From the NCBI GenBank assembly GCA_017554235.1, contig JAFZIV010000061.1, positions 15,984-79,983 on the forward strand: a stretch of DNA of 64,000 nt. The letters are read 5' to 3'. The notes below the pieces were generated by a model. That model was not told the origin of the DNA, made no database searches, and saw nothing but the letters and a program-made list of their open reading frames with translations. This DNA comes from Selenomonadaceae bacterium. Lineage in GTDB: Bacteria; Bacillota; Negativicutes; Selenomonadales; Selenomonadaceae. The position numbers and the translations under genes are program-made. Shown here one piece after another: positions 1-64,000 of the stretch. Positions within the stretch are counted from its first letter, which is position 1, and each line of letters starts with the position of its first letter.

Positions 1-1
1 C

Positions 2-475
2 TTGGTGATAATAATAATTTTTATTTTGTTAGCAAGTCAGCAAAAAATTTTTGTATTGACGGAAGTTGGCGGAAAATACGAGATTGTGACATCTGCGAGG
101 GCTGAAAAAAATTTGCCGTTGGAAATAAATTTTACTCATTCGGTACAAAAAACGCCGGTTATTGAGGAATTAGAATTTGATGGCGAAAAATTTATTTTAA
201 TACGAACAAAATATAAATCTCACGGTGTTGGTTTACCTTTTATGGAAAGTGACGGAGAATTTCGCGAAGAGGACGGATATTTTATAATGGACAATATGAA
301 CCGCCCGATTGAAAATCTTTCATTGCGAACGGGCGTCGGAACAAATTTGACGATTAAGCTTGACAGCGAAGAAATTAAACTTTATGAAAAATATCCTGCC
401 GGTACGTTGATTGACTTTAAAGTAAGTTCTAATCTTAAAATGTTTTTTGATAAAATATTCGGCAGGAACTTTTAA
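2..475 (+). CDS. DUF1850-like small membrane-anchored protein (5' end at or beyond window edge)
   Basis: The ORF is open at the window edge. It has an N-terminal hydrophobic helix, then the motif HSVQKTPVIEE...KSHGVGLP, which I recall from DUF1850 (TRAP-transporter-associated) proteins. The family call is from memory only. Confidence 0.35.
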   Translation: MVIIIIFILLASQQKIFVLTEVGGKYEIVTSARAEKNLPLEINFTHSVQKTPVIEELEFDGEKFILIRTKYKSHGVGLPFMESDGEFREEDGYFIMDNMNRPIENLSLRTGVGTNLTIKLDSEEIKLYEKYPAGTLIDFKVSSNLKMFFDKIFGRNF

Positions 476-532
476 AATAAAAAAATTCCCCCTAAATAAT
501 CAGGAGGAAAAATATTTACAAGAATTTTTATT

Positions 533-868
533 TTACAACAAAAAATTATACAAACTTCCGACTGCTGAATAATAATCCGTAGAAATTGAAGATTTTCCGG
601 TATAAAGCGGCGTCGAGGCATTAAAATAATTTGACAAGGCTTTTCTTGATTCATTATCGATGGAAATTTTTTTATTTTCATCGTAACCATTGATAGAATT
701 TTTTACTGCGCTTGAAAGTTTTTTGTCATATTCGGACAAAGTATTTTTGACTTTTTTCGAACTAGAATCAACGCGATTGTTCATAATTTGCGAAAAAATA
801 TTCCTTGTAAGTCGAGGATTATTCAAACTCATCGTGGCAAGAAAATTGCCGTAACCGTACATTTTCAT
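533..868 (-). CDS. hypothetical protein (111 aa)
   Basis: Uninterrupted ORF directly downstream of, and co-oriented with, the 881-1628 genes. No recognisable motif. Confidence 0.4.
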   Translation of the reverse strand: MKMYGYGNFLATMSLNNPRLTRNIFSQIMNNRVDSSSKKVKNTLSEYDKKLSSAVKNSINGYDENKKISIDNESRKALSNYFNASTPLYTGKSSISTDYYSAVGSLYNFLL

Positions 869-880
869 AATAAAATCTCC

Positions 881-1150
881 TTAAATCAAAACATCTACAG
901 AAAAATTTTCTTCGGTATCATCAACTTCACTCAAATGTTTTTCAGCTTGTTCAATCATTTTTTTAATTTTTTCGACTTCCTCCGCATCGCACCAATTATT
1001 TTTTAATCCTTCTTCGCATTGCTCCAAATCTGTCTGCAATAAATTTATCAGCGAACGAACTTTATTTTTAGAATTTGCGGCGGCAAGTTGGCGAGCGCGT
1101 TTACTTTCATTAAAAGCAACTTTTCCTGAAATTTTTTCTTTTTTTTTCAT
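881..1150 (-). CDS. hypothetical protein, possibly the C-terminal part of a gene split at an A9 tract
   Basis: 89-aa ORF whose ATG lies inside the A9 run (minus strand aatgaaaaaaaaag, about 1137-1150). It overlaps the end of the 1110-1628 ORF by 41 nt. Confidence 0.4.
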   Translation of the reverse strand: MKKKEKISGKVAFNESKRARQLAAANSKNKVRSLINLLQTDLEQCEEGLKNNWCDAEEVEKIKKMIEQAEKHLSEVDDTEENFSVDVLI

Positions 1151-1628
1151 TAAGAGCGGCTAAACATTCTTCAGAAATTTCAACGTCCGCGCTTTTATTT
1201 TCTTTAAGTTTTTCGAGAAGTTTTTCCCACCAAGATTTAATTTCTTCGCGTTTAACGGAAATTTTTTCACTTTTACTTTCGCCAATCGACCACATAGACA
1301 TTTCTCCGTTGCTGTCGATAATAACGCCATGCGATTTAATATTCATACTTGAAGGCGGCGGATTTAAATTTGCAACATCGTAAAGTAAAGCCTCGTACTC
1401 AAGCTTTTTTTCAGGATTTTTTTCCATTTCGCGCAGAATATTCGGCGCAATCGAAACATTATTTAAACCACTTCCGCAAAAAGGTTTAGTTCCGATTGAA
1501 AATTTAAGATTTGGAAATTTTTCAGACAAAGTTTTTAAAGTTTCGCCTTCGTCAGTTTGAGATTTTGCGTACTCGTAAGCCGATTCAGAAACGTAGCTGT
1601 TACCAACTTTTACCGGCATTTTCATCAC
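1110..1628 (-). CDS. hypothetical protein, possibly the N-terminal part of a gene split at an A9 tract
   Basis: 172-aa ORF. Its frame terminates 30 nt after an A9 homopolymer. Removing one A fuses it in frame to the 881-1150 ORF. Confidence 0.5.
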   Translation of the reverse strand: MMKMPVKVGNSYVSESAYEYAKSQTDEGETLKTLSEKFPNLKFSIGTKPFCGSGLNNVSIAPNILREMEKNPEKKLEYEALLYDVANLNPPPSSMNIKSHGVIIDSNGEMSMWSIGESKSEKISVKREEIKSWWEKLLEKLKENKSADVEISEECLAALNEKKRKNFRKSCF

Positions 1629-1707
1629 TCCTTTAAAAGTTTATCGTGAAGAAAATTTATACGATAAAAATTTTGGTGTGAAAGTATAAAATTTTGGAGT
1701 GAAATAA

Positions 1708-2220
1708 ATGTTAAAAATTTTTTCGGTAATAATTTTTTTAATGGCAGGATTTATTTTCCTTCGACCGCGTGAAGAATTTCCAAAAACTTTTCCGCAATTT
1801 ACGACGGTTGATTTATATGGCAACGTCATTACAAATAAAATTTTTGAAGGAAAAATTACGGCGATATTACTTTGGACGACGAACAGTTCACCTTGCATTG
1901 AAGTTTTAAAAAATTTGGACGTAAACTTGCCACAAAATTTTCAAATAATCGGTTTAATCGGCGATAAAAATTTTGACGCCGCGCAGATTAAAAAATTTTC
2001 TTCAATTTTACAGTTACAAGTAAATGATGACTTTGCTCCGCTGTTGACAAAAATAAAAGTTGTGCCGACCGTAATTTTCATAGATAAACAAGGAAATTTG
2101 ATTGAGTCGCCGCAATTTGTCAGTGATTCAAAATTTATTCGCGAAGAGTTAATCAGATTATCAGAATTAAATTTGCCGAAAGTTAAAACGTTGCGATTAC
2201 TTCAAGAAAAATTTTTTTGA
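1708..2220 (+). CDS. thioredoxin-fold (TlpA/redoxin-like) membrane-anchored protein with degenerate active site
   Basis: N-terminal TM helix, then a TlpA-like layout (FTTVDLYGNVI..GKITAILLWTTNSSPC...VVPTVIFIDKQGNL). The position of the CXXC motif reads SSPC, so only one Cys remains. Confidence 0.45.
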   Translation: MLKIFSVIIFLMAGFIFLRPREEFPKTFPQFTTVDLYGNVITNKIFEGKITAILLWTTNSSPCIEVLKNLDVNLPQNFQIIGLIGDKNFDAAQIKKFSSILQLQVNDDFAPLLTKIKVVPTVIFIDKQGNLIESPQFVSDSKFIREELIRLSELNLPKVKTLRLLQEKFF

Positions 2221-2281
2221 ATAAATTTTTAGCAACAAAAAAACTCGATACAAATTAATGTACCGAGAATAAAAAATTTTT

Positions 2282-3124
2282 TTAAGCTTTAAGTTCAACC
2301 AAATATCTTTTCAAAGCGTCCTGCCAAGTTGGAAGACGATTAAAGCCCGCTTCGTCCAAAGAATTTTTACTAAGCCGCGAATTAAACGGACGCCGCGCAG
2401 GTGTAGGATAATCAACCGTCAAAATTTCTTCGACTTCAACATTTTTTTTCGCCTGCTTAAAAATTTCCTTAGCAAATTCTGCCCAACTGCAAAATCCTTC
2501 GTTCGTCGCGTGATAAGTTCCAAATTTTTCAGTGTGAATCATATCGACTAACAGAGGCGCAAGGTCTTTAGTATAAGTCGGACTGCCAATTTGATCGCAA
2601 ACAACTCTAAGTTTTTTATTCTTATTGGCAAGATTTAACATTGTCTTGACGAAATTTTTTCCATTTAATCCGAAAACCCAACTGATTCTTACGATAAAAT
2701 GATTTCTGATGAGAGCGCGGACAGAATCTTCGCCCAAAAGTTTACTCCTACCGTAAACATTGCAGGGATTTTTTTCATCGTTAATTTCGTAAGGTATGTG
2801 ACCGTCGCCGCCGAAAACGTAATCTGTGCTGGGATAAAGCAATTTTGCATCAATATCGCGGCAAGCTTCCGCGATATAACGCGTTGCCATTCCGTTTACC
2901 ATTAATGCTTGTTCCGCTTCACTCTCCGCCTTGTCAACTGCAGTATAAGCCGCACAGTGAATTACGGCAGACGGCTGATGACTTTTGATAAAAGTTTTAA
3001 TACTTTTTTCGTCATTTAAATCAATTTCTTTACGCGACGTTGCAATAAAATCTTCGCCGCGCTTTTCAAGTTCCAACGCGACATCATAACCGAGTTGCCC
3101 CGTTATGCCTGTTACAATTACCAT
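2282..3124 (-). CDS. rfbD: dTDP-4-dehydrorhamnose reductase
   Basis: N-terminal Rossmann motif VTGITGQLG, then the STDYVF..G and YGRSKLLGE (YxxxK) motifs typical of RmlD. Length 280 aa. Confidence 0.9.
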   Translation of the reverse strand: MVIVTGITGQLGYDVALELEKRGEDFIATSRKEIDLNDEKSIKTFIKSHQPSAVIHCAAYTAVDKAESEAEQALMVNGMATRYIAEACRDIDAKLLYPSTDYVFGGDGHIPYEINDEKNPCNVYGRSKLLGEDSVRALIRNHFIVRISWVFGLNGKNFVKTMLNLANKNKKLRVVCDQIGSPTYTKDLAPLLVDMIHTEKFGTYHATNEGFCSWAEFAKEIFKQAKKNVEVEEILTVDYPTPARRPFNSRLSKNSLDEAGFNRLPTWQDALKRYLVELKA

Positions 3125-3140
3125 TTAAAAATATTCGCTC

Positions 3141-3521
3141 CTAAACTTCCTCAATATCTTCTGGATGATTTTTGACATATTCGTGATAACTTTTAACCTC
3201 ATCCCAAAAATTTTTACCTTCTGTAGCCTTAAGTTGAAAAGCCAACATTGCCACTGCTGAAATACGCGCGACTTCGTGCGGTTTGAAAGTGTCAACCAAT
3301 TTTTCAACTGTACGCGCCATTTCGGTGAGTACATCGCGTTCATAAGTTCCTACGCGATTCAGGAAAAGAAGGTCAAACATTTGCTGTTCCAAAGGCGACC
3401 AATTCAAAGCAATTCCGGCATTAGAGCGCGGACTTTCATGGTACTCAATATTTTCGTCAACTGCCCCAATATCAGGAATATACATTTCTTCTTCGTCATC
3501 AATAATAGGTCTCTTTTTCAT
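3141..3521 (-). CDS. hypothetical protein (126 aa)
   Basis: Clean ORF between rfbD and the lpt operon. No recognisable domain. Confidence 0.45.
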   Translation of the reverse strand: MKKRPIIDDEEEMYIPDIGAVDENIEYHESPRSNAGIALNWSPLEQQMFDLLFLNRVGTYERDVLTEMARTVEKLVDTFKPHEVARISAVAMLAFQLKATEGKNFWDEVKSYHEYVKNHPEDIEEV

Positions 3522-3639
3522 AGAAAAGAACCGCCTCCGTAAATAAAAAAATTTCTACGCAATGAGTATATCACTAATTGCGCAGGACTGCAAATTTTTT
3601 TTATATTAGTTTTTTTAAAAACATATTCAAATCCTAAAT

Positions 3640-4749
3640 TTAACGTGACGCGCGATAAATTAGCACTGTACCGAATGCCAATCCGATAGCATTGGGAATC
3701 CATACAGCGTAAATTGGTGCGATTAATCCGCTGACTGCAACGGCATTTGCTAAAGTCATTATTGCATAGTAAACAAAAATTATAATTACCGACAATGCAA
3801 AGCCCATTGATGAGGCATTACGCGTAGGTTGCAAACCCAACGGCACACCGATTAACGCAAATATCAAACTTGCCATTGGGATTGTAAATCGCTGATAAAG
3901 TTCCGTTTCAAGTTCATTAGTATTGATATATTGCGACTTCATAATTTCAATCTGCGCACGCAGTTCTCTCATCGTTAATTCTTCAGGTTTTTTCTGTTCG
4001 CGGACAATTTGACGGGGACTAGCCTTAACGGGTAAAATTTGTCGATTAAATCGCATTGACCTTGTACGATCGTCCTCTGAAATGTCGTAAATTATTCCCT
4101 CGTGCATAATCCACGCGCCGTCACGCCATTCAGCAAAATTCGCGTTTTCGACGTGCGTAACTTTGCCGTTATCGTTAAACTCCTGCATAGTAACGCCTTG
4201 CAAAGTTTCATCACTCGCTCGATATTCCCGCGCATAAACAAGCCGCTGAATCCTATCGTTCATAATTTCCTTAACGATAATGTGTTCCTGCGACTTCATT
4301 TCAGTATTGCCTTCAATCTCGTAATAAACGACATTGTTGTAAGCCGTCTTAGACCAGGGAACAATGTGTTCATTAAATAAAATTGAACAAACACTGACGA
4401 CAAAGCCCAAAAAAATTGCGGGCGCAGCTATTCTGCTAAAACTTATTCCACAAGATTTCATTGCCGTAATTTCACTGGAACTTGATAAACGTCCAAAAGT
4501 TAAAAGCGTTGCTAAAAGTGTTGACATAGGAAATGTCCACATAATTATGCCCGGCAAACCGTATATAAAAATTTTCACGACGGCAGATACAGACGCGCCA
4601 TATTCGGTAATGTATCGCGCTATTCGGAACAATGTTCCCGAGCCGATAAATACCGCTGTAAACGCGCAGATTGCGAATACTAATGCGTATAAAACTTCTC
4701 TTAATATGTATAAGTCCAAAATTCTAAGGCGCAATGAATCACGCTCCAT
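3640..4749 (-). CDS. LPS export ABC transporter permease, LptF/LptG (YjgP/YjgQ) family
   Basis: 369 aa. Three TM helices, a periplasmic beta-jellyroll insert, then three TM helices. It lies immediately downstream of lptB. Only one permease gene is present here. Confidence 0.85.
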   Translation of the reverse strand: MERDSLRLRILDLYILREVLYALVFAICAFTAVFIGSGTLFRIARYITEYGASVSAVVKIFIYGLPGIIMWTFPMSTLLATLLTFGRLSSSSEITAMKSCGISFSRIAAPAIFLGFVVSVCSILFNEHIVPWSKTAYNNVVYYEIEGNTEMKSQEHIIVKEIMNDRIQRLVYAREYRASDETLQGVTMQEFNDNGKVTHVENANFAEWRDGAWIMHEGIIYDISEDDRTRSMRFNRQILPVKASPRQIVREQKKPEELTMRELRAQIEIMKSQYINTNELETELYQRFTIPMASLIFALIGVPLGLQPTRNASSMGFALSVIIIFVYYAIMTLANAVAVSGLIAPIYAVWIPNAIGLAFGTVLIYRASR

Positions 4750-4779
4750 TTCTAGGGAATAGGGATTAGGGAAGAGGAT
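4750..4779 (-). repeat. Family C heptamer repeat, copy C1 (single CCCT-rich arm)
   Basis: The whole lptB to lptF/G spacer on the transcribed strand reads atcctcttccctaatccctattccctagaa, followed directly by ATG. These are TTCCCTA-type 7-nt units and there is no GGAGG. Confidence 0.7.
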
Positions 4780-5499
4780 TTACAATCTAAAATTATCGCC
4801 GAGATAAAATTTCTTGGCAATGGGACTTTCGGCAATTTCCTTCGCACTGCCTTCTACAAGTATAGTCCCCAAATTCAAAATATATGCGCGGTCAACAATG
4901 TTCAAAGTCTCTCTAACATTGTGGTCGGTAATCAAAATTCCCATTCCACGTTCGCGCAGATAACGGATAATCTCTTGAATATCGGCAACGGCAAGCGGAT
5001 CAACTCCCGCAAAAGGTTCGTCCAATAAAATAAATTGCGGCTCCAAAGCAAGACACCGCGCAATTTCTACGCGTCGACGTTCACCGCCTGAAAGTTCCGT
5101 ACCTTTACGCTCTCTTACGTGATTTATATTGAACTCGCTTAAAAGTTTTTCAAGTCTTTCGATACGCTCATCTTTGCTTAAATTCAACGTTTCAAGAATC
5201 GCCATGATATTCTCTTCGACTGTCAACTTGCGAAAAATTGACGCCTCTTGAGTCAAATAGCTTATTCCCAACTGCGCACGCTGATACATAGGCATTTGAG
5301 AAATATTTACATCAGAAATAAAAACTTCTCCTTCGTCAGGCTTTTCAAGACCGACAATCATATAAAACGAAGTCGTTTTACCTGCACCGTTCGGACCGAG
5401 TAAGCCGACTATTTCGCCTTTCTCAACTTTTATTGAAACGTCATTTACGACAACGCGTTTTTTAAAAGCTTTTACTAAATTTTTCGCTTCAATGTACAT
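4780..5499 (-). CDS. lptB: LPS export ABC transporter ATP-binding protein
   Basis: Walker [10 protein letters not shown], signature LSGGERRR, Walker B ILLDEP. 239 aa, in lpt operon context. Confidence 0.92.
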
Positions 5500-5558
5500 T
5501 TTAGGGAATAGGGATTAGGGAATAGGGAATTACTTAGCCCTAAAACCTAAGCCCTAAT
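5500..5558 (-). repeat. Family C heptamer-hairpin repeat, copy C2
   Basis: The transcribed strand reads TAGggct TAGgttt TAGggct aag taa ttccctattccctaatccctattccctaaa, then ATG. The 5' arm starts with the TAG stop of the lptA-like gene. The 3' arm ends at the lptB start codon. Confidence 0.75.
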
Positions 5559-6807
5559 TATTCGTACCTCCCGAATTTTTTTCACGTTCAAAAACTTCAA
5601 CTTCCTGCGCGGACAATTCTTCTGACTTAGGCGTAGGTTCAGGCTTTACATTTAAATTTTGGCTGTCATCAAGGTAAACTGTTATGCGATTACCGCGCAT
5701 GGTATTATTATCTTGAATCGCCCAAGCATTACCCGTCATAACTGCCTTGCCACCATTCTTGCCAAAATATTCTACTTTATCGCCGCCGGCTTCCATATCA
5801 TTTGGCGGGCTGATTGCGTGCGCATTACCCGTGCCAATATAATATTCTTCATCAAGCCAACCTTCCATAAAGTCAGCGGTAAAATCTCCGTCGCTACTCG
5901 TCACAAGACCGCCTGCAGGTATTACAACGTGCTTTTTGTCATTGGGATAATAATCAACGTGATCTCCCAAGAAAGTGCGCCTGTCACCGGCAGGATATTT
6001 TTCATTGGGCGCAACAGTTTGAACGCCATAAACATTTCCGTCCGCCTGCATATGTCCCGTGCCGTCGCTTAAAAGTTTGTCGCAAGTAATTCTTACGTCA
6101 TCACGAACCGCAATAACATCATCAATCAAGTAAGCCTCTTGAGTCTGCGTGTTGTACATTGCGCGAAGACCCGTTGCCCGCGCAGTTCCTTGACGCAACA
6201 GTACATTACCAACCGCATTGATAATGCCCTTGCTTACGCTGTATTCCACAATGTCAGCGTTAAGTTCAGCAGGCTCTTTACCCGGCTCTTCTTGGTGCTG
6301 AACGTGAACATCGCCGGTTGCCTTCGCGTCTTGTGTGTTCATATGATATTCAATTTCGTCAGCTTCCAAATATGACGACTCCTTACCTGACGCCTGATGT
6401 TGGGCATTGACTTGACCAGACGCTTTAGCTTGTTGAGTTCCAAAATTATATTCGGCTTCATTCGACACTAAGTGCGTAGTTTCATTTTTCTCTTTGTCTT
6501 CGTGCTGAATATCGACATTGCCGGTTGCAGTAGCTATTTGTGCTTCCATATCGTATTCGACTTTTTCAGCTACTAAATGAAAAGTCTTTTTATCGCCATC
6601 AATTTTATGATGAACGTCAACGTTGTTTGTTGCTACGGCTTTTTGCGTTTCCATATCGTATTCGATTTCGTCCGCTTTAAGTTCGGAAGTCGCTTCAATT
6701 CCCTCAACTTTAATTTTAGAAGTCGTGTTGGTTTCCTCCGCAAAAGTTACATTCGTCATAAGACTTGCCGCAAACATTACGGCGAAAAATTTTTTACGAT
6801 TTATCAT
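5554..6807 (-). CDS. elongated LptA/OstA-family periplasmic LPS transport protein with internal repeats
   Basis: Signal peptide, then five or more roughly 35-aa repeats of the type L.ADEIEYdM.TQ.A.AtGNV.vqH (an OstA-like strand pattern). It sits between lptC and lptB. It is 417 aa, versus about 185 aa for classical LptA. Confidence 0.7.
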   Translation of the reverse strand: MINRKKFFAVMFAASLMTNVTFAEETNTTSKIKVEGIEATSELKADEIEYDMETQKAVATNNVDVHHKIDGDKKTFHLVAEKVEYDMEAQIATATGNVDIQHEDKEKNETTHLVSNEAEYNFGTQQAKASGQVNAQHQASGKESSYLEADEIEYHMNTQDAKATGDVHVQHQEEPGKEPAELNADIVEYSVSKGIINAVGNVLLRQGTARATGLRAMYNTQTQEAYLIDDVIAVRDDVRITCDKLLSDGTGHMQADGNVYGVQTVAPNEKYPAGDRRTFLGDHVDYYPNDKKHVVIPAGGLVTSSDGDFTADFMEGWLDEEYYIGTGNAHAISPPNDMEAGGDKVEYFGKNGGKAVMTGNAWAIQDNNTMRGNRITVYLDDSQNLNVKPEPTPKSEELSAQEVEVFEREKNSGGTNN

Positions 6808-6828
6808 AATGCCTCCCTAAAAATTTTT

Positions 6829-7425
6829 TCACTGCGGATTATTATTGCCTTCATTGGGCTTAGGATTTTCCGTTGTATCATCCTTAACGCCCTTCAAAAC
6901 TCTTGCATTACCTTTCAACAAAAATTTTTGAAAACCGTTCATACTCTCTGCGCGATCAGCAAAGGCTCGCATATCGTCTTTAGCAATTCTTACGTCCTCT
7001 GTTGCAATTAACATTTCTTCATTACTAAGCCAATCAAGATTAACCGTCTCAAGCTTGCCGCCATCGCCGTCAGTCATTACGACATCTCCTTCAACGTGAA
7101 CATTGTGTGTATCTTGATCGTAGTAACCTTGAATCGCAGTCAACTCCAAAACTTTTCCGTCTTCTTGAAAAAATTTTCCTTTAATGTTGCTAAACTCTGC
7201 GCGGTGGGTATTTGAATCGACACGAATTTTGTCGGAGGTAATTTCCCAAATTTTGACTCCGTCTTTTTCTTCAGTCAACGTATTATTTTCGTATTCCATA
7301 TAAGAAGGCGGTTCAACGTAATCGGAGGGCGGCGGTTTATCGGGAGTTGTTCGCACGACCCAAGTTACGAGACAAACAAATAATACCGCTAATACACCAA
7401 TTAAAACTTTTACTTTATTTTCCAT
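6829..7425 (-). CDS. lptC: LPS export system protein LptC-like
   Basis: Single N-terminal TM anchor plus a beta-rich periplasmic domain of about 170 aa. It is the first gene of the lptC-A-B-F/G array. Confidence 0.65.
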   Translation of the reverse strand: MENKVKVLIGVLAVLFVCLVTWVVRTTPDKPPPSDYVEPPSYMEYENNTLTEEKDGVKIWEITSDKIRVDSNTHRAEFSNIKGKFFQEDGKVLELTAIQGYYDQDTHNVHVEGDVVMTDGDGGKLETVNLDWLSNEEMLIATEDVRIAKDDMRAFADRAESMNGFQKFLLKGNARVLKGVKDDTTENPKPNEGNNNPQ

Positions 7426-7574
7426 ATCCCTACCAAATTTTTTTATTTATAATAAAAAATTTTATCACGAAAAATTGAAAAGCGCAATTTTTTAATTGGG
7501 AAATTATTTTCTACGTCTAAAAGTAATTACGCCTTATTTTATTTCCGCGCAGAGTTTAGCAAAAATTTTTACAT

Positions 7575-7605
7575 AAAAAATTGGCGGCTTAAAATTAAGC
7601 TCACC
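7575..7605 (-). terminator. candidate intrinsic terminator downstream of the PTS gene
   Basis: The minus strand reads ggtgagcttaattttaagccgcc followed by aatttttt, just after the stop at 7619. Confidence 0.45.
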
Positions 7606-7618
7606 AGAGGTTAAGTTA

Positions 7619-8944
7619 TCAATTTGTTTCTTCGGGATCATCAAATCCTAAAATCCATGTCGCGATAAATCCTGCAACGTATGAAACACCGACACCCAAA
7701 AGATAAATCGGAATATTATTTGTTGTAGCGGCAAGCGGCAATCCCGAAATTCCCAACGTCGCCGCGCCTACCATATTCGACGCTTGCACAGCTCCGCCAA
7801 ACGCCGCGCCTATGCACGCGCCTATAAACGGTCTGCCAAGCGGAAATGTTACGCCGTAAATTAACGGTTCACCTACGCCCATCATTCCGACGGGTAATGC
7901 CGACGCGATTGTTTTTTTGAGAAATTTATTTTTCGTCTTGAAATATACAGCCGCCGCCGCTCCGACTTGTCCCGCGCCTGCCATTGCTAATATCGGTAAC
8001 AAAATTGTTACGCCGTAAGTGGAAATTAAATCCACGTGTATTGGAGTGAACGCTTGATGAACGCCGAACATTACCATTGGCAGCCACATTCCCGCCAATA
8101 TCGCTCCGACAACTGCGCCGCCTGAAGCTATCGCACCCGTTGCCGCCGCACCTATTGCATCTGAAATTGCTCCGCCTATCGGTTGTAATACGAAAATTGC
8201 CGCCGCGCCCGCTATTAATACCGTAAACAATGGTGTCAAAAATAATTCAAACATTTCAGGAATAACTTTCCGCAAATTTTTTTCAAGCCATGCTCCCAAC
8301 GCCGCGACCAACACAACTGAAATTACTCCGCCGCGTCCCGGTACCAATCCCAATTCTGTAAGTGAAGGGTGCGTTATTATTGCCGCCAATACTCCGCCAA
8401 TTATCGGTGAGCCGCCAAAAACTTTTCCCGCGTTGTAACCTACGAAAAGATTCATTCCCCAAAATACCGCGTTACCAAAAACTTCCAGCAATTTGATAAT
8501 CTGCGCGGACTCAAGTTCAGGAGAAATTTTGAGCGTAACGCCTACCAGTCCCGTTATCAAGCCGCAAGCTATAAATCCCGGTATCAGCGGCAAGAATATG
8601 CTTGCAATTTTTTTAAGAAAAAGTTTAGCTGGTGTTGCATTTTTAGCGCGTATTTCTTCGTGCAAAGCTTTTCCGTCACCAATTCTTGATTTAGCCATAT
8701 CCTTAAGCAAAATTTCTTTGATAGCAGCGGCAACATTTGATGATTTACCCGGTCCTACGATAACTTGAAATTCGTTACCGTCTTCATTAGTACCGAGTAC
8801 TCCTTCAAGTTTTTTTATTTCATCCGCAGAAATTTTTTTGCCGAGTTGCAGACGTACACGCGTCATACAATTTGTGACGCTTATAACATTTTCTGCACCT
8901 CCGGCAAGTTTAAAAATTTTCGCGGCAAGTTCTTCGTTAGTCAA
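7619..8944 (-). CDS. PTS transporter subunit EIIBC (glucose/sucrose/MurNAc-type family), sugar unknown
   Basis: N-terminal EIIB domain with the phospho-Cys motif NCMTRVRL, followed by a roughly 350-aa polytopic EIIC domain. Confidence 0.8.
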   Translation of the reverse strand: MTNEELAAKIFKLAGGAENVISVTNCMTRVRLQLGKKISADEIKKLEGVLGTNEDGNEFQVIVGPGKSSNVAAAIKEILLKDMAKSRIGDGKALHEEIRAKNATPAKLFLKKIASIFLPLIPGFIACGLITGLVGVTLKISPELESAQIIKLLEVFGNAVFWGMNLFVGYNAGKVFGGSPIIGGVLAAIITHPSLTELGLVPGRGGVISVVLVAALGAWLEKNLRKVIPEMFELFLTPLFTVLIAGAAAIFVLQPIGGAISDAIGAAATGAIASGGAVVGAILAGMWLPMVMFGVHQAFTPIHVDLISTYGVTILLPILAMAGAGQVGAAAAVYFKTKNKFLKKTIASALPVGMMGVGEPLIYGVTFPLGRPFIGACIGAAFGGAVQASNMVGAATLGISGLPLAATTNNIPIYLLGVGVSYVAGFIATWILGFDDPEETN

Positions 8945-9084
8945 GTGAAAACCTCCAATTAAATTTTTACCGTTGAAATTTTACGCATTTTAAAAGATTC
9001 GTCAAGTCAAAAACTGTTTACAGAATTTACGGGTTATTGTAAACTTGAAATGGAAAATTTATTTGAACGTGTCGAGGATTTTTC

Positions 9085-9405
9085 ATGCTGAAAATTAAAA
9101 TTGCGAAAAGTTTTTTTAGCCGTTTTATAGGACTAATGGGCAAGAAAAATTTGCCAAAAGAAACGGGCTTGCTTATTGCTCCGTGTCAAAGTATTCATAT
9201 GATGTTCATGAGATTTTCAATCGACGCTGTTTATATCGACAAAAATTTTGTGATAAAAAAAATCGTCCCCAATTTAAAAACTTGGATAGGAATTTCGATT
9301 TGTACAAGTGCTTGGGGAGTAATTGAACTTGCGGCGGGCGAAGCTGAACGATTAAATTTAAAAGTTGGCGAAAAATTAACTGTAGAAATTGTAACCAAAA
9401 TTTAA
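9085..9405 (+). CDS. DUF192 domain protein
   Basis: 106 aa. The motifs F..RF.GLMG...L....GLLI.PC.SIHM.FM.F.ID match the DUF192 (COG1430) pattern as I recall it. Confidence 0.6.
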   Translation: MLKIKIAKSFFSRFIGLMGKKNLPKETGLLIAPCQSIHMMFMRFSIDAVYIDKNFVIKKIVPNLKTWIGISICTSAWGVIELAAGEAERLNLKVGEKLTVEIVTKI

Positions 9406-9452
9406 ATTTCTCTGTGAGATTATCCCGCTAAATCACAGCTAAATTGTTGTAA

Positions 9453-9476
9453 ATTGTCAGAATTTAGTTTGACAAT
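9453..9476. promoter_or_regulatory. 7-bp inverted repeat overlapping the -35 box (candidate operator)
   Basis: attgtca (9453-9459) and tgacaat (9470-9476), separated by 10 nt. The right half overlaps TTGACA. An aaattgt direct repeat lies just upstream. Confidence 0.3.
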
Positions 9477-9497
9477 GAAATTTATATGAGATATAAT
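9469..9497 (+). promoter_or_regulatory. sigma-70-type consensus promoter upstream of the Tad operon
   Basis: TTGACA (9469-9474), exactly 17 nt of spacer, then TATAAT (9492-9497). It lies about 140 nt upstream of the cpaB start. Confidence 0.55.
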
Positions 9498-9636
9498 TCA
9501 TAGAAATAAGTTATTGTATCAATAAAATTATTTCAATAAAAAATTTAAGTTCGGAATTTATAAATTTTTCTCTCTTACTATAAAAAATGAGGTGAGAAAA
9601 ATATTTTTTGCACTTATTTGCTGAGAGGCGAAACAT

Positions 9637-10677
9637 TTGTTTGACAAGCTTTTCAATAAATTAAATGATTTAAATCCGCGTCAACTCTTAATCTTAGCGG
9701 GAATTGTAATGTTTTTAATGTTCATTACAATTTATATTTTTTTATCGTGGTTTACGGCTAAAGAAGAACTCGATAAACCTGTAAATGAACCTGCACAACT
9801 TGAAACGGTAGCCAAACAAATTGTTGTCGTTGCCAAAACGGATATTCCGCCCTTGACAGTTATAAATCTTGATATGTTGCAAACTAAAGAAATTGCGGCA
9901 GATTTAGTTCCTGAAGGCGCGATAACTTCTGTTGAAAAAGTTTTGAATATTCCAGCCAAGACGGAAATTTTTGCGGGCGACGTAATCACCGAACGAAAAC
10001 TTGCATCTGATATGAAAGGTTCAACTTTTGTCGGTTCAATTCCTGCAGATTGTCGAGCCGTTTCGATAAGTGTAAATGAAATCACCGGTGTTGACGGTTT
10101 TGCCAAGCCCGGCGATAAAGTAGATTTGATTCTTGTCGAGACAGATAAAAATCGCAGAGTAAGTACAAGTATTTTGTTGCAAGATGTTTTGTTACTTAGC
10201 ATTAATAAAAACATGGATAAAACTAACACGACAACTACAACAGAAAGCGGACAAGTGGTGACTGCGGCGATAGACAGTCCTTCAATAGCAACTTTCGCGT
10301 TGCACCCTGATGAAGTTTTGAGATTGGTTTCTGCGTCTAAGATTGGCGAAATTTATTTAACACTTCGTCCGCTTAAACCTTCGACGAGATATTCCGGCAG
10401 TACTGCTTACGAAATGGATTCGGTTCTGGCAAATAAATTACAAGAAGAAAAACAACAGCCTGAACCTGAACCCGAGAAAAAAGAGGAAGTTAAACCACCT
10501 GTAACTGAAAAAGTTGAACCCGTTAAAGAAAAACCTGCTGAAGTTGCTCCACAAAATATTGAACCTGAAACATTTGAAATTATCTATGGTGACGTGCCAT
10601 CGAATCCTGAAAATGAGAAAAAGAAAGTTTCTGAGTCGAAGATTGATGAAGAAAGTAAAACTGGTACAGATGAATAA
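9637..10677 (+). CDS. cpaB: Flp pilus assembly protein CpaB/RcpC
   Basis: N-terminal TM anchor, SAF-like region, and the CpaB core (R.AVSI.V....GV.GF..PGD.VD..L). The low-complexity Pro/Glu/Lys-rich C-terminal tail is unusual. TTG start. Confidence 0.8.
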   Translation: MFDKLFNKLNDLNPRQLLILAGIVMFLMFITIYIFLSWFTAKEELDKPVNEPAQLETVAKQIVVVAKTDIPPLTVINLDMLQTKEIAADLVPEGAITSVEKVLNIPAKTEIFAGDVITERKLASDMKGSTFVGSIPADCRAVSISVNEITGVDGFAKPGDKVDLILVETDKNRRVSTSILLQDVLLLSINKNMDKTNTTTTTESGQVVTAAIDSPSIATFALHPDEVLRLVSASKIGEIYLTLRPLKPSTRYSGSTAYEMDSVLANKLQEEKQQPEPEPEKKEEVKPPVTEKVEPVKEKPAEVAPQNIEPETFEIIYGDVPSNPENEKKKVSESKIDEESKTGTDE

Positions 10678-10691
10678 AAGTGGGAAGAATT

Positions 10692-12125
10692 ATGAAACGA
10701 TTAATATTTTTGCTCCTTGTCGCGTATATAATGTGTGTAGCTGTATCTTCCGTTTACGCGCAGAATCACATTCAAACTGTTAATCTTAATTTTCATTCTT
10801 CAAAGCACATCAAGTTGAATTCAAACATTACCAGAATTTACGTAGGAAGTCGTACGATTGCCGTAGCCGACAGATTGCCGCCGGCTATGGACGAATTTAT
10901 TATCACCAGCACCGGCGCAGAAGGTACAACTACAATCTTTGTATGGACTGTCGACGGTTCAGAGTACGAATATACGATAAATGTGTTTGACGATGAATCC
11001 AGAATTGCTGATGAGATTGAACGCGCTATAAACTTGCCTGATGTTCACGTTAAAAAAGTTGATAAAAAAATTCTTTTGACAGGTACTGTTAAAAATCAGT
11101 ATGAAAAAAATTATGCTATTCAGGTTGCGCGATTGTATGCGGACAGCGGAAGCAAAAGCAGTTTAAACTTCGGTAGCACGGTAAATCCGCAATTAAGCAC
11201 CCAATCTTCCAAAGTCGACGAGTCAAATACAATTCTTACCAACACCGATAAAGTACAAGATGAAGGCAACGTCATTGATTTATTGCAAATGTTAAACGCA
11301 ACGCAAATTCGTCTTGAAGCACAAGTTTTGGCAATCAGTTCAGAAGATGCTAAAGACATAGGAATTTTATACGGTAACAGTAGTCCCAGTGGTATGCCCG
11401 GTGTGTTTTATGTTGGCGAGTCTTACAAAAGGAACGAATCGTCCGGTTCCTTATTAAATCCTTGGAATTGGTTGATGCACAGGCATGATAACATCAATAT
11501 GCAGATAAGTGCGTTAATTACAAACAGTAAGGCAAAAATTTTATCCCGTCCCAGTATTATGACTTTGAGCGGTGAACAAGCAACTATACAAATCGGTGGA
11601 GAAATTCCATACACAACTTACGACGAAAATAACAGACCCAGCGTTAAATTTAGAGATTACGGGATTATTTTACAATTCAAGCCAATAGTTGATGCTCAAG
11701 GTAATATTGTTTCGACAATCTACACCGAAGTCAGTAACGTCAGCGGAGAGTATGTAGGGGATAATCCGATTATTGCGACACGCCGCGCAGATTCCGTAGT
11801 TAGCTTACAGTCCGGTACAACTATGGTTATTGGCGGGCTTATGGATTCTTCAGAAAGAAAAGTTTTAAATAAAATTCCGTTGCTTGGCGATATTCCTATA
11901 ATCGGAGAATTTTTCAAGTATTCTTCCAAAACTAAGGATAAGCAGGAGTTAATAATTTTAGTCACACCGTACATTGTTGGCGATGACGAAACGGGACGCG
12001 CAAGAATGTCTGAATCGATGAGAGATTTGTATAATGCGGGACAAGAAGAAAAAGATAATTTGAATGACGTTGATCTAAACAATTCGCCCAAAAATGACTA
12101 TAAATCTGATATTCGTAGAAGATAA
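10692..12125 (+). CDS. cpaC: Tad secretin CpaC/RcpA
   Basis: Signal peptide, BON-like N-domain, and secretin core (ILSRPSIMTLSGEQATIQIGGEIPY ... IPLLGDIPIIGEFFKYS...ELIILVTPYIV). I chose the ATG at 10692 over the GVG-track GTG at 10680. Confidence 0.9.
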   Translation: MKRLIFLLLVAYIMCVAVSSVYAQNHIQTVNLNFHSSKHIKLNSNITRIYVGSRTIAVADRLPPAMDEFIITSTGAEGTTTIFVWTVDGSEYEYTINVFDDESRIADEIERAINLPDVHVKKVDKKILLTGTVKNQYEKNYAIQVARLYADSGSKSSLNFGSTVNPQLSTQSSKVDESNTILTNTDKVQDEGNVIDLLQMLNATQIRLEAQVLAISSEDAKDIGILYGNSSPSGMPGVFYVGESYKRNESSGSLLNPWNWLMHRHDNINMQISALITNSKAKILSRPSIMTLSGEQATIQIGGEIPYTTYDENNRPSVKFRDYGIILQFKPIVDAQGNIVSTIYTEVSNVSGEYVGDNPIIATRRADSVVSLQSGTTMVIGGLMDSSERKVLNKIPLLGDIPIIGEFFKYSSKTKDKQELIILVTPYIVGDDETGRARMSESMRDLYNAGQEEKDNLNDVDLNNSPKNDYKSDIRRR

Positions 12126-12167
12126 AAAATTTTAACTCTGTAATGTCAATACAGAGGAGGTTTTCAT

Positions 12168-12998
12168 ATGAAACAAGGAAGCGTAATTATCAGCGTGTTT
12201 AGTACAACGCCGGGTATAGGAAAAACATTGACAGCGATAAATTTAGCTACGAGATTGTCTAATGCAGGCAACCGAGTTTGTCTTTTGGATTTGGATTTGC
12301 AATTTGGCGACGTAATGCATTATTTGAAATTAAGTTCAGATAAGACAATCGCTACAGCTCAATGGACTTTAAAAAACGAGCCGGAAAAATTTGACATAAA
12401 AGATTTTTTAGTAGATTATATGCCGGATTATTTTACTTTATCGATTCTTGCCGCGCCTGTATATGTCCGTGACGCATATCAAATTGATGTTACAGCCGTC
12501 GAGACTATCATAACCGAATATCTCAAAGATTTTGATTTCATCGTATTGGATCTTAGTTCCGCTTTCAGTTCGCTTAATCTTGCAATGTTGGATTTGAGTA
12601 CGGTTATAAATTATCTCGGCGTCATAGATTTTTTGCCTGCGCTGAAAAATTATAAAATCGGTTACGATACTTTGATCCGCTTTGAATATGAGGAACAAAA
12701 AATAAGACTGGTTGAAAACCGCGCAGATTCTCAAAAGCTGATTAACAGTTCCGATGTCGAAAAACTTTTGGGTGAACCTTTTTATCACAGATTGCCTAAT
12801 GATTTTGCCGCTGCAAATAGATCCATTCAAGAGGGAAATCCGTTAATGTTTTCGGCGACCAATTCAAGATTGGATATGAGTTTTTTGCAACTTGCATCAA
12901 AATATTCAGACGGTAAAATAATATTACCAAAACAAGAAGAGGAAGAGAAACCTAAAAAAGGCTTCTTTTCACAAGTTATTGATAATTTGTTCGGCTAG
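12168..12998 (+). CDS. ParA/MinD-like ATPase, TadZ/CpaE family (no receiver domain)
   Basis: Deviant Walker A region SVFSTTPGIGKT and the LLDLDLQFGD motif typical of CpaE/TadZ. A GGAGG site sits 7 nt upstream. Confidence 0.7.
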   Translation: MKQGSVIISVFSTTPGIGKTLTAINLATRLSNAGNRVCLLDLDLQFGDVMHYLKLSSDKTIATAQWTLKNEPEKFDIKDFLVDYMPDYFTLSILAAPVYVRDAYQIDVTAVETIITEYLKDFDFIVLDLSSAFSSLNLAMLDLSTVINYLGVIDFLPALKNYKIGYDTLIRFEYEEQKIRLVENRADSQKLINSSDVEKLLGEPFYHRLPNDFAAANRSIQEGNPLMFSATNSRLDMSFLQLASKYSDGKIILPKQEEEEKPKKGFFSQVIDNLFG

Positions 12999-13011
12999 GC
13001 GGTGAAATTTT

Positions 13012-14118
13012 ATGGCATATCAAGTTATTGTAGTTGAAGAAGATAAACAGGTATTAGAAAAATTAACCACCGCGCTTAGAAGGTCGCCAGACTTTGAAGT
13101 TGCCTCAACTTACAAAACGGCTGATTTAGCACTTGGACAAAGCCGAATGTTTAAGCCAAATTTATTTTTGATTAATGTTGATGACAGCGAGAACGTTCAA
13201 TTACTTCGGTCTTTTGTGAATTCTTATCCCCACGCCAAAATTTTAGGAATGTTAAGTTCTTGGGATTCAAGTATAGTTTATTCTTGCACTAAGGTGGGCA
13301 TAGACGGCTGTATTTTAAAATCTTTTACCGTTGAAGAAATTAAAAAAGCTCTTCAACTTTATGCACTGCGCGGTGAAAAACGTCCATCACGTTTAATAGC
13401 TTTCTTCAGTCCGAAGGGTCGTGCAGGTCGCACAACCGCCGCGTCGATTCTTGCTTTAAAATTGGCTGAAAAAAGCGGTGATCGTGTCGCGTTAATCGAT
13501 GCCGATTTGCAATTTGGGGATATGCCGATTTTCTTTGACGTTGACCCTGAAAATACGATAATTGAGGCTTCACAAGATATAAAATTGCTTAACCCGCTGA
13601 CTTTTGAGCCATATTTTTGTCCTTTGAAAGATAATTTGTCTTTGCTTGCAAGTTCGGAGCAACCTGAATATGCCGAACTGGTAGAAGCGGAAAATTTTAT
13701 CGAAGTTATCAAAATGACTTGCACATTGTTCAGATATGTTTTGATAGATTTGCCTTCGGGATTTAATCCGATTTCAATAAATACTTGCGATTTGGTAGAC
13801 ACAAGTGTTATTATGGTAATGTTGGACAATGTCTTTGATATTTACCATATGCGCCGCGCCTTAGAAATGTTTCAAACTTTCAGAAAGGATCGCAAAAGAA
13901 TTTATACCTGTTTTACTCGTGTCAATCCTTGCACAGAGGAAGAGCGGTTAAAACTTCAGCGTGAACTCGGTTATCCCGTGACAGATATTTTGCCTAATGA
14001 ATATCAAATGATTTCGCTTGCTAACAGCGGCAGACTTTTAAAGGGCTTGCCGAAAGATTCCAAGTTTATGGAATATGCCGATAAATTTACTGACGACATC
14101 ATTAACGATAGGAGATGA
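13012..14118 (+). CDS. TadZ/CpaE with N-terminal receiver-like domain
   Basis: An N-terminal CheY-like fold of about 120 aa, then a MinD-like domain (FFSPKGRAGRTT, LIDADLQFGD). This is the classical CpaE architecture. Confidence 0.75.
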   Translation: MAYQVIVVEEDKQVLEKLTTALRRSPDFEVASTYKTADLALGQSRMFKPNLFLINVDDSENVQLLRSFVNSYPHAKILGMLSSWDSSIVYSCTKVGIDGCILKSFTVEEIKKALQLYALRGEKRPSRLIAFFSPKGRAGRTTAASILALKLAEKSGDRVALIDADLQFGDMPIFFDVDPENTIIEASQDIKLLNPLTFEPYFCPLKDNLSLLASSEQPEYAELVEAENFIEVIKMTCTLFRYVLIDLPSGFNPISINTCDLVDTSVIMVMLDNVFDIYHMRRALEMFQTFRKDRKRIYTCFTRVNPCTEEERLKLQRELGYPVTDILPNEYQMISLANSGRLLKGLPKDSKFMEYADKFTDDIINDRR

Positions 14119-14125
14119 AAAAATT

Positions 14126-15091
14126 TTGATTCTCCTTGCCGCGTTGTTAATGTCAATCTTTGGGCTTTTACTGCTTTTACTTTTGGTAGTGTATTCGCGC
14201 AAACAGGTTAATAAAATAGATATTTCTAGGATTCTTCGGCGGCAACATATCGTGGACGCAAAATTTAAAAAAGCTGATACAAAGACTTTGGTTGAAAGGC
14301 TTTACGGCATTGTTCAAGAAATTGCTAAGCCGCTTGTCGATAGAAGAATTTTTGAAGGATTAGACCTTAAATTGAAACAAGCTGACATACAAATTGCCGG
14401 CGCAGAGTTCTTCATAATAATTTTGTTTGTAGTACTTGTGACAGGTATTTTGATGTATATGCTGACGATCAATTTTTTGTTTTCTGTAGTAACGTGTTGG
14501 GGAATTCCGCTGTTTGCTTGGATTTTGATATTACTTCGGATTCAAAAGCGGAAAGCTTCTTTCACGGAACAGCTTGGAGATTGTCTCGTAACTGTGGCTA
14601 ATGCTTTACGCGCAGGATACAGCTTTCAACAAGCAATGGAGGTGATTGCAAAGGAAATGGAACCGCCTATAAGTCAAGAGTTTTCGCGAACTTTCACTGA
14701 TGTTAAAATGGGAATAACGCTTGAAAGAGCATTGGAGCAAATGAATCAACGCGTTGACAGTGCAGATTTCTCGCTTGTGGTAACTGCCGTATTGATTCAG
14801 CGCGAAGTCGGCGGTAACCTTGCACAAATCCTTGACTCAATCAGCGAAACGATTATTGAGCGCATCAGGATGAAACGCGAAATACACGCCTTGACCGCGC
14901 AGGGTAGAATGTCTGCAATGGTGTTATTAGCTTTACCTTTTGCAATGGGAATTTTCATGTATTTTGCCAATCCAGATCAATTTATGATTTTGTTTGAAGA
15001 TTCTTTCGGTCAAATTGCTGTTATCGTTGCGATTGTACTGAATATAATAGGATTTATTATTATAAGAAGAATCGTCGATATTGAAGTATAG
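14126..15091 (+). CDS. tadB: Flp pilus assembly platform protein TadB (T2SS F family)
   Basis: T2SSF domain (LRAGYSFQQAM, REVGGNL) and TM helices. TTG at 14126 is the preferred start (AGGAGA 10 nt upstream). The ORF-track start at 14075 would overlap tadZ. Confidence 0.8.
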   Translation: MILLAALLMSIFGLLLLLLLVVYSRKQVNKIDISRILRRQHIVDAKFKKADTKTLVERLYGIVQEIAKPLVDRRIFEGLDLKLKQADIQIAGAEFFIIILFVVLVTGILMYMLTINFLFSVVTCWGIPLFAWILILLRIQKRKASFTEQLGDCLVTVANALRAGYSFQQAMEVIAKEMEPPISQEFSRTFTDVKMGITLERALEQMNQRVDSADFSLVVTAVLIQREVGGNLAQILDSISETIIERIRMKREIHALTAQGRMSAMVLLALPFAMGIFMYFANPDQFMILFEDSFGQIAVIVAIVLNIIGFIIIRRIVDIEV

Positions 15092-15137
15092 TAAGCTTTT
15101 AGAGTGTGGAAAAATTTTTTGAAGGGAGGTGATTTCT

Positions 15138-15338
15138 ATGTTTAAACATATTTACGCTTTCACCAACAAGATTAAATCGTACCTTTCTGAAAAGGGACAG
15201 GGCATGGTTGAGTACGCGCTGATTCTTGCTCTGGTCGCCGGAATTGCTGCGGTAGCTTTGAATGGCGGTCTTAGAGATGCTGTTAGCGGTGCTTTTACCA
15301 AAGCAACCTCTCAAATTAACAGTGCAACCGGAAGTTAG
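15138..15338 (+). CDS. flp: Flp family type IVb pilin
   Basis: 66 aa. The Flp motif G/MVEYALILALVAGIAAV is present (processing site G-XXXXEY). The GGGAGG site lies 8 nt upstream of the ATG. Confidence 0.85.
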   Translation: MFKHIYAFTNKIKSYLSEKGQGMVEYALILALVAGIAAVALNGGLRDAVSGAFTKATSQINSATGS

Positions 15339-15395
15339 CAGTAACCCAAGCTAATAATATCAAGTAGACTTTTAATAACGATTAAAAATTTTCAT

Positions 15396-15422
15396 GCTCC
15401 TGAATTTGCAGGGGCTTTTTTC
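15396..15422 (+). terminator. hairpin plus U-tract after flp (terminator or attenuator)
   Basis: gctcctg aatttg cagggg c followed by tttttt. It lies between flp and tadE. Confidence 0.5.
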
Positions 15423-15439
15423 TTAGGGGGGTGAATTTA

Positions 15440-15841
15440 ATGAAGAATCAGAAGGGACAAGCCGCCGTTGAATTTGCATTAGTAGCAGTATTGTTTTTTA
15501 CGATGTGTTTTGGTATGATTTACGGTGGAATGGTTTTTATGGACTATCTCCAGTACAACAATTCGGCGCGTGAAGCTGTAAGAAATATTGCATTGGCAAC
15601 TACCGATAGCCAACGTACCGAAGCAGAAAATAACTTCAAAAATAGTACGTACCAGCTTACAAAGTTGTACATACCAACGCGTGAAGTTACATATTCCACA
15701 GATAAAACAAGTGTCGAAGTTAAAATCAAACTTAAATTGAATAAAGATGAATTTCCCGGACTTCCGTTAGATTTGAAATTTCCACCAGAAGAATTGACAA
15801 TTAAAGTAGTAATGCCATTAGAACATAAATCTGAAAGTTGA
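15440..15841 (+). CDS. tadE: TadE-like pseudopilin
   Basis: N-terminus KGQAAVEFALVAVLFF matches the TadE/TadF-type leader and hydrophobic segment. About 130 aa. Confidence 0.75.
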   Translation: MKNQKGQAAVEFALVAVLFFTMCFGMIYGGMVFMDYLQYNNSAREAVRNIALATTDSQRTEAENNFKNSTYQLTKLYIPTREVTYSTDKTSVEVKIKLKLNKDEFPGLPLDLKFPPEELTIKVVMPLEHKSES

Positions 15842-15854
15842 CGGTGATTAAAAA

Positions 15855-17351
15855 ATGAGGTCTCTTTCATTACTTGAAAGATTGAGCGGCAAGAAAAAAG
15901 ATACGAATAAACCAGTCCGCACGACATTAAAAGATTTAGCAAATCCGCAAACTTCGCCGCAAACTCCGCAAGTGCCTGAAGAAAAGCCGCAAATTTATTC
16001 GCGCGACGGTCATTCGCAAAATGATGCGCCGGTTATAGCGTCATCTTTCGTCGGCAGGCGTCCGATCGAAACAAAAAGCGAGCAGGTTCATGATTTAAAA
16101 CTTGCAATTCACAGGCGTATCGTAAACGAAATGACGCCGGAAGAAGAAGCGTTGCTGACTAGAGGCGAATCTGCGCGGGAAGAAGTAAAAAATGTAATTG
16201 CTTCTTACAGTACGCGTGAACTTACGGATAGCACGTATAATTTGACGCGCACCGACAGAAATAATTTGATTGAGGATATTTGTAATGAACTTTTAGGACT
16301 CGGACCGCTTGAACCGCTCTTGAAAGATGAAAGCATTACAGAAATCATGGTTAATGGTGCAAAAACTATCTTCATCGAACAAGCAGGTAAATTAAAACTC
16401 ACTGACGTATATTTTTATGACGACACGCATTTAATGAATGTAATTGAAAGGATACTGACGCCATTGGGAAGGCGCGTTGATGAATCTTCACCGCTGGTTG
16501 ACGCAAGACTTGCTGACGGTTCGCGCGTCAACATTATTATCCCGCCGTTGGCTTTAACAGGTCCTACAGTCACCATAAGAAAATTTTCCAAAAAGGCACT
16601 CGGTATAAATGATTTGGTCGGCTTCGGAACTTTAAGCGAAAACATGGCAGAATTTTTACAAGCATGTGTTAGAGCGCGATTGAATATTTTGGTTTCCGGC
16701 GGCACAGGTTCAGGAAAAACTACAACTTTAAATGCGCTTAGTTCATTTATTCCTGAAAACGAAAGAATTGTTACAATAGAAGACGCCGCAGAATTAAAAC
16801 TTCAACAGCAACACGTAGTTACTTTGGAGGCGCGTCCCGCGAATCTTGAAGGCAAAGGCGCAATTACGATTCGTGACTTGGTAAGAAATGCTTTGCGTAT
16901 GCGTCCCGATAGAATTATCGTCGGCGAAGTTCGCACAGGCGAAGCGTTAGATATGTTGCAAGCCATGAATACAGGACATGACGGCTCATTGACAACCGCG
17001 CACGCCAATACTCCGCGCGACGTTTTAAGCAGACTTGAAACAATGGTTTTAATGGCAGGAATGGAGTTGCCTGTTCGCGCAGTCAGAACGCAAGTTTCCT
17101 CTGCTCTCGATTTAATTATTCAGCAGTCCAGAATCCGCGACGGTAGCAGAAAAATTACTCATATATCAGAAGTTCAAGGTATGGAAGGCGACACTATTAT
17201 TTTGCAAGATTTATTTAACTACGTGCAAGATTATATTGACGATCGCGGAAAATCCGTCGGGCATTTTGAGGCGTCAGGACTTCAACCAAACTTTATGGAC
17301 AAATTTAAGATGAACGGCGTAGATATTCCCTTGTCACTTTTTCAACGTTAG
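15855..17351 (+). CDS. cpaF: Tad pilus secretion ATPase CpaF/TadA
   Basis: Walker A GGTGSGKTT, Asp box, Walker B, and His box (TGHDGSLTTAHAN). 498 aa with a disordered N-terminal region. Confidence 0.95.
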   Translation: MRSLSLLERLSGKKKDTNKPVRTTLKDLANPQTSPQTPQVPEEKPQIYSRDGHSQNDAPVIASSFVGRRPIETKSEQVHDLKLAIHRRIVNEMTPEEEALLTRGESAREEVKNVIASYSTRELTDSTYNLTRTDRNNLIEDICNELLGLGPLEPLLKDESITEIMVNGAKTIFIEQAGKLKLTDVYFYDDTHLMNVIERILTPLGRRVDESSPLVDARLADGSRVNIIIPPLALTGPTVTIRKFSKKALGINDLVGFGTLSENMAEFLQACVRARLNILVSGGTGSGKTTTLNALSSFIPENERIVTIEDAAELKLQQQHVVTLEARPANLEGKGAITIRDLVRNALRMRPDRIIVGEVRTGEALDMLQAMNTGHDGSLTTAHANTPRDVLSRLETMVLMAGMELPVRAVRTQVSSALDLIIQQSRIRDGSRKITHISEVQGMEGDTIILQDLFNYVQDYIDDRGKSVGHFEASGLQPNFMDKFKMNGVDIPLSLFQR

Positions 17352-17362
17352 GGTTGATAATC

Positions 17363-18952
17363 ATGGGACTGAGCAACAGCATTAGGCACAAATTATTTTT
17401 CCTGCTGATAATTATGGGCGCAATTCCTTTCACTATTGTGATAATTGTCAGCTCCTTTGCAACAGTTTCCGAGTGGGAACAATCTATCGAGCATAACGGA
17501 CGTTTAAGAAATGTACTTATCTCCGAGCACGTAACGGAATTATTTGAGAAAAATTTTTACGTAATGCAAACGGCGGCACTAAATTCAGATATAATCAATT
17601 ACGTAGGAAATCCGCAATCCGTACCAAATGATAAAGAAATTTTGCGCCTGATGAAAGATATAAACTCAATTTTTCACGTCCAAAACGTAATGGGCTTGAC
17701 GGCAAACAACGGCATGCAACTTATAAGAACAGACGGAGAAAAGCTTGTAGACATTTCTAAGCGCGAACATTTTATACAGGCAATGCGAGGAAACAATTTT
17801 GTTTCGGATGTTATTTTGAGTATGTCAACAGGAAAAATGATTGTTGTTTTAACCGTCCCAATAAAAAATGGAGATAATGAGATCGTCGGACTGGTACAAA
17901 GAAATTTTCACTTGTCGGCTTTTCAAGATTTTATCGCAATGCAAGATAACGCCGAAATTTCTATAATTATTTTGGATCGTAACGGCAACGTCATTGCAAA
18001 TTCTGATAACGGAGACGATTTAGCAAAAAATTTTTATGAAAACGATACATACAAATCTGTTGCTGATAAATTATATAAGTGGTCGGGGACTGTCCATGAG
18101 CAAGTAGCCGGTGAAGATGCGCTTGTAAGTTACTCAAAAAATAATTTAACGGGCTGGACAATTATCACGGTTCAACCTTATAAATATATTTTGAATCAAG
18201 TTTATTCGGAAATTATCAAGTACGCTTTCATAGGATTTTTTATGCTGTTATTAATCAGCGGCATTGCTTATTTCACTTCTGTTAGGGCGACAAGACCTAT
18301 TATCGAAATTACAAAAGCGGCAAGTCAAATCGCAAGCGGTGATGTTTCAAATGTCGAGGCGTTGAATATTCATTCTGATGACGAATTTGGCGAAATGGCA
18401 CAGGCTTTTAACAAAATGCGTACTGCGCGGGATAATTATCGGGCGGAAGCGTCGATTGACAGATTGACTAAACTTTATAACAAAATGACTTTTGAAAATG
18501 TCTGCCAAATTAAATTGAGAAAGTTAAATGACGTAGAAGAAAGGGAAAATTTGCTGGCACTTTACATAATCGACTTGGATCATTTTAAGGAAGTTAATGA
18601 CACGAAAGGGCATCAATTCGGCGACATAGTTTTAAAAGAATTTTCCAAAAAACTGCGCGGCTGTTTCAGACCGTATGATTGCGTAGCGCGATTCGGCGGA
18701 GATGAATTTGTAGTTGTCATAGATAACTTGCCGAACACCGAAGTAATAACCCGCAAGGCTGATATTATAAATCGTCTTGCACGCGAACTTGAAATTGACG
18801 GCGAAAACGCAAAAATTTCTGCGAGTATAGGAATTGCGATTGTTCCGCAAGCCGGTACAGATTACGAGGAAGTTTTCAAAGCTGCAGATAATGCTTTGTA
18901 CTACGTGAAAAAAAATGGACGCGACGGTTGGCATTGCGATAATTTAAATTGA
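17363..18952 (+). CDS. membrane sensor diguanylate cyclase (Cache-like sensor, HAMP, GGDEF)
   Basis: Two TM segments flank a periplasmic domain of about 250 aa. HAMP region (RPIIEITKAASQIASGD). GGDEF domain with an intact RFGGDEF active site. Confidence 0.9.
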   Translation: MGLSNSIRHKLFFLLIIMGAIPFTIVIIVSSFATVSEWEQSIEHNGRLRNVLISEHVTELFEKNFYVMQTAALNSDIINYVGNPQSVPNDKEILRLMKDINSIFHVQNVMGLTANNGMQLIRTDGEKLVDISKREHFIQAMRGNNFVSDVILSMSTGKMIVVLTVPIKNGDNEIVGLVQRNFHLSAFQDFIAMQDNAEISIIILDRNGNVIANSDNGDDLAKNFYENDTYKSVADKLYKWSGTVHEQVAGEDALVSYSKNNLTGWTIITVQPYKYILNQVYSEIIKYAFIGFFMLLLISGIAYFTSVRATRPIIEITKAASQIASGDVSNVEALNIHSDDEFGEMAQAFNKMRTARDNYRAEASIDRLTKLYNKMTFENVCQIKLRKLNDVEERENLLALYIIDLDHFKEVNDTKGHQFGDIVLKEFSKKLRGCFRPYDCVARFGGDEFVVVIDNLPNTEVITRKADIINRLARELEIDGENAKISASIGIAIVPQAGTDYEEVFKAADNALYYVKKNGRDGWHCDNLN

Positions 18953-18971
18953 AGTGAGGTGAATTTGGACA

Positions 18972-19955
18972 ATGGACGACTTGATTATCACCATTTCTTT
19001 TGCAGGAGCTATGTTTTGGTTTTTCTTCACAATATTTATTTTTCAGGTAAAGCAAGGTGCACAATCGCAGATAAGGCGCAGAGTAAGTATTATGATAACA
19101 AAAGCTGAAAATGAACGCGCCAAAAAAGCCGCCAAAATAAAACAAGATGCTAAACAGGCTGAAGAATTACAGATTAGAAAGTTACCTAAAAATAAATTTT
19201 ATACAAAAGTCATCTCACCCATTTTTGATAAACTTGATAAGCATTTCCAAAAATTTGTTCCTGAACAAATAAAAAAAATGTTGGAAGAAAAAATCTTTAT
19301 CGCAGGTAAAGCAAACGTATGGAGTTTAACGCGAGTAATTTCATTTTGCTTTCTCACAACTTTTGCAGGAGCATTGACGGCAGGAATGATAACGACTATA
19401 GTTGAAGTAAATTTTTTACAGAAAATCTTGATTGTTTTGATCGGAGGATTTTTGGGAGCAATATTGCCGATTGTGCGTTTAAATGCCTTGATTCGTATCA
19501 GACAGAAAGCGATTCGTCGAGGCTTACCTGAATTTTTAGATTTACTTTGCGTGAGTGTTCAAGCCGGACTTTCTTTCGACGGCGCGGTTGCCAAAATTAC
19601 TGACAGAATGGAAGGACCTCTTGTCGATGAATTTAAGAAAATGCAAAACGATGTAAACTTGGGAATGACGCGCCAATATGCACTGCAACAAATTGCGCGG
19701 CGTTGTGATTTGGAGGAAATGTATCTGTTTACTTCTTCGGTCATTCAATCGGAAAAACTTGGAACGAGCATGGGGCGTACTTTAAAAATGCAAGCTGACA
19801 ATATGCGTGAAAGACATCGCCAATTTGTAAAAGCAGAGGCGTTGAAAGCTCCCATAAAAATTATTTTCCCAATGGTACTGTTTATTTTCCCGTCAGTCTT
19901 CGTTGTACTTTTAATGCCAGCTATTTTAAACTTAATGAAAAATCTTGCCAAATAA
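18972..19955 (+). CDS. tadC: Flp pilus assembly platform protein TadC (T2SS F family)
   Basis: T2SSF domain (GLPEFLDLLCVSVQAGLSF, SEKLGTS) and TM helices. Confidence 0.85.
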   Translation: MDDLIITISFAGAMFWFFFTIFIFQVKQGAQSQIRRRVSIMITKAENERAKKAAKIKQDAKQAEELQIRKLPKNKFYTKVISPIFDKLDKHFQKFVPEQIKKMLEEKIFIAGKANVWSLTRVISFCFLTTFAGALTAGMITTIVEVNFLQKILIVLIGGFLGAILPIVRLNALIRIRQKAIRRGLPEFLDLLCVSVQAGLSFDGAVAKITDRMEGPLVDEFKKMQNDVNLGMTRQYALQQIARRCDLEEMYLFTSSVIQSEKLGTSMGRTLKMQADNMRERHRQFVKAEALKAPIKIIFPMVLFIFPSVFVVLLMPAILNLMKNLAK

Positions 19956-19959
19956 TTTT

Positions 19960-20208
19960 TGAAAAAGGCGGTGTTTGTAGTCAGTAACCCCCGCCTAACG
20001 GCGGAGGCTTGTTAAAAGCCTTGATTGACTAGCCTTAGTCTCTGACTACGTTACTTGCGAATGTATAGTTACCTACGAGCGTAAATCCTAACTTGTAGCT
20101 CTAAGGGCAATGGTTAAACAGTTCTGAGAGGTAAGAACAGTGCTGTTGCCATGTAAACCGCAAGATAACTTTGGCGAAGGATTATAACTCCGAGAGGAGG
20201 TATGCTTT
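19960..20208 (+). ncRNA. candidate IscB omega-RNA (guide plus scaffold)
   Basis: 253-nt non-coding gap directly 5' of iscB on the same strand. Nested helices readable by eye are: gtagtcag 19977-19984 with ctgactac 20042-20049; ccgcc 19991-19995 with ggcgg 20000-20004; aggctt 20005-20010 with aagcct 20016-20021; ggcaa 20106-20110 with ttgcc 20146-20150; gttct 20121-20125 with agaac 20134-20138. Size and position fit the known IscB omega-RNA arrangement. The exact ends and the guide are not determinable here. Confidence 0.6.
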
Positions 20209-21486
20209 TTGTTAGCATACGTTATCAATAAGCACGGAAAACCTTTAATGCCGTGCAAACCACAAAAAGCTAAAAAACTTTTGAAACAAGGTAGGGTAAA
20301 AGTTATTCGCCGCGAGCCGTTTACAATTCAGTTTTTGTATGGAGCAAGCGGTTATCAGCAGCTCGTAACATTAGGAGTAGACGCAGGTGCAAAATATATC
20401 GGTTTATCTGCGTCAACTGAAAAGAAAGAATTGTATTCTGCCGAAGTTGTGTTACGTACCGACATTACCGAATTAATTTCTACACGTAGAGAATTGAGGA
20501 GGGCAAGGCGCAATCACAAAACACGTTATCGTAAATCAAGATTCTTAAATCGAGTTAAGGCAAAGAAAAAAGGTTGGCTTGCACCGTCGATTTTAAACAG
20601 AATCAACGCACATTTAAAAGTTGTCGATAATGTTTGCCGAATTTTGCCGGTAACAAAAATTATTGTGGAGACAGCGAGCTTTGATATTCAGAAAATCAAA
20701 AATCCTGAAATCAGCGGCGTTGAATATCAGCAGGGCGAACAATTAAATTTCTGGAATGTGAGGGAATATGTTCTATTTAGAGATAAACACGAATGTCAAC
20801 AATGTCACGGGAAAAGCAAAGACAATGTTTTAAATGTTCACCATTTAGAAAGTCGAAAAACTGGAGGTGACGCTCCAAATAATTTAATCACGCTGTGCGA
20901 GACTTGCCACAAAAAATATCACGAAGGAAAAGTCAAACTGAAACGCGGACAGAGTTTTAAGGCAGAAGCATTTATGGGAACAATGCGTTGGATTTTCTTA
21001 AATAAATTGAAAGAAATTTATTTAATCGAAGTCCGAAATACATTCGGCTACATAACGAAGAATACAAGAATTAGATTGGGCTTTCCGAAGGAACATTACA
21101 TTGACGCTTATTGTATCGCAGGAAATGTTTGTGCCAAGAGATTAAATTATTACTGGTACTTGAAACAAGTGAGAAAACACAATCGGCAGATACACAAGCT
21201 TACGATTAATAAGGGCGGTAATCGCAAAAGAAATCAAACGCCGTTTGAAATTTTTGGCTACAGACTTTTTGATAAAGTAAAATGTAAAGGCGAGGTAGGA
21301 TTTATTTTTGGGCGCAGAGCAAGCGGCAGTTTTGATATTCGCAGGCTTGACGGCACAAAAATTTCTGCTGGAATCAGTTACAAAAAGTTAGAATTAATTG
21401 TAAAAAGGAAAAGTTATTTGAAAGAGAGGAGGGGCGCGGTTTCCTCCACACAACTAAATCAGGGGGTATCCAACGCGCATATGTGA
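20209..21486 (+). CDS. iscB: IscB RNA-guided nuclease (PLMP domain, split RuvC, bridge helix, HNH, C-terminal TID)
   Basis: 425 aa. The N-terminus NKHGKPLMPC is the PLMP motif. RuvC-I is LGVDAGAKYIG (Asp58). The Arg-rich bridge helix is RRELRRARRNHKTRYRKSRF. RuvC-II is IIVETASFD. The HNH region is CQQCHGKS..NVHHLESRKTGGDAPNNLITLCETCHKKYH. RuvC-III is HYIDAYC. The C-terminal part is FGYRLFDKV...GFIFGRRASGSFDIRRLDG. TTG start behind GAGGAGG. Confidence 0.85.
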   Translation: MLAYVINKHGKPLMPCKPQKAKKLLKQGRVKVIRREPFTIQFLYGASGYQQLVTLGVDAGAKYIGLSASTEKKELYSAEVVLRTDITELISTRRELRRARRNHKTRYRKSRFLNRVKAKKKGWLAPSILNRINAHLKVVDNVCRILPVTKIIVETASFDIQKIKNPEISGVEYQQGEQLNFWNVREYVLFRDKHECQQCHGKSKDNVLNVHHLESRKTGGDAPNNLITLCETCHKKYHEGKVKLKRGQSFKAEAFMGTMRWIFLNKLKEIYLIEVRNTFGYITKNTRIRLGFPKEHYIDAYCIAGNVCAKRLNYYWYLKQVRKHNRQIHKLTINKGGNRKRNQTPFEIFGYRLFDKVKCKGEVGFIFGRRASGSFDIRRLDGTKISAGISYKKLELIVKRKSYLKERRGAVSSTQLNQGVSNAHM

Positions 21487-23267
21487 TGAAAAAGTTTTTG
21501 AAGTTTTTGAAGTTCTTATCGGCACAGAAGGGACAAACACTTGTCTTATACGCGCTTTTAGTTCCGCTTCTTTTTATGGTAGGCGGAGCAAGTGTAGATT
21601 TAGGCTGGTATTATTACAACAACGCCCGTTTACAAAATATGGCTGACGCGGCAGTTATTGCCGGAGGAAAAGCTCTTGTAAGTGAAAATGGAGAATTGAC
21701 AAATTACACGTACAATAAATTTTTATCTGAAGTTCCCCGCGAAGAAAGGGACGATAAATACAACTTACAAACTCCAATAGGTGATGCAGAAGCTAAAAAT
21801 TATATTGTTAAAAATTTATCCGAAAATTCTAATTGGAACGGCAATCAGATAAACGACAATTTCAGTAACAGTGAATTAAATTTCCAAAGAAATATTTACG
21901 GAATAAAAGATAATCAGGATATTCCGCTTTATTACGAAGTGGAACTTACAGAAAAACATCAACACTTGTTCGACATTTTAAATGATCCCGAATATTCCTT
22001 AGGCAATACGGTTATTACCGTAAATTCTGTTGCGGAATTAAAATATTCGCCGCCTCCTGAGGACCCTACCCCGCCTCCTCAAGAGACTGCACCTGAACCC
22101 ATATCAAACAATATACCGCGACTGGCAGCTGTAAGTGTTGTTAGCGGAAACTGGGAACTTGAAGATGGAAGAATCAGCGGAAAATGGAAAAAAGCGAATG
22201 CAGAGAAAGAACTGGCTAAAAATACCGACAACCTTTTTATTCAAATGTCGGTAAACAGTATTTATCCTGTCGATAAAGTATGGCTGAATTACAATAGCAC
22301 AACAAATTCATATACGACTGGCAATTTTTATAGATCTGCTACGGTTTACGTTAATCCCGGTAACGGAAGATTACGTACAGGTAATGACAGCACAAAAGGC
22401 GAAAAATATCCCGATTCTATAACTCTTGGTTTCAGACAAGACCTTATCAGAGTTTTGCCGGGATATTTGGAAATTCAAGATGGTAAAGTCGTCCGCGTTA
22501 AAGACGGCGGAGACACAATTTTTGATCAAGATTGGGACATTAGAAGAAATACTCCATACAACAGAAAAACGGAAGTCAGATATATAAACCCCAATAAATT
22601 TTGGGACAAATCTTGTGATTTACGAATACACAACATTTTTAATTTTGATACGCCTTTTGAAGTTCGTCCTGAAGTAATTGAGGCAGATAAAAGTAACCCT
22701 TACGATGCTTTATGGGTACGAGTAGAAAGTGAAGCATTTATTCCGCTTAAAATGCTGGGCGTTAATAAAGCCAATCACGTTCAATATAAATCTGTTCGAC
22801 AAATAATTCTCAATATGAATGGCGATAATACTGTAAAAGATGAGAATGGAAATTATAAATACCGCCCTGTCGTAATGTTTTATATGGGGCCTGAAAAAAT
22901 TGATATGAGTTCGTCAGTAAGAAATTCAAAACCGATCATTTTAAATTTGAATGCAGACTTTAGGGGGATTTTGTTTGCGCCGTACAGTCCGGTAATTTTA
23001 AATGCAAATGGTCATAAATTTTACGGCTTTATTGTTGCAAAAGAATATCGCAAATTTACAGTAAATAAAAATGAAGGACATAAAGTTAAACACAATAAAA
23101 GCAACGAAATGTATATCGATGATTATGGAGAAGTATTTAGCGAAAGAACCGACATAGAAAAATGTGGCGACTATGATTCATTTAACATAATGAGTTTTGA
23201 GGACTACGGCTATCAAGTCGCAGATGAAGAAGCCTCCCAAAATAATTTGCTCATATACAGCGAATAG
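21486..23267 (+). CDS. TadG-like pilus-associated protein (putative minor pilin or tip protein)
   Basis: The N-terminus QKGQTLVLYALLVPLLFMVGGASVDLGWYY matches the TadG/Tad-like pseudopilin leader. There is a Pro-rich linker. The C-terminal motif is ADFRGILFAPYSPVILNANGHKFYGFIVA. Its ATG shares one nt with the iscB TGA. Confidence 0.65.
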   Translation: MKKFLKFLKFLSAQKGQTLVLYALLVPLLFMVGGASVDLGWYYYNNARLQNMADAAVIAGGKALVSENGELTNYTYNKFLSEVPREERDDKYNLQTPIGDAEAKNYIVKNLSENSNWNGNQINDNFSNSELNFQRNIYGIKDNQDIPLYYEVELTEKHQHLFDILNDPEYSLGNTVITVNSVAELKYSPPPEDPTPPPQETAPEPISNNIPRLAAVSVVSGNWELEDGRISGKWKKANAEKELAKNTDNLFIQMSVNSIYPVDKVWLNYNSTTNSYTTGNFYRSATVYVNPGNGRLRTGNDSTKGEKYPDSITLGFRQDLIRVLPGYLEIQDGKVVRVKDGGDTIFDQDWDIRRNTPYNRKTEVRYINPNKFWDKSCDLRIHNIFNFDTPFEVRPEVIEADKSNPYDALWVRVESEAFIPLKMLGVNKANHVQYKSVRQIILNMNGDNTVKDENGNYKYRPVVMFYMGPEKIDMSSSVRNSKPIILNLNADFRGILFAPYSPVILNANGHKFYGFIVAKEYRKFTVNKNEGHKVKHNKSNEMYIDDYGEVFSERTDIEKCGDYDSFNIMSFEDYGYQVADEEASQNNLLIYSE

Positions 23268-23303
23268 TCCGTTCAATTTTTGAGAAAAATTTAAAATTTG
23301 CGT

Positions 23304-23337
23304 AACTCCGTTGAGAAAAATTCAGCGGAGTTTTTTT
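23304..23337 (+). terminator. intrinsic terminator at the end of the Tad operon
   Basis: aactccg (15-nt loop) cggagtt followed by tttttaat, 37 nt after the stop. Confidence 0.6.
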
Positions 23338-23489
23338 AATATGATTCTATTCTGAAAGTAGAATTTTTCTGAAATTTTTTGAAGGAATTTTTGAAGGCGT
23401 GTAGAAATGCTTAATTAAAAGTAATTCAGCATAATCAGCGCGTCTAAAATTATTTGGCGCACTTGGATTTTAATCAGGGGGGATTATTT

Positions 23490-24620
23490 ATGAGGAAGAC
23501 AGAATGCTTGGGAATGATTCTTGCAGGCGGACAGGGCAGTCGTCTTAAAGCTCTGACAAAGACGGTAGCAAAGCCGGCAGTACCTTTCGGCGGAAAGTAT
23601 CGCATTATCGATTTTCCGATTTCAAACTGCGTGAACTCGGGCATTACGAAAGTTGGCGTTCTCACTCAGTACAAACCGTTTGAACTCCATAATTATCTTG
23701 GCGCGGGTTCCGCGTGGGATCTCGACCGTATTGGCGGCGGTATTTTTATTTTGCCTCCTTACGCTCGTGAAAAAGGTGCGGATTGGTACAGCGGAACTGC
23801 GGACGCCATTTATCAAAACTTGAATTTTATTGACCTGAACGATCCCGATTATGTTTTGATTCTTTCGGGCGACCATATTTACACGATGGATTATTCTTGG
23901 ATGCTTGAATCGCACAAGGCGAATAATGCTGACGTTACGATTGGCGTATTTGAAGTTCCGTTGGAAGAAGCTCCGCGTTTCGGCATTATGGTTACCGACA
24001 AAGAGACCGGCAGAATTACCGAATTCCAAGAAAAACCGAAAGAACCTAAATCAACGTTGGCGTCAATGGGTATTTACATTTTCTCGAAGCCCTTCCTTAA
24101 GAAATATCTTGAAGAAGATGGCGCAAATGAAAATTCTACTCACGACTTCGGTAACGACCTTATTCCGAAAATGCTTAATGACGGTGCGCGTCTTTTCTCC
24201 TATGCGTTCGACGGCTATTGGAAAGATGTAGGAACTATTGAATCTTTGTGGCAGGCAAATATGGACTTGCTCCAAGATCAGCCTCCCTTTGAACTGAATG
24301 GCGATTGGAAAATTTATTCCTCTAATCCTTCAATGCCTCCGCATTATATCGGACCCGATGGCGTTGTTAAACAAGCTATGATTGCTGAAGGTGCTCAAAT
24401 TCTCGGTCAAGTCGAACATTCCGTCATCTTCGGCGGCGTTAAAGTCGGTAAAGGCGCGAAAGTTACTAATTCCGTCGTCTTCCCCTTCACTAAAATTGAA
24501 GACGGTGCCGTTGTCGACCATGCTATCCTCGCTCAAGACGTTACCATTAAAGCTAATGCTAAAGTCGAAGGTAAGGAAGGCGAAATTTCCGTCATCCCTG
24601 AAGGCGAAATAGTTGGATAG
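23490..24620 (+). CDS. glgC: glucose-1-phosphate adenylyltransferase
   Basis: [23 protein letters not shown] and WYSGTADAI motifs. I chose the ATG at 23490 (G-rich RBS 8 nt upstream) rather than the track start at 23454. Confidence 0.95.
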
Positions 24621-24835
24621 TTAGGAGATCATTAGATCGCTAGTATTAAACACTAATAATCTAAAGGTCTAATTACTAACAACTAAAATTAAGATAGTTA
24701 GTTAGGAGATCATTAGATCGCTAGCAATTTACTAATGATCTAACGATCTAATTACTAGCAACTAGATAGTTAGTTGGGAGATCATTAAATCGCTAGTTAC
24801 TAATGATCTAACGATCTAATTACTAACAACTAAAA
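24616..24835 (+). repeat. Family B hairpin repeats, three tandem copies (B1-B3)
   Basis: There are three units of about 72 nt, each of the form (ga)tagttaggagatcattagatcgctag - loop - actaatgatctaacgatctaattactaacaacta. The first starts on the glgC TAG stop. The last ends 5 nt before the glgD GGAGG. About 30 TAG/TAA triplets occur in 220 nt. Confidence 0.85.
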
Positions 24836-24852
24836 ACGGAGGTGCTTATTTA

Positions 24853-25962
24853 ATGAAGACTGTAGTAGGTATCGTAAACCTGCAAGAAAGTAACGAATTA
24901 CTTAGAGAGTTAGCCGCAACTCGTGCCGTCGAGGCTCTTCCCTTCGCCGGTCGCTATCGCGTTGTCGACTTCTCCCTTTCCAATATGATTAATTCCGGCG
25001 TCAATTCCGTCGGTCTTATGCTTCCCGATTATTCCCGCGCTATCCTCGATCATATCCGTTCCGGTAAAGATTGGGATCTCGCTCGCCGTCGCGACGGTTT
25101 AACTTACCTCCCCGCCGCTCTCCCTTCCAATGACGCTCGTAAAGGCGATTTGAAAGATATTTATGCTAACCTCGACTTCGCCGAACTCTCCGATAAAAAA
25201 TATGTCCTCTTCGTCAACGGCTCTTACGTCTATAATATCGACTTCCAAAAGGTTCTCGACTTCCATAAAGACAGCGGCTCTGATATTACCATGATTTATA
25301 AGACTGTCGACGAGGATAAAGAAGGGCATACCGTCACTATCGAAACTTCTCCCAACGGCGTCGTTACCGATTTGGCTGAATCAAACGGCGTTAAAAAAGG
25401 TGCTAAAGCTGTTCTTAGCGCGTACCTGATGCCCGTTCCTACCTTCGCTTATATCGTCCGCTCTACCTATGAACGCGGCGGTCAAGATTTCCTCATCGAC
25501 GGCATTATTCGTCATTCCGGCGAACATAAAATCTCCGCTTACGAACATAAAGGTTACGTCGCTCGTATCAATTCCACTGCCGCTTACTATAAAGCTAACC
25601 GCGATTGCCTTAACCCTGAAGTTTGGGAAGAACTCTTTATGCAACCCGATCGTCCCATTTCTACAAAAGTTAAAGATGAAGTTCCTGTTCAGTACAAAGA
25701 AACCGCTGAAGTTAAAAATTCTCTCATCGCTAACGGTTGCGAAATTCGCGGACGTGTCGAAAATTCCATTCTCTTCAGAGGCGTTAAAGTCGGTAAGGGC
25801 GCAGTTGTCAAAGATGCTATCCTTATGCAACGTTGCGATATTCAAGATGGCGCACGCGTCGAAAATATTATCTGCGACAAAAACGTTATCATTACTAAAA
25901 ATCGCTGGCTGAAAGGCGTGGAGACTTTCCCCTACATCGTTACGAAAAATGCAAGAATTTAA
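24853..25962 (+). CDS. glgD: glucose-1-phosphate adenylyltransferase regulatory subunit GlgD
   Basis: GlgC paralog lacking the GGxGxRL motif (VGIVNLQES..). Same fold, with a left-handed beta-helix C-terminus. It lies directly after glgC, as in Firmicutes. Confidence 0.9.
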   Translation: MKTVVGIVNLQESNELLRELAATRAVEALPFAGRYRVVDFSLSNMINSGVNSVGLMLPDYSRAILDHIRSGKDWDLARRRDGLTYLPAALPSNDARKGDLKDIYANLDFAELSDKKYVLFVNGSYVYNIDFQKVLDFHKDSGSDITMIYKTVDEDKEGHTVTIETSPNGVVTDLAESNGVKKGAKAVLSAYLMPVPTFAYIVRSTYERGGQDFLIDGIIRHSGEHKISAYEHKGYVARINSTAAYYKANRDCLNPEVWEELFMQPDRPISTKVKDEVPVQYKETAEVKNSLIANGCEIRGRVENSILFRGVKVGKGAVVKDAILMQRCDIQDGARVENIICDKNVIITKNRWLKGVETFPYIVTKNARI

Positions 25963-26034
25963 TTACTAGGTACTAGTCTCCGCTGGTACGCAATAACATC
26001 TGAAATGCGGCGAATTTTTACGTCGGGGATTGAG

Positions 26035-26109
26035 TTTAGGGAACAGGGAATAAGGACAGGGAATGAACAAGAAAAACCAATCCCTAAATCCTTATTCCTA
26101 ACCCTAAAA
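26035..26109 (+). repeat. Family C heptamer-hairpin repeat, copy C3
   Basis: tttagggaacagggaataaggacagggaatg - loop - aatccctaaatccttattcctaaccctaaaa, built of NAGGGAA-type 7-nt units. It is flanked by a further 10-bp pairing: ggcgaatttt (26007-26016) with aaaattcgcc (26121-26130). Confidence 0.75.
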
Positions 26110-26117
26110 CACTCGGC

Positions 26118-26146
26118 TTGAAAATTCGCCTTATTTGTGGTTAAAT
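26118..26146 (+). promoter_or_regulatory. weak candidate promoter for glgP
   Basis: TTGAAA, 17 nt of spacer, then TGgTTAAAT (extended -10-like). It sits between repeat C3 and repeat A1. Confidence 0.3.
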
Positions 26147-26156
26147 ATACGAAGAT

Positions 26157-26229
26157 TCAGTGATCAGTAATCAGTGATCCGTAGTCAGTTAAAAAATTCT
26201 GATCACTGACCACTGACTACTAACCACTT
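26157..26229 (+). repeat. Family A heptamer-hairpin repeat, copy A1
   Basis: TCAGTGA TCAGTAA TCAGTGA TCCGTAG TCAGTTA - aaaaatt - CTGATCA CTGACCA CTGACTA CTAACCA CTT. It ends 5 nt before the glgP GGAGG. Confidence 0.85.
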
Positions 26230-26251
26230 AAAACGGAGGTGACTTTTGCCT

Positions 26252-28714
26252 ATGGCTATAAATGAAAAGAAAATTACCCATAGCAAAGAATACGAAAAGC
26301 TTAAGGAAAATCTGAAACAACGTTTCATCAGTTCCGCCCACATTATGTTTGGACGCGATCTGAAAGATTTGCCGATGAACGACATTTACAAAACTGTCGC
26401 GGCGGTTGCGAAACAGATTATTTCAGAAAACTGGATTCAGACCAACAAAGCCTATATGGACAGGCAGGTTAAGCAGGTTTATTACTTCTCAATCGAATTT
26501 TTGATGGGGCGTCTCCTGAAATCGAACTTGATTAATCTCGGTATTGATGAAGCTTTCCGTGAAGTCATGGAAGACCTTGAATTTAACCTTGACGAAGCCA
26601 TTGATGAGGAAATGGATATAGGTCTCGGCAACGGCGGTTTAGGGCGTCTTGCCGCGTGTTTTATCGACTCAATGGCGGCGCATCGTCTGCCCGGTCATGG
26701 TTGCTGTATTCGTTATCAGTACGGACTTTTCGAGCAAAAAATTATTCAAGGTAACCAAGTCGAAATTCCCGATAACTGGTTACGTGACGGTTTCGCGTGG
26801 GAATATCGTAAACCCGATAAGGCTATCAACGTCAAATTCAACGGCAACGCTTATATGAAGAAACAGCCTGACGGTTCATTAAAGCTTGTTCATGAAAATG
26901 CTATGGTCGTTATGGCGGTACCTTATGATGTGCCGATTGTAGGTTATCATAATAAGACCGTTAATACTCTTAGATTGTGGAACGCGGAAGTCAATCGTGA
27001 TTTCTCAGATTACGGAATGCTCACTCATGAACAAATGCGCCAAAAACAGGAATACCGTAACTTCGTTGAATCCATTACCCAATACCTTTACCCCGATGAT
27101 AGTTCCAATGAAGGCAAGCGTATGCGCCTGATTCAAGAATACTTCCTCGTCTCCGCCGGCGTCCAATCTATCGTCCGCCATTACGTTAAAGCCGGTATGA
27201 ATATCCGCGAATTTGATAAGAAAATCGCTATCCATATTAACGATACTCACCCCGCACTTTGCGTAGCCGAATTGATGAGAATTTTGGTTGACGATTACGA
27301 TCTTGAATGGAATGAAGCTTGGACTATTACCCGTGCTACCTGCGCTTATACCAACCATACCATTCTCCCTGAAGCACTCGAAACTTGGCCCGTCGATATG
27401 TTCAAAGCTTTACTCCCGCGTATCTATATGATTATCGACGAAATTAACCGTAGACACGTAGAATATATCCGCGCCCGTTATCCTGATAATGTCGATAAAG
27501 TTCGCGCTATGTCTATCATTGAATACGGCGTCGTTCATATGGCTCGCCTCGCTATCGTAGGTTCTCATTCTGTAAACGGCGTCGCGCGTATCCATTCCGA
27601 TATTCTTAAATCTACCACCCTTCACGACTTCTACGAATATTGGCCCCGTATGTTCAATAACAAAACTAACGGCATTACTCATCGCCGCTGGCTCATGGGA
27701 GCAAATCCCGAACTCGCCGACCTTATCGACCGTACTATCGGCTCTCGTATTTGGCACCGTCACCCTGAACAACTCGATTTGTTAAATGAAGCCGTTGATA
27801 ATCCTAAAGTCCTGCGTGAACTCGGCGAAATTAAACATATCCGTAAAGTCGCACTTGCCGAATATATCAAAAAGCATAACAATATCGACGTAGACCCTGA
27901 TACCATTTTTGATATTCAAGTTAAGCGCATTCACTCTTATAAACGGCAACTTATGAATATCCTCCACATCATTTGGCAGTATAACAAACTTAAGACGGAT
28001 CCCAGTTATAACCCGCCTGCTACTACTTATTTCTTCGGCGGTAAAGCTGCGCCCGGTTATTATATCGCTAAGGAAACTATCCGCTTGATTCTTGCCGTTG
28101 CTAAATTGGTTAATAATGACGCCAGCATAAAAGGAAAATTGAAAGTTGTCTTTATCGAAAACTTTGGCGTTTCCATTGGCGAAATTGTTTATCCTGCGGC
28201 TGATGTCTCTGAACAAATTTCAACGGCGTCGAAAGAAGCGTCCGGCACAGGAAATATGAAATTTATGATGAACGGTGCAATAACGCTTGGCACTCTTGAC
28301 GGTGCGAACGTTGAGATTCGTGAAGCTGTCGGCGACGATAACATTGTTATTTTCGGTCTTAAAGCCGGTGAAGTTCTGCGCTATTATGAAACGGGTACTT
28401 ATTCCGCGTGGCAAGAATTCAATGAAAATCCCAATGCGCGTTTAGTGCTTGACAAGTTGACTGACGGAACTTTCGGCAATTTCCAATCTTTGCGTGATTA
28501 TCTGTTGCACGGCAATGACGAATTTTTCATTTTGAAAGACTTCAATGCTTACATTGATGCGCACAACGAAATTTATGCACGATACGAAGATAAAATGAGT
28601 TGGTTGCGTTCAGCCGCTATTAACATTGCCAATTCTGCGCGGTTCTCGTCTGACAGGACGATTGATGAATACGCGGACGAAATTTGGCACATTGTACCTT
28701 GTAAGATTCAGTAA
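26252..28714 (+). CDS. glgP: glycogen/alpha-glucan phosphorylase
   Basis: About 820 aa. The GT35 hallmark EASGTGNMKFMMNGA (PLP lysine) is present, with conserved N-terminal glycogen-binding regions. The ATG at 26252 lies 10 nt after GGAGGTG. Confidence 0.95.
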   Translation: MAINEKKITHSKEYEKLKENLKQRFISSAHIMFGRDLKDLPMNDIYKTVAAVAKQIISENWIQTNKAYMDRQVKQVYYFSIEFLMGRLLKSNLINLGIDEAFREVMEDLEFNLDEAIDEEMDIGLGNGGLGRLAACFIDSMAAHRLPGHGCCIRYQYGLFEQKIIQGNQVEIPDNWLRDGFAWEYRKPDKAINVKFNGNAYMKKQPDGSLKLVHENAMVVMAVPYDVPIVGYHNKTVNTLRLWNAEVNRDFSDYGMLTHEQMRQKQEYRNFVESITQYLYPDDSSNEGKRMRLIQEYFLVSAGVQSIVRHYVKAGMNIREFDKKIAIHINDTHPALCVAELMRILVDDYDLEWNEAWTITRATCAYTNHTILPEALETWPVDMFKALLPRIYMIIDEINRRHVEYIRARYPDNVDKVRAMSIIEYGVVHMARLAIVGSHSVNGVARIHSDILKSTTLHDFYEYWPRMFNNKTNGITHRRWLMGANPELADLIDRTIGSRIWHRHPEQLDLLNEAVDNPKVLRELGEIKHIRKVALAEYIKKHNNIDVDPDTIFDIQVKRIHSYKRQLMNILHIIWQYNKLKTDPSYNPPATTYFFGGKAAPGYYIAKETIRLILAVAKLVNNDASIKGKLKVVFIENFGVSIGEIVYPAADVSEQISTASKEASGTGNMKFMMNGAITLGTLDGANVEIREAVGDDNIVIFGLKAGEVLRYYETGTYSAWQEFNENPNARLVLDKLTDGTFGNFQSLRDYLLHGNDEFFILKDFNAYIDAHNEIYARYEDKMSWLRSAAINIANSARFSSDRTIDEYADEIWHIVPCKIQ

Positions 28715-28782
28715 TCAGTGAAAAGTAATCAGTGATCAGTGAAGAGTGAAAAAAATTTCTGACCACTGACCACTGACCACTT
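28708..28782 (+). repeat. Family A heptamer-hairpin repeat, copy A2
   Basis: TCAGTAA TCAGTGA AAAGTAA TCAGTGA TCAGTGA AGAGTGA - aaaaaattt - cTGACCAC TGACCAC TGACCAC TT. The first TAA is the glgP stop codon. It ends 4 nt before the glgB RBS. Confidence 0.85.
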
Positions 28783-28799
28783 AAAAAGGAAGTGATTTT

Positions 28800-30758
28800 G
28801 TGAAAACAACCGAACTTAACGAGTATGATCTTTACTTGTTCCACAACGGCACAAATTATTACGCTTATCAAATGCTCGGCGCACACTTCACGGAACAGGA
28901 CGGCAAAAAAGGCGTTCGTTTCGCAGTTTGGGCGAAAAATGCAAAGTCCGTCAGCGTAGTTGGCGAATTTAATAATTGGGATACTCGCGTACACAGAATG
29001 ATCCGCTTGCAAGACGGTGAAACGTGGAGTATTTTTATTGAAGGTCTCAAAGAGGGTATGACTTACAAATATGCGATTGAACCGCAATGGGGCGGACCGC
29101 ATATTTTGAAAGCTGATCCTTACGGTTTCTATGCTGAAAAGAAGCCTGCAACCGCGTCACGCCTTTACGATATGGAAGGATACGAGTGGCAAGACGGCGA
29201 ATATATGGAAGAAAAAGCAAAAGAATCTTCCTATAGTCGCCCAATGTTGATTTATGAGGTTCATGCAGGTTCTTGGCAACGTAAAGCACGCGGTGATAGC
29301 GATAAAGATGATGTTTATCTTTCCTACCGTGAATTGGCGGATAGACTTATTGCGTATGTCAAGAAGATGAACTACACGCATATAGAATTTATGCCGCTGA
29401 CGGAGCATCCCTTTGACGGTTCATGGGGTTATCAGACGACAGGTTACTACGCAGTAACGAGCCGCTACGGTGCGCCTAATGATTTCCGCTATTTCATTGA
29501 GACTGCGCACAAAAACGGTATCGGCGTCATAATGGACTGGGTACCGGGACATTTCTGCAAAAATAATGAAGGACTTCGCGAATTTGACGGAACTAACCTT
29601 TACGAATCAGACAATCCGCAACTTGCCGATAACAAAGGTTGGGGAACAATTAATTTTGACTACGGACGAACAGAAGTACAAAGTTTCTTAATCTCAAATG
29701 CGCTGTTCTGGTTCAATGAATATCATATAGACGGGTTGAGAATAGACGGGGTAGCAAATATGCTGTACCTGAACTTCGGACGCGAAGAAGGCGAGTGGAC
29801 GCCGAATAAATATGGCGATACGGGCAACCTTGAGGCTATCGACTTCATTAAAAAGCTTAACGAAGCAATCTTCAAATATCACCCGCAAGCGTTGATGATG
29901 GCGGAAGAATCCACAGATTGGCCTTTAATTTCCAAGCCGGTATATATGGGCGGAATGGGATTCAATTACAAGTGGAATATGGGCTGGATGAACGATATGC
30001 TGAAATATGTGAGCCTTGACCCGATATACCGCAAGTGGAATCACGATAAAGTGACGTTTAGCTTTATGTATGCGTTCAGTGAAAACTTTATCCTGCCGCT
30101 TTCACATGATGAAGTAGTACACGGAAAATGCTCGTTGATAGAGAAAATGCCGGGCGATTATTGGCAGAAATTTGCAGGGTTGAGAGGATTCTTCGGATAC
30201 TGGATGGCGCATCCCGGCAAGAAATTATTGTTTATGGGCAGTGAATACGGACAGTTCATTGAATGGAACGAGAATGACAGCTTAGATTGGCATTTAGTTG
30301 AACAGTACGAAAAACATACGCAAATGCAAAAATATTCAGCCGCGTTGAATAAATTCTACTGTGACAATAAGGCGTTCTGGCAGGTAGACTTTGATTGGAA
30401 CGGGTTCCAGTGGATAGACTGCAACGACAATGAAAACAGCGTGGTATCGTTTATACGTAAGGCGAAGGACGGCGAAGATTATATCATAGCGGTGTGCAAC
30501 TTTACGCCGGAAGTACGCGTAGGTTACAGAATCGGTGTACCCGACAAGGGCGCGTATGTTGAAGTGTTCAACAGTGACCTTGAAGAATTTGGCGGAAGTG
30601 GCGTAAAGAATGAAGGTGAATTGTTGACGCAGGACGTAGCGTGGCATAATCGCGGACAGTCGATAGAAGTTAGAGTGCCGCCTTTGGCGACGATTTACCT
30701 TAAGTACGTGAAAGGTTCTTACGTTGAACCGCCGAAGGAAGAAGAAGAAAAAGAGTAA
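28800..30758 (+). CDS. glgB: 1,4-alpha-glucan branching enzyme
   Basis: GH13_9 motifs: DWVPGHF, GLRIDGVANM, MMAEEST, LPLSHDEVVHGK. There is an N-terminal CBM48-like region. GTG start. Confidence 0.95.
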   Translation: MKTTELNEYDLYLFHNGTNYYAYQMLGAHFTEQDGKKGVRFAVWAKNAKSVSVVGEFNNWDTRVHRMIRLQDGETWSIFIEGLKEGMTYKYAIEPQWGGPHILKADPYGFYAEKKPATASRLYDMEGYEWQDGEYMEEKAKESSYSRPMLIYEVHAGSWQRKARGDSDKDDVYLSYRELADRLIAYVKKMNYTHIEFMPLTEHPFDGSWGYQTTGYYAVTSRYGAPNDFRYFIETAHKNGIGVIMDWVPGHFCKNNEGLREFDGTNLYESDNPQLADNKGWGTINFDYGRTEVQSFLISNALFWFNEYHIDGLRIDGVANMLYLNFGREEGEWTPNKYGDTGNLEAIDFIKKLNEAIFKYHPQALMMAEESTDWPLISKPVYMGGMGFNYKWNMGWMNDMLKYVSLDPIYRKWNHDKVTFSFMYAFSENFILPLSHDEVVHGKCSLIEKMPGDYWQKFAGLRGFFGYWMAHPGKKLLFMGSEYGQFIEWNENDSLDWHLVEQYEKHTQMQKYSAALNKFYCDNKAFWQVDFDWNGFQWIDCNDNENSVVSFIRKAKDGEDYIIAVCNFTPEVRVGYRIGVPDKGAYVEVFNSDLEEFGGSGVKNEGELLTQDVAWHNRGQSIEVRVPPLATIYLKYVKGSYVEPPKEEEEKE

Positions 30759-30825
30759 TCAGTGAAAAGTAATCAGTGATCAGTGAAAAAACTTCTGACC
30801 ACTGACCACTGATCACTGACCACTT
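30754..30825 (+). repeat. Family A heptamer-hairpin repeat, copy A3
   Basis: aGTAATC AGTGAAA AGTAATC AGTGATC AGTGAAA - aaactt - cTGACCAC TGACCAC TGATCAC TGACCAC TT. The first TAA is the glgB stop. It ends 7 nt before the glgA GGAGG. Confidence 0.85.
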
Positions 30826-30845
30826 AAAAGACGGAGGAAAATGAT

Positions 30846-32294
30846 ATGAAAGTATTATACGTAGCGGCAGAAGCAGCCCCGTTCGTAAAAACGGGCGGAT
30901 TGGCAGACGTAGCAGGCAGCTTGCCGCACGCATTGAAAGCGCAGGGCGTAGATGTCCGCGTAATAATGCCGAAGTTCAGCAAAATCGGCGAAGATTTCCG
31001 TAACAATATGGAACACATTTACGACGGGACGATACCGGTATCGTGGCGCAATAAGTTTGTCGGAATTGACAGATATGATTATAAAGGCGTACCGTTCTAC
31101 TTTGTGGACAACGAAGAATATTACTACCGCGAAGGATTATACGGCTATGATGATGACGCGGAAAGATACAGCTTTTTTGCGAGAGCGATTCTGAATTGTT
31201 TGCCGGCGATAGACTTTTTCCCTGATGTAATAAATGCGAACGATTGGCACGCGGGATTGGTACCTGTGCTTTTGAAGTTGGAGCATCAAGGAGACGAGCG
31301 TTATCAAAATATCAAGACGCTGTACACGATACATAATCTTAAATATCAAGGCGTGTTCCCGAAAGATGTAATGGGCGACGTGCTTGGTTTGGATTGGAAA
31401 TATTTCAACAACGGCGACTTGGAATTTTATGACGCTGTAAACTTTATGAAGGGCGGCATAATTTACGCAGATTATGTGTCGACGGTGTCGAAGACGTATG
31501 CGCAAGAAATTCAGTATGAATATTTTGGAGAGCATTTAGACGGATTGCTTAGGAGTCGAAAAGATGATTTGTACGGCATAGTGAACGGAATAGATTATGA
31601 TGCGTACAATCCTGCGACGGATAAAAATCTTTTCGTAAATTATGATAACAGCGATGCGTTTACGGCATTTGAGAGAAAAGGCGACAACAAAGTAAAGTTA
31701 CAAGAGATGTTGAACCTGCCGAAAGACAGAAAGAAACCGATGGTGTCAATGGTAACGCGGTTAGTAGCGGCGAAGGGCTTAGACTTAGTCGTAAGAATGA
31801 TGGACGAACTTTTACAGCATGAAGATTTTCAATTTGTGTTGTTAGGAACTGGCGACAAAGTTTACGAAGATTGGTTTAAGGGATTAGCGTGGAGATTCCC
31901 GCAGAAGGTAAGTGCGAACATACTGTTTAACAATCAGCTTGCGCAGAGGATATACGCGGCGAGTGACATTTTCTTAATGCCGAGCAACTATGAACCTTGC
32001 GGAATAGGACAGTTAGTAGCTATGCGTTACGGTGCTGCGCCGGTAGTGCGTGAAACGGGCGGCTTAAAAGATACCGTCATTCAATACGACAAATATGAAG
32101 GCAAAGGCAACGGTTTTGTCTTCAGCAACTACAATGCTCATGAAATGATGTACGCCTTGAAACGCGCGCTCTCAACTTACGGCAACTTTGAAGTTTGGTT
32201 GAAGATTTCCTCCAACGCTATGAACAGCGATTACAGCTGGACAGAATCTGCGCGGGAATACATTGAACTTTATCAGAAACTGATGAATAAATAA
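30846..32294 (+). CDS. glgA: glycogen synthase (ADP-glucose type)
   Basis: N-terminal AAEAAPFVKTGGLADV (KTGGL motif). GT5 architecture, 482 aa. Confidence 0.95.
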   Translation: MKVLYVAAEAAPFVKTGGLADVAGSLPHALKAQGVDVRVIMPKFSKIGEDFRNNMEHIYDGTIPVSWRNKFVGIDRYDYKGVPFYFVDNEEYYYREGLYGYDDDAERYSFFARAILNCLPAIDFFPDVINANDWHAGLVPVLLKLEHQGDERYQNIKTLYTIHNLKYQGVFPKDVMGDVLGLDWKYFNNGDLEFYDAVNFMKGGIIYADYVSTVSKTYAQEIQYEYFGEHLDGLLRSRKDDLYGIVNGIDYDAYNPATDKNLFVNYDNSDAFTAFERKGDNKVKLQEMLNLPKDRKKPMVSMVTRLVAAKGLDLVVRMMDELLQHEDFQFVLLGTGDKVYEDWFKGLAWRFPQKVSANILFNNQLAQRIYAASDIFLMPSNYEPCGIGQLVAMRYGAAPVVRETGGLKDTVIQYDKYEGKGNGFVFSNYNAHEMMYALKRALSTYGNFEVWLKISSNAMNSDYSWTESAREYIELYQKLMNK

Positions 32295-32328
32295 ATTTGG
32301 ATAAATAAAATTCGTTAATAAAATTTTT

Positions 32329-32360
32329 TCCGATAAGTTATCTTGTCGGAATTTTTTTTG
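32329..32360 (+). terminator. intrinsic terminator after glgA
   Basis: ttccga (12-nt loop) tcggaa followed by T8. Confidence 0.6.
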
Positions 32361-32438
32361 TTTGAAGGTAATTTCGCGTCGACTAAGAATTATAACGTGT
32401 ACAAATTTTAGTCGAATTTTTTATTGGAGGTAAATTTT

Positions 32439-33803
32439 ATGGCAGTTGAAAAAAATTTGTTTAAATACGACTTCGCCGTTGTGTCGATTGTGAAAGACGC
32501 GGCAGAAAATATCAAAGAGTGGATTGAATATCATATGCTGGCAGGCGTTGACCATTTTTATATTTACGACAATGACAGCTACGACAATATTAAGGACATT
32601 CTTCAACCTTATGTTAATTCTAAACTCGTCACATATATTTTTTATCCCGGCAAAAATCAGCGTATCGCCGCTTATAATAACGCCGTTGAAAATTTCAAAT
32701 TTGAATGCCGCTATATGACTTTCCTTGACGTTTCGGAATTTCTTCTTCCGAAAAAAAATCAAACTGTCGTTGAAGTCACGGACGAAATTTTTAGCGGTAA
32801 AGATAATGTCGGAGGCATTGAACTTAATAGTTACAATTACAGCGCGGGCAGTCAGGAAATTCCCGAAGACGGAATACTCGGCAGATTTACTCGGCGCGAA
32901 CGTAACCCTTTTGAGATTGCCAACACGATTGTAAATCCTCGCAAGGTCGACTATCTTTTTAATGCTCGTTATGCGACTTACTTTGACGGAGTTTTCCGCG
33001 TAAATGATTACAGCGGCAAAGTCAATGAAGATTCTGACGAAACTGTTTCTGATAAAATCATTGTTAATTCCTACAAAAAAATTATTGAAAAAGAAAAGTC
33101 TAAACCCACTGATAGTTCACTTGATGCAACCAAATCTATGCTGGAATCTTTCTATCGTATTAAACTTTTTGACGACAGCATTTTAAAGTATCGCAAAGCT
33201 CGAAATGATCATTTCCTCAGAAATTATGATGAAATGTCTAAAAAGCTTTCCGGCAATATCGACGAATCAAAACTTTTAAACGTATTAGCGAAAACTTTAC
33301 TGCCAAATTTTAAAGATTATAACGCCATAGAATTTTTTAAGTCGAAAGAAAATCAACTTAGATATTTCCGCGCCATAAGTGAATTTTATGTGAGTGCGCC
33401 TAATGAATTTTTCCAAAATAAAATGGAAACTTTCTTGACTTGCTTTAACGTTTCATTACACCTTAAAGAAACGATACTTGACGAAATAGCGGGAAGATTT
33501 TTTGTAGACGCAACCTTAAATGCAATTTGCCAAACTTTGTGTACAGAAATTTCAACGTCGGACGCAAGACTTTTCATCAGAGAATTGCCGAAAATCTTAC
33601 CGTTGCCGTATCAGACAGTAGAAATTTTATTGTCAATTTGCGCGGGAATGTTGGATAAAATGAAAGATACTCTCAAAAATTCCAGCGAAGAGAAAAAGAA
33701 TTACGACATTGACGAAAACGAAATGGCAACGTGGCGCAAATTCACCGAGATTGAATATCTGCAAAAGCTTCTCAAATTCCTCAATGTTCCGAAAAATAAT
33801 TAA
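32439..33803 (+). CDS. GT-A fold glycosyltransferase (Glyco_tranf_2_4/GT92-like) with unknown C-terminal helical domain, paralog 1
   Basis: N-terminal pattern AVVSIVKDAAENIKEWIEYHMLAGVDHFYIYDNDS, typical of GT92/GT2_4 proteins. The DxD position reads DVSEF, which is degenerate. ATG at 32439 after GGAGG. Confidence 0.65.
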   Translation: MAVEKNLFKYDFAVVSIVKDAAENIKEWIEYHMLAGVDHFYIYDNDSYDNIKDILQPYVNSKLVTYIFYPGKNQRIAAYNNAVENFKFECRYMTFLDVSEFLLPKKNQTVVEVTDEIFSGKDNVGGIELNSYNYSAGSQEIPEDGILGRFTRRERNPFEIANTIVNPRKVDYLFNARYATYFDGVFRVNDYSGKVNEDSDETVSDKIIVNSYKKIIEKEKSKPTDSSLDATKSMLESFYRIKLFDDSILKYRKARNDHFLRNYDEMSKKLSGNIDESKLLNVLAKTLLPNFKDYNAIEFFKSKENQLRYFRAISEFYVSAPNEFFQNKMETFLTCFNVSLHLKETILDEIAGRFFVDATLNAICQTLCTEISTSDARLFIRELPKILPLPYQTVEILLSICAGMLDKMKDTLKNSSEEKKNYDIDENEMATWRKFTEIEYLQKLLKFLNVPKNN

Positions 33804-33814
33804 GAGGTTTAATT

Positions 33815-35197
33815 ATGAGCGTTGACAAAGATTTATTTATGTACGGACTCGCCGCTGTTACGATTGTACGTGACGAGGCTCCTTATATTAAAGAATGGCT
33901 GGATTATCACTTACTTGCGGGCGTGGATCATTTTCTGATTTACAACAATGAAAGCAGTGATAATTTGCAGGAAGTTTTAAAACCTTACGTCGAAAAACAT
34001 TTAGTGACTCTGATTCCGTATCCGAAAACTTATCGACAACTTATGGCGTACAATGACGCGGTAAAATACTTCAAATATTATTGTCGGCAGATGGTGTTCA
34101 TTGACGTTGATGAATTTATTTTCCCGCAAAATGGAAAAAATATTCTTGACGTGACGGACGAAATTTTAGGGGACAATGTTGCAGGATTAGCCGTCAATCT
34201 TCATACTTTCGGCTCAAATGGTTTTGAAAAAGCCGATTACAGCATAGGAGTTTTGGAAAGATTTACGCGCCGTGCAGAGGACAATTGGACGCCGATTGAA
34301 AATAATATTCCGCTGGGCAATGCCGCCGTCAAGACTATTGCTGACCCGCGCAGGTTGAAAATGTTCGTCGACAATACGCACGTTCCCGAATACTTTGAAG
34401 ATTATCATGCCGTCAATGAAAACTGTGAAGTTGTAGAAAAATTTTTTAATGTCCCAGTGACTTCCAATAAAATTGTCATAAATTATTACGGAACTAAATC
34501 TCGTGAAGAATACGCGGAAAAAGTTCATAAACGTGAGACAGCGCGATTTGTTAAGCGTAATGAACCTGTAGGATTTGACGCCAATGATCGCAATGAAATT
34601 TTTGATGACGGAATTTTAGCGTATCGTGAAAAGTTACGTGCTGAACAAATTTCTGATGGTAGTGATGCGTTAAAAATTTTAGCTGGACGTAAACGCATTA
34701 ACGGCAGACGTATGTTTGCGGCACTGGTAAGAAATTTGACGCCGGATTTTACGAAGAGCAACCTTAAAGATTTTTTTGCGAATCCCAAAAATCGCACAAC
34801 CTATTTTAACGACTTAATTAAGTTTTACAAGAAAGCACCGCCGACTTTTTTTGCCGGAAATTTGGAAACTTATTTAACTTGCTTATCAGTGAGTTCATAT
34901 CTTAGAAAAGGTTATCTTGACGATACGACAGGCGCATTTTTCGAGGAAGCGTCACTCAACGCGATTTGCAAAACATTTGCGTCGAATTTGTCACTTTTGG
35001 ACTTACGATTGTTAGTCGCCGAATTGCCGAGAATCTTAGCAATACCTTCTGCTACTGTAAAAGCACTTGTAACTGTCTGCCTTGAAATTTTCCCGCAATT
35101 CCTTGAAGATTTTCGAGTAAAGGGAGATATAAAAAATTTTGAAGAATTATCCTACTTGATAAAAATGTTACGCGTGTTCTCTCTTTACAGAAAATAA
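33815..35197 (+). CDS. GT-A fold glycosyltransferase (Glyco_tranf_2_4/GT92-like) with unknown C-terminal helical domain, paralog 2
   Basis: Same architecture as paralog 1. DxD is DVDEF. Shared C-terminal motifs are YLTCLSVSSYL, ASLNAICKT and ELPRILAIP. Confidence 0.65.
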   Translation: MSVDKDLFMYGLAAVTIVRDEAPYIKEWLDYHLLAGVDHFLIYNNESSDNLQEVLKPYVEKHLVTLIPYPKTYRQLMAYNDAVKYFKYYCRQMVFIDVDEFIFPQNGKNILDVTDEILGDNVAGLAVNLHTFGSNGFEKADYSIGVLERFTRRAEDNWTPIENNIPLGNAAVKTIADPRRLKMFVDNTHVPEYFEDYHAVNENCEVVEKFFNVPVTSNKIVINYYGTKSREEYAEKVHKRETARFVKRNEPVGFDANDRNEIFDDGILAYREKLRAEQISDGSDALKILAGRKRINGRRMFAALVRNLTPDFTKSNLKDFFANPKNRTTYFNDLIKFYKKAPPTFFAGNLETYLTCLSVSSYLRKGYLDDTTGAFFEEASLNAICKTFASNLSLLDLRLLVAELPRILAIPSATVKALVTVCLEIFPQFLEDFRVKGDIKNFEELSYLIKMLRVFSLYRK

Positions 35198-35273
35198 ATT
35201 GCGCGGGAAGATGTAGTACCAAAAAATCTTATCCTTAGTCACTAATACCTTTTCCCTAAGTTGAGGTGGTACC

Positions 35274-36650
35274 ATGAGCGTCGACAAAGATTTATTTCTG
35301 TACGATTTAGCGATTGTGTCAATCATGAAAAATGCCGCGCCTTATGTTGAAGAGTGGTTGGATTATCATTTGCTGGCAGGTGTAGATCATTTTTTCATTT
35401 ACGACAATGAAAGTGAAGATAACTTCAAAGAAATTCTTCAACCGTACATTGACGCTGGACTTGTCACATATATTTTTTATCCCGGTCAACGTGTAATGAT
35501 GGCTGCTTTTAATGAAGCTATTGACAAGTATAAATACCTCTGTCGTTACATTGCTTTTGTTGATGACGACGAATTTATTTTGCCTAAAAATAATCGCAGT
35601 ATTTCTAAAGTTGTTGATGAAATTTTGTTTAATGATATGAAAGCGGGCGGCTTGGAAATTTCTTGGGTCTTTTACGGTTCAAGCGGGCAGGAAAAAGCTG
35701 ATTATAGTCATGGAGTGTTGGAAAGATTTAAGCGTCGAGCCACTAAAGAATCGAGATCCGCCAAATCAATTCTTAATCCACGAAGAGTAAAATATATGTG
35801 GACTACGCATTTTGCTGTTTATCAACAAGGTTATGGCGGATTAAATCAAAATAAATTGGAACAATTTTCGGATATTCCTTTTCGACTTACTGACAAAATT
35901 GTTATAAATCACTATCATACAAAATCTTGGGAAGAATATTGTTTAAAGCGTAAACGCGGCGATGGTGTTGTAAAGACTGGAGATAAATACATTGACAAAA
36001 CATTTAAAGCCCATGATTTAAACGATATTTTTGACGAAGAAATTTTGCGATACCGAAAAGCTAGAAGTGATGAAATAATTTTGGAAGGAAAAAGTGTTCT
36101 GGAAACTTTTGCAGAGATTAATCGAATAGATTACAACAAAATTTTTAAGACACTGATTTCAAATTTGTTTGTCCCCTTTGAAAGATATAATCCTAAAGAT
36201 TTTTTTGACGAAAAGAAAAATCGCTATTTATACTCAAGTGTGGTATCACAATTTATTCAAGACATACCTCCCATGATTTTTAAAGATAAGCTTGAAAAAT
36301 ATTTAACGTGTTTGTCTATAAGCACGTATCTTAAGAAAAATTTTTTGGGCGATGAAATTGGTGAACTCTTTGAAGAATATTCTTTGTTATTGATTGAAAA
36401 AGTTTTGCTTAACGAAACTTCAATAGCAGATTTTCAACTTTTGATGCAGGAAATGCCGAGAATTTTAGCTTTACCTTATCCCGTCGTTTACAAAATTCGT
36501 CGACGTTGCATGGAAATGATTGCCTGTTACAAAGAAAGTCTTCAAGATTCCATTGATACTACAGATAAATTGCCGCTCTGGGAAGAAATTCTTCGTTGGG
36601 ATTATCATTTAAAAATGCTGAAAGTTTTTGATAATTACAATCACAAATAA
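35274..36650 (+). CDS. GT-A fold glycosyltransferase (Glyco_tranf_2_4/GT92-like) with unknown C-terminal helical domain, paralog 3
   Basis: Same architecture as paralog 1. DxD is DDDEF. Shared C-terminal motifs are YLTCLSISTYL and EMPRILALPY. Confidence 0.65.
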   Translation: MSVDKDLFLYDLAIVSIMKNAAPYVEEWLDYHLLAGVDHFFIYDNESEDNFKEILQPYIDAGLVTYIFYPGQRVMMAAFNEAIDKYKYLCRYIAFVDDDEFILPKNNRSISKVVDEILFNDMKAGGLEISWVFYGSSGQEKADYSHGVLERFKRRATKESRSAKSILNPRRVKYMWTTHFAVYQQGYGGLNQNKLEQFSDIPFRLTDKIVINHYHTKSWEEYCLKRKRGDGVVKTGDKYIDKTFKAHDLNDIFDEEILRYRKARSDEIILEGKSVLETFAEINRIDYNKIFKTLISNLFVPFERYNPKDFFDEKKNRYLYSSVVSQFIQDIPPMIFKDKLEKYLTCLSISTYLKKNFLGDEIGELFEEYSLLLIEKVLLNETSIADFQLLMQEMPRILALPYPVVYKIRRRCMEMIACYKESLQDSIDTTDKLPLWEEILRWDYHLKMLKVFDNYNHK

Positions 36651-36669
36651 TTGAAAGGAGAGTGGATTT

Positions 36670-39600
36670 ATGGACAACAGCAATGTTGAACACAATTCAC
36701 AAAATATTTATTATCGCTCGACGGTTGGCGCGGCGGAAGCCGGAAGTACCGTAAGGCTTGGACTTCGTATTAAGTCGCCTGAAACTATCAAGCAGGTTTT
36801 ACTGCACACTTGGGCTGACGGTACGGAAAATTGGGCGAATCTTACGACGCAGGATAAAGCAGACGCGCCTGAAAAATTTTATTCGCTGGAAGTCAAAATG
36901 CCTGAAAAAGGCGGCTTGGTCTGGTATTACTTCATAATCGTAGCTGACAGAACGTATTATTACGGCAACAATCCCGAACAACTCGGCGGCATTGGTCAAC
37001 TTTATTATGACTACGCGCCGCCTGCCTTCCAAATAACCGTTTATCGCAGGGGCGCGAAAACTCCTGATTGGTTCAAACATACGGTTATGTATCAGATTTT
37101 CCCTGACAGATTCTTCCGTGAAGGCAATGAGATTGTCGAAAAGCGCAAGGCAGTTTATCACGGCAGTTGGAAAGATAATCCTTTCTATAATCGCGATCCA
37201 ATTACGCGCGACGTTGTAGCTTATGATTATTACGGCGGCAATCTGCGCGGCATTGAAAGCAAGCTTGACTACCTCAAAGAAATGGGAATTTCCGTAATTT
37301 ATCTGAATCCAATATTTGAGTCGGAAAGTAATCACCACTACGACACAGGCGATTATCACAAAATTGATAAGACGCTTGGCACGGAGGAAGATTTTAAACA
37401 CCTCGTCGAAACTGCGCGGTCAAAAGGTATCGCGATAATTCTTGACGGTGTTTTCAGTCATACGGGTAGCGATTCAATTTATTTCAATCGTTATGGCAAT
37501 TATGATTCTTTAGGCGCGTATCAGTCTAAGGAGTCGCCTTATTACGATTGGTATATTTTCCGCAACTTCCCCAACGATTATGAAAGTTGGTGGAACTTTG
37601 CAAACTTGCCGAATGTCAAAGAGGATACGCCGTCATACATTGATTTTATAATCCGCAACAGTGATAGCGTTATGCACCATTGGATGCGCGACGGAATTGC
37701 CGGTTGGCGTCTTGACGTTATTGATGAACTCCCACCGGAATTTGCACAAGCGTTTTATTCAGAGCTTAAGAAAATTAATCCCGATGCCGTTATGATTGGT
37801 GAAGTGTGGGAGGACGCGTCAAATAAAATTGCTTACGGTGTCCAGCGTCAATATTTCTGCGGTTATGAAATGGATTCGTCAATGAATTATCCTTTCCGCG
37901 AGCACATGTTCAATTTTATTTTGGGTAATATTGACGGGCGGACTTGTATGCGTCGAATGGAAAGTTTGCGGGAAAATTATCCTAAAGAAAATTTCTACGC
38001 GACGATGAATTTAATTGCAAGCCATGACATTTTGCGCCCCGTAACTGTATTTGGTGAAGCACCGTATCATGAACAGATGACGGAGAGCGAACAAGTTAAT
38101 TTTAAGCTTGACGCAGAAGCGGAAAAACTCGGCAAAGCACGCTTGAAAATGGCGGCTTTATGGCAAATGACTTATCCCGGCGTTCCCTGCGTTTATTACG
38201 GCGATGAGATAGGTTTACAAGGCTTTAAAGACCCGTCTAACCGTCGTCCGTATGATTGGGAAGACGGCGATAATGAACTGCGCGAGACTTACAAGAAATA
38301 TATCAAGGTGCGTAATGAAAATATTGTTTTGCGGACTGGCGAATTTTTACCCTTGCCGTCGTATGATGATATTGTTGCTTATGCCCGCGTAATTCGTAAC
38401 GGACGCGACATTTTCGACCAAGAAGCTGCCAATGACGCTTATCTTGTGGCGTTCAATCGTTCGCGTCATGAGTCGCGCTTTGTATCTTTCGACGTAAGCG
38501 ATTTTGCTAACGGAATTTTTGTTGACGCTTTCGACAATACCAGAAAATTCCCCGTCAAGCGTAAACGTGTTGAATTTGAACTTAAGCCGCTTGAAGGTGT
38601 TTTGTTGCACCACGTACCGCAACAAAAAAATTACGATCGCCGCGCAGGAATTTTACTGCACCCGACGAGCTTACCTTCAAAATATGGCATAGGTGATTTG
38701 GGAAAAGAGGCTTTTGAATTTGTTGACTTCTTGAAATCTGCGGGACAAACTATTTGGCAAATTTTGCCGCTTAATCCTGTAGGCTATGGATTTTCGCCGT
38801 ATCAATCGCCGTCTGCATTTGCTTGCAATCCAATGTTAATTTCTATCGACAAGCTTATTGAAGATGGTTTGTTAAAGGAAACAGATTTTGAATTGCCGAA
38901 GAGATTTAAGACAACCAGCGTAGAATTTGAGCGTGTAATAAAGTTGAAGAAACCTGCGCTTAAAAAAGCCTTCCATAACTTTAAAGCACGTCTTGAAAAT
39001 GATGAAGGCTTGAAGGCTGATTTTGAAAAATTCCGCGCAGATAATTCTTTCTGGCTTGAAGACTACGCGCTGTTTATGTCACTTAAGAAAAAGTATAACG
39101 ATAAAGAATGGTCTGCTTGGGATGAGCCTATTAAAAATCGTGATGAAGCGGCACTGAAAGAAGTTGCCGAGACTTTGACGGAAGATATTTTGTATACAGA
39201 ATTTGAGCAATATATTTTCAATGTTCAGTGGCAAAAACTTCACGACTATGCACGGGAGCGCGGCGTACAAATTTTTGGAGATATGCCGATTTTCGTTGCT
39301 GGCGACAGTGCGGACGTTTGGGCGAATCAAAAATTGTTCCAGCTTGACGAGGACGGCAGAGCTAAAAAAGTTGCGGGTGTACCGCCTGATTATTTCAGTC
39401 CTACGGGTCAACTTTGGGGTAATCCTCAATACGATTGGGACGCAATGGAAGATGAAAATTATCATTGGTGGATGTTGCGTTTCAAGCAAATTTACAAGAT
39501 GATTGACATTGTGCGCATAGATCATTTCAGAGGATTTGAAGCATACTGGTCGGTTGACGGCGACGCGGAAAATGCTATGAACGGCGAATGGGTTAAAGGA

Positions 39601-40128
39601 CCGGGTAAACCTTTCTTCGACGCAGTTAAAAAGGAACTCGGCGATATGCAAATTGTTGCGGAAGATTTAGGCTTTATCACAAATGAAGTTGAAGAACTTC
39701 GTCAAGAATGCGGTTTTCCCGGCATGAAGATTTTGCAATTTGAGTTAGCCTTCAATGAAGACGGTCGAATTGGTTTCTTAGCTCCCGAAAACAGCATTAC
39801 CTACACGGGAACTCACGATAACAACACAGTTGTCGGCTGGTTTATGGAAGACGTTGACAATTTGAGTAAAGCGACTATAGCGGCGTTGTTGGGCGCAGAT
39901 CCGCGCAGACCTGATGACGTTTGCCAAAAGCTGATTGAGTTTGCATACGCATCTGATTCGCGCTTTACGATTCTTCCCATGCAAGACGTTTTGAAGCTTG
40001 ACAGTAAAAGCCGTATGAATACGCCCGGAACTGTCGGAACGAATTGGGGCTGGCGTCTTAAACCCGATTACCTGTTGGAAGCAGAGGCGGGCAAGTTAAA
40101 GGCTCTTTGCCAAAAATATTTGAGATAA
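36670..40128 (+). CDS. bifunctional GH13 alpha-glucosidase/neopullulanase-like enzyme fused to GH77 4-alpha-glucanotransferase (MalQ)
   Basis: The N-terminal half carries GH13 regions I-IV (DGVFSHTG, GWRLDVIDELP, MIGEVWED, LIASHDILR). From about aa 650 there is a complete MalQ domain (RRAGILLHPTSLPSKYGIGDLG, FSPYQSPSAFACNP, VRIDHFRGF, YTGTHDNNT). Confidence 0.85.
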   Translation: MDNSNVEHNSQNIYYRSTVGAAEAGSTVRLGLRIKSPETIKQVLLHTWADGTENWANLTTQDKADAPEKFYSLEVKMPEKGGLVWYYFIIVADRTYYYGNNPEQLGGIGQLYYDYAPPAFQITVYRRGAKTPDWFKHTVMYQIFPDRFFREGNEIVEKRKAVYHGSWKDNPFYNRDPITRDVVAYDYYGGNLRGIESKLDYLKEMGISVIYLNPIFESESNHHYDTGDYHKIDKTLGTEEDFKHLVETARSKGIAIILDGVFSHTGSDSIYFNRYGNYDSLGAYQSKESPYYDWYIFRNFPNDYESWWNFANLPNVKEDTPSYIDFIIRNSDSVMHHWMRDGIAGWRLDVIDELPPEFAQAFYSELKKINPDAVMIGEVWEDASNKIAYGVQRQYFCGYEMDSSMNYPFREHMFNFILGNIDGRTCMRRMESLRENYPKENFYATMNLIASHDILRPVTVFGEAPYHEQMTESEQVNFKLDAEAEKLGKARLKMAALWQMTYPGVPCVYYGDEIGLQGFKDPSNRRPYDWEDGDNELRETYKKYIKVRNENIVLRTGEFLPLPSYDDIVAYARVIRNGRDIFDQEAANDAYLVAFNRSRHESRFVSFDVSDFANGIFVDAFDNTRKFPVKRKRVEFELKPLEGVLLHHVPQQKNYDRRAGILLHPTSLPSKYGIGDLGKEAFEFVDFLKSAGQTIWQILPLNPVGYGFSPYQSPSAFACNPMLISIDKLIEDGLLKETDFELPKRFKTTSVEFERVIKLKKPALKKAFHNFKARLENDEGLKADFEKFRADNSFWLEDYALFMSLKKKYNDKEWSAWDEPIKNRDEAALKEVAETLTEDILYTEFEQYIFNVQWQKLHDYARERGVQIFGDMPIFVAGDSADVWANQKLFQLDEDGRAKKVAGVPPDYFSPTGQLWGNPQYDWDAMEDENYHWWMLRFKQIYKMIDIVRIDHFRGFEAYWSVDGDAENAMNGEWVKGPGKPFFDAVKKELGDMQIVAEDLGFITNEVEELRQECGFPGMKILQFELAFNEDGRIGFLAPENSITYTGTHDNNTVVGWFMEDVDNLSKATIAALLGADPRRPDDVCQKLIEFAYASDSRFTILPMQDVLKLDSKSRMNTPGTVGTNWGWRLKPDYLLEAEAGKLKALCQKYLR

Positions 40129-40151
40129 ATTTTTAGGGTCGGAGTAGGGAA

Positions 40152-40184
40152 TAAATTTTTGTTCCCTACTCTTTGAACCACAGA
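40152..40184 (+). terminator. hairpin after the GH13-GH77 gene (family C-like stem)
   Basis: gagtagggaa - taaatttttg - ttccctactc is a perfect 10-bp stem followed by ttt. The short U-tract makes terminator function uncertain. Confidence 0.45.
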
Positions 40185-40198
40185 AGAAATTTTTTAAT

Positions 40199-40534
40199 AT
40201 GAGCAATTATAATATCAGTTTTACAAATGATGAGTGGCAATTTTTTAAATGGCACTTGAAAGATGACTTGATGCACCGTAAAGATATAGATATAGACATT
40301 TTGATTGAGTGTGCGGTTAGTTCGGCACGATATTTTGTGGATATTGAAGGGCGTATCGCCAAAATGAATGCGCATGAAGGCGTTATATTTGTTGGAACGG
40401 AATTTGATCATTTTAATGAATTGGCTCAAAATGCCACGAAGCCTATTGATACTGAAAAACTTATTCGTGAAGCGCATCGATTGGCTGTGCTTGATGTTGA
40501 AAATGACCGGCATGAAGCTTGGGATTTGGAGTGA
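40199..40534 (+). CDS. hypothetical protein, paralog of the downstream antitoxin-like gene
   Basis: 111 aa. It shares the motif (S/N)ARYF.(D/E)I(E/D).RIA(K/E)M(N/D) and preceding segments with the 40541-40777 product. Confidence 0.4.
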   Translation: MSNYNISFTNDEWQFFKWHLKDDLMHRKDIDIDILIECAVSSARYFVDIEGRIAKMNAHEGVIFVGTEFDHFNELAQNATKPIDTEKLIREAHRLAVLDVENDRHEAWDLE

Positions 40535-40540
40535 TAAATT

Positions 40541-40777
40541 ATGATTGACGCAGTTAAAATTTCTGTCATTGAAAATGATGTGGAAACACATACATTTACT
40601 TTTAATCAACTTGAATTAAAGAATTTTGCACACGCAATTAGCGATATGGCTGACGAGGGTAAGGAAATCGACTTGGAGAAGGCGGCACACAACGCACGTT
40701 ATTTTTCGGAAATTGACAAACGTATTGCTGAAATGGACAAAGCTTTTTCTGCGATTAGTGGGGAAAAAAATGTATAA
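40541..40777 (+). CDS. putative antitoxin partner of YoeB (non-canonical sequence)
   Basis: 78-aa acidic protein. Its stop overlaps the yoeB ATG by 8 nt, the classical TA arrangement. I do not recognise a YefM/Phd N-terminus. Confidence 0.5.
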   Translation: MIDAVKISVIENDVETHTFTFNQLELKNFAHAISDMADEGKEIDLEKAAHNARYFSEIDKRIAEMDKAFSAISGEKNV

Positions 40778-41036
40778 GCTTTGGAACGAAATTGCATGGG
40801 CTGATTACGTTGATTGGCAACATCAAGATGATAACATTGTTGAACGTATAAACTTACTTCTCAAGGATATTGATCGTAATGGCGTTTCAAAAGGAATTGG
40901 AAAACCTGAAAAGTTAAAGCATCGTAAAGGTTGGTCGCGTCGAATTGACGAAAAACACCGCCTTATTTACGATACTTACGAGGGCAAAGAACAAAAATTT
41001 TTGTACATCATTTCCTGCAAAGGGCATTACGAATAG
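40770..41036 (+). CDS. yoeB: Txe/YoeB family addiction-module toxin
   Basis: 88 aa, reading MYKLWNEIAWADYVDWQ..D....RINLLLKDI.RNG..GIGKPE.LKH...GWSRRID..HRLIY......L.IISCKGHY. This is the canonical YoeB pattern, including the C-terminal H-Y. The internal ATG at 40770 of the longer track ORF is used as the start. Confidence 0.9.
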   Translation: MYKLWNEIAWADYVDWQHQDDNIVERINLLLKDIDRNGVSKGIGKPEKLKHRKGWSRRIDEKHRLIYDTYEGKEQKFLYIISCKGHYE

Positions 41037-41079
41037 CAACTTCAACGAGTACCAACAGATAAAAAATTTTTAAAGGAGG

Positions 41080-42708
41080 TTGAAGTTAATTTTTAAGTCT
41101 AAAAATTTTTTTAGTTATGCATTTATTTTAATTATACTTATCGGAATTATTTTTACAGTGCCGTCAACCTGCGCGGCGAAACCGAAAGATAAGGGCGAGC
41201 CTGAAAAAATTTTGTACATACCGCACGATAACCGCCCTGTTGTCAATCAGCAGACAGTTGAAGTGGTCGAACGCGCAGGTTACAAAGTGGTTATGCCGCC
41301 TCAAGAACTTCTTGGCAATCGCGATGATTTGGGACATCCCGATAAACTTTGGGATTGGCTTGAACGCAACACAGATAAAGATATTAAAGCCGCCGTCATT
41401 TCGTCAGATTCTATGTTATATGGAAGTTTGGTTGGTTCGCGTAAGCATTATTACGGCAAGCAATTAGTTTTGGAACGCGCAGAATTGTTTAAGGAATTTC
41501 GCAATAAACATAAAGACTTGCCTATTTATGTTTTTGGTTCAGTAATGCGCACTCCGCGAACTGGTGAGGCGTCAGGTTATGAAGAGCCGGATTATTATCG
41601 TAATTACGGCACAAATATTTTCCGTTACACTTCACTTGTTGATAAGCGTGAACTTGTAGGCTTGGATGCGCGTGAAGAAAAAGAAATAGCTTTTCTCAAA
41701 AAATTAATTCCGGAAAAAGCTATGGAAGATTGGATGAGTCGTCGCGGCAAAAATTTTGAAGCCAATGAAAAATTAATTGATATGGCACGCATAAATATTT
41801 TTGACTGCCTGCTGTTGGGGCGTGACGATAATGCGCCTTTTTCGCAAACGCATATGGAAGGCAGGAAGTTGCAACAGTACGGTCGCAATATTAATGAACG
41901 CCGTTATCAGACAATCGCAGGCATTGATGAAGTCGGTTTAATGGAACTTGCTCGGGCGATTAACGATTTGACAAAAAATTCTCCGACGGTTTATGTCAGC
42001 TACAATATAGGAGAAGGTTCTAAAATTATTCCCGCGTATTCAGATGAAAATATTGATAAGACGATTAATTCCGAGATTGTAGCAACGGGAGCGCGTAGGG
42101 TTAATGATCCTTCCCGCGCAGATTTTATTTTCGCAGTAAATACGAATCCCAACGGCATAACTTACGAAGCGGCGGGTGCGCTTAATGACAGCAGTGAACG
42201 CGACGGCACAAGTTATTTTGTAGATATGGTTAATGGTTACATTAACGGCGGGCGTCCCGTTGTAGTGGCGGACATTGCCTTTGCTAACGGCTCTGATAAC
42301 GCGCTTATGTTAAATCTTAGGGATAAAGATTTACTTTTCAAACTTCATGCTTACGCCGCTTGGAACACGCCGACAAATGCGTTGGGTTTTGCGTTAAGCA
42401 CAGGAATTTTGGCAAAAAATATGAAGTTGTCAGATAAACGCCAACTTCTTTTGACGCGATACATTGACGATTGGGGTTATCAAGCTAACGTGCGCGGAGT
42501 TGTCAACACTCAATTACGTAAAATGCACGGCGGATATTTTAACGCACTCAACGAAAACAGATATTACGCTTCTCAACAGTGTAGCGCGTTAATGCAGGAT
42601 TTTGCCAATAGAAATTTGAGAACAGTAAATTTTGACGGAGGATTTAAAGTAGAGTTCCCTTGGAACAGAATGTTTGAATCAGATATAACTTTCAAGATTA
42701 AGTCGTAA
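41080..42708 (+). CDS. DUF4127 family protein
   Basis: N-terminal signal/anchor, then ILYIPHDNRPV ... VISSDSMLYGSLVGSRKH, which matches the DUF4127 signature as I recall it. The start is uncertain because the TTG at 41080 directly abuts the GGAGG. Confidence 0.55.
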   Translation: MKLIFKSKNFFSYAFILIILIGIIFTVPSTCAAKPKDKGEPEKILYIPHDNRPVVNQQTVEVVERAGYKVVMPPQELLGNRDDLGHPDKLWDWLERNTDKDIKAAVISSDSMLYGSLVGSRKHYYGKQLVLERAELFKEFRNKHKDLPIYVFGSVMRTPRTGEASGYEEPDYYRNYGTNIFRYTSLVDKRELVGLDAREEKEIAFLKKLIPEKAMEDWMSRRGKNFEANEKLIDMARINIFDCLLLGRDDNAPFSQTHMEGRKLQQYGRNINERRYQTIAGIDEVGLMELARAINDLTKNSPTVYVSYNIGEGSKIIPAYSDENIDKTINSEIVATGARRVNDPSRADFIFAVNTNPNGITYEAAGALNDSSERDGTSYFVDMVNGYINGGRPVVVADIAFANGSDNALMLNLRDKDLLFKLHAYAAWNTPTNALGFALSTGILAKNMKLSDKRQLLLTRYIDDWGYQANVRGVVNTQLRKMHGGYFNALNENRYYASQQCSALMQDFANRNLRTVNFDGGFKVEFPWNRMFESDITFKIKS

Positions 42709-42740
42709 ACCTTTGCTGTTGGTATTCGACAAAATAAATA

Positions 42741-42786
42741 AAAGCGACATACTTTGACTTTTACTTATCAAGGTGTGTCGCTTTTT
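42741..42786. terminator. bidirectional terminator hairpin between convergent genes
   Basis: aaagcgaca ... tgtcgcttt forms a 9-bp stem, flanked by an A-run upstream and a T-run downstream. It lies between the DUF4127 gene (+) and ilvD (-). Confidence 0.55.
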
Positions 42787-42808
42787 AGTATACGAATAAT
42801 TTATTTTT

Positions 42809-44482
42809 TTACAAATGGACAACTGCACCGGTCGACGCGGAAGAAGTCATTTTAGCGTAACGTGCAAGGTAGCCGGTTTTAATTTTCGGTTCAGGCTTAA
42901 CCCAAGCTGCGCGGCGTTTAGCAAGTTCCTCTTCGCTGACTTCCAATTCCAATTTTCTATTCGGAATATCAATCGAAATAATATCGCCGTCCTCAATCAG
43001 AGCGATTGTGCCGCCCTCCATAGCTTCAGGTGAAATATGACCGATACACGCGCCTTGACTTGCGCCGCTGAATCTGCCGTCCGTTATCAAACCGACTTTT
43101 AATCCTGCGCCGGTTATCGCCGCCGTCGGGTTTAACATCTCCTGCATACCGGGTCCGCCCTTCGGTCCTTCATAACGAATTACTACAACGTCGCCGTTGT
43201 GAATTTCTCCCGCCATTATCGCGTTGATGGCAGTTTCTTCCGAATCAAAACATTTTGACTTGCCCTTGTAAACGAGCATATCTTCACTGACTGCAGACGC
43301 CTTTACAACTGCGCAGTCGGGACAAAGATTTCCCTGCAAAATTGCAATTCCGCCTGTAGGTCTGTAGGGATTCTCGACGCTGTGAATAACTTCGGGATTT
43401 TGAATTTCCGCGCCGCTAATTCTTTCTGCCATCGTCCCTTCAACCGTCAATGCGTCAAGGTGCAACAAATTTTTCTTTGAAAGTTCGTGCATAACCGCAG
43501 AAATGCCGCCCGCCTCGTCAAGGTCTTGCATATGATGAGTACCTGCAGGGCTTAACTTCGTAATGTACGGCGTCCGCGCAGAAATTTCATCAAAAAGTTT
43601 CGCGGGAATTTTTATACCGCATTCATTGGCAATCGCCGTTAAATGTAAAACTGTATTTGACGAGCCGCCGATACCCATATCAACGGTTATTGCATTTTCA
43701 AACGCCTTCAATGTCAAAATATCTCGCGGCAAAATATTTTTCTTAAGCAAGTCCATTACAACTTTACCTGCGCGTTTCGCCAAAATCAATCTTGCGCCGG
43801 TATATGCGGCAGGAATTGTACCGTTGCCCGCAAGTGCCATACCTAAAGCTTCGCTAAGACAATTCATTGTATTAGCCGTGAAAAGTCCCGCGCAGGAGCC
43901 GCAACCGGGACAAGCCTTTGACTCAAGCTCCGTCATTTCTTCTTGCGTCATTTGTCCCGCCGCAAATTTACCTGCCGCCTCAAAAGATTGACTGACACTG
44001 ATATTTTTTCCGTGAAATCTTCCCGCCAACATAGGACCGCCGCTGACAATTACCGAAGGAATATTTAAACGCGCCGCCGCCATAAGCATACCCGGTACAA
44101 CTTTGTCACAGTTCGGAATTAAAATCAGCGCGTCGAATCCGCTAGCCATTGTTACCGCTTCAATCGAATCAGCAATAAGCTCACGACTTGCCAGCGAATA
44201 TTTCATCCCTGTATGTCCCATTGCAATTCCGTCACATACGCCGATAGCCGGAAATTCAATAGGAGTACCGCCTGCCGCCGCAACTCCCAACTTTGCCGCA
44301 TCCGTAATTGTGCGCAAATGCGTATGTCCGGGAATAATTTCATTAAATGAATTGCAGACGCCAATCAACGGGCGTGAAAGTTCTTCAGGGCTGAATCCGT
44401 CCGCGTGAAATAAACTTCTGTGTGCGCAACGTGTCGCACCTTTTTTTACAATATCACTACGCAATTTTTTCTCTCCTAACAA
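42809..44482 (-). CDS. ilvD: dihydroxy-acid dehydratase
   Basis: 557 aa with the IlvD/Edd family motifs [17 protein letters not shown] and TDGRFSG. Confidence 0.95.
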
Positions 44483-44486
44483 AATT

Positions 44487-45971
44487 TTATTCTAATTCAG
44501 AAATTTTTCTAAGTATCTCAACAATCAGATTAACTTGCGGCGTTACCGTGTCGAGATGTAAGCGTTCGTCCGTGCTGTGAATAAATTCGTTTGTCGTACC
44601 GATTGAAATAATATCCAGCTCGGGATTTTTCTTTGAAAAGTAACTGCACTCAAGCCCCGCGTGAATAATTTTAATCTGCGCGGAAAAATTATTTTGACTA
44701 TTAAAAACTTCTGCCGCAATTTTCGCAAGCTTGCTATTGGGATTGTAATTCCAAGCCGGTGAATGTCCGCTAAATTTTACGTCAAAGTTTGTAAGCTTCG
44801 CAAGAGTTTCATTTAAAAATTTAAATTCGTCCGCAAGTTCATCAATGTTAAAACGCGGCATTAAATGCAACTCAACCTTTTTATCGTCTGTACGAATCAT
44901 CGCAAGATTGTTTGACGCCTGTGTAAATTTCGGCGTTGTGCTTGACGTTGACAAAATACCGCTATGAATCATCGTTATCAAGTCGAGCAATTTTGTAAAA
45001 TCTTCCGTGCTAAAAATTTTTTCAGGTATGTCAACTTCTTCAACGTCAATTTTCAAATTAACTTCGTCGATAAAAATTTTCTTAACCTGCGCGGAAAACT
45101 CCTTAACAAAATTTTTCACATTTTCTAAACTTAAATCAGTCAATATAACGGCTTCCGCATTACTCGGAATAACATTATAAGCCTTGCCGCCGTTGATATT
45201 AGCTAAACGAACATTCCCGCGCAGATTGAGTTCACTCAAAATTCTAGCCAAAATTTTTATGGCGTTAGCGCGATTATCGTCAATCTCAATTCCCGAATGT
45301 CCGCCGCGCAATCCATCAACTTTAATTTTCATTGACGCACGAGAATTTGACGCCGACAAAAAAATTTCAGCGTCTACGAAATTAATTTGCCGTGTGAAGT
45401 CAACGTACATATTACCGGCACTGCCAACAGCAATTTCATCAAAATTTTCACTGTCGCAGTTAATCAGAAATTGTGCGTCTTCAAGGTGTTCCTTATAAAT
45501 GTTAATCGCGCCGCTCATTCCCTGTTCTTCGTCAGTAGTGAAAATCAAACGCAACGGACCATGCGGAATATTTTCAAACTTGCCTTCAAAGAAATTTTTT
45601 GTAATGTAGAGAATTTCAGCGATACCAATACCGTCATCCGCGCCTAAACTTGTACCTTCTGCCGTCAAAAATTTTTCGTCACGCACAAGTTTAATCGGGC
45701 TAGTCAATGGATCGTAATTGTAACCGTTTTCAGCAACGCAAACCATATCCATATGAGCTTGCAAAATCGTCAACGGCGCATTTTCTTTACCCTCACTCGC
45801 TGGAACTTCGACGATAATATTTTTAAATTGATCCTGCGTAACTTCAAAGCCCAACGTAATTAAGTGTTGATATAAATACGCGCTGACTTTTTCTTCGTGC
45901 TTAGACGGGCGCGGAATTTCTGCAAGCTTTTTAAATTCGTCTAAGACTCCCTCTAAAATTTCATCTGTCAT
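44487..45971 (-). CDS. pepD: aminoacyl-histidine dipeptidase (M20C, PepD-like)
   Basis: Metal-site motifs QAHMDMV, GADDGIG and [11 protein letters not shown]. About 490 aa. Confidence 0.85.
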
Positions 45972-46852
45972 TTTATTACTCCGTTCGCCAGACGTTGCAA
46001 GTATTGACCGTAATCATTTTTGGAAAGCGGCTCGGCAAGTTTTAAAAGTTGTTCCGCGTCAATGTAATGCATACGGTAAGCAATTTCTTCAATACAAGAA
46101 ACTTTCAAGCCCTGTCGCATCTGAATTGTTTGCACAAATGACGCCGCCTGTAAAAGTGATTCGTGAGTACCTGTATCAAGCCACGCATAACCACGCCGCA
46201 TTTTTTCAACGCGCAACTTGCCACGCTCCAAATAAACTTTGTTCACGTCGGTAATTTCAAGTTCGCCCCGCGCAGAAGGGTTAATCGACTTCGCAACGGT
46301 TACAATATCTTTGTCGTAAAAATACAAGCCTGTTACCGCGTAATTTGAACGGGGATTTTTCGGCTTTTCCTCAAGGCTGATAGCTTCGCCGGTTGACTCA
46401 TCAAATTCGACAACGCCGTAACTTTCGGGATTGTGGACGTAATAAGCAAAGACCGTTGCGCCGTCATCATTGGCGGCGGCGTGACGCAAAATTTTTGGAA
46501 AGTCTGAACCGTAAAAAATATTGTCGCCCAACACCAATGCGCAACCGTCACCGTCGATAAATTTTTCACCAATTAAAAATGCCTGTGCGAGACCTTCAGG
46601 TTTAGGTTGAACGGCGTAGGAAATATTTAATCCAATTTGTGAGCCGTCCTTCAACAGTGCTTGAAACAGATGCGAATCTTGCGGTGTAGTGATTACTAAA
46701 ATGTCGCGAATGCCAGCCAACATTAGAGCCGACAGAGGATAGTAAATCATCGGTTTATCAAAAATCGGCATTAATTGTTTTGATACAACTTCTGTCAGCG
46801 GATAAAGCCGCGTTCCTGAACCTCCTGCTAAAATTATTCCTTTCTTAATCAT
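45968..46852 (-). CDS. rfbA: glucose-1-phosphate thymidylyltransferase
   Basis: [16 protein letters not shown], then the conserved RmlA core LGDNIFYG and YGVVEFD. 294 aa. Confidence 0.95.
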
Positions 46853-47262
46853 AAAATTGCCTCCTAAATTTTAATCGCAGATATTATCACATTGTTTTAA
46901 AAAATTATCAAGCAAAAAATTTTCAGAATCTACTCGAATATTTATAGACAAAACGCAATATTTGTAGTAGGATTTTAAGTGGAATAAAATAATTTTTTTG
47001 GAAAGGGAGTTTTAAACAGTAACCCCAAACATTGACAAAAATATACATAGTCTCTAAAATGTCCCTATCAGCGAGAACCAAGCTGAATAAAAAAGTTTTA
47101 ATACCGGTGGCTCGCCGGGAATTCACGACTGTGGAGTGTTACAGCAAACGTTAGTAGGTAAGCCGAGAACGGACACGATGAAGCAGTAAGACAGAATCGC
47201 GAGGTCTGTCCGATTCATCTTGACTTAGACTTTTGTCTATGTTTTAAGGAGCAGTGGTTGTA

Positions 47263-47631
47263 ATGGAAGTTAAAAGATTAAATGTACCGAAGGGAACATC
47301 GGGACTTTCTTTCCGAGATACAAGGTCGGGACAAGGTGCGCGACAAATACAACGTGCGCAAATGACGCCGGATCAAAGTCAAGGTTCGGCATATCAAATA
47401 AGTTTTGCGCGTAGGAGTTTCTTTTTCGAGGAAGACTTCAACGACATAACGATTGAGGAACTTGCGCAGTTTATGGAACGCGAAGAAGATTTTGTAGAGG
47501 AAGTTGACGAAGAAGCGGAAAAAGCTAAGATGGCGGCGGCACAAACTCAACAACCTTCTGAACCTGAACAGCCCGTCGATAAGCGTAAAGTTGCGGCAGT
47601 CGCGGCGTATGATTGGTTTGCATCTCTTTAA
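47263..47631 (+). CDS. hypothetical acidic protein
   Basis: ORF directly upstream of the ABC-F gene. The ATG at 47263 is preferred (AAGGAG 11 nt upstream). No recognisable domain. Confidence 0.45.
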   Translation: MEVKRLNVPKGTSGLSFRDTRSGQGARQIQRAQMTPDQSQGSAYQISFARRSFFFEEDFNDITIEELAQFMEREEDFVEEVDEEAEKAKMAAAQTQQPSEPEQPVDKRKVAAVAAYDWFASL

Positions 47632-47644
47632 TATTTAGAAAAAA

Positions 47645-49303
47645 ATGATTCAACTTGAAAATGTTACAAAATCTTTTGGTGAGCGGACGATTTTTTCGGA
47701 CGTAAGCTTTAAGATACAAGACGGAGAAAAAGTCGGTATAGTCGGTAAAAACGGCGCGGGCAAGTCAACGCTTTTAAAAATTATGATTGGTGTTGAAGAA
47801 TTTGACGCGGGAAAAATATTTGGACTTCGCAAAGAGGATATTGGTTACGCCGAACAAATGCCGAATTTTACACAAAAAACTTTACTTGAAGAAATGTTAA
47901 GCGATGGCGTTGAGGAATTTCAAGTAAGGAAAATTTTGTACGGTCTAGGCTTTACCGAATCTGAACTTGCTAAAAATCCTAAAAATTTCAGCGGCGGAGA
48001 AACGGGCAAAATTACTTTAGCGCGTGCACTTTTAAACGAACCGCGCATTTTGATTCTTGACGAGCCTACCAATCATCTTGACATTTACGCGATTGATTTT
48101 CTTGAAGATTTTATTAAAAATTATCGCGGCACGGTTATTGCAGTCACTCACGACAGACATTTCCTTCAAAATTGCGTGAATAAAATTCTTGATATGGAAG
48201 CCGGAAAGGCGACGATGTATCCCGGCAATTATGAAAAATATTTTCAGCTTAAAACAGAACGGCGCGAATATGAGTGGAAGGCTTACGAAAAACAGCAAGA
48301 AGAAATTGCAAAGCTTGAAGATTTTGTGCGCCGCAATAAAGTTAGGGCGTCAACTGCTAAACGTGCGCGAAGTCGTCAAACAATGCTTGATCGTATGGAG
48401 CGATTGGAAAAACCGCCGTCAAATGAATTTGTTAAGGTTAATCTTGGCGATGCGGCAGAATCTGCCAACAAAATTTTAATCCTCGACAAAATTAATTTTA
48501 AAAACATCATCAAAGATTTCAGTTTAGAAATTGTCAAGGGCGAAAAGGTCGGATTAATCGGAAAAAACGGTGTCGGTAAGTCTACGCTTTTAAAATTAAT
48601 CGTCGACGAGCTTAAAAAGGATTCGGGCGAAATTAAAATTGGCAGTCGTGTTAAAGTCGGCTACCTTTCGCAGGGACACGAGGAATTAAATGTAAACGCA
48701 ACTCCGCTTGAGGAACTTATAAACGAATTTGGATTGACGATTGAACGCGCCCGCGCAGAATTGGCAAGGCTTGATTTACCCGCGCAGATTGTTGAAAAAC
48801 CTATTGCGGAACTTTCAGGCGGTGAAAAAACTCGTGTAGCATTGGCAAAATTAATTTTAACCGGCGCAAATTTTTTGTTGCTTGACGAGCCTACGAATCA
48901 TTTGGATTTACCTGCGCGGGAGGCTATAGAATCCGCGTTGAAAAGTTTTGACGGCACAATTTTAATTGTAACTCACGACAGGTATTTATTAGAATCAGTT
49001 ACTACAAGAGTAATTGAATTTGAAAAGCGCGAAGTTGCAATATCTGAACAGGAAAAAATTTCTAAGTCGAAACCTAAAGCTGAAAAAATTTCGTCGACAG
49101 CTAAACCAAAACTTGAATCAAAATTAAATGAAGTTCAGTTAGAAAAGTTGGAAGCCAAAATAAAAATGACTGAAATGGAATTGAAAATGCTTGAACACGA
49201 AATTAACAGCGAAGTCAATCCCGCAAAGTTGGCAGAATTGGCGGCAGAACACGAAATTAAATTGAAGGAACTTGACGACCTTTATCAAACACTACTTGAT
49301 TGA
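47645..49303 (+). CDS. ABC-F family ATPase (translation-associated type)
   Basis: Two ABC cassettes (GKNGAGKST/LSGGE-like and GKNGVGKST/LSGGEKTR), an inter-domain linker, no TM domain, and a C-terminal coiled coil. Confidence 0.9.
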   Translation: MIQLENVTKSFGERTIFSDVSFKIQDGEKVGIVGKNGAGKSTLLKIMIGVEEFDAGKIFGLRKEDIGYAEQMPNFTQKTLLEEMLSDGVEEFQVRKILYGLGFTESELAKNPKNFSGGETGKITLARALLNEPRILILDEPTNHLDIYAIDFLEDFIKNYRGTVIAVTHDRHFLQNCVNKILDMEAGKATMYPGNYEKYFQLKTERREYEWKAYEKQQEEIAKLEDFVRRNKVRASTAKRARSRQTMLDRMERLEKPPSNEFVKVNLGDAAESANKILILDKINFKNIIKDFSLEIVKGEKVGLIGKNGVGKSTLLKLIVDELKKDSGEIKIGSRVKVGYLSQGHEELNVNATPLEELINEFGLTIERARAELARLDLPAQIVEKPIAELSGGEKTRVALAKLILTGANFLLLDEPTNHLDLPAREAIESALKSFDGTILIVTHDRYLLESVTTRVIEFEKREVAISEQEKISKSKPKAEKISSTAKPKLESKLNEVQLEKLEAKIKMTEMELKMLEHEINSEVNPAKLAELAAEHEIKLKELDDLYQTLLD

Positions 49304-49319
49304 AATTTAGCAGACAAAT

Positions 49320-49357
49320 TAAAAAAAGTGGTGGAAATAAAATCCGCCACTTTTTTG
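49320..49357. terminator. bidirectional terminator between the ABC-F gene and rpsA
   Basis: aaaaaa agtggtgg aaataaaat ccgccact tttttt. It sits between convergent genes. Confidence 0.65.
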
Positions 49358-49419
49358 TTGCGCAACGAAAACCGTCACGACTTAAAGAAATTCACGACCT
49401 GCGTGTTACGACTTACGAA

Positions 49420-50607
49420 TCAATATTCATCAGCATTATTTGAACGGTAACGTCTGTAACCCGAGTCAGAATCGCCGCGTCTTGTTGCACGATTGATAGA
49501 AAGGGAAATGCGCTTACGTTTTTGGTCAACACGCATAATTTTAACTTTAACAACATCGTCGACTTGAACAGCCTCGTCAGCCGTTTCAATGCGGCGATCA
49601 CTCAATTCGCCCATAGGAATCAATCCGTCAAAGCCCGGTTCAATTTCCATAAATGCGCCGAATTTAGCCAATTTGACGATACGTCCTTCGATAATGTCAC
49701 CTTCGACATATTTTTCAGCCTTATCAAGCCAAGGATCACGTTGGGTATTTTTAACCGAAAGTGAAATTCTGTGGGCATCGGGATCAACATTTTTAACGTA
49801 AACGTCAATCACATCACCGACTTTGAGAACATCCGACGGTTGAGTAACACGTTCCCACGAAAGATCCGAAATATGTGCAAGTCCGTCAACGCCGCCAATA
49901 TCTATGAATGCTCCGTAATCAACAAGACGCTTTACGGTTCCCTTGAGAGTTTGACCTGCCTCAATCTTATCAAAAACTTCACGCTGCTTATCGTCGCGCT
50001 CCTTCTCCAAGACTTGACGGCGCGAAAGTACCAAGCGTTGCTTATGTTTGTCAATTTCAATCGGCATAACCTCAACGGTTTGATCAACGTAAACAGACAA
50101 ATCCTTCACGTAATGAAGTTCCATCTGCGACGCCGGAATAAAACCGCGCAATCCCTTAACGGAAGCGACGAGCCCTCCTTTTACCATTTGCGTGATCTTA
50201 GCTTCAACGGTTTCGCCGTTGTCTCTAATTGCTTCCATGTCTTTCCAAACAGACATACGATCCGCTTTAATTTTTGAAAGAGTTCCGCCGTTTTCGCCAC
50301 CGAGCGACTGAATGTAAACTTCAATCTTGTCGCCGACGTTTACAACATCCTCCGCAGATTCCGGTTCGGGAAATGCAAGCTCTTTTTTCGGTACAAGAAT
50401 TTCTTGCTTATAACCAATATCGACAAAAGCTCCGGCGCGATCCACTTGGACGACCGTACCTTCTACAATATCTCCTGCCTTAATATCGTTCATGTCTCCT
50501 GCTGCTTCGAGCAAACTTCCCATGTCCTCTACGTTTTTAATATCGTCTGACACTTCTCTGTAACCTGCTACCGAGATTTCGGAAAATGTAAAACTACAGC
50601 TGTTCAT
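49420..50607 (-). CDS. rpsA: 30S ribosomal protein S1 (four S1 domains)
   Basis: Four repeats of the S1 OB-fold motif (G.IVEGTV..V...GAFVDIG, etc.). The start is uncertain: candidates are ATG at 50607, 50523 or 50496, and the track start at 50655 has no RBS. Confidence 0.85.
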   Translation of the reverse strand: MNSCSFTFSEISVAGYREVSDDIKNVEDMGSLLEAAGDMNDIKAGDIVEGTVVQVDRAGAFVDIGYKQEILVPKKELAFPEPESAEDVVNVGDKIEVYIQSLGGENGGTLSKIKADRMSVWKDMEAIRDNGETVEAKITQMVKGGLVASVKGLRGFIPASQMELHYVKDLSVYVDQTVEVMPIEIDKHKQRLVLSRRQVLEKERDDKQREVFDKIEAGQTLKGTVKRLVDYGAFIDIGGVDGLAHISDLSWERVTQPSDVLKVGDVIDVYVKNVDPDAHRISLSVKNTQRDPWLDKAEKYVEGDIIEGRIVKLAKFGAFMEIEPGFDGLIPMGELSDRRIETADEAVQVDDVVKVKIMRVDQKRKRISLSINRATRRGDSDSGYRRYRSNNADEY

Positions 50608-50830
50608 ACTACACTTTCCGCTAAAAATATCCGGGCGATAAATTCGCCACGTCACTAGTACTTTACGAAATAATTCCTTCCCTGACTTGTGACCCTAAAA
50701 AATCGACGGCACTCGCTGACGTACTGCCGATTATCCGCGTAGCTTTTTCCTTTCCTCTTTATTACCAATTACAAATAATTACAATCTGTCTGTATTTTAA
50801 AAGCCGTACCCTGCAATTTTTACAAGGCTT

Positions 50831-51676
50831 TTATAACTCGTCATAAACTTTTAATTTTTCGGTAACCTCCTTTATAATCCAATCCGGCGTCGACGCACCG
50901 GCAGTTATCCCAACTTTAAGGGCTGATAAATTTTCAGATTGAATGAACCATTCGGGCAAAATTTCTTCTGCCGTTTCAATATGGTAGGTGATACATTTTT
51001 TTTCACAGAGTTTGGCAAGTTTTGTAGTATTCGCGCTGTTTCTGCCGCCTACTACAAGCATCACGTCAACTTTTTCGGCAAGTTCCATTGCGGCTTTCTG
51101 TCTTTGATCCGTCGCTGTACAAATTGTGCGTAAAATTTTTATGTCGCTTGACTTCTTCAAAAGTTGCAGAACTATTTCCTCAAATCGCATGCCAGATACG
51201 GTTGTTTGTGAAACTATTCCGAGTCTTTGACAAGGCGCAAATTTTTCTGCCTCTGCCGCCGTTTCGATGATAGTTGTATTTTTTTCCGCCCATTCAAGAA
51301 TGCTTTTAACTTCGGGATGATTTTTTTCGCCGACGATAACAACGTCGTAACCTTCATTAACTAATTCCCTAGCAGCCATTTGCGCCCTTTTTACGTGCGG
51401 ACAAGTTGCATCAACTAATCGTAAACCTTTGGCTTTAATTTCATCATAGATTTTCGGACCTACGCCATGCGAACGTATTATTACCGTGCCTTCATTAATC
51501 GAAGACAAATTTTCCGCCGCGTCCACACCTTCCTCCCTAAGTCTTTCGACCATTTGCGGATTGTGAATTATCGGACCCAGCGTGCAACATTTTCCGTCCG
51601 CATTTTCTTTAGCGATTTTTATAGCGCGTTTAACGCCATAACAAAATCCTAAATACTCTGCTAAAAAAATTTTCAA
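50831..51676 (-). CDS. ispH: 4-hydroxy-3-methylbut-2-enyl diphosphate reductase
   Basis: The three conserved Cys contexts (GFCYGV, ATCPHV, TICTAT), with HNP and SANT motifs. 281 aa. Confidence 0.95.
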   Translation of the reverse strand: MKIFLAEYLGFCYGVKRAIKIAKENADGKCCTLGPIIHNPQMVERLREEGVDAAENLSSINEGTVIIRSHGVGPKIYDEIKAKGLRLVDATCPHVKRAQMAARELVNEGYDVVIVGEKNHPEVKSILEWAEKNTTIIETAAEAEKFAPCQRLGIVSQTTVSGMRFEEIVLQLLKKSSDIKILRTICTATDQRQKAAMELAEKVDVMLVVGGRNSANTTKLAKLCEKKCITYHIETAEEILPEWFIQSENLSALKVGITAGASTPDWIIKEVTEKLKVYDEL

Positions 51677-51799
51677 AATCTCACCTTCAAAAATTCCTCC
51701 AATCTAATTGCGTATTTTAAACGAAAATTTTAATATCGGCAAGTTTTTTTTGAAATTTTTATGAAGATTTTTTCGGCGGTAAAAATTAACCTCTAAATC

Positions 51800-51847
51800 A
51801 AAAAAATGGTATGGCGGAAATTCCACTATACCATTAAAATTTTTTTA
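51800..51847 (-). terminator. intrinsic terminator downstream of the 51862-52647 gene
   Basis: The minus strand reads aatggtat agtggaatttccgcc ataccatt followed by tttttt. Confidence 0.5.
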
Positions 51848-51861
51848 GATTAGTTTACGGT

Positions 51862-52647
51862 TTACAATTCTGCCCACTCGAAAGGTCCGAGCGATGCGAT
51901 ACCTGAACGACAAAATTCACGTACAGTATAATAGTGAACATTATTCATAATCATAGGATAATAAGCCTGCGCGGGATGCCAAAAGTCCATAACTAACTTA
52001 TCGCCCCACTTATACGCCAACTTTGAACCCTTAACAATTTCGTCTTTATAGAAAACAAAATCGCGTTTACGTTTTGTCTTCGCATCTTCAGGAGGATTGC
52101 CTACCAAGTATTTGAAAACGCCACAACACAAAATCACGTCAGGATTAATGAGTTCAATTTCTTTGCGCAATTCGGTAGCATCTTCACGAGCAAAATTCTT
52201 CACGATACCAAGTTTAGGGATTTTTTGCCCGTCGCTTTTTTTGACATTGACGATAGCAATAGCGCGAATCAAATCGTCTTTTTGATCCATTATAGACTTT
52301 TTCACGTAAGGCACGGGATCAAAAAATGAATCGTAGACCGCCTGCACCCATACGGAAAACTTGAACATCAACTTCGTAAAGCAACCCTGTTCATTCCACT
52401 GCGCGGCAAGATCATGACCTTCGGGATATTGTTCAATATCAGCATATCCGCCGGGTTCCGGCATTACGAAACAAATTTTCGGCTCTTGAATCGCCCACTT
52501 ATCGGGATTTACAATTCCGTCACGAACAAATTTTCCGTAAGGCGGCTCATGCTTAAGACCATACGGCTCTTCAGCAGAAATTTTCTTAGCATGTTTTTCC
52601 GCCCACTTGTCGAAAAGTTTTTCCAATTTTTGCGGTTGATAGCCCAT
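51862..52647 (-). CDS. hypothetical protein with uracil-DNA-glycosylase-superfamily-like motif order
   Basis: 261 aa. The segments ICFVMPEPGG ... IAIVNVKKSDG ... INPDVILCCGV ... DFWHPAQ follow the order of UDG-fold motifs (GEAPG-like ... N.KK ... G ... HPS-like). The call is by eye only. Confidence 0.35.
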   Translation of the reverse strand: MGYQPQKLEKLFDKWAEKHAKKISAEEPYGLKHEPPYGKFVRDGIVNPDKWAIQEPKICFVMPEPGGYADIEQYPEGHDLAAQWNEQGCFTKLMFKFSVWVQAVYDSFFDPVPYVKKSIMDQKDDLIRAIAIVNVKKSDGQKIPKLGIVKNFAREDATELRKEIELINPDVILCCGVFKYLVGNPPEDAKTKRKRDFVFYKDEIVKGSKLAYKWGDKLVMDFWHPAQAYYPMIMNNVHYYTVREFCRSGIASLGPFEWAEL

Positions 52648-52870
52648 TTTAACCAGTTACTGAAAACTTCAAGGAAGTTATCAAATTTTATATTCTATGT
52701 AGAAATAAAATTCTATCAGTAACGTTGTTCACCTCCTCATAGTTTGGTAAGCAAATTTTTGCGAAAGCCGCAAAAAAAATTTACTTATAAATTTTCGCAC
52801 AATTTTAGTATATCGTCAAGAAATTTTTATAAGTAAATAATAATAATTTTGGCAAATTTTTTTATTGAGA

Positions 52871-53707
52871 TTAATCTTCTGTTTCAGATTTTTTCTGCTG
52901 ATTCTCCAACTTTTGTAAAGCTTTTTTCGCCGCTACTTGCTCGGCAGATTTTTTAGAATTGCCGACACCTTTGCCCATAATTTTATCATCAATCTTCACG
53001 GCAAATTCAAAAGTTGGCAAATGAGGAGGACCACTCGCGCTAAGTTCGACATATTCGATTCTGACGTTGGGATTATCTTTCATCAAAATTTCCTGCAAAG
53101 TTGACTTGTAGTCAGAAAGATTTTTCCGCACCATTTTTTGAAGTTCGTCCGCAATATTTTCGTCCGACAAATTCTTAAATTCAGGTGCAAGTTGTTCAAA
53201 GACAAATCCCCGCGCAGTTTCCCATCCGCAGTCAAGATAAATTGCACCGATAACAGATTCAAAAGCGTCCTCCAAATTCGATTCACGCGTTGCCCCGCCG
53301 CTGGAACTTTCACCGTAATCAAATTGAATTATATTTCCAATCTTAAGGCGTTTAGCGATTTTTGAAAGCGTAGATTGACATACGACACTGGCGCGAAGTT
53401 TAGTTAATTCGCCCTCGTCAAGTGAAGGAAATTTTTTGAAAATGTAAGTACTCGACGCCAATTCCAAAACCGCATCGCCCATATATTCAAGCTTTTCATT
53501 GTCGTCAAAAACTTTGTCATAGTAGCGTGAGTAGGAACTGTGAGTAAGTGCGACGTTTAAAAGTTCCAAGCTATTGAAAGTGACGCCAATTTTTTTTTGA
53601 AAATTTTGCAGTGTACGACGGCGCGGCGCGTCAATCGGCGAACTTATTAAACCGTGTTCAATCGGAATTACTTCGCCAACTAAAATATGTTTTTCTTTTT
53701 CTTCCAT
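52871..53707 (-). CDS. rnc: ribonuclease III
   Basis: RNase III signature LTHSSY...NEKLEYMGDAVLEL and a C-terminal dsRBD (KSTLQEI...KKSAEQVAAKKAL). The ATG at 53707 is preferred; it sits 1 nt after the fabF stop. Confidence 0.9.
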   Translation of the reverse strand: MEEKEKHILVGEVIPIEHGLISSPIDAPRRRTLQNFQKKIGVTFNSLELLNVALTHSSYSRYYDKVFDDNEKLEYMGDAVLELASSTYIFKKFPSLDEGELTKLRASVVCQSTLSKIAKRLKIGNIIQFDYGESSSGGATRESNLEDAFESVIGAIYLDCGWETARGFVFEQLAPEFKNLSDENIADELQKMVRKNLSDYKSTLQEILMKDNPNVRIEYVELSASGPPHLPTFEFAVKIDDKIMGKGVGNSKKSAEQVAAKKALQKLENQQKKSETED

Positions 53708-53708
53708 A

Positions 53709-54953
53709 TTAATCAACAAACTTTTTGAAGACTAAGCAAGCGTTATGTCCGCCGAATCCGAAGGAATTTGAAATAGCGACGTTTACAATTTTTTCTCGCG
53801 CAGTATTCGGCACGTAATCAAGGTCAAGCCCTTCATCAGGTGTTTCATAGTTAAGCGTAGGCGGCAAGAAATTTTCCGAAATAGCCAAAACGCTTGCAAT
53901 AGCTTCAGCACCACCAGCGGCTCCGAGCATATGTCCGGTCATAGATTTTGTAGACGAGACGGCAACTTTATAAGCATGTTCACCGAATACAGTTTTAATT
54001 GCCTTTGTTTCGCCTTCGTCGTTAAAGTGCGTTGAAGTTCCATGAGCGTTAATGTAATCGACTTCGGCAGGAGAAATTTTTGCGTCGTCAAGTGCAAGCT
54101 GAATACATTTAGCTTGATATTCACCGTTTGGAGCGGGTGTAGTAATGTGATAAGCGTCATTGTTTCTGCCGTAACCGATAATTTCAGCGTAGATTTTCGC
54201 GCCGCGATTTTTGGCACTTTCAAGACTTTCAAGCAGTACAATTCCCGAGCCTTCGCCCATTACAAAGCCGCTACGATTTTTATCAAAAGGTCTTGACGCA
54301 TGATGAGGATCGTCATTGTGATCCGCGCAGAGTGCTTTCATAGCCGCGAATCCTGCAACGCCCGCTTGGGAAATGCTAGCTTCTGCACCGCCCGCAAACA
54401 TTATATCAGCTTCGCCGTTTTGAATAACGCGGTAAGCATCGCCAATACAATTTGTACCAGTCGCGCAAGCAGTCACAACACAAGCTGAAGGTCCATGAAC
54501 GCCGAGAGTAATTGCAACTTGCCCTGCCGCCATGTTAGCAATCATCATGGGAATAAAAAACGGGCTGATTTTTGAAGGACCTTTAGCGAAAAGTTTTTCG
54601 TATTGAGTATGAAGAGTTTGCATACCGCCGATACCCGCGCCGACAAAAACTCCCGCGCGTTCACGATTAATTTTGCTAAGGTCAAGTCCCGCGTCATTGA
54701 GTGCGAGTTTAGCGGCGGCAACAGCGAATTGCGAATACCTATCCATACGTTTAGATTCTTTTTTGTCGATAAAGTCATCGGGATTGAAGTCTTTCACTTC
54801 ACCGGCGATTTGGGAATTATATTCTGACGGATCAAACTGCGTGATTCTTTCAATGCCGTTACGTCCTTCACGCAATCCCGCAAGAAAATTTTCCTTACCA
54901 ATGCCAATCGGAGTGACTGCCCCCAATCCCGTAATGACTACCCTATTTTTCAA
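53709..54953 (-). CDS. fabF: beta-ketoacyl-ACP synthase II
   Basis: Active-site contexts ACATG (Cys), HGTST and GHMLGAAG. TTG start at 54953, 7 nt after AAGGAGG. Confidence 0.92.
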   Translation of the reverse strand: MKNRVVITGLGAVTPIGIGKENFLAGLREGRNGIERITQFDPSEYNSQIAGEVKDFNPDDFIDKKESKRMDRYSQFAVAAAKLALNDAGLDLSKINRERAGVFVGAGIGGMQTLHTQYEKLFAKGPSKISPFFIPMMIANMAAGQVAITLGVHGPSACVVTACATGTNCIGDAYRVIQNGEADIMFAGGAEASISQAGVAGFAAMKALCADHNDDPHHASRPFDKNRSGFVMGEGSGIVLLESLESAKNRGAKIYAEIIGYGRNNDAYHITTPAPNGEYQAKCIQLALDDAKISPAEVDYINAHGTSTHFNDEGETKAIKTVFGEHAYKVAVSSTKSMTGHMLGAAGGAEAIASVLAISENFLPPTLNYETPDEGLDLDYVPNTAREKIVNVAISNSFGFGGHNACLVFKKFVD

Positions 54954-55007
54954 AATACATCCTCCTTTTTTAGCTTTCAAGTTAGTTTTAAGCTTTTAGG
55001 AATTTTT

Positions 55008-55949
55008 TCAAACTGATTCAGCTTCTGTGACAAGCTGATTAATAATTTCTTTAACCGGCAAAATTTTTTTGATACGCGGCATATATTCACCCGTAAAAAC
55101 TAAACCCGTTTCAACGTCGCCCTGTTGCGCCCTCATCAACGCACGAACTATGCAGAAATTATGTTTGCAAGCTTTAAGGCAAGAATCACAAACTTTAGGC
55201 GGAACTCGACCTTCCATAACGCGCTTAGAAAACGGAGTACGAACCGCACGTCCCGGCAATCCTACGGGACTTTGAATAACGACGACATCTTCAGGACGCG
55301 ATTTGAGATAATATTCTTTAAGACTTGGCGCGGCATTGGATTCGACGCTTGCCGCAAAACGTGATCCGAGTTGAACGCCGTTAGCTCCCATATTCAGCAT
55401 TTCAATAATATCTTTGCCGTTGAGGACGCCGCCCGCCGCAATGACGGGAATTTTTACAGCGGCACGTATAGGCGTAATCAATTCGCGAACGGAAATATCT
55501 GTTCCTAAATGTCCGCCCGCTTCTTTACCTTCGACGACGATAGCCGCCGCTCCGAGTTTTTCAGAAATTTTTGCAAGACGCACTGACGAAACGATTGGCA
55601 CGATAGGAGTTTTTGACGCCTTGCCGAGTTCAAAAATATCACGCGAAAAACCCGCGCCTGCAACGATTAAATCAATGCCGGCGTCAATCGCCGTGTTGAC
55701 AATTCCCGCAAAATCTGACGCCGCAACCATTATATTTATACCAATGACGCCGTCCGTTAAAGAACGCGCCAATTTTATTTCGTAGCGCAATTCAGGATGG
55801 GACATTCCGGACGCCGCGATTAAGCCTATACCGCCTTCGTTGGCAACAGCCGCCGCGAGCCTTGCCGTTGATAACCGAATTGCCATTCCGCCTTGCACTA
55901 TCGGTATTTTTGCCGTCTTTGTTCCTATTTTAAGTTCAGGAAGTTTCAA
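55008..55949 (-). CDS. fabK: enoyl-ACP reductase II (FMN-dependent, nitronate monooxygenase fold)
   Basis: IPIVQGGMA motif, TIM-barrel NPD family, in the middle of the fab cluster. TTG start at 55949, 8 nt after GGAGG. Confidence 0.85.
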   Translation of the reverse strand: MKLPELKIGTKTAKIPIVQGGMAIRLSTARLAAAVANEGGIGLIAASGMSHPELRYEIKLARSLTDGVIGINIMVAASDFAGIVNTAIDAGIDLIVAGAGFSRDIFELGKASKTPIVPIVSSVRLAKISEKLGAAAIVVEGKEAGGHLGTDISVRELITPIRAAVKIPVIAAGGVLNGKDIIEMLNMGANGVQLGSRFAASVESNAAPSLKEYYLKSRPEDVVVIQSPVGLPGRAVRTPFSKRVMEGRVPPKVCDSCLKACKHNFCIVRALMRAQQGDVETGLVFTGEYMPRIKKILPVKEIINQLVTEAESV

Positions 55950-56085
55950 TCGGCATACCTCCATTTTTTAGGGAAGAGTATGTGTAATAAATAATCATTA
56001 TTAATTATTTAAAAAAACCCGCGAAGATTTTATCACTTCACGGGATTTTATACAAGTTGCTTTATTAATCGAAAAATTTTTCGGC

Positions 56086-56325
56086 TTACTGATTGCCTTC
56101 GATATATTTCACAACATCTTCCACAGTTTTAATTTTCTCGGCTTTCTCGTCGGGAATTTCAATGTTGAATTCCTCTTCAAAAGCCATGATAAGTTCAACA
56201 ATGTCAAGAGAATCGGCACCAAGATCATCAACGAAAGTTGAAGTCATCTGAACTTCATCAGCTTCAACTCCGAGCTGTTCCACAACAATTTTTTTAACTT
56301 GGTCAAAAGTTGACACTAAATTCAC
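56086..56325 (-). CDS. acpP: acyl carrier protein
   Basis: 79 aa with the phosphopantetheine site DLGADSLD. Confidence 0.95.
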
Positions 56326-56366
56326 ACCTCTCTAAAATTAACGTCTGTACTTTTAATTAGTCAAAA

Positions 56367-57116
56367 CTACATAGCCATTCCGCCATCGACGGAAATAACT
56401 TGACCGGTAATGTATGCCGCTTGATCTGAAACCAAAAACGCTACAAGATTCGCAACGTCTTCAGGATTTCCCAGTTTTCCCGCAGGAATATTTTTCAGCA
56501 TTTCCTCTTTGATTTTGTCGGAAAGTACCTCTGTCATATCAGTGCTGATAAAACCGGGTGCAACTGCATTCACGGTAACATTTCTGGAGGCGAGTTCTTT
56601 AGCGGAAGACTTTGTAAAGCCGATAATTCCCGCTTTAGCCGCCGCGTAATTCGCTTGACTTATATTGCCCGTCATTGCCACGACCGAAGACATATTCACG
56701 ATACGCCCGCTACGTTGCTTCATCATAAGACGCGTTACAGCCTTCGTGCAGTTAAAGACGCCCTTTAAGTTTGTTGCGATTACTTCATCAAAGTCAGATT
56801 CGCTCATCTTAATCAGCAAATTATCCCGCGTGATTCCGGCATTGTTTACCAAAATGTCAATCGTCCCAAAATTTTCTACAACGCTTTTCACAATAGACTG
56901 AACGGTTTCAAATTCGGCAACATTACCTTGCACTAAAATAGCCTGCCCGCCTTGCGCTTCGATTTCAGCTTTAACTTCCTGCGCCTTTGTAAGATTACCG
57001 GCAAAGTTTATAGCGACCTTTGCACCTAAGCTTGAAAGTTTCAAAGCAATGGCACGACCTATTCCTCGTGACGCGCCGGTTATCAACGCAGATTTTCCCG
57101 TCAAACTTTTTTCCAA
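56367..57116 (-). CDS. fabG: 3-oxoacyl-ACP reductase
   Basis: SDR motifs TGASRGIG, NNAG and YAAAKAG. TTG start at 57116 behind GGAGG; the track start at 57146 is unlikely. Confidence 0.9.
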   Translation of the reverse strand: MEKSLTGKSALITGASRGIGRAIALKLSSLGAKVAINFAGNLTKAQEVKAEIEAQGGQAILVQGNVAEFETVQSIVKSVVENFGTIDILVNNAGITRDNLLIKMSESDFDEVIATNLKGVFNCTKAVTRLMMKQRSGRIVNMSSVVAMTGNISQANYAAAKAGIIGFTKSSAKELASRNVTVNAVAPGFISTDMTEVLSDKIKEEMLKNIPAGKLGNPEDVANLVAFLVSDQAAYITGQVISVDGGMAM

Positions 57117-57222
57117 AAATTTCGCCTCCACGCGAAAATATAGCACAAACGTCTTGACTTGTCCACTTTTTTAAGAAATTGAAAATTTTCTAAAAAATAA
57201 TTTACAATTTCCCATAAAGTTT

Positions 57223-57570
57223 TCAGTTTTCGTCAACGAGTTCAATTACAACCATAGGTGCGGCATCTCCGCGACGCGGACCAAGTTTTAAAATTCTCGT
57301 GTAACCGCCTTCACGTTCATTGAACTTTGCGGGTAATTCTTCAAAAACTTTATGTACAACTCCGACATCGGCGACCATCTGAATTGCTTGACGGCGTGCG
57401 CTAAGGTCTCCGCGTTTAGCAAGCGTTATAACTTTGTCTGCAAATTTGCGAAGTTCTTTAGCCTTAGCTTCCGTCGTTTCGATTCGCCCGTAGTTGAAAA
57501 ATGCGGCGAGGAGAGATTTAAACAGGGCTTTACGCGCACCTGAATTCCTGCCGAGCTTTCTATAACTCAT
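57223..57570 (-). CDS. rplQ: 50S ribosomal protein L17
   Basis: [20 protein letters not shown]... is the canonical L17 N-terminus. It follows rpoA. Confidence 0.95.
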
Positions 57571-57636
57571 AGCAAATAAATTCCTTTCTGTAGCGGTTAG
57601 CTTTCAACTTCCAGAAAATTTCCTACCGGCTACAAA

Positions 57637-58716
57637 CTAAATATCCATATCGCTATTGACGTGAAGGCTGGGTTTCAGCGACAAGCCAATATCCTCAAGT
57701 TTCTTTTTAACTTCGTCGAGTGACTTTCTGCCGAGATTGCGAACTTTCATCATATCATCTTCGGACTTATTGACGAGGTCTCCTACAAAGTCAATTCCCG
57801 CACGCTTAAGGCAGTTAAACGATCTTACCGACAAATCTAAATCCTCAATCGTCATATCAAGAATTTTTGTAGATTTATCTTCAGAGGCAGGTTGAACTTC
57901 GACAGTAGACGCCACCTGTTGCGGTTGTTCATCCTCATAGTCTTCGTCAATCTCGTCAGACAGACCACGCATAGATTGGAAAAGTCTCAAACGATTTACA
58001 AGAGTGTCAGCCGCCTTAGAAACAGCTTCGTCCGGCGTAATTGTGCCGTTTGTCCACACTTCCAAAACCAGTTTGTCGTAGTCCATTTCGTTACCTACGC
58101 GGGTATCTTGAACTTCGTAATTCACGCGCAGAACCGGCGAAAATATCGAATCAATCGGGATCGTTCCAATAACGTCATCAGCGCGTTTATTTTTTTCTGC
58201 ATCGACGTAACCGAAATTCTTTTCAACACGCATTTCAATTCTAAGTTGTCCGTCAGAATTTAAAGTCGCTATGTGCAAATCGGTATTGACAACCTCAACG
58301 TCTGCGCCACAAATTACATCGCCGCCGGTAATTTCAATGTCTTGACCTTCCGCGTGATTTTTTCTGCGCGTCTCGTCGGAATCAATCCTAATTATGTGAT
58401 GCTCTTCGTCGGGATTATCAGGATTAATTTGCCCTGTGCCAATGATTTTCAAATAAAGTTGCTTAATGTTCAAAACGATATTTGTAATATCTTCACGAAC
58501 GCCCTTTAAAGTTGAAAATTCGTGTAAAACGCCGTCGATTTTAATTGAAGTAACCGCCGCGCCTTCCAACGATGCCAAAAGCATTCGACGCAGACTATTT
58601 CCTATTGTGTGTCCATAACCGCGTTCCAAAGGCTCGCAAGAAAATTTCCCGTAATCTGCGCGAAGTTCAATAGATTCTATTTTCGGCTCAATTTTAGATT
58701 TTTCATTGTCTGCCAT
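57637..58716 (-). CDS. rpoA: DNA-directed RNA polymerase subunit alpha
   Basis: NTD motifs ([13 protein letters not shown]) and CTD ([16 protein letters not shown]). It is 359 aa, with an extra insertion in the NTD and an acidic linker. Confidence 0.95.
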
Positions 58717-58747
58717 TAAGAGTCATTGCTCCTTTCACTACGCATTA

Positions 58748-58838
58748 CGCATTATTATCTTTCAGTTTTCAGCTTTTAGAAAATTTCCATAAGCTATAGG
58801 CTGAAAACTTTCATTACGCATTACGTACTAGCAGACCG
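58748..58838 (-). repeat. Family D heptamer repeat/hairpin, copy D1
   Basis: On the transcribed strand, GTAATGC GTAATGA precedes a perfect 10-bp hairpin: agttttcagc (plus-strand 58775-58784) with gctgaaaact (58811-58820). ATAATGC GTAATGC GTAGTGA follows, and then the rpoA AAGGAG. Confidence 0.75.
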
Positions 58839-58839
58839 A

Positions 58840-59433
58840 TTATCTGGAGTACAATTCGACGATGGACTGTTCATTAACGGGAACGTCTATCTCATCACGC
58901 GTAGGAAATCTTACGACGCTACCTTTAAGGTTAGCTTGATCCGATTCAAGCCACGCCGGCGCACTCAAGGCATTATTGGTTTCCTTGAGAATTTTGAAAA
59001 TTTCCTTACTCTGACTTTTTTCGCAAACTTCGATAACGTCACCGGCTTTAACTAACGCGGACGGAATGTCAACGCGCTTGCCGTTTACGGTAATATGTCC
59101 GTGAGTTACGAACTGACGAGCTTGACGGCGGGTATTGGAAAAACCAAGACGAAATACTACGTTGTCAAGGCGACGTTCCAAAAGGATTAAAAGATTTTCA
59201 CCGGTAACGCCGGCGATTTTCTTAGCCTTGTCGTAGTAATTACGGAACGGACGCTCCAACACGCCGTAAATAAATTTAGCTTTCTGCTTTTCTTTAAGCT
59301 GATCTGCGTATTCACTGGTTTTACGCATTGTGCGATGCAGTTGACGCTTGGATTTACGCGAACGTCCAATCAACGCGGCTTCAATCCCCAGCGCACGGCA
59401 ACGCTTTAAATCAGGTGTTCTATCGATTGCCAT
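58840..59433 (-). CDS. rpsD: 30S ribosomal protein S4
   Basis: Canonical S4 sequence with an S4 RNA-binding domain ([11 protein letters not shown]). 197 aa. Confidence 0.95.
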
Positions 59434-59450
59434 TAAATTTTCTCCTTATA

Positions 59451-59467
59451 ATTACGCATTACGCATT
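59451..59467 (-). repeat. Family D heptamer repeat, copy D2 (no hairpin)
   Basis: The transcribed strand reads AATGCGT AATGCGT AAT, between the rpsK stop and the rpsD AAGGAG. Confidence 0.7.
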
Positions 59468-59470
59468 GAA

Positions 59471-59863
59471 TTAAACTCTTCTGCGTTTCGGGGGACGGCA
59501 TCCGTTATGCGGAATGGGTGTAACGTCTTTAATCATATTGACTTCAAGACCCGTAGCCTGCAGTGAACGAATCGCCGCTTCACGACCTGCGCCCGGACCT
59601 TTGACGAAAACTTCAACCTGTTTCAAGCCGTGTTCCATAGCCGCCTTTGCCGCTACTTCCGCCGCCTGCTGTGCCGCAAACGGAGTACTTTTACGCGAAC
59701 CGCGAAAACCGAGTCCGCCTGCACTTGCCCACGAAAGTGCGTTGCCGCCCTTATCGGTAATTGTGACAATCGTGTTATTGAAAGTGGAGCTGATATGCGC
59801 CACGCCGTATTCTACATTCTTGCGGACTTTTTTCTTTGCACGAACTGTTCTTTTCGTTGCCAC
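59471..59863 (-). CDS. rpsK: 30S ribosomal protein S11
   Basis: Canonical S11 ([18 protein letters not shown]..., [13 protein letters not shown]). GTG start 9 nt after GGAGG. Confidence 0.95.
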
Positions 59864-59884
59864 CTAATTAATCCTCCTTAATGA

Positions 59885-59962
59885 AGTGGTCAGTGGTCAG
59901 TGATCAGTGGTCAGAAGTTTTTACTATTCACTGATCACTGATTACTATTCACTGATCACTCT
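59885..59962 (-). repeat. Family A heptamer-hairpin repeat, copy A4
   Basis: The transcribed strand reads gag TGA TCAGTGA ATAGTAA TCAGTGA TCAGTGA ATAGTAA - aaactt - cTGACCAC TGATCAC TGACCAC TGACCAC TT. The first TGA is the rpsM stop. It ends 5 nt before the rpsK AAGGAGG. Confidence 0.85.
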
Positions 59963-60327
59963 TTCTTCTTGCCTTGTACAAGCTTTTTAGGACCTTTACG
60001 CGTTCTGGCGTTGTTTTTGGTATTCTGTCCACGAACGGGAAGACCGAGACGATGGCGGCGTCCGCGATAGCAGCCAATATCAATGAGTCGCTTAATGTCC
60101 ATCTGAATATCGCGGCGAAGGTCACCTTCAACCACGTAGTTATGATCGATGACATCACGAAGCTTTACAACCTCGTCGTCCGTGAGGTCTTTCGTTCTGG
60201 TATCGGGATTAATACCCGTTTCCTTCAAAATTTTTTGTGACGAAGGAAGACCGATTCCAAAAATATACGTCAACGCGTATTCGATTCTCTTGTCACGGGG
60301 CAAATCTACACCGGCTATACGTGCCAT
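59956..60327 (-). CDS. rpsM: 30S ribosomal protein S13
   Basis: [26 protein letters not shown] is the canonical S13 N-terminus. Confidence 0.95.
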
Positions 60328-60354
60328 AAAAAATTTTCACCTCCTCAAAAAAAT

Positions 60355-60468
60355 TTATCCCTGACGCTGTTTGTGCTTGGGATTTTCGCAAATAACCATA
60401 ACGCGACCTTTGCGCTTAATAATTTTGCACTTGTCGCACATCTTCTTAACTGAAGGTCTAACTTTCAA
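60355..60468 (-). CDS. rpmJ: 50S ribosomal protein L36
   Basis: This gene is not in the ORF track. The minus strand translates to M(TTG)[36 protein letters not shown] (37 aa, zinc-ribbon CxxC...C..H). GGAGG lies 7 nt upstream. It sits between infA and rpsM as expected. Confidence 0.9.
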
Positions 60469-60580
60469 AGTTCCCGCCTCCTATTCAACAATCAGCTAAT
60501 TTACCACGTTTTTAATTAATTGTCTACAAAAATTTTTAATTTGACGAAAAAATAATTTAAATTTGACTCGAAAAAATTTT

Positions 60581-60799
60581 TTACTTGAAACGATAAGTAA
60601 TTCTGCCGCGCGAAAGATCGTAGGGCGTAAGTTCAATCGTCACCTTATCGCCGGGCAAAATGCGGATAAAGTTCATACGAATTTTTCCGGAAACGTGCGC
60701 CAAAACCATATGCCCGTTTTCAAGCTGCACTTGGAACATTGCATTGGGCAAGGCTTCTACGACTTTGCCTTCTACTTCGATTACGTCTTGCTTTGACAT
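60581..60799 (-). CDS. infA: translation initiation factor IF-1
   Basis: [30 protein letters not shown]..., the canonical IF-1. 72 aa. Confidence 0.95.
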
Positions 60800-60815
60800 C
60801 TCTTTTTACCTCGAT

Positions 60816-61469
60816 TCATCCTTCCACCGAGTTCAAGACGTTTTCGAGTTCTTCGGTGACTTTTTCTATCGGCTGTCTGCCATCTACTTCCGTATACAAT
60901 CCTACTTTTTCGTAGTACTCTATCAACGGGCGCGTCGATTCTTCATACACGCTTAACCTTTTCTTCATCGTCTCTTCAGTATCATCTGCACGTTGATATA
61001 ACTTACCACCGCAATTATCGCAAGTGTCTTCAACTTTCGGCGCATTGAACTTTACATGATACGTTGCGCCACATCCTTTGCAAATTCGCCGTCCTACTGC
61101 GCGTTCAATCAAAAATTCCGCCGGTACTCTTATATTTAAAACTTTCGTAAGCTTTAAATTCAGTTCGTCCAAAATTTTTTCTAACGCCTTCGCTTGCTCC
61201 ACTGTGCGCGGAAATCCGTCTAATATAAATCCGCCCTTGCAGTCATCTTTAGCAAGTCTTTCACGGACTATTCCTACCGTTACTTCATCAGGTACAAGCG
61301 TCCCTGCATCCATACACGCTTTTGCTTTTTTGCCGAGCTCCGTACCTTCCTTTACTGCCGCGCGGAACATATCTCCCGTTGAAATTTGCGGTATCTTATA
61401 TTTTTCTACCAGTTTGACCGCCTGCGTACCTTTTCCTGCGCCGGGAGGTCCCATTAATAAAAGTTGCAT
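60816..61469 (-). CDS. adk: adenylate kinase
   Basis: P-loop [10 protein letters not shown]. Zinc-lid CKGCGATYH...CDNCGG. Confidence 0.95.
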
Positions 61470-61488
61470 TTTGTTTCCTCCAATTTTA

Positions 61489-61585
61489 AGTGGTCAGTGA
61501 TCAGTGGTCAGTGGTCAGAAATTTTTCACTTTTCACTGATCACTGATTACTTTTCACTGATCACTGATTACTTTTCACTGATTAC
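61489..61585 (-). repeat. Family A heptamer-hairpin repeat, copy A5 (longest)
   Basis: The transcribed strand, starting right after the secY TAA, reads GTAATCA GTGAAAA GTAATCA GTGATCA GTGAAAA GTAATCA GTGATCA GTGAAAA GTGAAAA - attt - cTGACCAC TGACCAC TGATCAC TGACCAC TT. It ends 6 nt before the adk GGAGG. Confidence 0.85.
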
Positions 61586-62842
61586 TTACTTCATAAAGCC
61601 TTCATAGTGCCGCATGACGACCATTGATTCTATCTGTTTCATCGTATGAAGCGCAACACTTACCACGATTAATAATGCCGTCCCGCCGAAATATACGCCT
61701 TGTATGTGCGTCGCTCCTCCTATCATCGTCGGCAATACCGCTATAAATGATAAGAAGACTGATCCCGCCAGCGTCAATCTCGTCAATACGTGATCTATAT
61801 AATCTGCCGTCGGTTGCCCCGGTCTGATTCCAGGTATAAACGCTCCATACTTTTTAAGATTGTCCGCCATATCAGGGATTTTTACCGTTACTGCCGTGTA
61901 GAAATACGTAAAGAAAATTATCAGCACAACGTAGATTGACGTTTGTAACGGCGTTCCCCATTGTAAATACGCCGCCACTTTCTGTACCGTCGGATTGTCG
62001 ATAAACTGTACCACCGTTATCGGGAACATCAGCACGCTTGACGCAAAGATTATCGGTATTACACCTGCTTGATTCACTTTCAACGGTATGTGGCTTGAAT
62101 GTCCGCCATATGCTCTTGAGCCTGTAACTCTTTTTGCGTAGGTTATCGGTATCCGTCTGTATGCCGCCTCGACGTAGATTACGAATACTATCATCGCTAC
62201 CGCTATCATTGCGAAAAGTAACGCGTTGAAATAATTTATCGTTCCGGCTTGCAGATAGCTGTATATCATTCCCAGATTTTTAGGCAGTGCCGCGACTATT
62301 CCCGCGAAGATGATTAACGATATTCCGTTTCCTACGCCCTGCGCCGTTATCTGTTCGCCTATCCACATCAACAGCGTTGTCCCTGCCGTCAACGTGATTG
62401 CTATGATTAATATGTTGACGGGATTGGGATTTAATATCGCCGCTTTCAGACCGATTGACATCCCTATTGCTTGTAAGAATGCCAGTACTACCGTTAATTT
62501 GCGCGTTACCTTCGTCATCTTTTTATGACCTTCCGCGCCTTCCTTCGACCATTGCTCCAATGTCGGTATCACTACCGTTAAAAGTTGCATTATGATTGAC
62601 GCGTTGATATACGGCGTGATACTCATCGCGAAGATTGAAAATTTACTGAACGCTCCGCCTGAAAATAAATCCAGCAGTCCGAATAAACTTCCGTTGTTGA
62701 AAAGTTGCTCTATCGCCGTTGGATCGACGCCCGGTACAGGTATGTGAGTTCCCAGTCGAAATACCGCAAACATTATCAGCGTAAAGATTATACGTTGTCG
62801 CAGTTCAGGAATTTTGAAAATATTTGAAAGTGCGGAAAGCAC
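61586..62842 (-). CDS. secY: preprotein translocase subunit SecY
   Basis: 418 aa, 10 TM helices, with conserved SecY motifs (GISPYINASIIMQLL, etc.). In ribosomal operon context. Confidence 0.95.
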   Translation of the reverse strand: MLSALSNIFKIPELRQRIIFTLIMFAVFRLGTHIPVPGVDPTAIEQLFNNGSLFGLLDLFSGGAFSKFSIFAMSITPYINASIIMQLLTVVIPTLEQWSKEGAEGHKKMTKVTRKLTVVLAFLQAIGMSIGLKAAILNPNPVNILIIAITLTAGTTLLMWIGEQITAQGVGNGISLIIFAGIVAALPKNLGMIYSYLQAGTINYFNALLFAMIAVAMIVFVIYVEAAYRRIPITYAKRVTGSRAYGGHSSHIPLKVNQAGVIPIIFASSVLMFPITVVQFIDNPTVQKVAAYLQWGTPLQTSIYVVLIIFFTYFYTAVTVKIPDMADNLKKYGAFIPGIRPGQPTADYIDHVLTRLTLAGSVFLSFIAVLPTMIGGATHIQGVYFGGTALLIVVSVALHTMKQIESMVVMRHYEGFMK

Positions 62843-62843
62843 C

Positions 62844-63284
62844 TCAAATCACCTCAGCCGTGCCGCCGGCGGCTTCAATCTTTGCCTTAGCTGATTTTGT
62901 GAATGCCTGCGCCTTTACCGTCAACTTCTTCGTAATTTCGCCATTACCCAAAATTTTTACGCCGTCCAAAACATTTTTCAAAATGCCGTATTCAATGAGA
63001 GCGACTGCATCGACTTCCGCTCCGTCATCAAAACGGTTAAGCGTTTCGACATTTACTTCAGCAAATTTTTTCGCCCAAACATTTTTGAAACCGCGTTTCG
63101 GCAAGCGACGGTAAATCGGCATTTGACCGCCTTCAAATCCCGGACGAACTCCGCCGCCCGAACGTGCCTTCTGACCTTTGTGACCGCGTCCGCAAGTCTT
63201 ACCGCAACCGGAGCCGATTCCGCGACCTACACGCACTTCTTTTTTACGCGCACCGTCATTCGGTTTAAGTTCACTTAAATTCAT
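62844..63284 (-). CDS. rplO: 50S ribosomal protein L15
   Basis: [43 protein letters not shown] is the canonical L15. Confidence 0.95.
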
Positions 63285-63310
63285 TACATTTCCTCTCTTT
63301 ACTATACGCG

Positions 63311-63396
63311 GATAGTTAGTAGTAAATAGTTAATAGATCGTTAGATCGCTAGCAATTTACTAATGATCTAACGATCTAATCACTATTAACTAATTT
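63311..63396 (+). repeat. Family B hairpin repeat, copy B4
   Basis: gatagttagtagtaaatagttaatagatcgttagatcgctag - caattt - actaatgatctaacgatctaatcactattaactaatt. It has the same plus-strand orientation and the same loop as copy B2, but here the surrounding genes are on the minus strand. Confidence 0.8.
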
Positions 63397-63426
63397 TCCG
63401 CTCGCTGGAGTTTAATTTTCAAAAAT

Positions 63427-63912
63427 TTATTCGACAATCTTTTCTGCAATAGCCGGACCTTTTACGGCATTAACGATATTTTTTGACTTAGAAAGAATTT
63501 TTTCGTTAGGTGTCGCAATAGAATTCTTAACGGCGTTCACTATGCTTGCTGCCTTAGCCGCAACTTTTTCATTAACCGCAGCATTAGAATTTTTAGCAGC
63601 ATCCATAGTAATTTTGGCCGCTTCGATAATTTTTTTGCCGGCTTCTACAGAAACGTTTTCCGCATCTAAGCTGATAGTTTTTTCAGCTTTCGTTAAAGAT
63701 TTTTTTTTTAAATTTACGGAATCATCATCGTCCGCAATTTCCTCAACCGCCACAAGATGTTTGACTTTAAAAATTTGTCCGCGAATGGTGGGAACATCAG
63801 GCAAGATTGAAAAAGAATTGATTTTGCAAAGTCCGAGCGAACGGACAGTTTTCCTTTGCGTTTCGGGACGACTTATAAGGCTTCTTTTCAGCGTAACTTT
63901 CAACTTAGCCAT
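63427..63912 (-). CDS. rpmD: 50S ribosomal protein L30 with an approximately 100-aa C-terminal extension
   Basis: Residues 1-59 ([28 protein letters not shown]...[17 protein letters not shown]) form a complete L30. The ORF then continues without a stop into an acidic linker and a Lys/Ala/Asn-rich repeat region. Confidence 0.8.
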
Positions 63913-63924
63913 TTTGACGCCTCC

Positions 63925-64000
63925 TTACACAAAAAGTTCACCGACCGACTTGCCGCGCAGATTTGCGACAACTTCGGCACGTTTTAACATTTTCAAACCT
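63925..64000 (-). CDS. rpsE: 30S ribosomal protein S5, C-terminal end (partial, continues beyond window)
   Basis: The minus strand translates to ...GLKMLKRAEVVANLRGKSVGELFV*, a typical S5 C-terminus. It lies directly upstream of rpmD. Confidence 0.8.
   Translation of the reverse strand, partial: GLKMLKRAEVVANLRGKSVGELFV

What the first reader, a model, noticed from the sequence alone, without database searches (positions are those of the whole stretch)
19900..21520. IscB sits seamlessly inside the Tad pilus operon: no TnpA, no visible IS ends, stop codon fused to the next start
IscB genes normally reside in IS200/IS605-type elements with subterminal hairpin ends and often a TnpA. Here the module exactly fills the tadC to tadG-like gap on the operon strand. 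The iscB TGA shares a nucleotide with the ATG of the tadG-like gene (cat atg TGATG aaa aag), so no room remains for a right-end structure. No Y1 transposase ORF lies within several kb.

Three explanations are possible:
- the element end lies inside the tadG-like N-terminal coding sequence;
- the element is immobilised and co-transcribed, or translationally coupled, with pilus genes;
- IscB has been co-opted in this context.

The presumptive guide segment at the 5' end of the RNA would be specified by sequence at the tadC 3' end and spacer (about 19956-19976).
Basis: partly seen in the sequence, partly recalled or inferred. Interest (0 to 1): 0.6.

Follow-up and report, generated by a model that had tools for sequence, protein, structure and literature searches.

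The report
IscB transposon docked on tadG start codon
The IscB gene in the Tad pilus operon is an ordinary, complete, non-autonomous IscB/omega-RNA insertion element with recognisable ends; it landed exactly between the ribosome-binding site and the ATG of the tadG-like gene, as about twenty sister copies in this genome did at other genes.

Summary
The sequence facts hold. There is an omega-RNA (HEARO, 19980-20188), an intact IscB ORF (20209-21486), a TGATG stop/start overlap with the tadG-like gene, and no Y1 TnpA anywhere in the assembly.

"No visible IS ends" is wrong. The genome holds 24 HEARO copies, mostly 310-360 bp mini-elements.
- All copies begin at GTCA(A/G)TAACC; the upstream flank differs in every copy and is the guide.
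- They end in a subterminal hairpin, about 7 nt, then |ATGA.

The window element is therefore 19980-21485 (1,506 bp). Its far end lies inside iscB's own 3' coding region. The ATGAA target (TAM) is the tadG start codon, so the IscB stop codon is TG (element) plus A (target).

A same-genus relative has tadC directly followed by tadG. Orthologues of five other occupied genes show SD-ATG empty sites.

All of this matches ISC transposons with the N|ATGA target (Kapitonov 2016) and ISGst5/GstIscB with TAM TTCAT (Meers 2023). In those, TnpA is nearly always absent and the omega-RNA needs host read-through.

The one less-described point is start-codon docking. In 11-12 of 15 ends here, and 17 of 25 in other phyla, the target ATG opens a real gene, murG included. 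A conserved GGAGG lies at the foot of the end hairpin and may replace the displaced ribosome-binding site (inferred).

The parts
18972..19955 (+). tadC-like gene (T2SSF); upstream host gene whose transcript must read into the element
   Evidence: ORF; Pfam T2SSF 1.2e-15
19964..19979 (+). Presumptive 16-nt omega-RNA guide, AAAGGCGGTGTTTGTA. This is the former tadC-tadG spacer and holds tadG's original Shine-Dalgarno sequence AAGGCGGTG (19965-19973). It is host DNA, outside the element.
   Evidence: The flank immediately 5' of the scaffold differs in all 24 copies. It is unique in the genome, with no hit at 1 mismatch or fewer. The guide position follows Meers 2023.
19980..20208 (+). Omega-RNA (HEARO) scaffold. 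Its first base, GTCAGTAACC..., is the element boundary on the omega-RNA side (the 'RE' in TnpA convention).
   Evidence: RF02033 at 128 bits, model positions 1-211 matched to 19980-20188. The start GTCA[AG]TAACC is shared by the copies. The 5'-GTCA terminus matches the ISC elements of Kapitonov 2016.
19988..20007 (.). Subterminal hairpin on the omega-RNA side: CCCCCGCC-TAAC-GGCGGAGG
   Evidence: Read from the sequence; it is the first stem-loop of the HEARO consensus
20209..21486 (+). iscB, 425 codons, TTG start (ATG in sister copies). All nuclease motifs are present. The final A of its TGA stop codon belongs to the target site.
   Evidence: dN/dS is 0.04-0.08 against paralogue C47 and four rumen-MAG homologues.
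21427..21485 (.). Subterminal end structure (the 'LE' in TnpA convention) inside the iscB 3' coding sequence. It consists of AGGAGG (21427-32), outer stem GCGCG (21434-38) paired with CGCGC (21474-78), a 35-nt loop with an inner CCTCC/GGGGG stem, and the 7-nt spacer ATATGTG (21479-85). The last base of the element is 21485.
   Evidence: Homologous ends in 13 type-A copies. Folds. Conserved geometry with at least 12 different stem sequences. The stem is present in 14 of 14 representatives against 1.7 of 14 in shuffles. The window copy's own fold is not better than shuffles (z 0.05).
21486..21490 (+). Target site / TAM, ATGAA (reverse complement TTCAT). It forms the tadG-like start codon plus the first two bases of codon 2.
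   Evidence: Conserved ...G|ATGA(A) follows every end. Published as the N|ATGA target and the TTCAT TAM of GstIscB.
21486..23267 (+). tadG-like gene (Tad/TadE N-terminal domain), intact at 593 codons. The start at 21486 agrees with the orthologue's N-terminus.
   Evidence: The G014 orthologue is 54% identical and aligns from residue 6. Its N-terminus and tadC-tadG spacer were read.

Best explanation
Window 19980-21485 is a complete 1,506-bp non-autonomous ISC/IscB insertion element of the IS200/IS605 superfamily, of the N|ATGA-target (TAM TTCAT) type. It inserted without target duplication between the Shine-Dalgarno sequence and the ATG of the tadG-like gene.

Shown:
- both boundaries;
- the subterminal hairpins;
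- the target motif;
- an intact IscB and omega-RNA;
- the multicopy family;
- empty-site synteny in relatives.

Inferred from published work on the family:
- The omega-RNA has no promoter of its own. It is made from tad-operon read-through.
- Its guide is the 16 nt of host spacer (19964-19979).
- IscB/omega-RNA would cut the empty site (guide match followed by ATGAA) if the element were excised or absent on a sister chromosome, which forces its re-copying.

Inferred here:
- tadG is still translated because the IscB reading frame runs through the end hairpin and terminates on TG|A, overlapping tadG's ATG (termination-reinitiation).
- Alternatively or additionally, the AGGAGG at the 5' foot of the end hairpin is brought to about 8 nt from the ATG when the hairpin forms.
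- With no TnpA in the genome, the copy is currently unable to transpose. It persists as a co-transcribed passenger.
- It is the only complete, intact IscB gene of this family found in the assembly. It could serve the roughly 15-20 orphan omega-RNA mini-elements in trans.
For: Identity of the parts:
- HEARO at 128 bits.
- RRXRR and HNH domains.
- Solved IscB structures at E 1e-40 or better, with RuvC and HNH motifs aligned.
- dN/dS of 0.04-0.08.

Boundaries:
- 24 HEARO copies in the genome.
- Every upstream flank differs and all scaffolds start GTCA[AG]TAACC.
- 13 type-A ends read ...CCGCGCATAT[GT][TC]G|ATGA and 2 type-B ends read ...GCGACACTTTAA|ATGAA, followed by unrelated sequence.

Empty sites:
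- G014 has the tadC stop, a 30-nt spacer with an SD, then the tadG start, and no IscB.
- Orthologues of the POR, murG and rel genes and of two unnamed genes (C56 and C49 copies) in G014, G045 and G007 have the SD and spacer directly before ATG. Their upstream DNA is visibly homologous to the G000 left flanks for POR, murG, rel (G045) and C56, but not clearly for C49.

End hairpin: an outer stem closing a loop of about 30 nt, 3-11 nt before ATGA, with at least 12 different complementary stem sequences across phyla. It is present in 14 of 14 representatives against 1.7 of 14 in shuffles.

Literature:
- ISC elements have 5'-GTCA...CG-3' termini, the N|ATGA target, subterminal hairpins and no TSD, and are non-autonomous (PMC4810608).
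- The GstIscB TAM is TTCAT, the omega-RNA side is the RE, the guide lies outside the element and needs external transcription, and about 1.5% of iscB genes lie near tnpA.

No + strand terminator lies between tadC and tadG.
Against: - No empty site was found in a conspecific strain; two metagenome scans found nothing. The tadC-tadG empty site therefore rests on a relative whose TadG is only 54% identical.
- The window copy's end hairpin is weak. The outer stem is 5 bp, and the fold energy is no better than shuffles as RNA (z 0.05) or as DNA (z 0.20).
- No TnpA was found in the genome, and only fragments in 4 of 31 genomes of the genus. How 24 copies spread is unexplained. Multicopy genes are easily lost from a metagenome-assembled genome.
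- iscB starts with TTG where sister copies have ATG.
Confidence: 0.9

Rival explanations
1. Dead relic. The element is a fossil with no present activity. IscB is no longer used, and the copy is kept only because it cannot be deleted precisely without damaging tadG expression.
For: - No TnpA in the assembly, and only fragments in the genus.
- The outer stem of the end hairpin is weakened in this copy (CCAACGCGC against the consensus CCGCCGCGC).
- The start codon is TTG instead of ATG.
- Several sister iscB copies are pseudogenes or internally deleted.
Against: - The 425-codon frame is fully open and all catalytic motifs are present.
- dN/dS is 0.04-0.08, although this measures the history of the lineage and not the present.
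- It is the only complete, intact IscB gene of this family found among about 20 omega-RNAs that would need it.
Confidence: 0.2
2. Co-option. IscB/omega-RNA has been recruited as an RNA-guided regulator or component of the Tad pilus operon.
For: It fits seamlessly on the operon strand, with the stop/start overlap. RNA-guided regulators derived from TnpB are known (TldR papers listed).
Against: - The same element sits in front of unrelated genes: POR, murG, rel, rsmE, a WbsX glycosyltransferase and a Bmp-type binding protein.
- The relative's tad operon lacks it.
- The nuclease motifs are intact, not dead.
- The guide equals its own flank and has no other near-match followed by ATGA in the genome.
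Confidence: 0.03
3. The element's true end lies inside the tadG coding sequence, so the TadG N-terminus is element-encoded.
For: ATGAA and the lysine-rich MKK start recur after many copies, so they could be mistaken for element sequence.
Against: - After ATGA(A) the sequences of all copies are unrelated.
- Orthologues without any element start with the same ATG(A) and the same N-terminal peptides.
- Published empty sites place ATGA in the target.
Confidence: 0.02

Closest known systems
ISC transposons with the N|ATGA target (ISC1-1_MA of Microcystis, ISC2-1_HM, ISC2-1_MS; Kapitonov, Makarova and Koonin 2016, PMC4810608)
   Same: - IscB-only and non-autonomous.
- 5'-GTCA terminus and ...(C/T)G-3' terminus.
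- Inserted immediately 5' of ATGA with no target duplication.
- Subterminal imperfect hairpins.
- Multicopy (one search compared).
   Different: - The host is a rumen Selenomonadaceae-like bacterium.
- Most copies here are omega-RNA-only minis of 310-360 bp.
- The paper never uses the terms 'start codon', 'initiation codon' or 'translation'.
ISGst5 / GstIscB of Geobacillus stearothermophilus (Meers et al. 2023, bioRxiv 10.1101/2023.03.14.532601)
   Same: - The TAM TTCAT is the reverse complement of ATGAA.
- The omega-RNA scaffold abuts the transposon RE, and the guide lies outside the element.
- It depends on outside transcription.
- It is co-oriented with the upstream gene, with no tnpA in cis.
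   Different: - G. stearothermophilus encodes a TnpA that mobilises its elements in trans. None was found here.
- The nuclease, TAM and excision activities were measured there and are only inferred here.
OgeuIscB and other solved IscB-omega-RNA complexes (7xht, 7utn, 8csz, 11hr)
   Same: PLMP/RRXRR N-terminus and a RuvC domain split by HNH. The RuvC-III region (HY[IL]DAYCIA) and the HNH motifs align (E 1e-40 to 1e-43).
   Different: About 70 residues shorter. The structure and activity of this protein are untested.
PATE-type miniature IS200/IS605 derivatives (named in Kapitonov 2016)
   Same: The 310-360-bp copies keep both transposon ends and no protein gene.
   Different: They keep a full omega-RNA scaffold, each with its own flank-derived guide, so they are potential clients of an IscB supplied in trans.
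Hairpin-bridged ('split') ribosome-binding sites of phage T4 genes 38 and 25 (from my own knowledge, not checked here)
   Same: A Shine-Dalgarno sequence sits too far from the ATG in the linear sequence and is brought to normal spacing by an intervening hairpin. Here GGAGG lies 0-3 nt 5' of the stem and the ATG 3-11 nt 3' of it.
   Different: The resemblance is purely architectural, with no homology. Function here is untested.

Membership tests
IscB (OMEGA) RNA-guided nuclease | N-terminal PLMP/RRXRR domain and a RuvC fold interrupted by an HNH domain | tested here: met
   Pfam RRXRR 7e-66 and HNH 8.6e-8. phmmer against solved IscB chains gives E 9.6e-43.
IscB (OMEGA) RNA-guided nuclease | Catalytic motifs present (RuvC-I D, RuvC-II E, HNH His/Asn, RuvC-III H..D) | tested here: met
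   GVDAG, ETASFD, HHLE...NN and EHYIDAYCIA align with the matching motifs of a solved IscB. This rests on alignment only.
IscB (OMEGA) RNA-guided nuclease | Cognate omega-RNA (HEARO) directly upstream on the same strand | tested here: met
   RF02033 at 128 bits against a gathering score of 83, full length, ending 20 nt before the ORF
IscB (OMEGA) RNA-guided nuclease | RNA-guided, TAM-dependent DNA cleavage | not testable with these tools
   Requires a biochemical or plasmid-interference assay
ISC / IS200-IS605 superfamily non-autonomous transposon, N|ATGA type | Defined termini shared by several copies in different genomic contexts | tested here: met
   24 HEARO copies and 15 recognisable far ends
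ISC / IS200-IS605 superfamily non-autonomous transposon, N|ATGA type | Subterminal imperfect hairpins instead of terminal inverted repeats | tested here: met
   Hairpin at 19988-20007. Outer stem at 21434-38/21474-78, with covariation across at least 12 stem variants. The window copy alone is not significant.
ISC / IS200-IS605 superfamily non-autonomous transposon, N|ATGA type | Insertion 5' of a specific 4-5-bp target (ATGA/ATGAA) without target-site duplication | tested here: met
   ATGA follows the recognisable ends in this genome, apart from one GTGA variant, and most ends read in other genomes. The flanks GTTTGTA and ATGAAAA share no repeat.
ISC / IS200-IS605 superfamily non-autonomous transposon, N|ATGA type | Empty site (flank + target, no element) in related genomes | tested here: met
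   tadC-tadG in G014 and five other orthologous loci. These are species-level relatives only. A strain-level empty site was not found.
ISC / IS200-IS605 superfamily non-autonomous transposon, N|ATGA type | A Y1 (HUH) TnpA available in cis or in trans | tested here: inconclusive
   PF01797 is absent from the 94%-complete assembly, with fragments in 4 of 31 genomes of the genus. Absence in cis is normal for this family. A trans source on unbinned DNA cannot be excluded.

The most novel reading that the evidence does not exclude
The ATGA-TAM clade of IscB elements is a start-codon-docking transposon.
- Its target, ATGA(A), is the start codon plus the next base of a host gene.
- It resides between that gene's Shine-Dalgarno sequence and its ATG, co-oriented with the gene, so host transcription makes its guide RNA. 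The guide is then the host gene's own ribosome-binding region.
- Its outward-facing end carries a portable translation-initiation device: GGAGG at the foot of the end hairpin, about 7 nt of spacer, and in some copies an IscB stop codon completed by the target's A. This device keeps even essential downstream genes such as murG expressed.
- In this genome the IscB in the Tad operon, the only complete intact gene of this family found in the assembly, would serve about 15-20 orphan omega-RNA minis in trans.
Probability: 0.4. Interest if true: 0.6.

Novelty: new member of a known kind. Interest (0 to 1): 0.33.

Why it matters
For this locus the result is a clarification. An apparently orphan, 'seamless' IscB is a normal ISC transposon, and the puzzles raised (no TnpA, no room for an end, fused stop/start) follow from published properties of the family once the boundaries are mapped.

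The genome is nevertheless a useful natural experiment.
- It holds 24 omega-RNA-bearing copies, one complete intact nuclease gene of the family, and no transposase.
- The insertions sit exactly between the ribosome-binding site and the ATG of conserved genes, including murG, rel and rsmE.

If the conserved GGAGG-hairpin-spacer end really substitutes for the displaced ribosome-binding site, that would explain how these elements live inside operons without polar damage. It would also give a compact, portable translation-coupling module. In addition, many natural IscB guides would then be ribosome-binding-site sequences.

Tried and rejected
1. A conserved mini-ORF in the mini-elements that would couple translation to the host gene. 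Rejected: start codons and frames are not conserved. Only a few copies (for example C47 and C49) keep a short ORF that ends near the boundary, while others have ATT or ATA, or stop early.
2. Thermodynamic support for the window's end hairpin. None: z 0.05 as RNA and 0.20 as DNA. The support comes only from covariation and geometry across copies.
3. A strain-level empty site. An exact-pattern scan of metagenome contigs for left flank + ATGAAAAAG found nothing. A TadG-based locus search in metagenomes found no relative.
4. RNA-seq evidence for read-through.
5. A within-genome control for the SD-like motif, using the second IscB family (target GTTAAA, not at start codons). Inconclusive: one copy has GGAAGG before the stem and one has none.
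6. Off-target matches of the guide. None with 1 mismatch or fewer, and none followed by ATGA.
7. Reading Weinberg 2009 and Altae-Tran 2021 for earlier remarks on start codons. Neither paper is held. Full-text searches found no paper that links the IscB TAM to start codons.


Full report
**1. What is at the coordinates**

The window is contig C58:15984-79983 of a 2.27-Mb, 65-contig, 94%-complete assembly.

The + strand carries a Tad/Flp pilus cluster:
- two ParA/TadZ-like genes;
- T2SSF (tadB-like, 14075-15091);
- T2SSE ATPase (15855-17351);
- a dCache-HAMP-GGDEF gene (17354-18952);
- T2SSF (tadC-like, 18972-19955);
- a 425-codon ORF (20209-21486);
- a 593-codon protein with a Tad/TadE N-terminal domain (21486-23267).

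The 425-codon ORF has Pfam RRXRR (7e-66) and HNH. It matches solved IscB chains at E 1e-40 to 1e-43, and the RuvC-I, RuvC-II, HNH and RuvC-III motifs align.

Rfam places a full-length HEARO RNA (RF02033), the omega-RNA of IscB, at 19980-20188 with 128 bits against a cut-off of 83.

The TGA of iscB (21484-21486) shares its A with the ATG at 21486.

**2. The ends are visible once paralogues are compared**

The same genome has 24 HEARO matches. It has only one complete, intact IscB gene of this family, the window copy. The others are cut by contig ends, pseudogenised or internally deleted, and there is one IscB of a second family at 41% identity.

Most HEARO copies are mini-elements of 310-360 bp. 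Each consists of the scaffold, a stub of the iscB 5' end and the last 60 or so bases of iscB.

All copies begin with GTCA[AG]TAACC, and the 60 nt upstream are unrelated from copy to copy.

At the other side there are two types of end:
- 13 copies end ...GCGCGG-loop-CCGCGCATAT[GT][TC]G and are followed by ATGA(A), or by GTGA in one copy;
- 2 copies end ...GTCGC-loop-GCGACACTTTAA and are followed by ATGAA.

After that motif the sequences are unrelated.

The window element is thus 19980-21485 (1,506 bp). Its far end is inside iscB's own 3' coding sequence, and the motif ATGAA (21486-21490) is host DNA. The IscB stop codon is TG from the element plus the A of the target.

**3. Empty sites in relatives**

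The closest congeneric genome, G014, has a TadG 54% identical. There the tadC stop codon is followed by a 30-nt spacer with a purine-rich SD and then the tadG start, with no IscB. Its N-terminus (MIQKIFKSLMIQKGQALVFYALLIPLLF) aligns with the window's MKKFLKFLKFLSAQKGQTLVLYALLVPLLF. The start at 21486 is therefore the real one.

The reconstructed window site is TAA-tttttgaaAAAGGCGGTGtttgta|ATGAAAAAG. This is a normal 24-nt intercistronic spacer with an SD 8 nt from the ATG.

Five other occupied genes give the same picture: POR alpha, murG, rel, and two unnamed genes downstream of the C56 and C49 copies. Their orthologues in G014, G045 and G007 have the SD and spacer directly before ATG. The upstream DNA is visibly homologous to the G000 left flank for POR, murG, rel (G045) and C56. 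For C49 the homology is not obvious.

For POR, for example:
- G014 reads ...aaaaggaggcggcgaa|ATGAGT;
- G000 reads ...gtaaaggaggagaaaga|[element ...aaatttg]|ATGAGC.

This places the boundary immediately before ATGA, and the former SD in what is now the guide segment.

**4. Fit to published families**

Kapitonov et al. 2016 (PMC4810608) defined ISC transposons. These are IscB-only, non-autonomous and lack TIRs and TSDs. They have subterminal hairpins and, for several cyanobacterial and proteobacterial families, 5'-GTCA and CG-3' termini with the target N|ATGA. That is exactly the pattern here.

Meers et al. 2023 showed the following:
- only about 1.5% of iscB genes lie near tnpA;
- the omega-RNA scaffold abuts the transposon RE, with the guide outside the element;
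- omega-RNA production therefore requires transcription entering from the host, which explains a strong co-orientation bias with the upstream gene;
- GstIscB and TnpA share the TAM TTCAT, the reverse complement of ATGAA.

Lack of TnpA, insertion on the operon strand and the absence of spare non-coding DNA at the 3' side are therefore the expected state and not anomalies.

Y1_Tnp is absent from the whole assembly. It is present only as fragments in 4 of 31 genomes of the genus. HEARO occurs in 5 of 31 genomes, with 24 copies here, 7 in G014 and 5 in G045. The IscB homologues closest to this one are in rumen Selenomonadaceae and Quinella MAGs, at about 80% identity.

**5. How it most likely works**

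Shown:
- intact parts, boundaries and target;
- a guide (19964-19979, AAAGGCGGTGTTTGTA) that is unique in the genome;
- no + strand terminator-like site between tadC and tadG, and promoter-like sites no more frequent than chance;
- strong purifying selection on IscB (dN/dS 0.04-0.08).

Inferred from the family's biology:
- Tad-operon read-through produces the omega-RNA.
- IscB/omega-RNA recognises guide match + ATGAA, which is the empty donor joint, and cuts it, so that recombination restores the element.
- Without a TnpA the copy cannot currently move.

**6. The stop/start fusion**

In the closest foreign copies (L055-L057) IscB stops at a TAA in the hairpin loop, about 30 nt before the end. 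The window copy and C21 differ by one base in the loop. Their frame therefore runs through the hairpin to TG|A. L058 also ends TGATG.

Because the element ends ...TG and the target begins with A, a stop codon overlapping the host ATG is created automatically in that frame. In '...TCG|ATGA' copies the overlap is ATGA. The fusion is thus a by-product of the junction in one sub-lineage. It gives a classic termination-reinitiation arrangement for tadG.

**7. Start-codon docking**

In this genome the ATG of the target opens an ORF of at least 148 codons at 11 of 15 ends, or 12 if a GTG variant with a 104-codon membrane protein is counted. Genome-wide, 16.4% of ATGA sites do so. This gives P = 1.7e-6, or 8e-5 against a generous 24% background.

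The genes are real. Pfam identifies POR_N, WbsX, Bmp, HD_4 with RelA_SpoT, Methyltrans_RNA (RsmE-type), MurG-type GT28 and FHA.

In IscB relatives from other phyla, 17 of 25 distinct ends are followed within a few bases by ATGA opening an ORF of at least 71 codons. These come from Sutterella, Vibrio, Marinomonas, Desulfobacterales, Sporosarcina, Erysipelotrichaceae and Clostridium.

A simple account is that three constraints intersect at start codons:
- the TAM is ATGA(A);
- the element must lie inside a sense transcript;
- the element must not break a coding sequence.

**8. Is the end also a ribosome-binding site?**

Every end examined has the same geometry:
- a GGAGG/AGGAG-like core 0-3 nt 5' of the outer stem in most ends (further away, weaker or not called by the script in a few);
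- a 5-10-bp outer stem, in at least 12 different complementary versions;
- a loop of about 30 nt with an inner hairpin;
- 3-11 nt of spacer, most often 7;
- ATGA.

The stem is present in 14 of 14 representatives against 1.7 of 14 in shuffles.

If the hairpin forms in mRNA, the SD-like core lies about 7-10 nt from the ATG. Insertions sit in front of murG, which is normally essential. The purine-rich core also persists in Sporosarcina and Clostridium elements, where it lies outside the IscB ORF. Both points argue that the end supplies translation signals.

Against this:
- the same features may serve TnpA recognition;
- the window copy's stem is weak;
- mini-ORFs are not conserved;
- the one available control family was uninformative.

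I rate this inference at about 0.4.

**9. Verdict**

This is an ordinary member of a known transposon kind, and its anatomy is now fully mapped. Co-option is unsupported.

Earlier notes of this scan report the same start-codon docking in other genomes. I treated them as leads. One of them pointed me to Kapitonov 2016, which I then read myself. I found no paper that links the TAM to start codons, but two key papers could not be read.

Noticed in passing
window 47128-47189 (+): Full-length RAGATH-18 RNA (RF03064), 70.6 bits against a cut-off of 44.9
   Followed up: no
window 17354-18952 (+): A dCache-HAMP-GGDEF diguanylate cyclase gene lies between the Tad ATPase and tadC. In relative G014 the ATPase is followed directly by tadC (L054: 7782-9239, then 6812-7768, minus strand). 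The cyclase gene is therefore a lineage-specific addition to the operon.
   Followed up: partly
window 21489-21515 (+): The tadG 5' end holds a 9-nt tandem repeat (aagtttttg aagtttttg aagttctta) that encodes KFLKFLKFL directly after the target site
   Followed up: no
G000 C13:78272-79426 (-) and C64:26435-26760 (+): A second IscB/omega-RNA family, 41% identical. Its ends are followed by GTTAAA(A/G), not ATGA. In C13 the element sits upstream of the host SD, not between the SD and the ATG.
   Followed up: partly
G000 C4:48742-48955 (-), in front of hfq: A variant omega-RNA mini-element without the usual far end. It is flanked on both sides by nearly the same 19-20 nt (aaaggagaaatttt(t)cagaa), which contains the hfq SD. 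It looks like a duplication that restored SD-ATG spacing after insertion. The hfq start is ATGG, not ATGA.
   Followed up: no
G000 C50:59560-59602 (+), left flank of the rsmE copy: The left flank carries a roughly 33-nt near-copy of rsmE codons 31-43 (KGDKIVAVDTLG) in place of the SD region seen in relatives. This may be a rearrangement or a repair scar.
   Followed up: no
G000 C65:16972-17562 (+): The weakest HEARO hit (66 bits) is followed, about 80 nt later, by an ORF beginning MQRGYKVEIEPTPQQALKIRQTIGICRWLYNQYL. This looks like the N-terminus of a TnpB (recognised from memory, not tested). The ORF is cut by the contig end. It may be a nested or chimeric element.
   Followed up: no
G000 contig ends (C47:1, C10, C21, C44, C46, C52, C64 ends): Several contigs break inside IscB/HEARO copies, so the true number of full-length iscB copies is probably underestimated, and a TnpA-bearing copy may have been missed
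   Followed up: no

Follow-up and report, generated by a model that had tools for sequence, protein, structure and literature searches.

A probable non-autonomous ISC2 / IS200-IS605 transposon with an apparently intact iscB and ωRNA at the start codon of a tad pilus gene in a Selenomonadaceae genome

In a rumen Selenomonadaceae MAG, two neighboring genes of a pilus operon are separated by an open reading frame that had been predicted to encode an IscB RNA-guided nuclease. We asked what kind of genetic unit this is, how it is seated between its neighbors, and which DNA its guide would address. The window referred to throughout is the whole stretch of DNA analyzed, 64 kb in length; coordinates are positions in that window, and all features described here lie on the + strand. 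In our assessment, the locus is very probably a non-autonomous transposon, 1506 bp long and of ISC2 / IS200-IS605 type, which carries an intact iscB and ωRNA and is positioned at an N|ATGA site where a tad pilus gene of a co-oriented operon starts. The features on which this reading is built are as follows:

18972..19955, + strand: upstream T2SSF (TadB/C-like) gene of the tad/Flp pilus operon, co-oriented with the element (Pfam T2SSF)
19956..19979, + strand: host intergenic DNA between the T2SSF stop codon (19953-19955) and the element, predicted guide source
19980..21485, + strand: whole element, very probably non-autonomous and of ISC2 / IS200-IS605 type, 1506 bp, 5'-GTCA...TG-3', with boundaries set against more than 50 copies in other flanks
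19980..20188, + strand: ωRNA scaffold, Rfam HEARO RF02033 (128 bits, with a cut-off of 83; E = 2e-27; positions 1-211 of 211 in the model)
20188..20220, + strand: ωRNA 3' extension and iscB leader, two hairpins in the minimum-free-energy fold
20209..21486, + strand: iscB coding sequence, 425 aa (NCBIfam, Pfam, PDB matches, Foldseek)
21425..21485, + strand: iscB-side terminal region, an IS200/IS605 left end in reverse, with palindromic blocks GGAGG..CCTCC and GCGCG..CGCGC, ending in ...CATATGTG; the last element base is 21485
21486..21489, + strand: ATGA, target site and probable TAM (TCAT on the other strand), adjoining the left end and also holding the start codon of the tad gene
21486..23267, + strand: downstream Tad/TadE-like pilus assembly gene, 593 aa (Pfam Tad and TadE)

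The ends of the element were defined by comparison of copies. Other copies resemble the window DNA from 19980 to 21489, and the sequence beyond these positions is unrelated; the ends, including the 5'-GTCA terminus, are common to copies in unrelated flanks. There is no target-site duplication at the element; the joined flanks correspond to the uninterrupted intergenic region of an orthologous empty site, L039, with 0 duplicated bases. ISC2 N|ATGA elements have been described as having 5'-GTCA termini and inserting directly before ATGA, with no duplication of the target (Kapitonov, Makarova, Koonin 2016, PMC4810608). Such elements encode IscB only and measure ~1.3-1.7 kb, with which the window element agrees, whereas the N|ATGA families named in that paper come from Cyanobacteria and Proteobacteria and the window copy from a Selenomonadaceae MAG. 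The iscB-side terminal region is kept in all close copies up to ATGA, where similarity ends. Its conserved palindromic blocks tentatively suggest a left-end hairpin for Y1 transposase recognition; as single-strand DNA, the left end folded no better than shuffles (z = 0.24). At the opposite extremity, the right end overlaps the P1 stem of the ωRNA, and base 19980 is both the first base of the scaffold and the end of the transposon.

Of 55 non-redundant related insertions, 52 have ATGA directly 3' of the element. As an ATG was demanded when the boundaries were picked, the first three positions of the TAM logo are invariant by design. The boundary of L016 had been mis-set, and this locus was left out. 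Treating the preceding TG as flank, with TGATGA as the target, was rejected, as the TG varies between subfamilies while ATGA is constant. Past ATGA, the TAM may carry a further preference: the native TAM of the window copy, ATGAAA, fits the NWRRNA TAM of OgeuIscB, and the GstIscB TAM TTCAT reads ATGAA in the iscB orientation (bioRxiv 10.1101/2023.03.14.532601).

The same site opens the downstream pilus gene. Orthologues of the tad protein start at ATG 21486 with matching N-termini, in agreement with the empty site at L039, and a second empty orthologous site, L040, has the same operon order without IscB. The insertion lies between the SD of the tad gene and its start codon, and the IscB stop codon, TGA at 21484-21486, takes its final A from the beginning of ATGA, overlapping the host ATG as TGATGA. 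On the other side, no + strand terminator was found, and the T2SSF gene is the likely source of read-through transcription for the guide.

Near-identical relatives at different loci show that the clade is mobile: L018 and L004 are 98% identical yet have different flanks in different MAGs, and the four copies of Sporosarcina FA9 share 88-98% identity. By analogy, the window copy may still be able to move. A search of the 64-kb window with tblastn found no tnpA or Y1 transposase, using a query that recovered the Y1 of L049 as a positive control, and Pfam searches of 10 small ORFs gave no Y1 transposase. The window also holds only one copy of the element, and like the lack of tnpA this counts against the transposon reading. 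An alternative reading is that this copy has been immobilized or domesticated: with no cognate TnpA in the genome, it would persist because IscB-ωRNA still kills or repairs cells from which it is lost, or by serving the tad operon through translational coupling or RNA structure. Several observations could be counted toward this, namely the lack of tnpA in the window, the rarity of iscB beside tnpA in general (~1.5%, Meers et al. 2023, bioRxiv 10.1101/2023.03.14.532601; 1 of the 118 loci compared here), the overlap between the IscB stop codon and the host ATG, the occurrence of the same arrangement in 6 of 6 assemblies carrying this protein, and a dN/dS of 0.05-0.07 against the closest copies, which points to strong purifying selection on iscB. 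However, mobile IscB elements normally have no tnpA nearby, the absence noted here covers the 64-kb window only, close relatives are near-identical at different loci, and both ends and the TAM of this copy are intact. We consider immobilization unlikely, and prefer the reading of a non-autonomous transposon.

We then turned to the RNA. The original prediction had taken the 253-nt gap at 19956-20208 to be a structured, non-coding ωRNA region. The gap contains no + strand ORF and folds better than 200 of 200 shuffles (z = -3.2), and a covariance-model scan matched HEARO over its full length, with a 3' end 20 nt before the iscB start codon on the same strand. The claim is therefore correct from 19980 onward, while 19956-19979 is host DNA, belonging to the guide and not to the scaffold. 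Compensatory changes were present in 31 of 42 predicted pairs (RNAalifold, 29 copies), and the helices that covary are those of RF02033. HEARO is not mentioned in PMC2864571.

Whereas the Rfam model ends at 20188, the window ωRNA has two further hairpins at 20188-20220, which surround the translation start of iscB. The start codon is TTG at 20209 (ATG at the equivalent position in relatives L018 and L042), with an SD, GGAGG, at 20196-20200, 8 nt upstream. A 7-bp hairpin pairs GTATGCT (20200-20206) with AGCATAC (20214-20220) and places the TTG in its loop; 82% of cells are paired, both sides change in 4 of 7 pairs, and every slid register does worse. In other subfamilies the sequence differs, yet a hairpin again surrounds the start codon. 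The second hairpin, CTCC/GGAG at 20188-20199, covers the SD, and with 59% of cells paired on the alignment we propose this anti-SD helix only tentatively.

Similarity among copies starts only at 19980, and the guides of IscB systems are encoded beyond the transposon end, on the 5' side of the scaffold (Meers et al. 2023, bioRxiv 10.1101/2023.03.14.532601); the guide source was therefore placed at 19956-19979. This segment differs among copies, aligns with the uninterrupted intergenic region of the L039 orthologue, and includes AAGGCGG, the SD-like sequence belonging to the downstream tad gene. The 16-nt guide core within this segment, AAAGGCGGTGTTTGTA at 19964-19979, is unique in the window. 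Promoter-like sites for the ωRNA were not above background, with none just upstream of 19964, and we therefore assume that the ωRNA is expressed by operon read-through.

The identification of the 425-aa ORF as IscB was borne out by every approach used, and the features of the ORF and its upstream RNA greatly exceed chance expectation. It scored 365.6 bits against the NCBIfam IscB equivalog model NF040563 (cut-off 175, aa 4-303), and Pfam matched RRXRR (7e-66, 221.8 bits) and HNH (9e-8, 32.7 bits, aa 196-239). Solved IscB structures were the best PDB matches by sequence, with E-values of about 1e-43 from the sequence itself and 4e-62 from the profile, and also by fold, with the predicted structure aligning to 8csz_D at a Foldseek E of 2.7e-21 and the top structural matches all being IscB or IsrB. 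Better alignment to a non-IscB HNH protein, or loss of the RuvC, did not occur. The family is well known, as previously stated, with NCBIfam and Rfam models recognizing the locus directly, and the window copy is a further and apparently intact member. An identical protein is present in NCBI nr, from a Selenomonadaceae MAG and labeled “HNH endonuclease,” and at least 8000 homologous proteins were found at E <= 0.001.

All of the motifs listed in the original prediction are present. The PLMP motif KPLMPC (11-16) aligns to the OgeuIscB N-terminus, with M14, P15, and C16 invariant in 33 homologues. RuvC-I is LGVDAG (55-60) with catalytic D58, and is followed by an Arg-rich bridge helix at ~86-117 that includes RRELRRARRN (93-102) within RRELRRARRNHKTRYRKSR (93-111), and by RuvC-II, IVETASFD (152-159), with E154. 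The HNH domain is located between RuvC-II and RuvC-III and comprises CQQC (196-199), NVHHLE (209-214, containing H211 and H212), CETC (230-233), and H234 and H238. RuvC-III is HYIDAYC (296-302), contributing H296 and D299. Across the same 33 homologues, catalytic residues D58, E154, H211, H212, H296, and D299 are invariant, as are the four zinc cysteines C196, C199, C230, and C233 and the HNH residues H234 and H238; D58, E154, H296, and D299 also align to their equivalents in solved IscBs. The absence of catalytic mutations was thus upheld, and by homology the protein would be expected to act as an IscB nuclease.

The C-terminus was less readily assigned. Curated IscB models stop at residue 303, and the last 101 aa had no match among PDB sequences even at E up to 10. 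The region at ~340-405 is predicted to be beta-rich (pLDDT 80-89) within a whole-chain model of moderate quality (mean pLDDT 66.5, pTM 0.60), and Foldseek aligns the whole chain, C-terminal part included, to 8csz_D. The position, predicted beta-rich fold, and full-length structural alignment make this a candidate TAM-interaction domain. The original prediction of such a domain is compatible with position and predicted fold, and no sequence similarity to solved IscBs was detectable. This region also raises the possibility of a recently inactivated relic, in which the ORF and RNA look intact and the ribonucleoprotein is inactive through changes in the C-terminal domain or tail. The tail past ~residue 405 differs from relatives by a frameshift and runs through the terminal palindrome, which, with the unmatched C-terminal sequence, could be taken in that sense. 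Against it, dN/dS is ~0.05, the catalytic residues are all invariant, C-terminal residues are kept across 33 homologues, and several relatives have the same type of read-through tail ending in TGATGA. We regard a relic as very improbable, and retain the reading of an intact iscB. That the ORF encodes some other HNH endonuclease (from a phage or a group II intron, or else a fragment of a CRISPR-associated Cas9d), as its NCBI name and a weak Cas9d match of 25 bits might suggest, is refuted to near certainty by an IscB model score twice the cut-off, RuvC motifs on both sides of the HNH, the HEARO match upstream, and the exclusively IscB or IsrB top structural matches.

Comparison with known systems places the window IscB among compact members of the family. 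With OgeuIscB (PDB 7UTN, 7XHT, 8CSZ, and 8CTL), it shares the order PLMP, RuvC-I, bridge helix, RuvC-II, HNH, RuvC-III, and C-terminal domain; the catalytic residues align, including the RuvC-II E and the RuvC-III H..D, and both ωRNAs are of HEARO type. In numbering, we take D58 to be Ogeu D61 and H212 to be Ogeu H247. The window protein has 425 aa against 496 aa in OgeuIscB, and from the bridge helix to RuvC-II it is shorter by ~30 residues (Ogeu 115-145). The overall relationship is remote, with a phmmer E of about 1e-40 and 17-23% identity in structural alignment, and over the C-terminal 100 aa sequence similarity is undetectable. A protein ~70 aa shorter than OgeuIscB, whose guide and scaffold can be defined together with the probable TAM ATGA[A], could be tested as a small editor; with so many orthologues (at least 8000 proteins), the individual value of the window IscB is modest.

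GstIscB, of ISGst, is likewise carried by a non-autonomous IS200/IS605 element with HEARO at the right end, the guide outside, and the TAM adjoining the left end, and it has the same orientation bias toward the upstream gene. The residues mutated in dIscB, D58A/H209A/H210A (bioRxiv 10.1101/2023.03.14.532601), have near-identical numbering to D58/H211/H212 here. The two differ in host, Geobacillus as opposed to a rumen Selenomonadaceae MAG, and in the window subfamily, unlike GstIscB, the IscB ORF extends through the terminal palindrome so that its stop codon overlaps the TAM. Type II-D Cas9d and compact Cas9 proteins share the RuvC-HNH architecture and bridge helix, with weak matches to NF049971 (25 bits), PDB 9lgi, and PDB 9k31. 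However, the window IscB has no REC lobe, and the NF049971 score compares with a cut-off of 375. As the 64-kb window yielded no CRISPR-like array and the model score is far below cut-off, membership of Type II CRISPR-Cas9 or Cas9d was rejected.

From characterized homologues, a mechanism can be proposed for this locus. Transcription of the tad operon would continue through the T2SSF gene into the element, and the RNA from ~19964 to ~20220 would constitute the ωRNA. Its 5' guide of ~16-20 nt would be host-derived, AAAGGCGGUGUUUGUA, representing the tad SD and spacer, and the remainder would comprise the HEARO scaffold and the two 3' hairpins around the iscB SD and TTG. The target of the IscB-ωRNA complex would then be double-stranded DNA with a match to the guide and, directly 3' of it, the TAM, ATGA(A). 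GTCAGT follows the protospacer in the occupied allele; guide match and TAM would come together only in the empty allele, ...GGCGGTGTTTGTA|ATGAAA..., which would arise on excision by TnpA supplied in trans and whose predicted junction reads ...TTTGTA|ATGAAAAAG. The target strand would be cut by the HNH domain, where H212 aligns with the catalytic His, and the non-target strand by RuvC (D58, E154, H296, and D299), after which the element may be re-installed by recombination with a sister copy. Transcription, RNA processing, and cleavage by the window copy are thus predicted by analogy. With the guide as left flank and the TAM as right flank, the locus offers a clean natural example of OMEGA homing logic, and its empty site can be reconstructed, in agreement with the orthologue.

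Finally, we considered whether the position of this element reflects a wider pattern. Those IscB elements whose TAM is ATGA may dock systematically at expressed host genes of the same orientation, exactly in the gap that separates SD from start codon, such that the start codon becomes both TAM and TnpA target, the host ribosome-binding site becomes the guide, and host transcription supplies that guide; the TGATGA overlap may meanwhile keep the host gene translated by termination-reinitiation. We put this forward tentatively, judging it slightly more apt to be wrong than right. Were it true, the element would be a low-cost extra operon cistron, as opposed to a gene-disrupting IS. In this clade, a host start codon usually serves as TAM and a host ribosome-binding site usually as guide. 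If general, this would explain guide transcription, the upstream-gene orientation bias (Meers et al.), and low-cost persistence in operons. The pattern may stem from targeting or only from survival of harmless, expressed insertions. Within our partial coverage of the literature, start-codon docking is not mentioned in Kapitonov 2016 (PMC4810608), Meers 2023, or a 2026 OMEGA review, and the terms “start codon” and “initiation codon” do not occur in Kapitonov 2016. The pattern as such was observed: among independent related insertions, the target ATG opens a host ORF of at least 60 aa in 33 of 57, compared with 24.5% of random ATGA sites, a control weakened by its inclusion of internal Met codons. 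In an SD test at insertion sites, 15 of 32 were positive against 13.2% (p = 4e-6). In several of these host ORFs, Pfam domains begin at residue 1-8, and in the reconstructed empty sites the ATG is preceded by a canonical SD and a spacer.

The 64-kb window, from a Selenomonadaceae MAG, holds a non-autonomous element of the ISC2/IS200-IS605 type that carries an intact IscB-ωRNA module. Beyond the original prediction, the analysis adds the exact anatomy of this element (ends, guide, TAM, and empty site) and a pattern of docking at start codons. The 425-aa ORF was present as claimed, and the PLMP, RuvC-I/II/III, bridge helix, and HNH motifs quoted for it were all found in the stated order:

20209..21486, +: iscB ORF, 425 aa
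residues 11-16: KPLMPC
residues 55-60: LGVDAG
residues 93-102: RRELRRARRN
residues 152-159: IVETASFD
residues 196-199: CQQC
residues 209-214: NVHHLE
residues 230-233: CETC
residues 296-302: HYIDAYC

The ORF starts with TTG at 20209, with GGAGG at 20196-20200, 8 nt 5′ of the start; the related iscB genes of loci L018 and L042 have ATG at the homologous codon. Its identity as IscB was borne out by NCBIfam NF040563 ("RNA-guided endonuclease IscB," equivalog), whose cut-off of 175 bits was exceeded by a 365.6-bit match over residues 4-303, and by Pfam (RRXRR, 7e-66; HNH, 9e-8). Top PDB sequence matches were IscB entries (11hr, 1e-43; OgeuIscB 7xht, 4e-40), and a profile built from 33 homologues of 68-85% identity matched IscB among PDB sequences at 4e-62. 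A Cas9d identity was rejected, at 25 bits against that NCBIfam model's cut-off of 375 bits. The catalytic residues are unmutated, as predicted: D58, E154, H211/H212, and H296/D299 align opposite identical OgeuIscB residues in the PDB sequence alignments and, together with four zinc cysteines, are invariant across the 33 homologues. Relative to its closest copies, iscB has a dN/dS of 0.05-0.07, with dS saturated. An AlphaFold2 model was moderate (mean pLDDT 66.5, pTM 0.60), with low confidence in the bridge helix (91-116) and the HNH surroundings (157-194, 214-224); its ten best Foldseek matches in the PDB were all IscB or IsrB complexes, with the whole chain aligned to 8csz_D (E = 2.7e-21). 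The C-terminal TAM-interaction domain is still putative: a beta-rich domain was confidently predicted at residues of about 340-405, a stretch for which the PDB sequence search gave no match to solved IscBs. An identical protein is already in NCBI nr, named "HNH endonuclease." The family itself is well described and recognised by standard models; this copy is new to it and uncharacterised.

The gap between the upstream gene and iscB is indeed 253 nt (19956-20208). Its proposed role as the ωRNA region holds for 19980-20188, while the bases before 19980 lie outside the element. At 19980-20188 on the + strand, the covariance-model scan gave a full-length match to Rfam HEARO (RF02033), the IscB ωRNA (128 bits; gathering score, 83 bits; E = 2e-27; model positions 1-211 of 211). 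RNAalifold, applied to 29 copies from unrelated loci, recovered the HEARO helices, with compensatory double changes in 31 of 42 pairs. Two hairpins lie 3′ of the Rfam model end:

20188-20199, +: tentative hairpin CTCC/GGAG, covering the iscB Shine-Dalgarno (SD) sequence
20200-20220, +: hairpin GTATGCT/AGCATAC, with the TTG start in its loop

The start-codon hairpin covaries (82% of cells paired; 4 of 7 pairs altered on both sides), and its native register scores above slid registers. Other subfamilies have different sequences in its place, yet retain a hairpin around the start codon. No + strand terminator was found, and promoter-like sites for the ωRNA did not exceed background, consistent with literature in which IscB ωRNAs rely on transcription originating outside the element.

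Related loci (n = 117) were collected by scanning one genome per species and metagenomes. The DNA similarity between the window and other copies extends from a sharp start at 19980 (GTCA...) to 21489 (...CATATGTGATGA), and flanking DNA is unrelated from copy to copy. Across subfamilies, the terminal ATGA is constant and the preceding two bases vary; ATGA is therefore the target site, and the element spans 19980-21485 (1506 bp). Its termini, target, and insertion mode are like those of ISC2 transposons, which have 5′-GTCA termini and insert at N|ATGA without target duplication (Kapitonov et al. 2016, PMC4810608). The layout likewise agrees with that of IscB elements, in which HEARO adjoins the IS200/IS605 right end, the guide lies outside, and the TAM (TTCAT for GstIscB, or ATGAA in iscB orientation) adjoins the left end (Meers et al. 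2023). No Y1 transposase was found in the 64-kb window by tblastn, whose queries detected the positive control L049, nor among its small ORFs by Pfam; the window also contained no CRISPR array. The clade is mobile: 98% identical copies (L018 and L004) occupy different flanks in different MAGs and Sporosarcina FA9 has four copies of 88-98% identity. At L049, a Y1 (HUH) TnpA gene (1707-2078) lies beside iscB and overlaps the IscB stop, the sole case in 118 related loci, making this a candidate autonomous element of the clade and a possible type of trans-mobiliser. Locus L004, from a Quinella MAG, also carries a miniature element (3225-3571) about 200 nt upstream of its full IscB element, a PATE-like guide-RNA-only derivative that lacks the iscB gene:

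3225-3432: HEARO/ωRNA copy
3524-3571: iscB-side terminus ending in ATGA

The window element sits inside a co-oriented tad/Flp pilus operon (Pfam; the parent contig gives the same gene calls), ordered as follows:

T2SSE gene
GGDEF gene
18972-19955: T2SSF gene
19980-21485: element
21486-23267: Tad/TadE-like gene

In the orthologous operon of L040, which lacks IscB, 20 nt separate the T2SSF stop from the Tad start. In L039, the closest orthologue at 71% identity, the sequence is ...aaaTAGttttgcagaaagggcggcgtttatgATGAAAAAGTTTTTT, and the window reads ...aaaTAAtttttgaaaaaggcggtgtttgta, then the element, then ATGAAAAAGTTTTTG; orthologues of the tad protein start at the ATG directly 3′ of the element. 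This comparison places the insertion exactly between the SD-like AAGGCGG with its spacer and the tad start codon. With the insertion placed here, the guide would be the 16-24 nt that lead up to 19980 (its core, AAAGGCGGTGTTTGTA, is unique in the window) and the native TAM would be ATGAAA, compatible with the NWRRNA published for OgeuIscB. The IscB stop TGA (21484-21486) and the host ATG share an A (TGATGA). In the occupied allele, GTCAGT directly follows the protospacer, so the element is predicted not to target itself.

We then examined start-codon docking across the relatives, taking element ends from all-against-all blastn alignment ends, blind to downstream coding. Among 57 non-redundant insertions, with an ATG required in the boundary choice, ATGA came next in 53. 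The target ATG opened a co-oriented ORF of at least 60 aa in 33/57 (58%) and of at least 100 aa in 25/57, compared with 24.5% and 17% of ATGA sites drawn at random from these loci (p = 8e-8), where the ORF-opening sites were mostly internal Met codons. Rejoining the flanks of 36 loci gave canonical initiation regions, for example AGGAGGgattaaATG, AGGAGGtgttagcaATG, and AAGGAGaatcccATG. An SD-like 4-mer was present between −5 and −16 at 15 of 32 sites, against a share of 13.2% among the control ATGA sites (p = 4e-6); where a long ORF followed, it was present at 14 of 22. Pfam domains begin close to the target ATG in five downstream ORFs, indicating real genes that begin there: RuvA_N (L018; profile positions 1-61 at residues 1-61), Metallophos (L096; from residue 1), the homoserine dehydrogenase NAD-binding domain (L028; residue 7), Fe-ADH (L109; residue 8), and ABC_tran (L005; residue 18). 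The docking pattern may merely reflect survival of harmless, transcribed insertions. For IscB/ISC elements, published papers describe the ATGA target as well as an orientation bias (Kapitonov et al. 2016, PMC4810608; Meers et al. 2023); those read here, PMC4810608 included, do not mention start codons. In some subfamilies (L042, L055, and L088), the IscB ORF reaches the element's very end and stops at the TGA inside the target ATGA, so that the host site supplies the stop codon of IscB as well as the start codon of the host gene. Such ATGA stop-start overlaps are classic for coupled genes.

Several further features were observed in the window. A heptamer-repeat intergenic module recurs just 5′ of the SD of several genes:

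26157-26235, +: heptamer module
28708-28785, +: heptamer module
30773-30825, +: heptamer module
59885-59960, −: heptamer module
61489-61588, −: heptamer module

The order within the module is several TCAGTGA/TCAGTAA units, an A-rich linker, several CTGACCA/CTGATCA units, CTTAAAA, GGAGG, and finally the start codon. A ribosomal-protein gene cluster contains two of the copies, of which one shortly precedes the S11 gene. The two arms repeat each other imperfectly in inverted orientation. Read on the sense strand, their mismatches are A.C; on the antisense strand they would be G.U. The module is possibly a regulatory or REP-like element. A partly palindromic 68-nt unit, repeated twice at 90% identity (24692-24832), immediately precedes the SD of an NTP_transferase-like gene at 24853. 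RAGATH-18 has been reported to be the guide-RNA scaffold of IS607 TnpB nucleases; an orphan Rfam match to it (70.6 bits; cut-off, 44.9) has no adjoining TnpB, and its surroundings are:

47128-47189, +: RAGATH-18 match
47254-47631: 125-aa ORF with no Pfam match
neighbouring: divergent NTP_transferase gene and ABC-F ATPase gene

Finally, a 136-aa mechanical ORF (40626-41036, +) carries a YoeB-like toxin domain at residues 53-135. This domain probably points to a type II toxin-antitoxin pair, whose antitoxin would be encoded by the 5′ part or directly upstream.

Follow-up and report, generated by a model that had tools for sequence, protein, structure and literature searches.

The short gaps of two operons in a Selenomonadaceae genome hold a family of hairpin-forming repeats, Family A, each about 80 bases long and made of 7-base units. 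Family A is probably a lineage-specific palindromic tandem-heptamer family of the type described as STRR, consisting of dispensable copied insertions and not of a conserved regulator; a copy looks like an insertion that is tolerated. Intercistronic hairpins of 7-bp repeats are already known as STRRs, and Family A is a further case. Heptamer repeats, STRRs included, have been catalogued since 1990 with neither a function nor a mechanism of spread, and the junctions described below amount to natural experiments, with near-identical operon junctions that are empty, carry Family A, or carry unrelated repeat families. Such filled and empty pairs make an effect on mRNA stability or coupling, the relevant strand, and the copying mechanism testable. 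In practical terms, elements of this kind break assemblies and make gene ends hard to call in metagenome-assembled genomes (MAGs). Should the copies be neutral passengers, the result is an ordinary one.

Anatomy and orientation of Family A

The window, a stretch of 64,000 nucleotides of contig JAFZIV010000061.1, contains five Family A copies. The first-pass annotation had described three of them in the glycogen operon (A1, A2, and A3), and re-reading the sequence bears out their coordinates and architecture. It overlooked two others in the ribosomal-protein operon (A4 and A5), which brings the total in the window to five instead of three. The copies are listed here, with the parts of A4 and A5 in minus-strand order.

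26157-26229, plus strand: A1, glgD/glgP spacer; 5' arm 26157-26190, loop 26191-26198, 3' arm 26199-26229 (read directly and by TRF)
28708-28782, plus strand: A2, glgP/glgB; 5' arm 28708-28749 (6 units), loop 28750-28758, 3' arm 28759-28782
30752-30825, plus strand: A3, glgB/glgA; 5' arm 30752-30786, loop 30787-30794, 3' arm 30795-30825
59884-59962, minus strand: A4, rpsM/rpsK; 5' arm 59962-59921, loop 59920-59915, 3' arm 59914-59884
61488-61591, minus strand: A5, secY/adk; 5' arm 61591-61527, loop 61526-61519, 3' arm 61518-61488

Two further copies lie on the same contig outside the window, at rplN/rplX and rplF/rplR, giving seven in ~80 kb of this one contig, all of them intergenic. When aligned, the seven have a single architecture and loop in common, within a cassette of 73-104 nt. 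The 5' arm is composed of units of the 21-mer AAAGTAA-TCAGTGA-TCAGTGA, and 36 full units were counted over the seven copies; that of A5 has nine units with a 21-nt super-period. The loop is approximately AAAAATTT, and the 3' arm is (CTGAYCA)3-4 with a terminal CTT, which can also be read as (YCACTGA)3-4. TRF reports period-7 arrays at every arm, and a two-unit probe (TCAGTGATCAGTGA, at most 2 mismatches) finds 27 matches in the window against 0.21 expected from shuffles. Orientation relative to transcription is the same in all seven copies, in two operons that lie on opposite strands (two-sided p ~0.016 under random insertion).

Position between stop codon and Shine-Dalgarno site

The stop codon of the upstream gene lies inside the first repeat unit of A2 and A3, as had been proposed, and the same is true of A4 and A5. 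The repeat was also said to end 4-7 nt before the Shine-Dalgarno (SD) site of the next gene, and this holds in all five window copies. The relevant stop codons and SD sites, the latter read from the sequence, are as follows.

28712-28714, plus strand: glgP stop TAA, in the first A2 unit TCAGTAA; ORF 26246-28714
30756-30758, plus strand: glgB stop TAA, in the first A3 unit AGAGTAA; ORF 28800-30758
59956-59958, minus strand: rpsM stop TGA, in the first A4 unit AGAGTGA; ORF 59956-60327, minus strand
61586-61588, minus strand: secY stop TAA, in the first A5 unit GAAGTAA; ORF 61586-62842, minus strand
26235-26239, plus strand: glgP SD GGAGG, 5 nt past A1
28788-28792, plus strand: glgB SD-like GGAAG, 5 nt past A2
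30833-30837, plus strand: glgA SD GGAGG, 7 nt past A3
59873-59877, minus strand: rpsK SD GGAGG, 6 nt past A4
61477-61481, minus strand: adk SD GGAGG, 6 nt past A5

In the predicted fold, the SD that follows a Family A copy is unpaired. The glgP C-terminus KIQ* is kept in relatives, and the left flank of A1, AAGATTCAGT, equals 10 nt of the native glgP 3' end. Last codons that read AAA, CAA, and GAA in relatives become AAG, CAG, and GAG followed by TAA at the filled junctions, a synonymous change in 3 of 3 cases. TAA stands at both junctions in A2, A3, A5, and A7, the last lying outside the window. Comparison of filled with empty sites shows no clean target-site duplication, and a transposase for Family A could not be established from the two operons in ~80 kb.

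Copies A1-A3 all lie within a single transcription unit, which runs between two intrinsic terminators.

23304-23332, plus strand: intrinsic terminator upstream of glgC, 12-pair stem then TTTTT; left boundary of the glg unit
32328-32351, plus strand: intrinsic terminator after glgA, 10-pair stem then TTTTTTTT; right boundary of the glg unit

Two candidate functions were rejected at this level. Family A copies are not themselves intrinsic terminators: the terminator scan does not include them, TTAAAA rather than a U-tract lies downstream, and true terminators flank the operon. Sequestration or insulation of the ribosome-binding site (RBS) was likewise discarded, as predicted accessibility (-15 to +3) shifts inconsistently between filled and empty junctions: the insert raises it at rplR and glgB and leaves it unchanged or reduces it at adk, glgA, and glgP.

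Folding, strand asymmetry, and stop codons

The minimum free energies of the sense strands are -22.5 (A1), -21.7 (A2), -28.3 (A3), -32.6 (A4), and -33.3 kcal/mol (A5), and those of the antisense strands are -38.0, -30.9, -41.1, -41.4, and -44.1 kcal/mol, respectively. On both strands, each of the five is more stable than 200 of 200 shuffles, with sense-fold z-scores of -3.6 to -6.8 (A1, -4.7). The antisense advantage is 9-16 kcal/mol in the five window copies, and the antisense strand folds better in all seven. A regular A·C mismatch in the arms, equivalent to a G·U pair on the opposite strand, had been noticed earlier; we count 31 such sense A(5')·C(3') oppositions over the seven copies, and the antisense strand folds better because these mismatches become G·U pairs there. 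Family A has a strand asymmetry built in, with A·C on the mRNA strand and G·U on the other. As a class-wide rule, greater antisense stability was rejected, the other families dividing 12 versus 7 with a mean difference of 0.65 kcal/mol.

The presence of stop triplets in all three reading frames, also pointed out at first reading, is correct for Family A and follows arithmetically from a 7-nt unit that contains TGA or TAA. Positions 5-7 of all 36 full 5'-arm units read TGA, TAA, or TAG, and TGG occurs in none (0/36), though it would restore pairing. Selection could account for these invariant triplets, acting either to keep the stops themselves or to make the helix weaker. Stops in every frame were rejected as a selected feature of the class as a whole, given 177 sense versus 165 antisense stops in the other families; some of those families leave one frame open through the entire element. 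No Rfam covariance model matches the Family A copies at gathering score, and at E<=1 the search yields a single hit, a spurious match to a miRNA located outside the copies.

Orthologous junctions in relatives

Conservation at orthologous junctions was not borne out: Family A was found at none of those examined, where the slots are empty or hold unrelated 7- or 8-nt families. Empty or differently filled slots in relatives indicate that Family A copies are recent insertions. The secY/adk junction is empty in L252/254/257 (15 nt) and L255 (12 nt) and filled in others by family B (L002/003/006), E (L256), or F (L258), while its SD-to-ATG flank, TGGAGGAAACAAAATG, is identical or near-identical with or without an insert, except in L258. 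The rplF/rplR junction is empty in three relatives. The glgP/glgB junction is empty in L290, L291, L262-264, and L266/267 and carries an octamer family in L292; in the empty junction of L290, GGAAGTGAT directly follows the stop, as it is found downstream of A2. No heptamer hairpin was found at glgB/glgA in any of the relatives. At rpsM/rpsK, families C, D, or E stand in place of Family A, and a repeat hairpin of some family is present in 7 of 7 readable loci among 8 related ones (L257 has an N-gap there); such consistent filling could mean that a hairpin is selected for there. The unrelated families that fill these slots have the units TAGGGAA, CTAGCAA, and TTAAGAA and the octamers CTAACGAT and TAGTGGGA.

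The first-pass annotation took the exact placement of the repeats as a sign of a functional intercistronic element. The empty junctions do not support this step, as the stop-to-SD spacer in relatives without the element is just 12-24 nt; because ancestral spacers are so compact, a surviving insertion must sit exactly there. A home-made census of 204 kb of related loci is not informative, because 161 of 172 junctions are co-directional and the gene finder used missed small ribosomal-protein genes.

Proposed mode of insertion

We propose that, within long operons, cassettes were copied, possibly by microhomology or template switching, into the very short stretch that separates a stop codon from the SD of the following gene. 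Their first unit, (A)AGTAA, would overlay the last codon and stop, and the 3' end, ACT-TAA-A, would overlay the A-rich stretch before the SD. The operon mRNA would then carry an imperfect hairpin that starts at the stop codon and finishes 4-7 nt short of a free SD; it would not terminate transcription. Copies may persist because, so placed and oriented, they do almost no harm: the upstream stop is kept, the following gene is not entered by any open frame, the SD is intact, and the A·C mismatches weaken the mRNA hairpin. At most, Family A might tune the stability of mRNA segments or the coupling of translation, a role that has been proposed, not demonstrated, for cyanobacterial STRR hairpins and REP elements alike.

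Alternative explanations

A positively selected intercistronic RNA device would serve as a processing site, a decay barrier (an RNase III target or a 3'/5' exonuclease block), or a ribosome reset, with the stop codons and the free SD as design parts and the translation of neighboring cistrons coupled or uncoupled. The same roles have been proposed for STRR hairpins (PMC2670836), and several features of Family A agree with them: strict sense orientation (7/7), a hairpin that begins at the stop codon and ends 4-7 nt short of an unpaired SD, a repeat of some family at rpsM/rpsK in every readable locus, stops kept throughout the 36 5'-arm units, and the predicted gain in RBS accessibility at rplR and glgB. 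However, Family A is missing from all orthologous glg junctions and most secY/adk and rplF/rplR junctions of close relatives, and unrelated sequences take the same slots. The sense strand folds worse than the antisense strand, the stop-codon property is not common to the other families, and the accessibility gain does not extend to adk, glgA, or glgP. Taken with the features in its favor, these points make an RNA device unlikely, and we continue to favor dispensable insertions.

Tandem-heptamer hairpins might also be a cross-phylum, self-propagating operon punctuation of fixed polarity, with copying anchored on the stop codon, in which the first unit would cover the last codon with its stop and TAA would come to stand at both junctions. 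Among the matches listed from genome and metagenome contigs, which do not include the host's own genome, heptamer hairpins of the form (CAGTGGT)n…(ACCACTG)n come from many phyla, and the G-rich CAGT-type arm lies 5' of the ACTG-type arm in 55 of 55 of the matches listed from genomes, metagenomes, and viral contigs. The (CTGACCA)n arrays of other phyla show no orientation bias with respect to flanking genes (21 versus 26), in a test of low power because the hairpins are symmetric. We consider so general a punctuation rather improbable; if true, it would represent either a novel type of mobile element or a device acting generally on translation termination and re-initiation, and would solve the 35-year-old STRR puzzle.

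A DNA-level element, in which the antisense hairpin is the active form, appears decidedly improbable. It would act either as a single-stranded DNA substrate for a recombinase or transposase, on the model of REP/RAYT, IS200/605 ends, or integron attC, or as a palindrome that lengthens through slippage and template switching at the fork, and its orientation would follow replication rather than transcription. The antisense strand has the advantage in every copy, by the margin of 9-16 kcal/mol within the window, and it has G·U at each of the 31 asymmetric positions, which is how a structurally constrained strand usually looks; yet the asymmetry is specific to Family A, the other families standing at 12 versus 7, and probably derives from one founder copy. 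Dispersed, insertion-polymorphic copies and an IS200/605-superfamily element in the window (a HEARO RNA with an IscB-like ORF) would fit a DNA element, but neither a Y1 transposase nor a RAYT is seen in ~80 kb and the GTAG head is absent. GC skew flips with gene orientation in the window, and the directions of transcription and replication are inseparable there because of this flip. For co-directional genes, the strand exposed as lagging-strand template is the sense strand, so that, if these operons are co-directional with replication, the strand exposed would not be the antisense one.

Very unlikely is an array of binding sites in which each heptamer is bound by one domain of a protein, such as a cold-shock-domain protein or ribosomal protein S1. 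Binding of one heptamer per domain has been proposed in Beggiatoaceae for the TAACTGA repeats that precede start codons; the 3' arm (YCACTGA)n has in common with these repeats the ACTGA core, the forward orientation, and the position before start codons, including those of ribosomal-protein operons (PMC4679880). Recurrence of the same heptamers over phyla, among the matches listed, would also suit such an array. No single sequence-specific reader fits, however, because families with the unrelated heptamers and octamers given above fill the same slots; in Family A, moreover, the next gene retains a canonical SD, and the hairpin engages the units in base pairs. Chance structure of an AT-rich spacer, to which nothing but AT-richness points, has a vanishingly small probability given the 27 probe matches against 0.21 expected, the folding of every window copy better than all 200 shuffles, and the one architecture common to seven copies, so the earlier judgment that the repeats are too precise for random spacer stands.

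Comparison with known repeat families

STRRs are tandem 7-bp units dispersed in non-coding DNA, one of which forms a hairpin between the co-transcribed genes hupS and hupL; such hairpins have been suggested to act in transcript stability or in translational coupling, neither being demonstrated (PMC2670836). The kinship with cyanobacterial STRRs suspected at first reading is well founded, since 7-bp-repeat hairpins between co-transcribed genes have been described at hupS-hupL, and Family A shares with them the 7-bp tandem unit, the dispersed multicopy occurrence in non-coding DNA, and the hairpin between co-transcribed genes. A Nostoc operon contains CCACTGACTACTGAC repeats (csR1.3; PMC2408588), and this unit is of the type found in the Family A 3' arm, a likeness drawn from that operon. 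Whereas STRRs belong to heterocystous cyanobacteria, the host of Family A is a rumen bacterium of the Negativicutes. Family A differs further in the 21-nt super-period of its arms, in the systematic A·C (sense) and G·U (antisense) asymmetry, in its exact placement between stop codon and SD, and in slots that hold several unrelated unit families among close relatives.

TAACTGA heptamers are scattered over phyla, in marine Beggiatoaceae, cyanobacteria, and Bacteroidetes, and their mechanism of spread is not known (MacGregor 2015, PMC4679880). They are almost always direct repeats, with one indirect set among 170, and usually stand in place of a recognizable RBS (PMC4679880). The 3' arm of Family A resembles them in that its NNACTGA units point forward and lie a short way upstream of start codons, but every Family A copy is an inverted pair and is followed by GGAGG or GGAAG. 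In Geobacter metallireducens, the MTYCTGA elements consist of five tandem NNNCTGA heptamers and are multicopy, putative global regulator sites (PMC2700814); the term "strand-switching" in the legend there we read as denoting opposite-strand pairs. In the text of that paper, the spacing of the halves is variable and no link to stop codon and SD is reported, in both of which the sites differ from Family A (PMC2700814).

MITEs have terminal inverted repeats together with a target-site duplication; the arms of Family A are inverted, and no clean duplication emerges when its filled sites are set against empty ones. REP/BIME and ERIC/Correia elements are imperfect palindromes scattered over the transcribed extragenic parts of operons, are insertion-polymorphic between strains, and have known or proposed orientation-dependent effects on mRNA decay or processing. 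Unlike REP/BIME, Family A lacks a conserved GTAG head in the seven-copy alignment and has arms of tandem units, at 73-104 nt versus a 20-40-nt palindrome. No RAYT, Y1 transposase, or IS partner was seen among the called genes of ~80 kb.

Host and associated elements

The host is an uncultured, Quinella-like member of the Selenomonadaceae, a rumen Negativicutes lineage, and not a cyanobacterium. Its nearest GlgB homologs by name come from Selenomonadaceae and Quinella, and the contig carries glgD and Lpt outer-membrane genes. The Quinella genome paper does not mention repeats of this kind.

Within the window, the HEARO RNA occurs together with its IscB-like ORF. A Family B hairpin sits within a HEARO copy. 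This arrangement has a parallel among STRRs, which Vioque is said to have reported in 1997 inside the gene that encodes RNase P RNA.

Family A copies and their gene context

Family A repeats are best supported as lineage-specific, insertion-polymorphic palindromic heptamer repeats of the type called STRR (short tandemly repeated repetitive sequences) in cyanobacteria. The three copies described in the first-pass annotation, A1–A3, proved exact in both coordinates and architecture when the sequence was re-read. Each has a 5' arm of five to six heptamers of type (T/A)(C/A)AGT(G/A)A, an A/T-rich loop (AAAAAATT, AAAAAATTT and AAAAACTT) and a 3' arm of three to four CTGAYCA units ending in CCACTT. 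Tandem Repeats Finder calls period-7 arrays at each Family A arm, and a two-unit probe (≤2 mismatches) matches the window 27 times, against 0.21 expected from shuffles. This probe found two extra minus-strand copies, A4 and A5, and no copies in the window's first 26 kb. The junctions follow from the gene assignments, which for the glg genes are those of NCBIfam; rplO, secY, adk, infA, rpsM, rpsK, rpsD and rpoA lie on the minus strand.

Glycogen genes and flanking terminators in the window
23304-23332, canonical intrinsic terminator 5' of glgC
23454-24620, glgC
24853-25962, glgD
26246-28714, glgP
28800-30758, glgB
30846-32294, glgA
32328-32351, canonical intrinsic terminator 3' of glgA

Family A copies in the window, with RNA minimum free energies (kcal/mol)
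A1, glgD–glgP junction: sense -22.5, antisense -38.0
A2, glgP–glgB junction: sense -21.7, antisense -30.9
A3, glgB–glgA junction: sense -28.3, antisense -41.1
A4, 59884-59962, minus strand, rpsM–rpsK junction: sense -32.6, antisense -41.4
A5, 61488-61591, minus strand, secY–adk junction: sense -33.3, antisense -44.1

A terminator scan rejected the copies as intrinsic terminators; because true terminators flank glgC–glgA and the copies are not terminator-like, A1–A3 are internal to a single transcription unit. The window is a segment of a 98-kb metagenome scaffold, identical to it across the overlap. The adjoining ribosomal-protein genes of this scaffold contain two off-window copies (rplN–rplX and rplF–rplR), a remnant comprising only the 5' arm lies at rpsS–rplV, and the other ~8 kb of scaffold retrieved holds none. 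The seven copies, which are not independent events and represent two operons in the ~80 kb of home genome available, align to a single architecture with conserved loop and 3' end. All seven share one orientation relative to transcription, despite the two operons lying on opposite strands.

Annotation assigns the closest named GlgB homologues (80–93% identity) to Selenomonadaceae MAGs and to Quinella sp., and the contig encodes glgD and Lpt outer-membrane genes, which together indicate a Quinella-like rumen Negativicute as host (G+C ~40%). The interval from glgA to a fused amylase/4-alpha-glucanotransferase gene of 1152 aa contains three tandem paralogous ORFs of ~460 aa (32424-36650); they have precomputed Pfam hits to Glyco_transf_92 and no NCBIfam match, and their number differs between relatives.

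Folding, strand asymmetry and stop codons

Sense folds of the window copies have z-scores of -3.6 to -6.8, with no shuffle equally stable, and antisense folds reach -5.9 to -9.5; the two off-window copies behave in the same way. When the antisense pairs of the seven copies are read on the sense strand, A(5') opposes C(3') 31 times and C opposes A once, confirming the A–C mismatch once per heptamer noticed in the first pass. Positions 5–7 of the 36 complete 5'-arm units read TGA (21), TAA (14) or TAG (1) and never TGG, which would pair with the 3'-arm CC. Family A holds 77 stop triplets on the sense strand versus 43 on the antisense. The last sense codon is part of the helix base, and the upstream gene's stop codon lies within the first unit not only in A2 and A3, as already proposed for glgP and glgB, but also in A4 and A5. 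The 3' arm ends 4–7 nt before the Shine-Dalgarno (SD) site, the distance originally reported. These predictions best support an mRNA hairpin of moderate stability, punctuated by mismatches and with the SD left unpaired.

Other repeat families of this lineage behave differently. Nineteen of their hairpins show no systematic difference between sense and antisense stability (12 vs 7), their stop density is equal between strands (177 sense vs 165 antisense), and some elements keep one frame open throughout. The A·C/G·U asymmetry and sense-stop excess are thus properties of Family A and not a rule of the class, probably inherited from a single founder copy. The stop in every frame described in the first pass holds for Family A, as the arithmetic outcome of a 7-nt unit containing TGA or TAA, and does not extend to the other families. 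Predicted ribosome-binding-site accessibility shows no consistent change with the insert between filled and empty junctions.

Other repeat families in the window and at retrieved locus L001
24621-24852, Family B (octamer TTAGATCG / CGATCTAA), three tandem hairpins in the glgC–glgD spacer
63285-63426, Family B, single copy, rpmD–rplO
L001 3771-3858, Family B, single copy, rpsQ–rplN
4750-4779, 5500-5553 and 26030-26110, Family C hairpins (TAGGGAA/CAGGGAA … TTCCCTA)
58717-58839, Family D (GCGTAAT heptamers), rpsD–rpoA, flanking an unrelated hairpin
59434-59470, Family D, short direct array, rpsK–rpsD

The glgD–glgP spacer that contains A1 also has, just 5' of that copy, the Family C hairpin at 26030-26110. 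In relatives, Family C occurs at rpsH–rplF, at rpsM–rpsK and 3' of glgA, and Family D forms three to four direct units at rpsD–rpoA and rpsK–rpsD. Among hairpins of the repeat families encountered in the Quinella lineage, 28/28 have the G-rich arm 5'.

Orthologous junctions

The decisive evidence is comparative, from relatives' loci chosen because they encode either the identical IF-1 or a GlgB protein closely related to that of the home genome. At secY–adk, occupied by Family A in the home genome, the spacer without a repeat is 15 nt in three relatives (AAATAAAATGGAGGAAACAAAATG) and 12 nt in locus L255. Strains with an identical Adk protein carry octamer Family B (CTAACGAT) in place of Family A, and the TTAAGAA and CTAGCAA families are found in L256 and L258, respectively; the flank from SD to ATG is identical or near-identical among relatives, L258 excepted. 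Three relatives have an empty rplF–rplR junction of 18 nt. Among eight related loci, rpsM–rpsK is filled in all seven readable there (L257 has an N-gap), variously by TAGGGCN/TTCCCTA, GCGTAAT, TTAAGAA or Family A. The glgP–glgB spacer is 12 nt (ATCCAATAAGGAAGTGATATTATG) in the nearest relative, L290; without repeats it measures 24-39 nt in L262-264 and 75 nt in L266/267, and in L292 it holds an octamer hairpin, TAGTGGGA/CTACCCCA. No glg junction of the relatives examined contains Family A.

Such empty or otherwise filled slots indicate that Family A arrived recently, by insertion into stop-to-SD spacers that were ancestrally very short, and that different repeat families have repeatedly colonised the same slots. 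The precise placement, first taken as the mark of a functional element, is sufficiently explained by the short ancestral spacers, so function is not needed. Purifying selection would restrict Family A to a single orientation and to the gap separating stop from SD, the one position where it is tolerated. The main rival, a positively selected RNA device, draws support from that 7/7 orientation, from the stops retained in 5'-arm units and from rpsM–rpsK, filled in every readable relative, which could mean selection for a hairpin at that slot; slots that are empty or held by other families speak against it. The G·U signature hints at a DNA-level mechanism acting via the bottom strand, but this comes from one family, and since GC skew and gene orientation change together here, such a mechanism is inseparable from the direction of transcription.

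The junctions also bear on how Family A insertions may have arisen. Upstream genes end in AAA/CAA/GAA + TAA in the nearest relatives and in AAG/CAG/GAG + TAA here, all synonymous, so the first unit, (N)NAGTAA, covers the final codon and provides the stop. Most copies also have a TAA at their right junction (ACT-TAA-A), and no clean target-site duplication is derivable from empty versus filled junctions. The left flank of A1, AAGATTCAGT, is the native conserved glgP 3' end (…KIQ-stop). This suggests that A1 was copied from A2 together with some adjacent coding sequence, as expected more from template switching or ectopic conversion than from precise transposition. In L290, the A1-orthologous site (~3470-3525, glgD–glgP spacer) has no arms and reads GGAAGTGAAAAAATTTTTTTAAGGAGG, similar to the final 5' unit followed by the loop of Family A: a single AAGTGA unit beside a loop-like A6T7 palindrome. 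Array collapse could have left it behind, or it could be a seed.

Wider distribution and published relatives

In species-representative genomes, a 20-nt 3'-arm probe gives matches above the ~4 estimated by chance, and those listed include Acidobacteriota, Chloroflexota, Planctomycetota, Bacteroidota, Desulfobacterota and others. A 5'-arm probe likewise has many metagenome matches among those listed, and 22 viral contigs contain a match. Wherever an inverted partner is present, the CAGT-type arm lies 5' of the ACTG-type arm in 55/55 cases among the matches listed (29:0, 17:0 and 9:0; retrieved loci L007-L126, L127-L246 and L268-L289), which pair (CAGTNNN)n with (NNNACTG)n across many phyla and viral contigs. 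Possible causes are filters against GTG-rich open arrays that face a gene 3' of them, or against a C-rich arm being the first to leave the polymerase. Outside this lineage, the statistics on gene context in other phyla come from a crude ORF caller.

In most prokaryotic genomes, no long simple repeat is more abundant than the heptamer, as summarised in PMC4679880; the TAACTGA repeats of that paper occur just 5' of start codons, including within ribosomal-protein operons. Geobacter has paired MTYCTGA heptamer arrays (PMC2700814), and a Nostoc operon contains CCACTGACTACTGAC repeats (PMC2408588). The likeness to cyanobacterial STRR drawn in the first pass is well founded: several cyanobacteria have STRR hairpins with a 7-bp unit in the hupS–hupL spacer, which have been suggested to influence transcript stability or translational coupling (PMC2670836). 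By analogy, Family A may affect segmental mRNA stability or coupling. The Quinella genome paper makes no mention of such repeats.

Other features at these loci

A HEARO RNA (Rfam RF02033, 128 bits) followed by a 425-aa ORF, presumably IscB-like, occupies 19980-21486. In a second HEARO-like copy, which separates rpmC from rpsQ (L001 2690-3153), one stem contains an embedded Family B hairpin. This resembles cyanobacterial RNase P RNA, which reportedly carries STRR insertions. A RAGATH-18 RNA match (47128-47189; 70.6 bits vs a gathering score of 44.9) lies in a 401-nt divergent intergenic region. Ribosomal protein L30 (63427-63912, minus strand) has 161 aa versus 88-89 aa in relatives, owing to a ~72-aa low-complexity A/K/N/V-rich insertion before the conserved C-terminal GPAIAEK motif. 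In relatives, a radical-SAM gene is inserted between infA and rpmJ, and the spacer 5' of it contains a possibly phase-variable poly-G tract of 9 versus 13 G in two loci (L252 5220-5414; L258 2975-3164).
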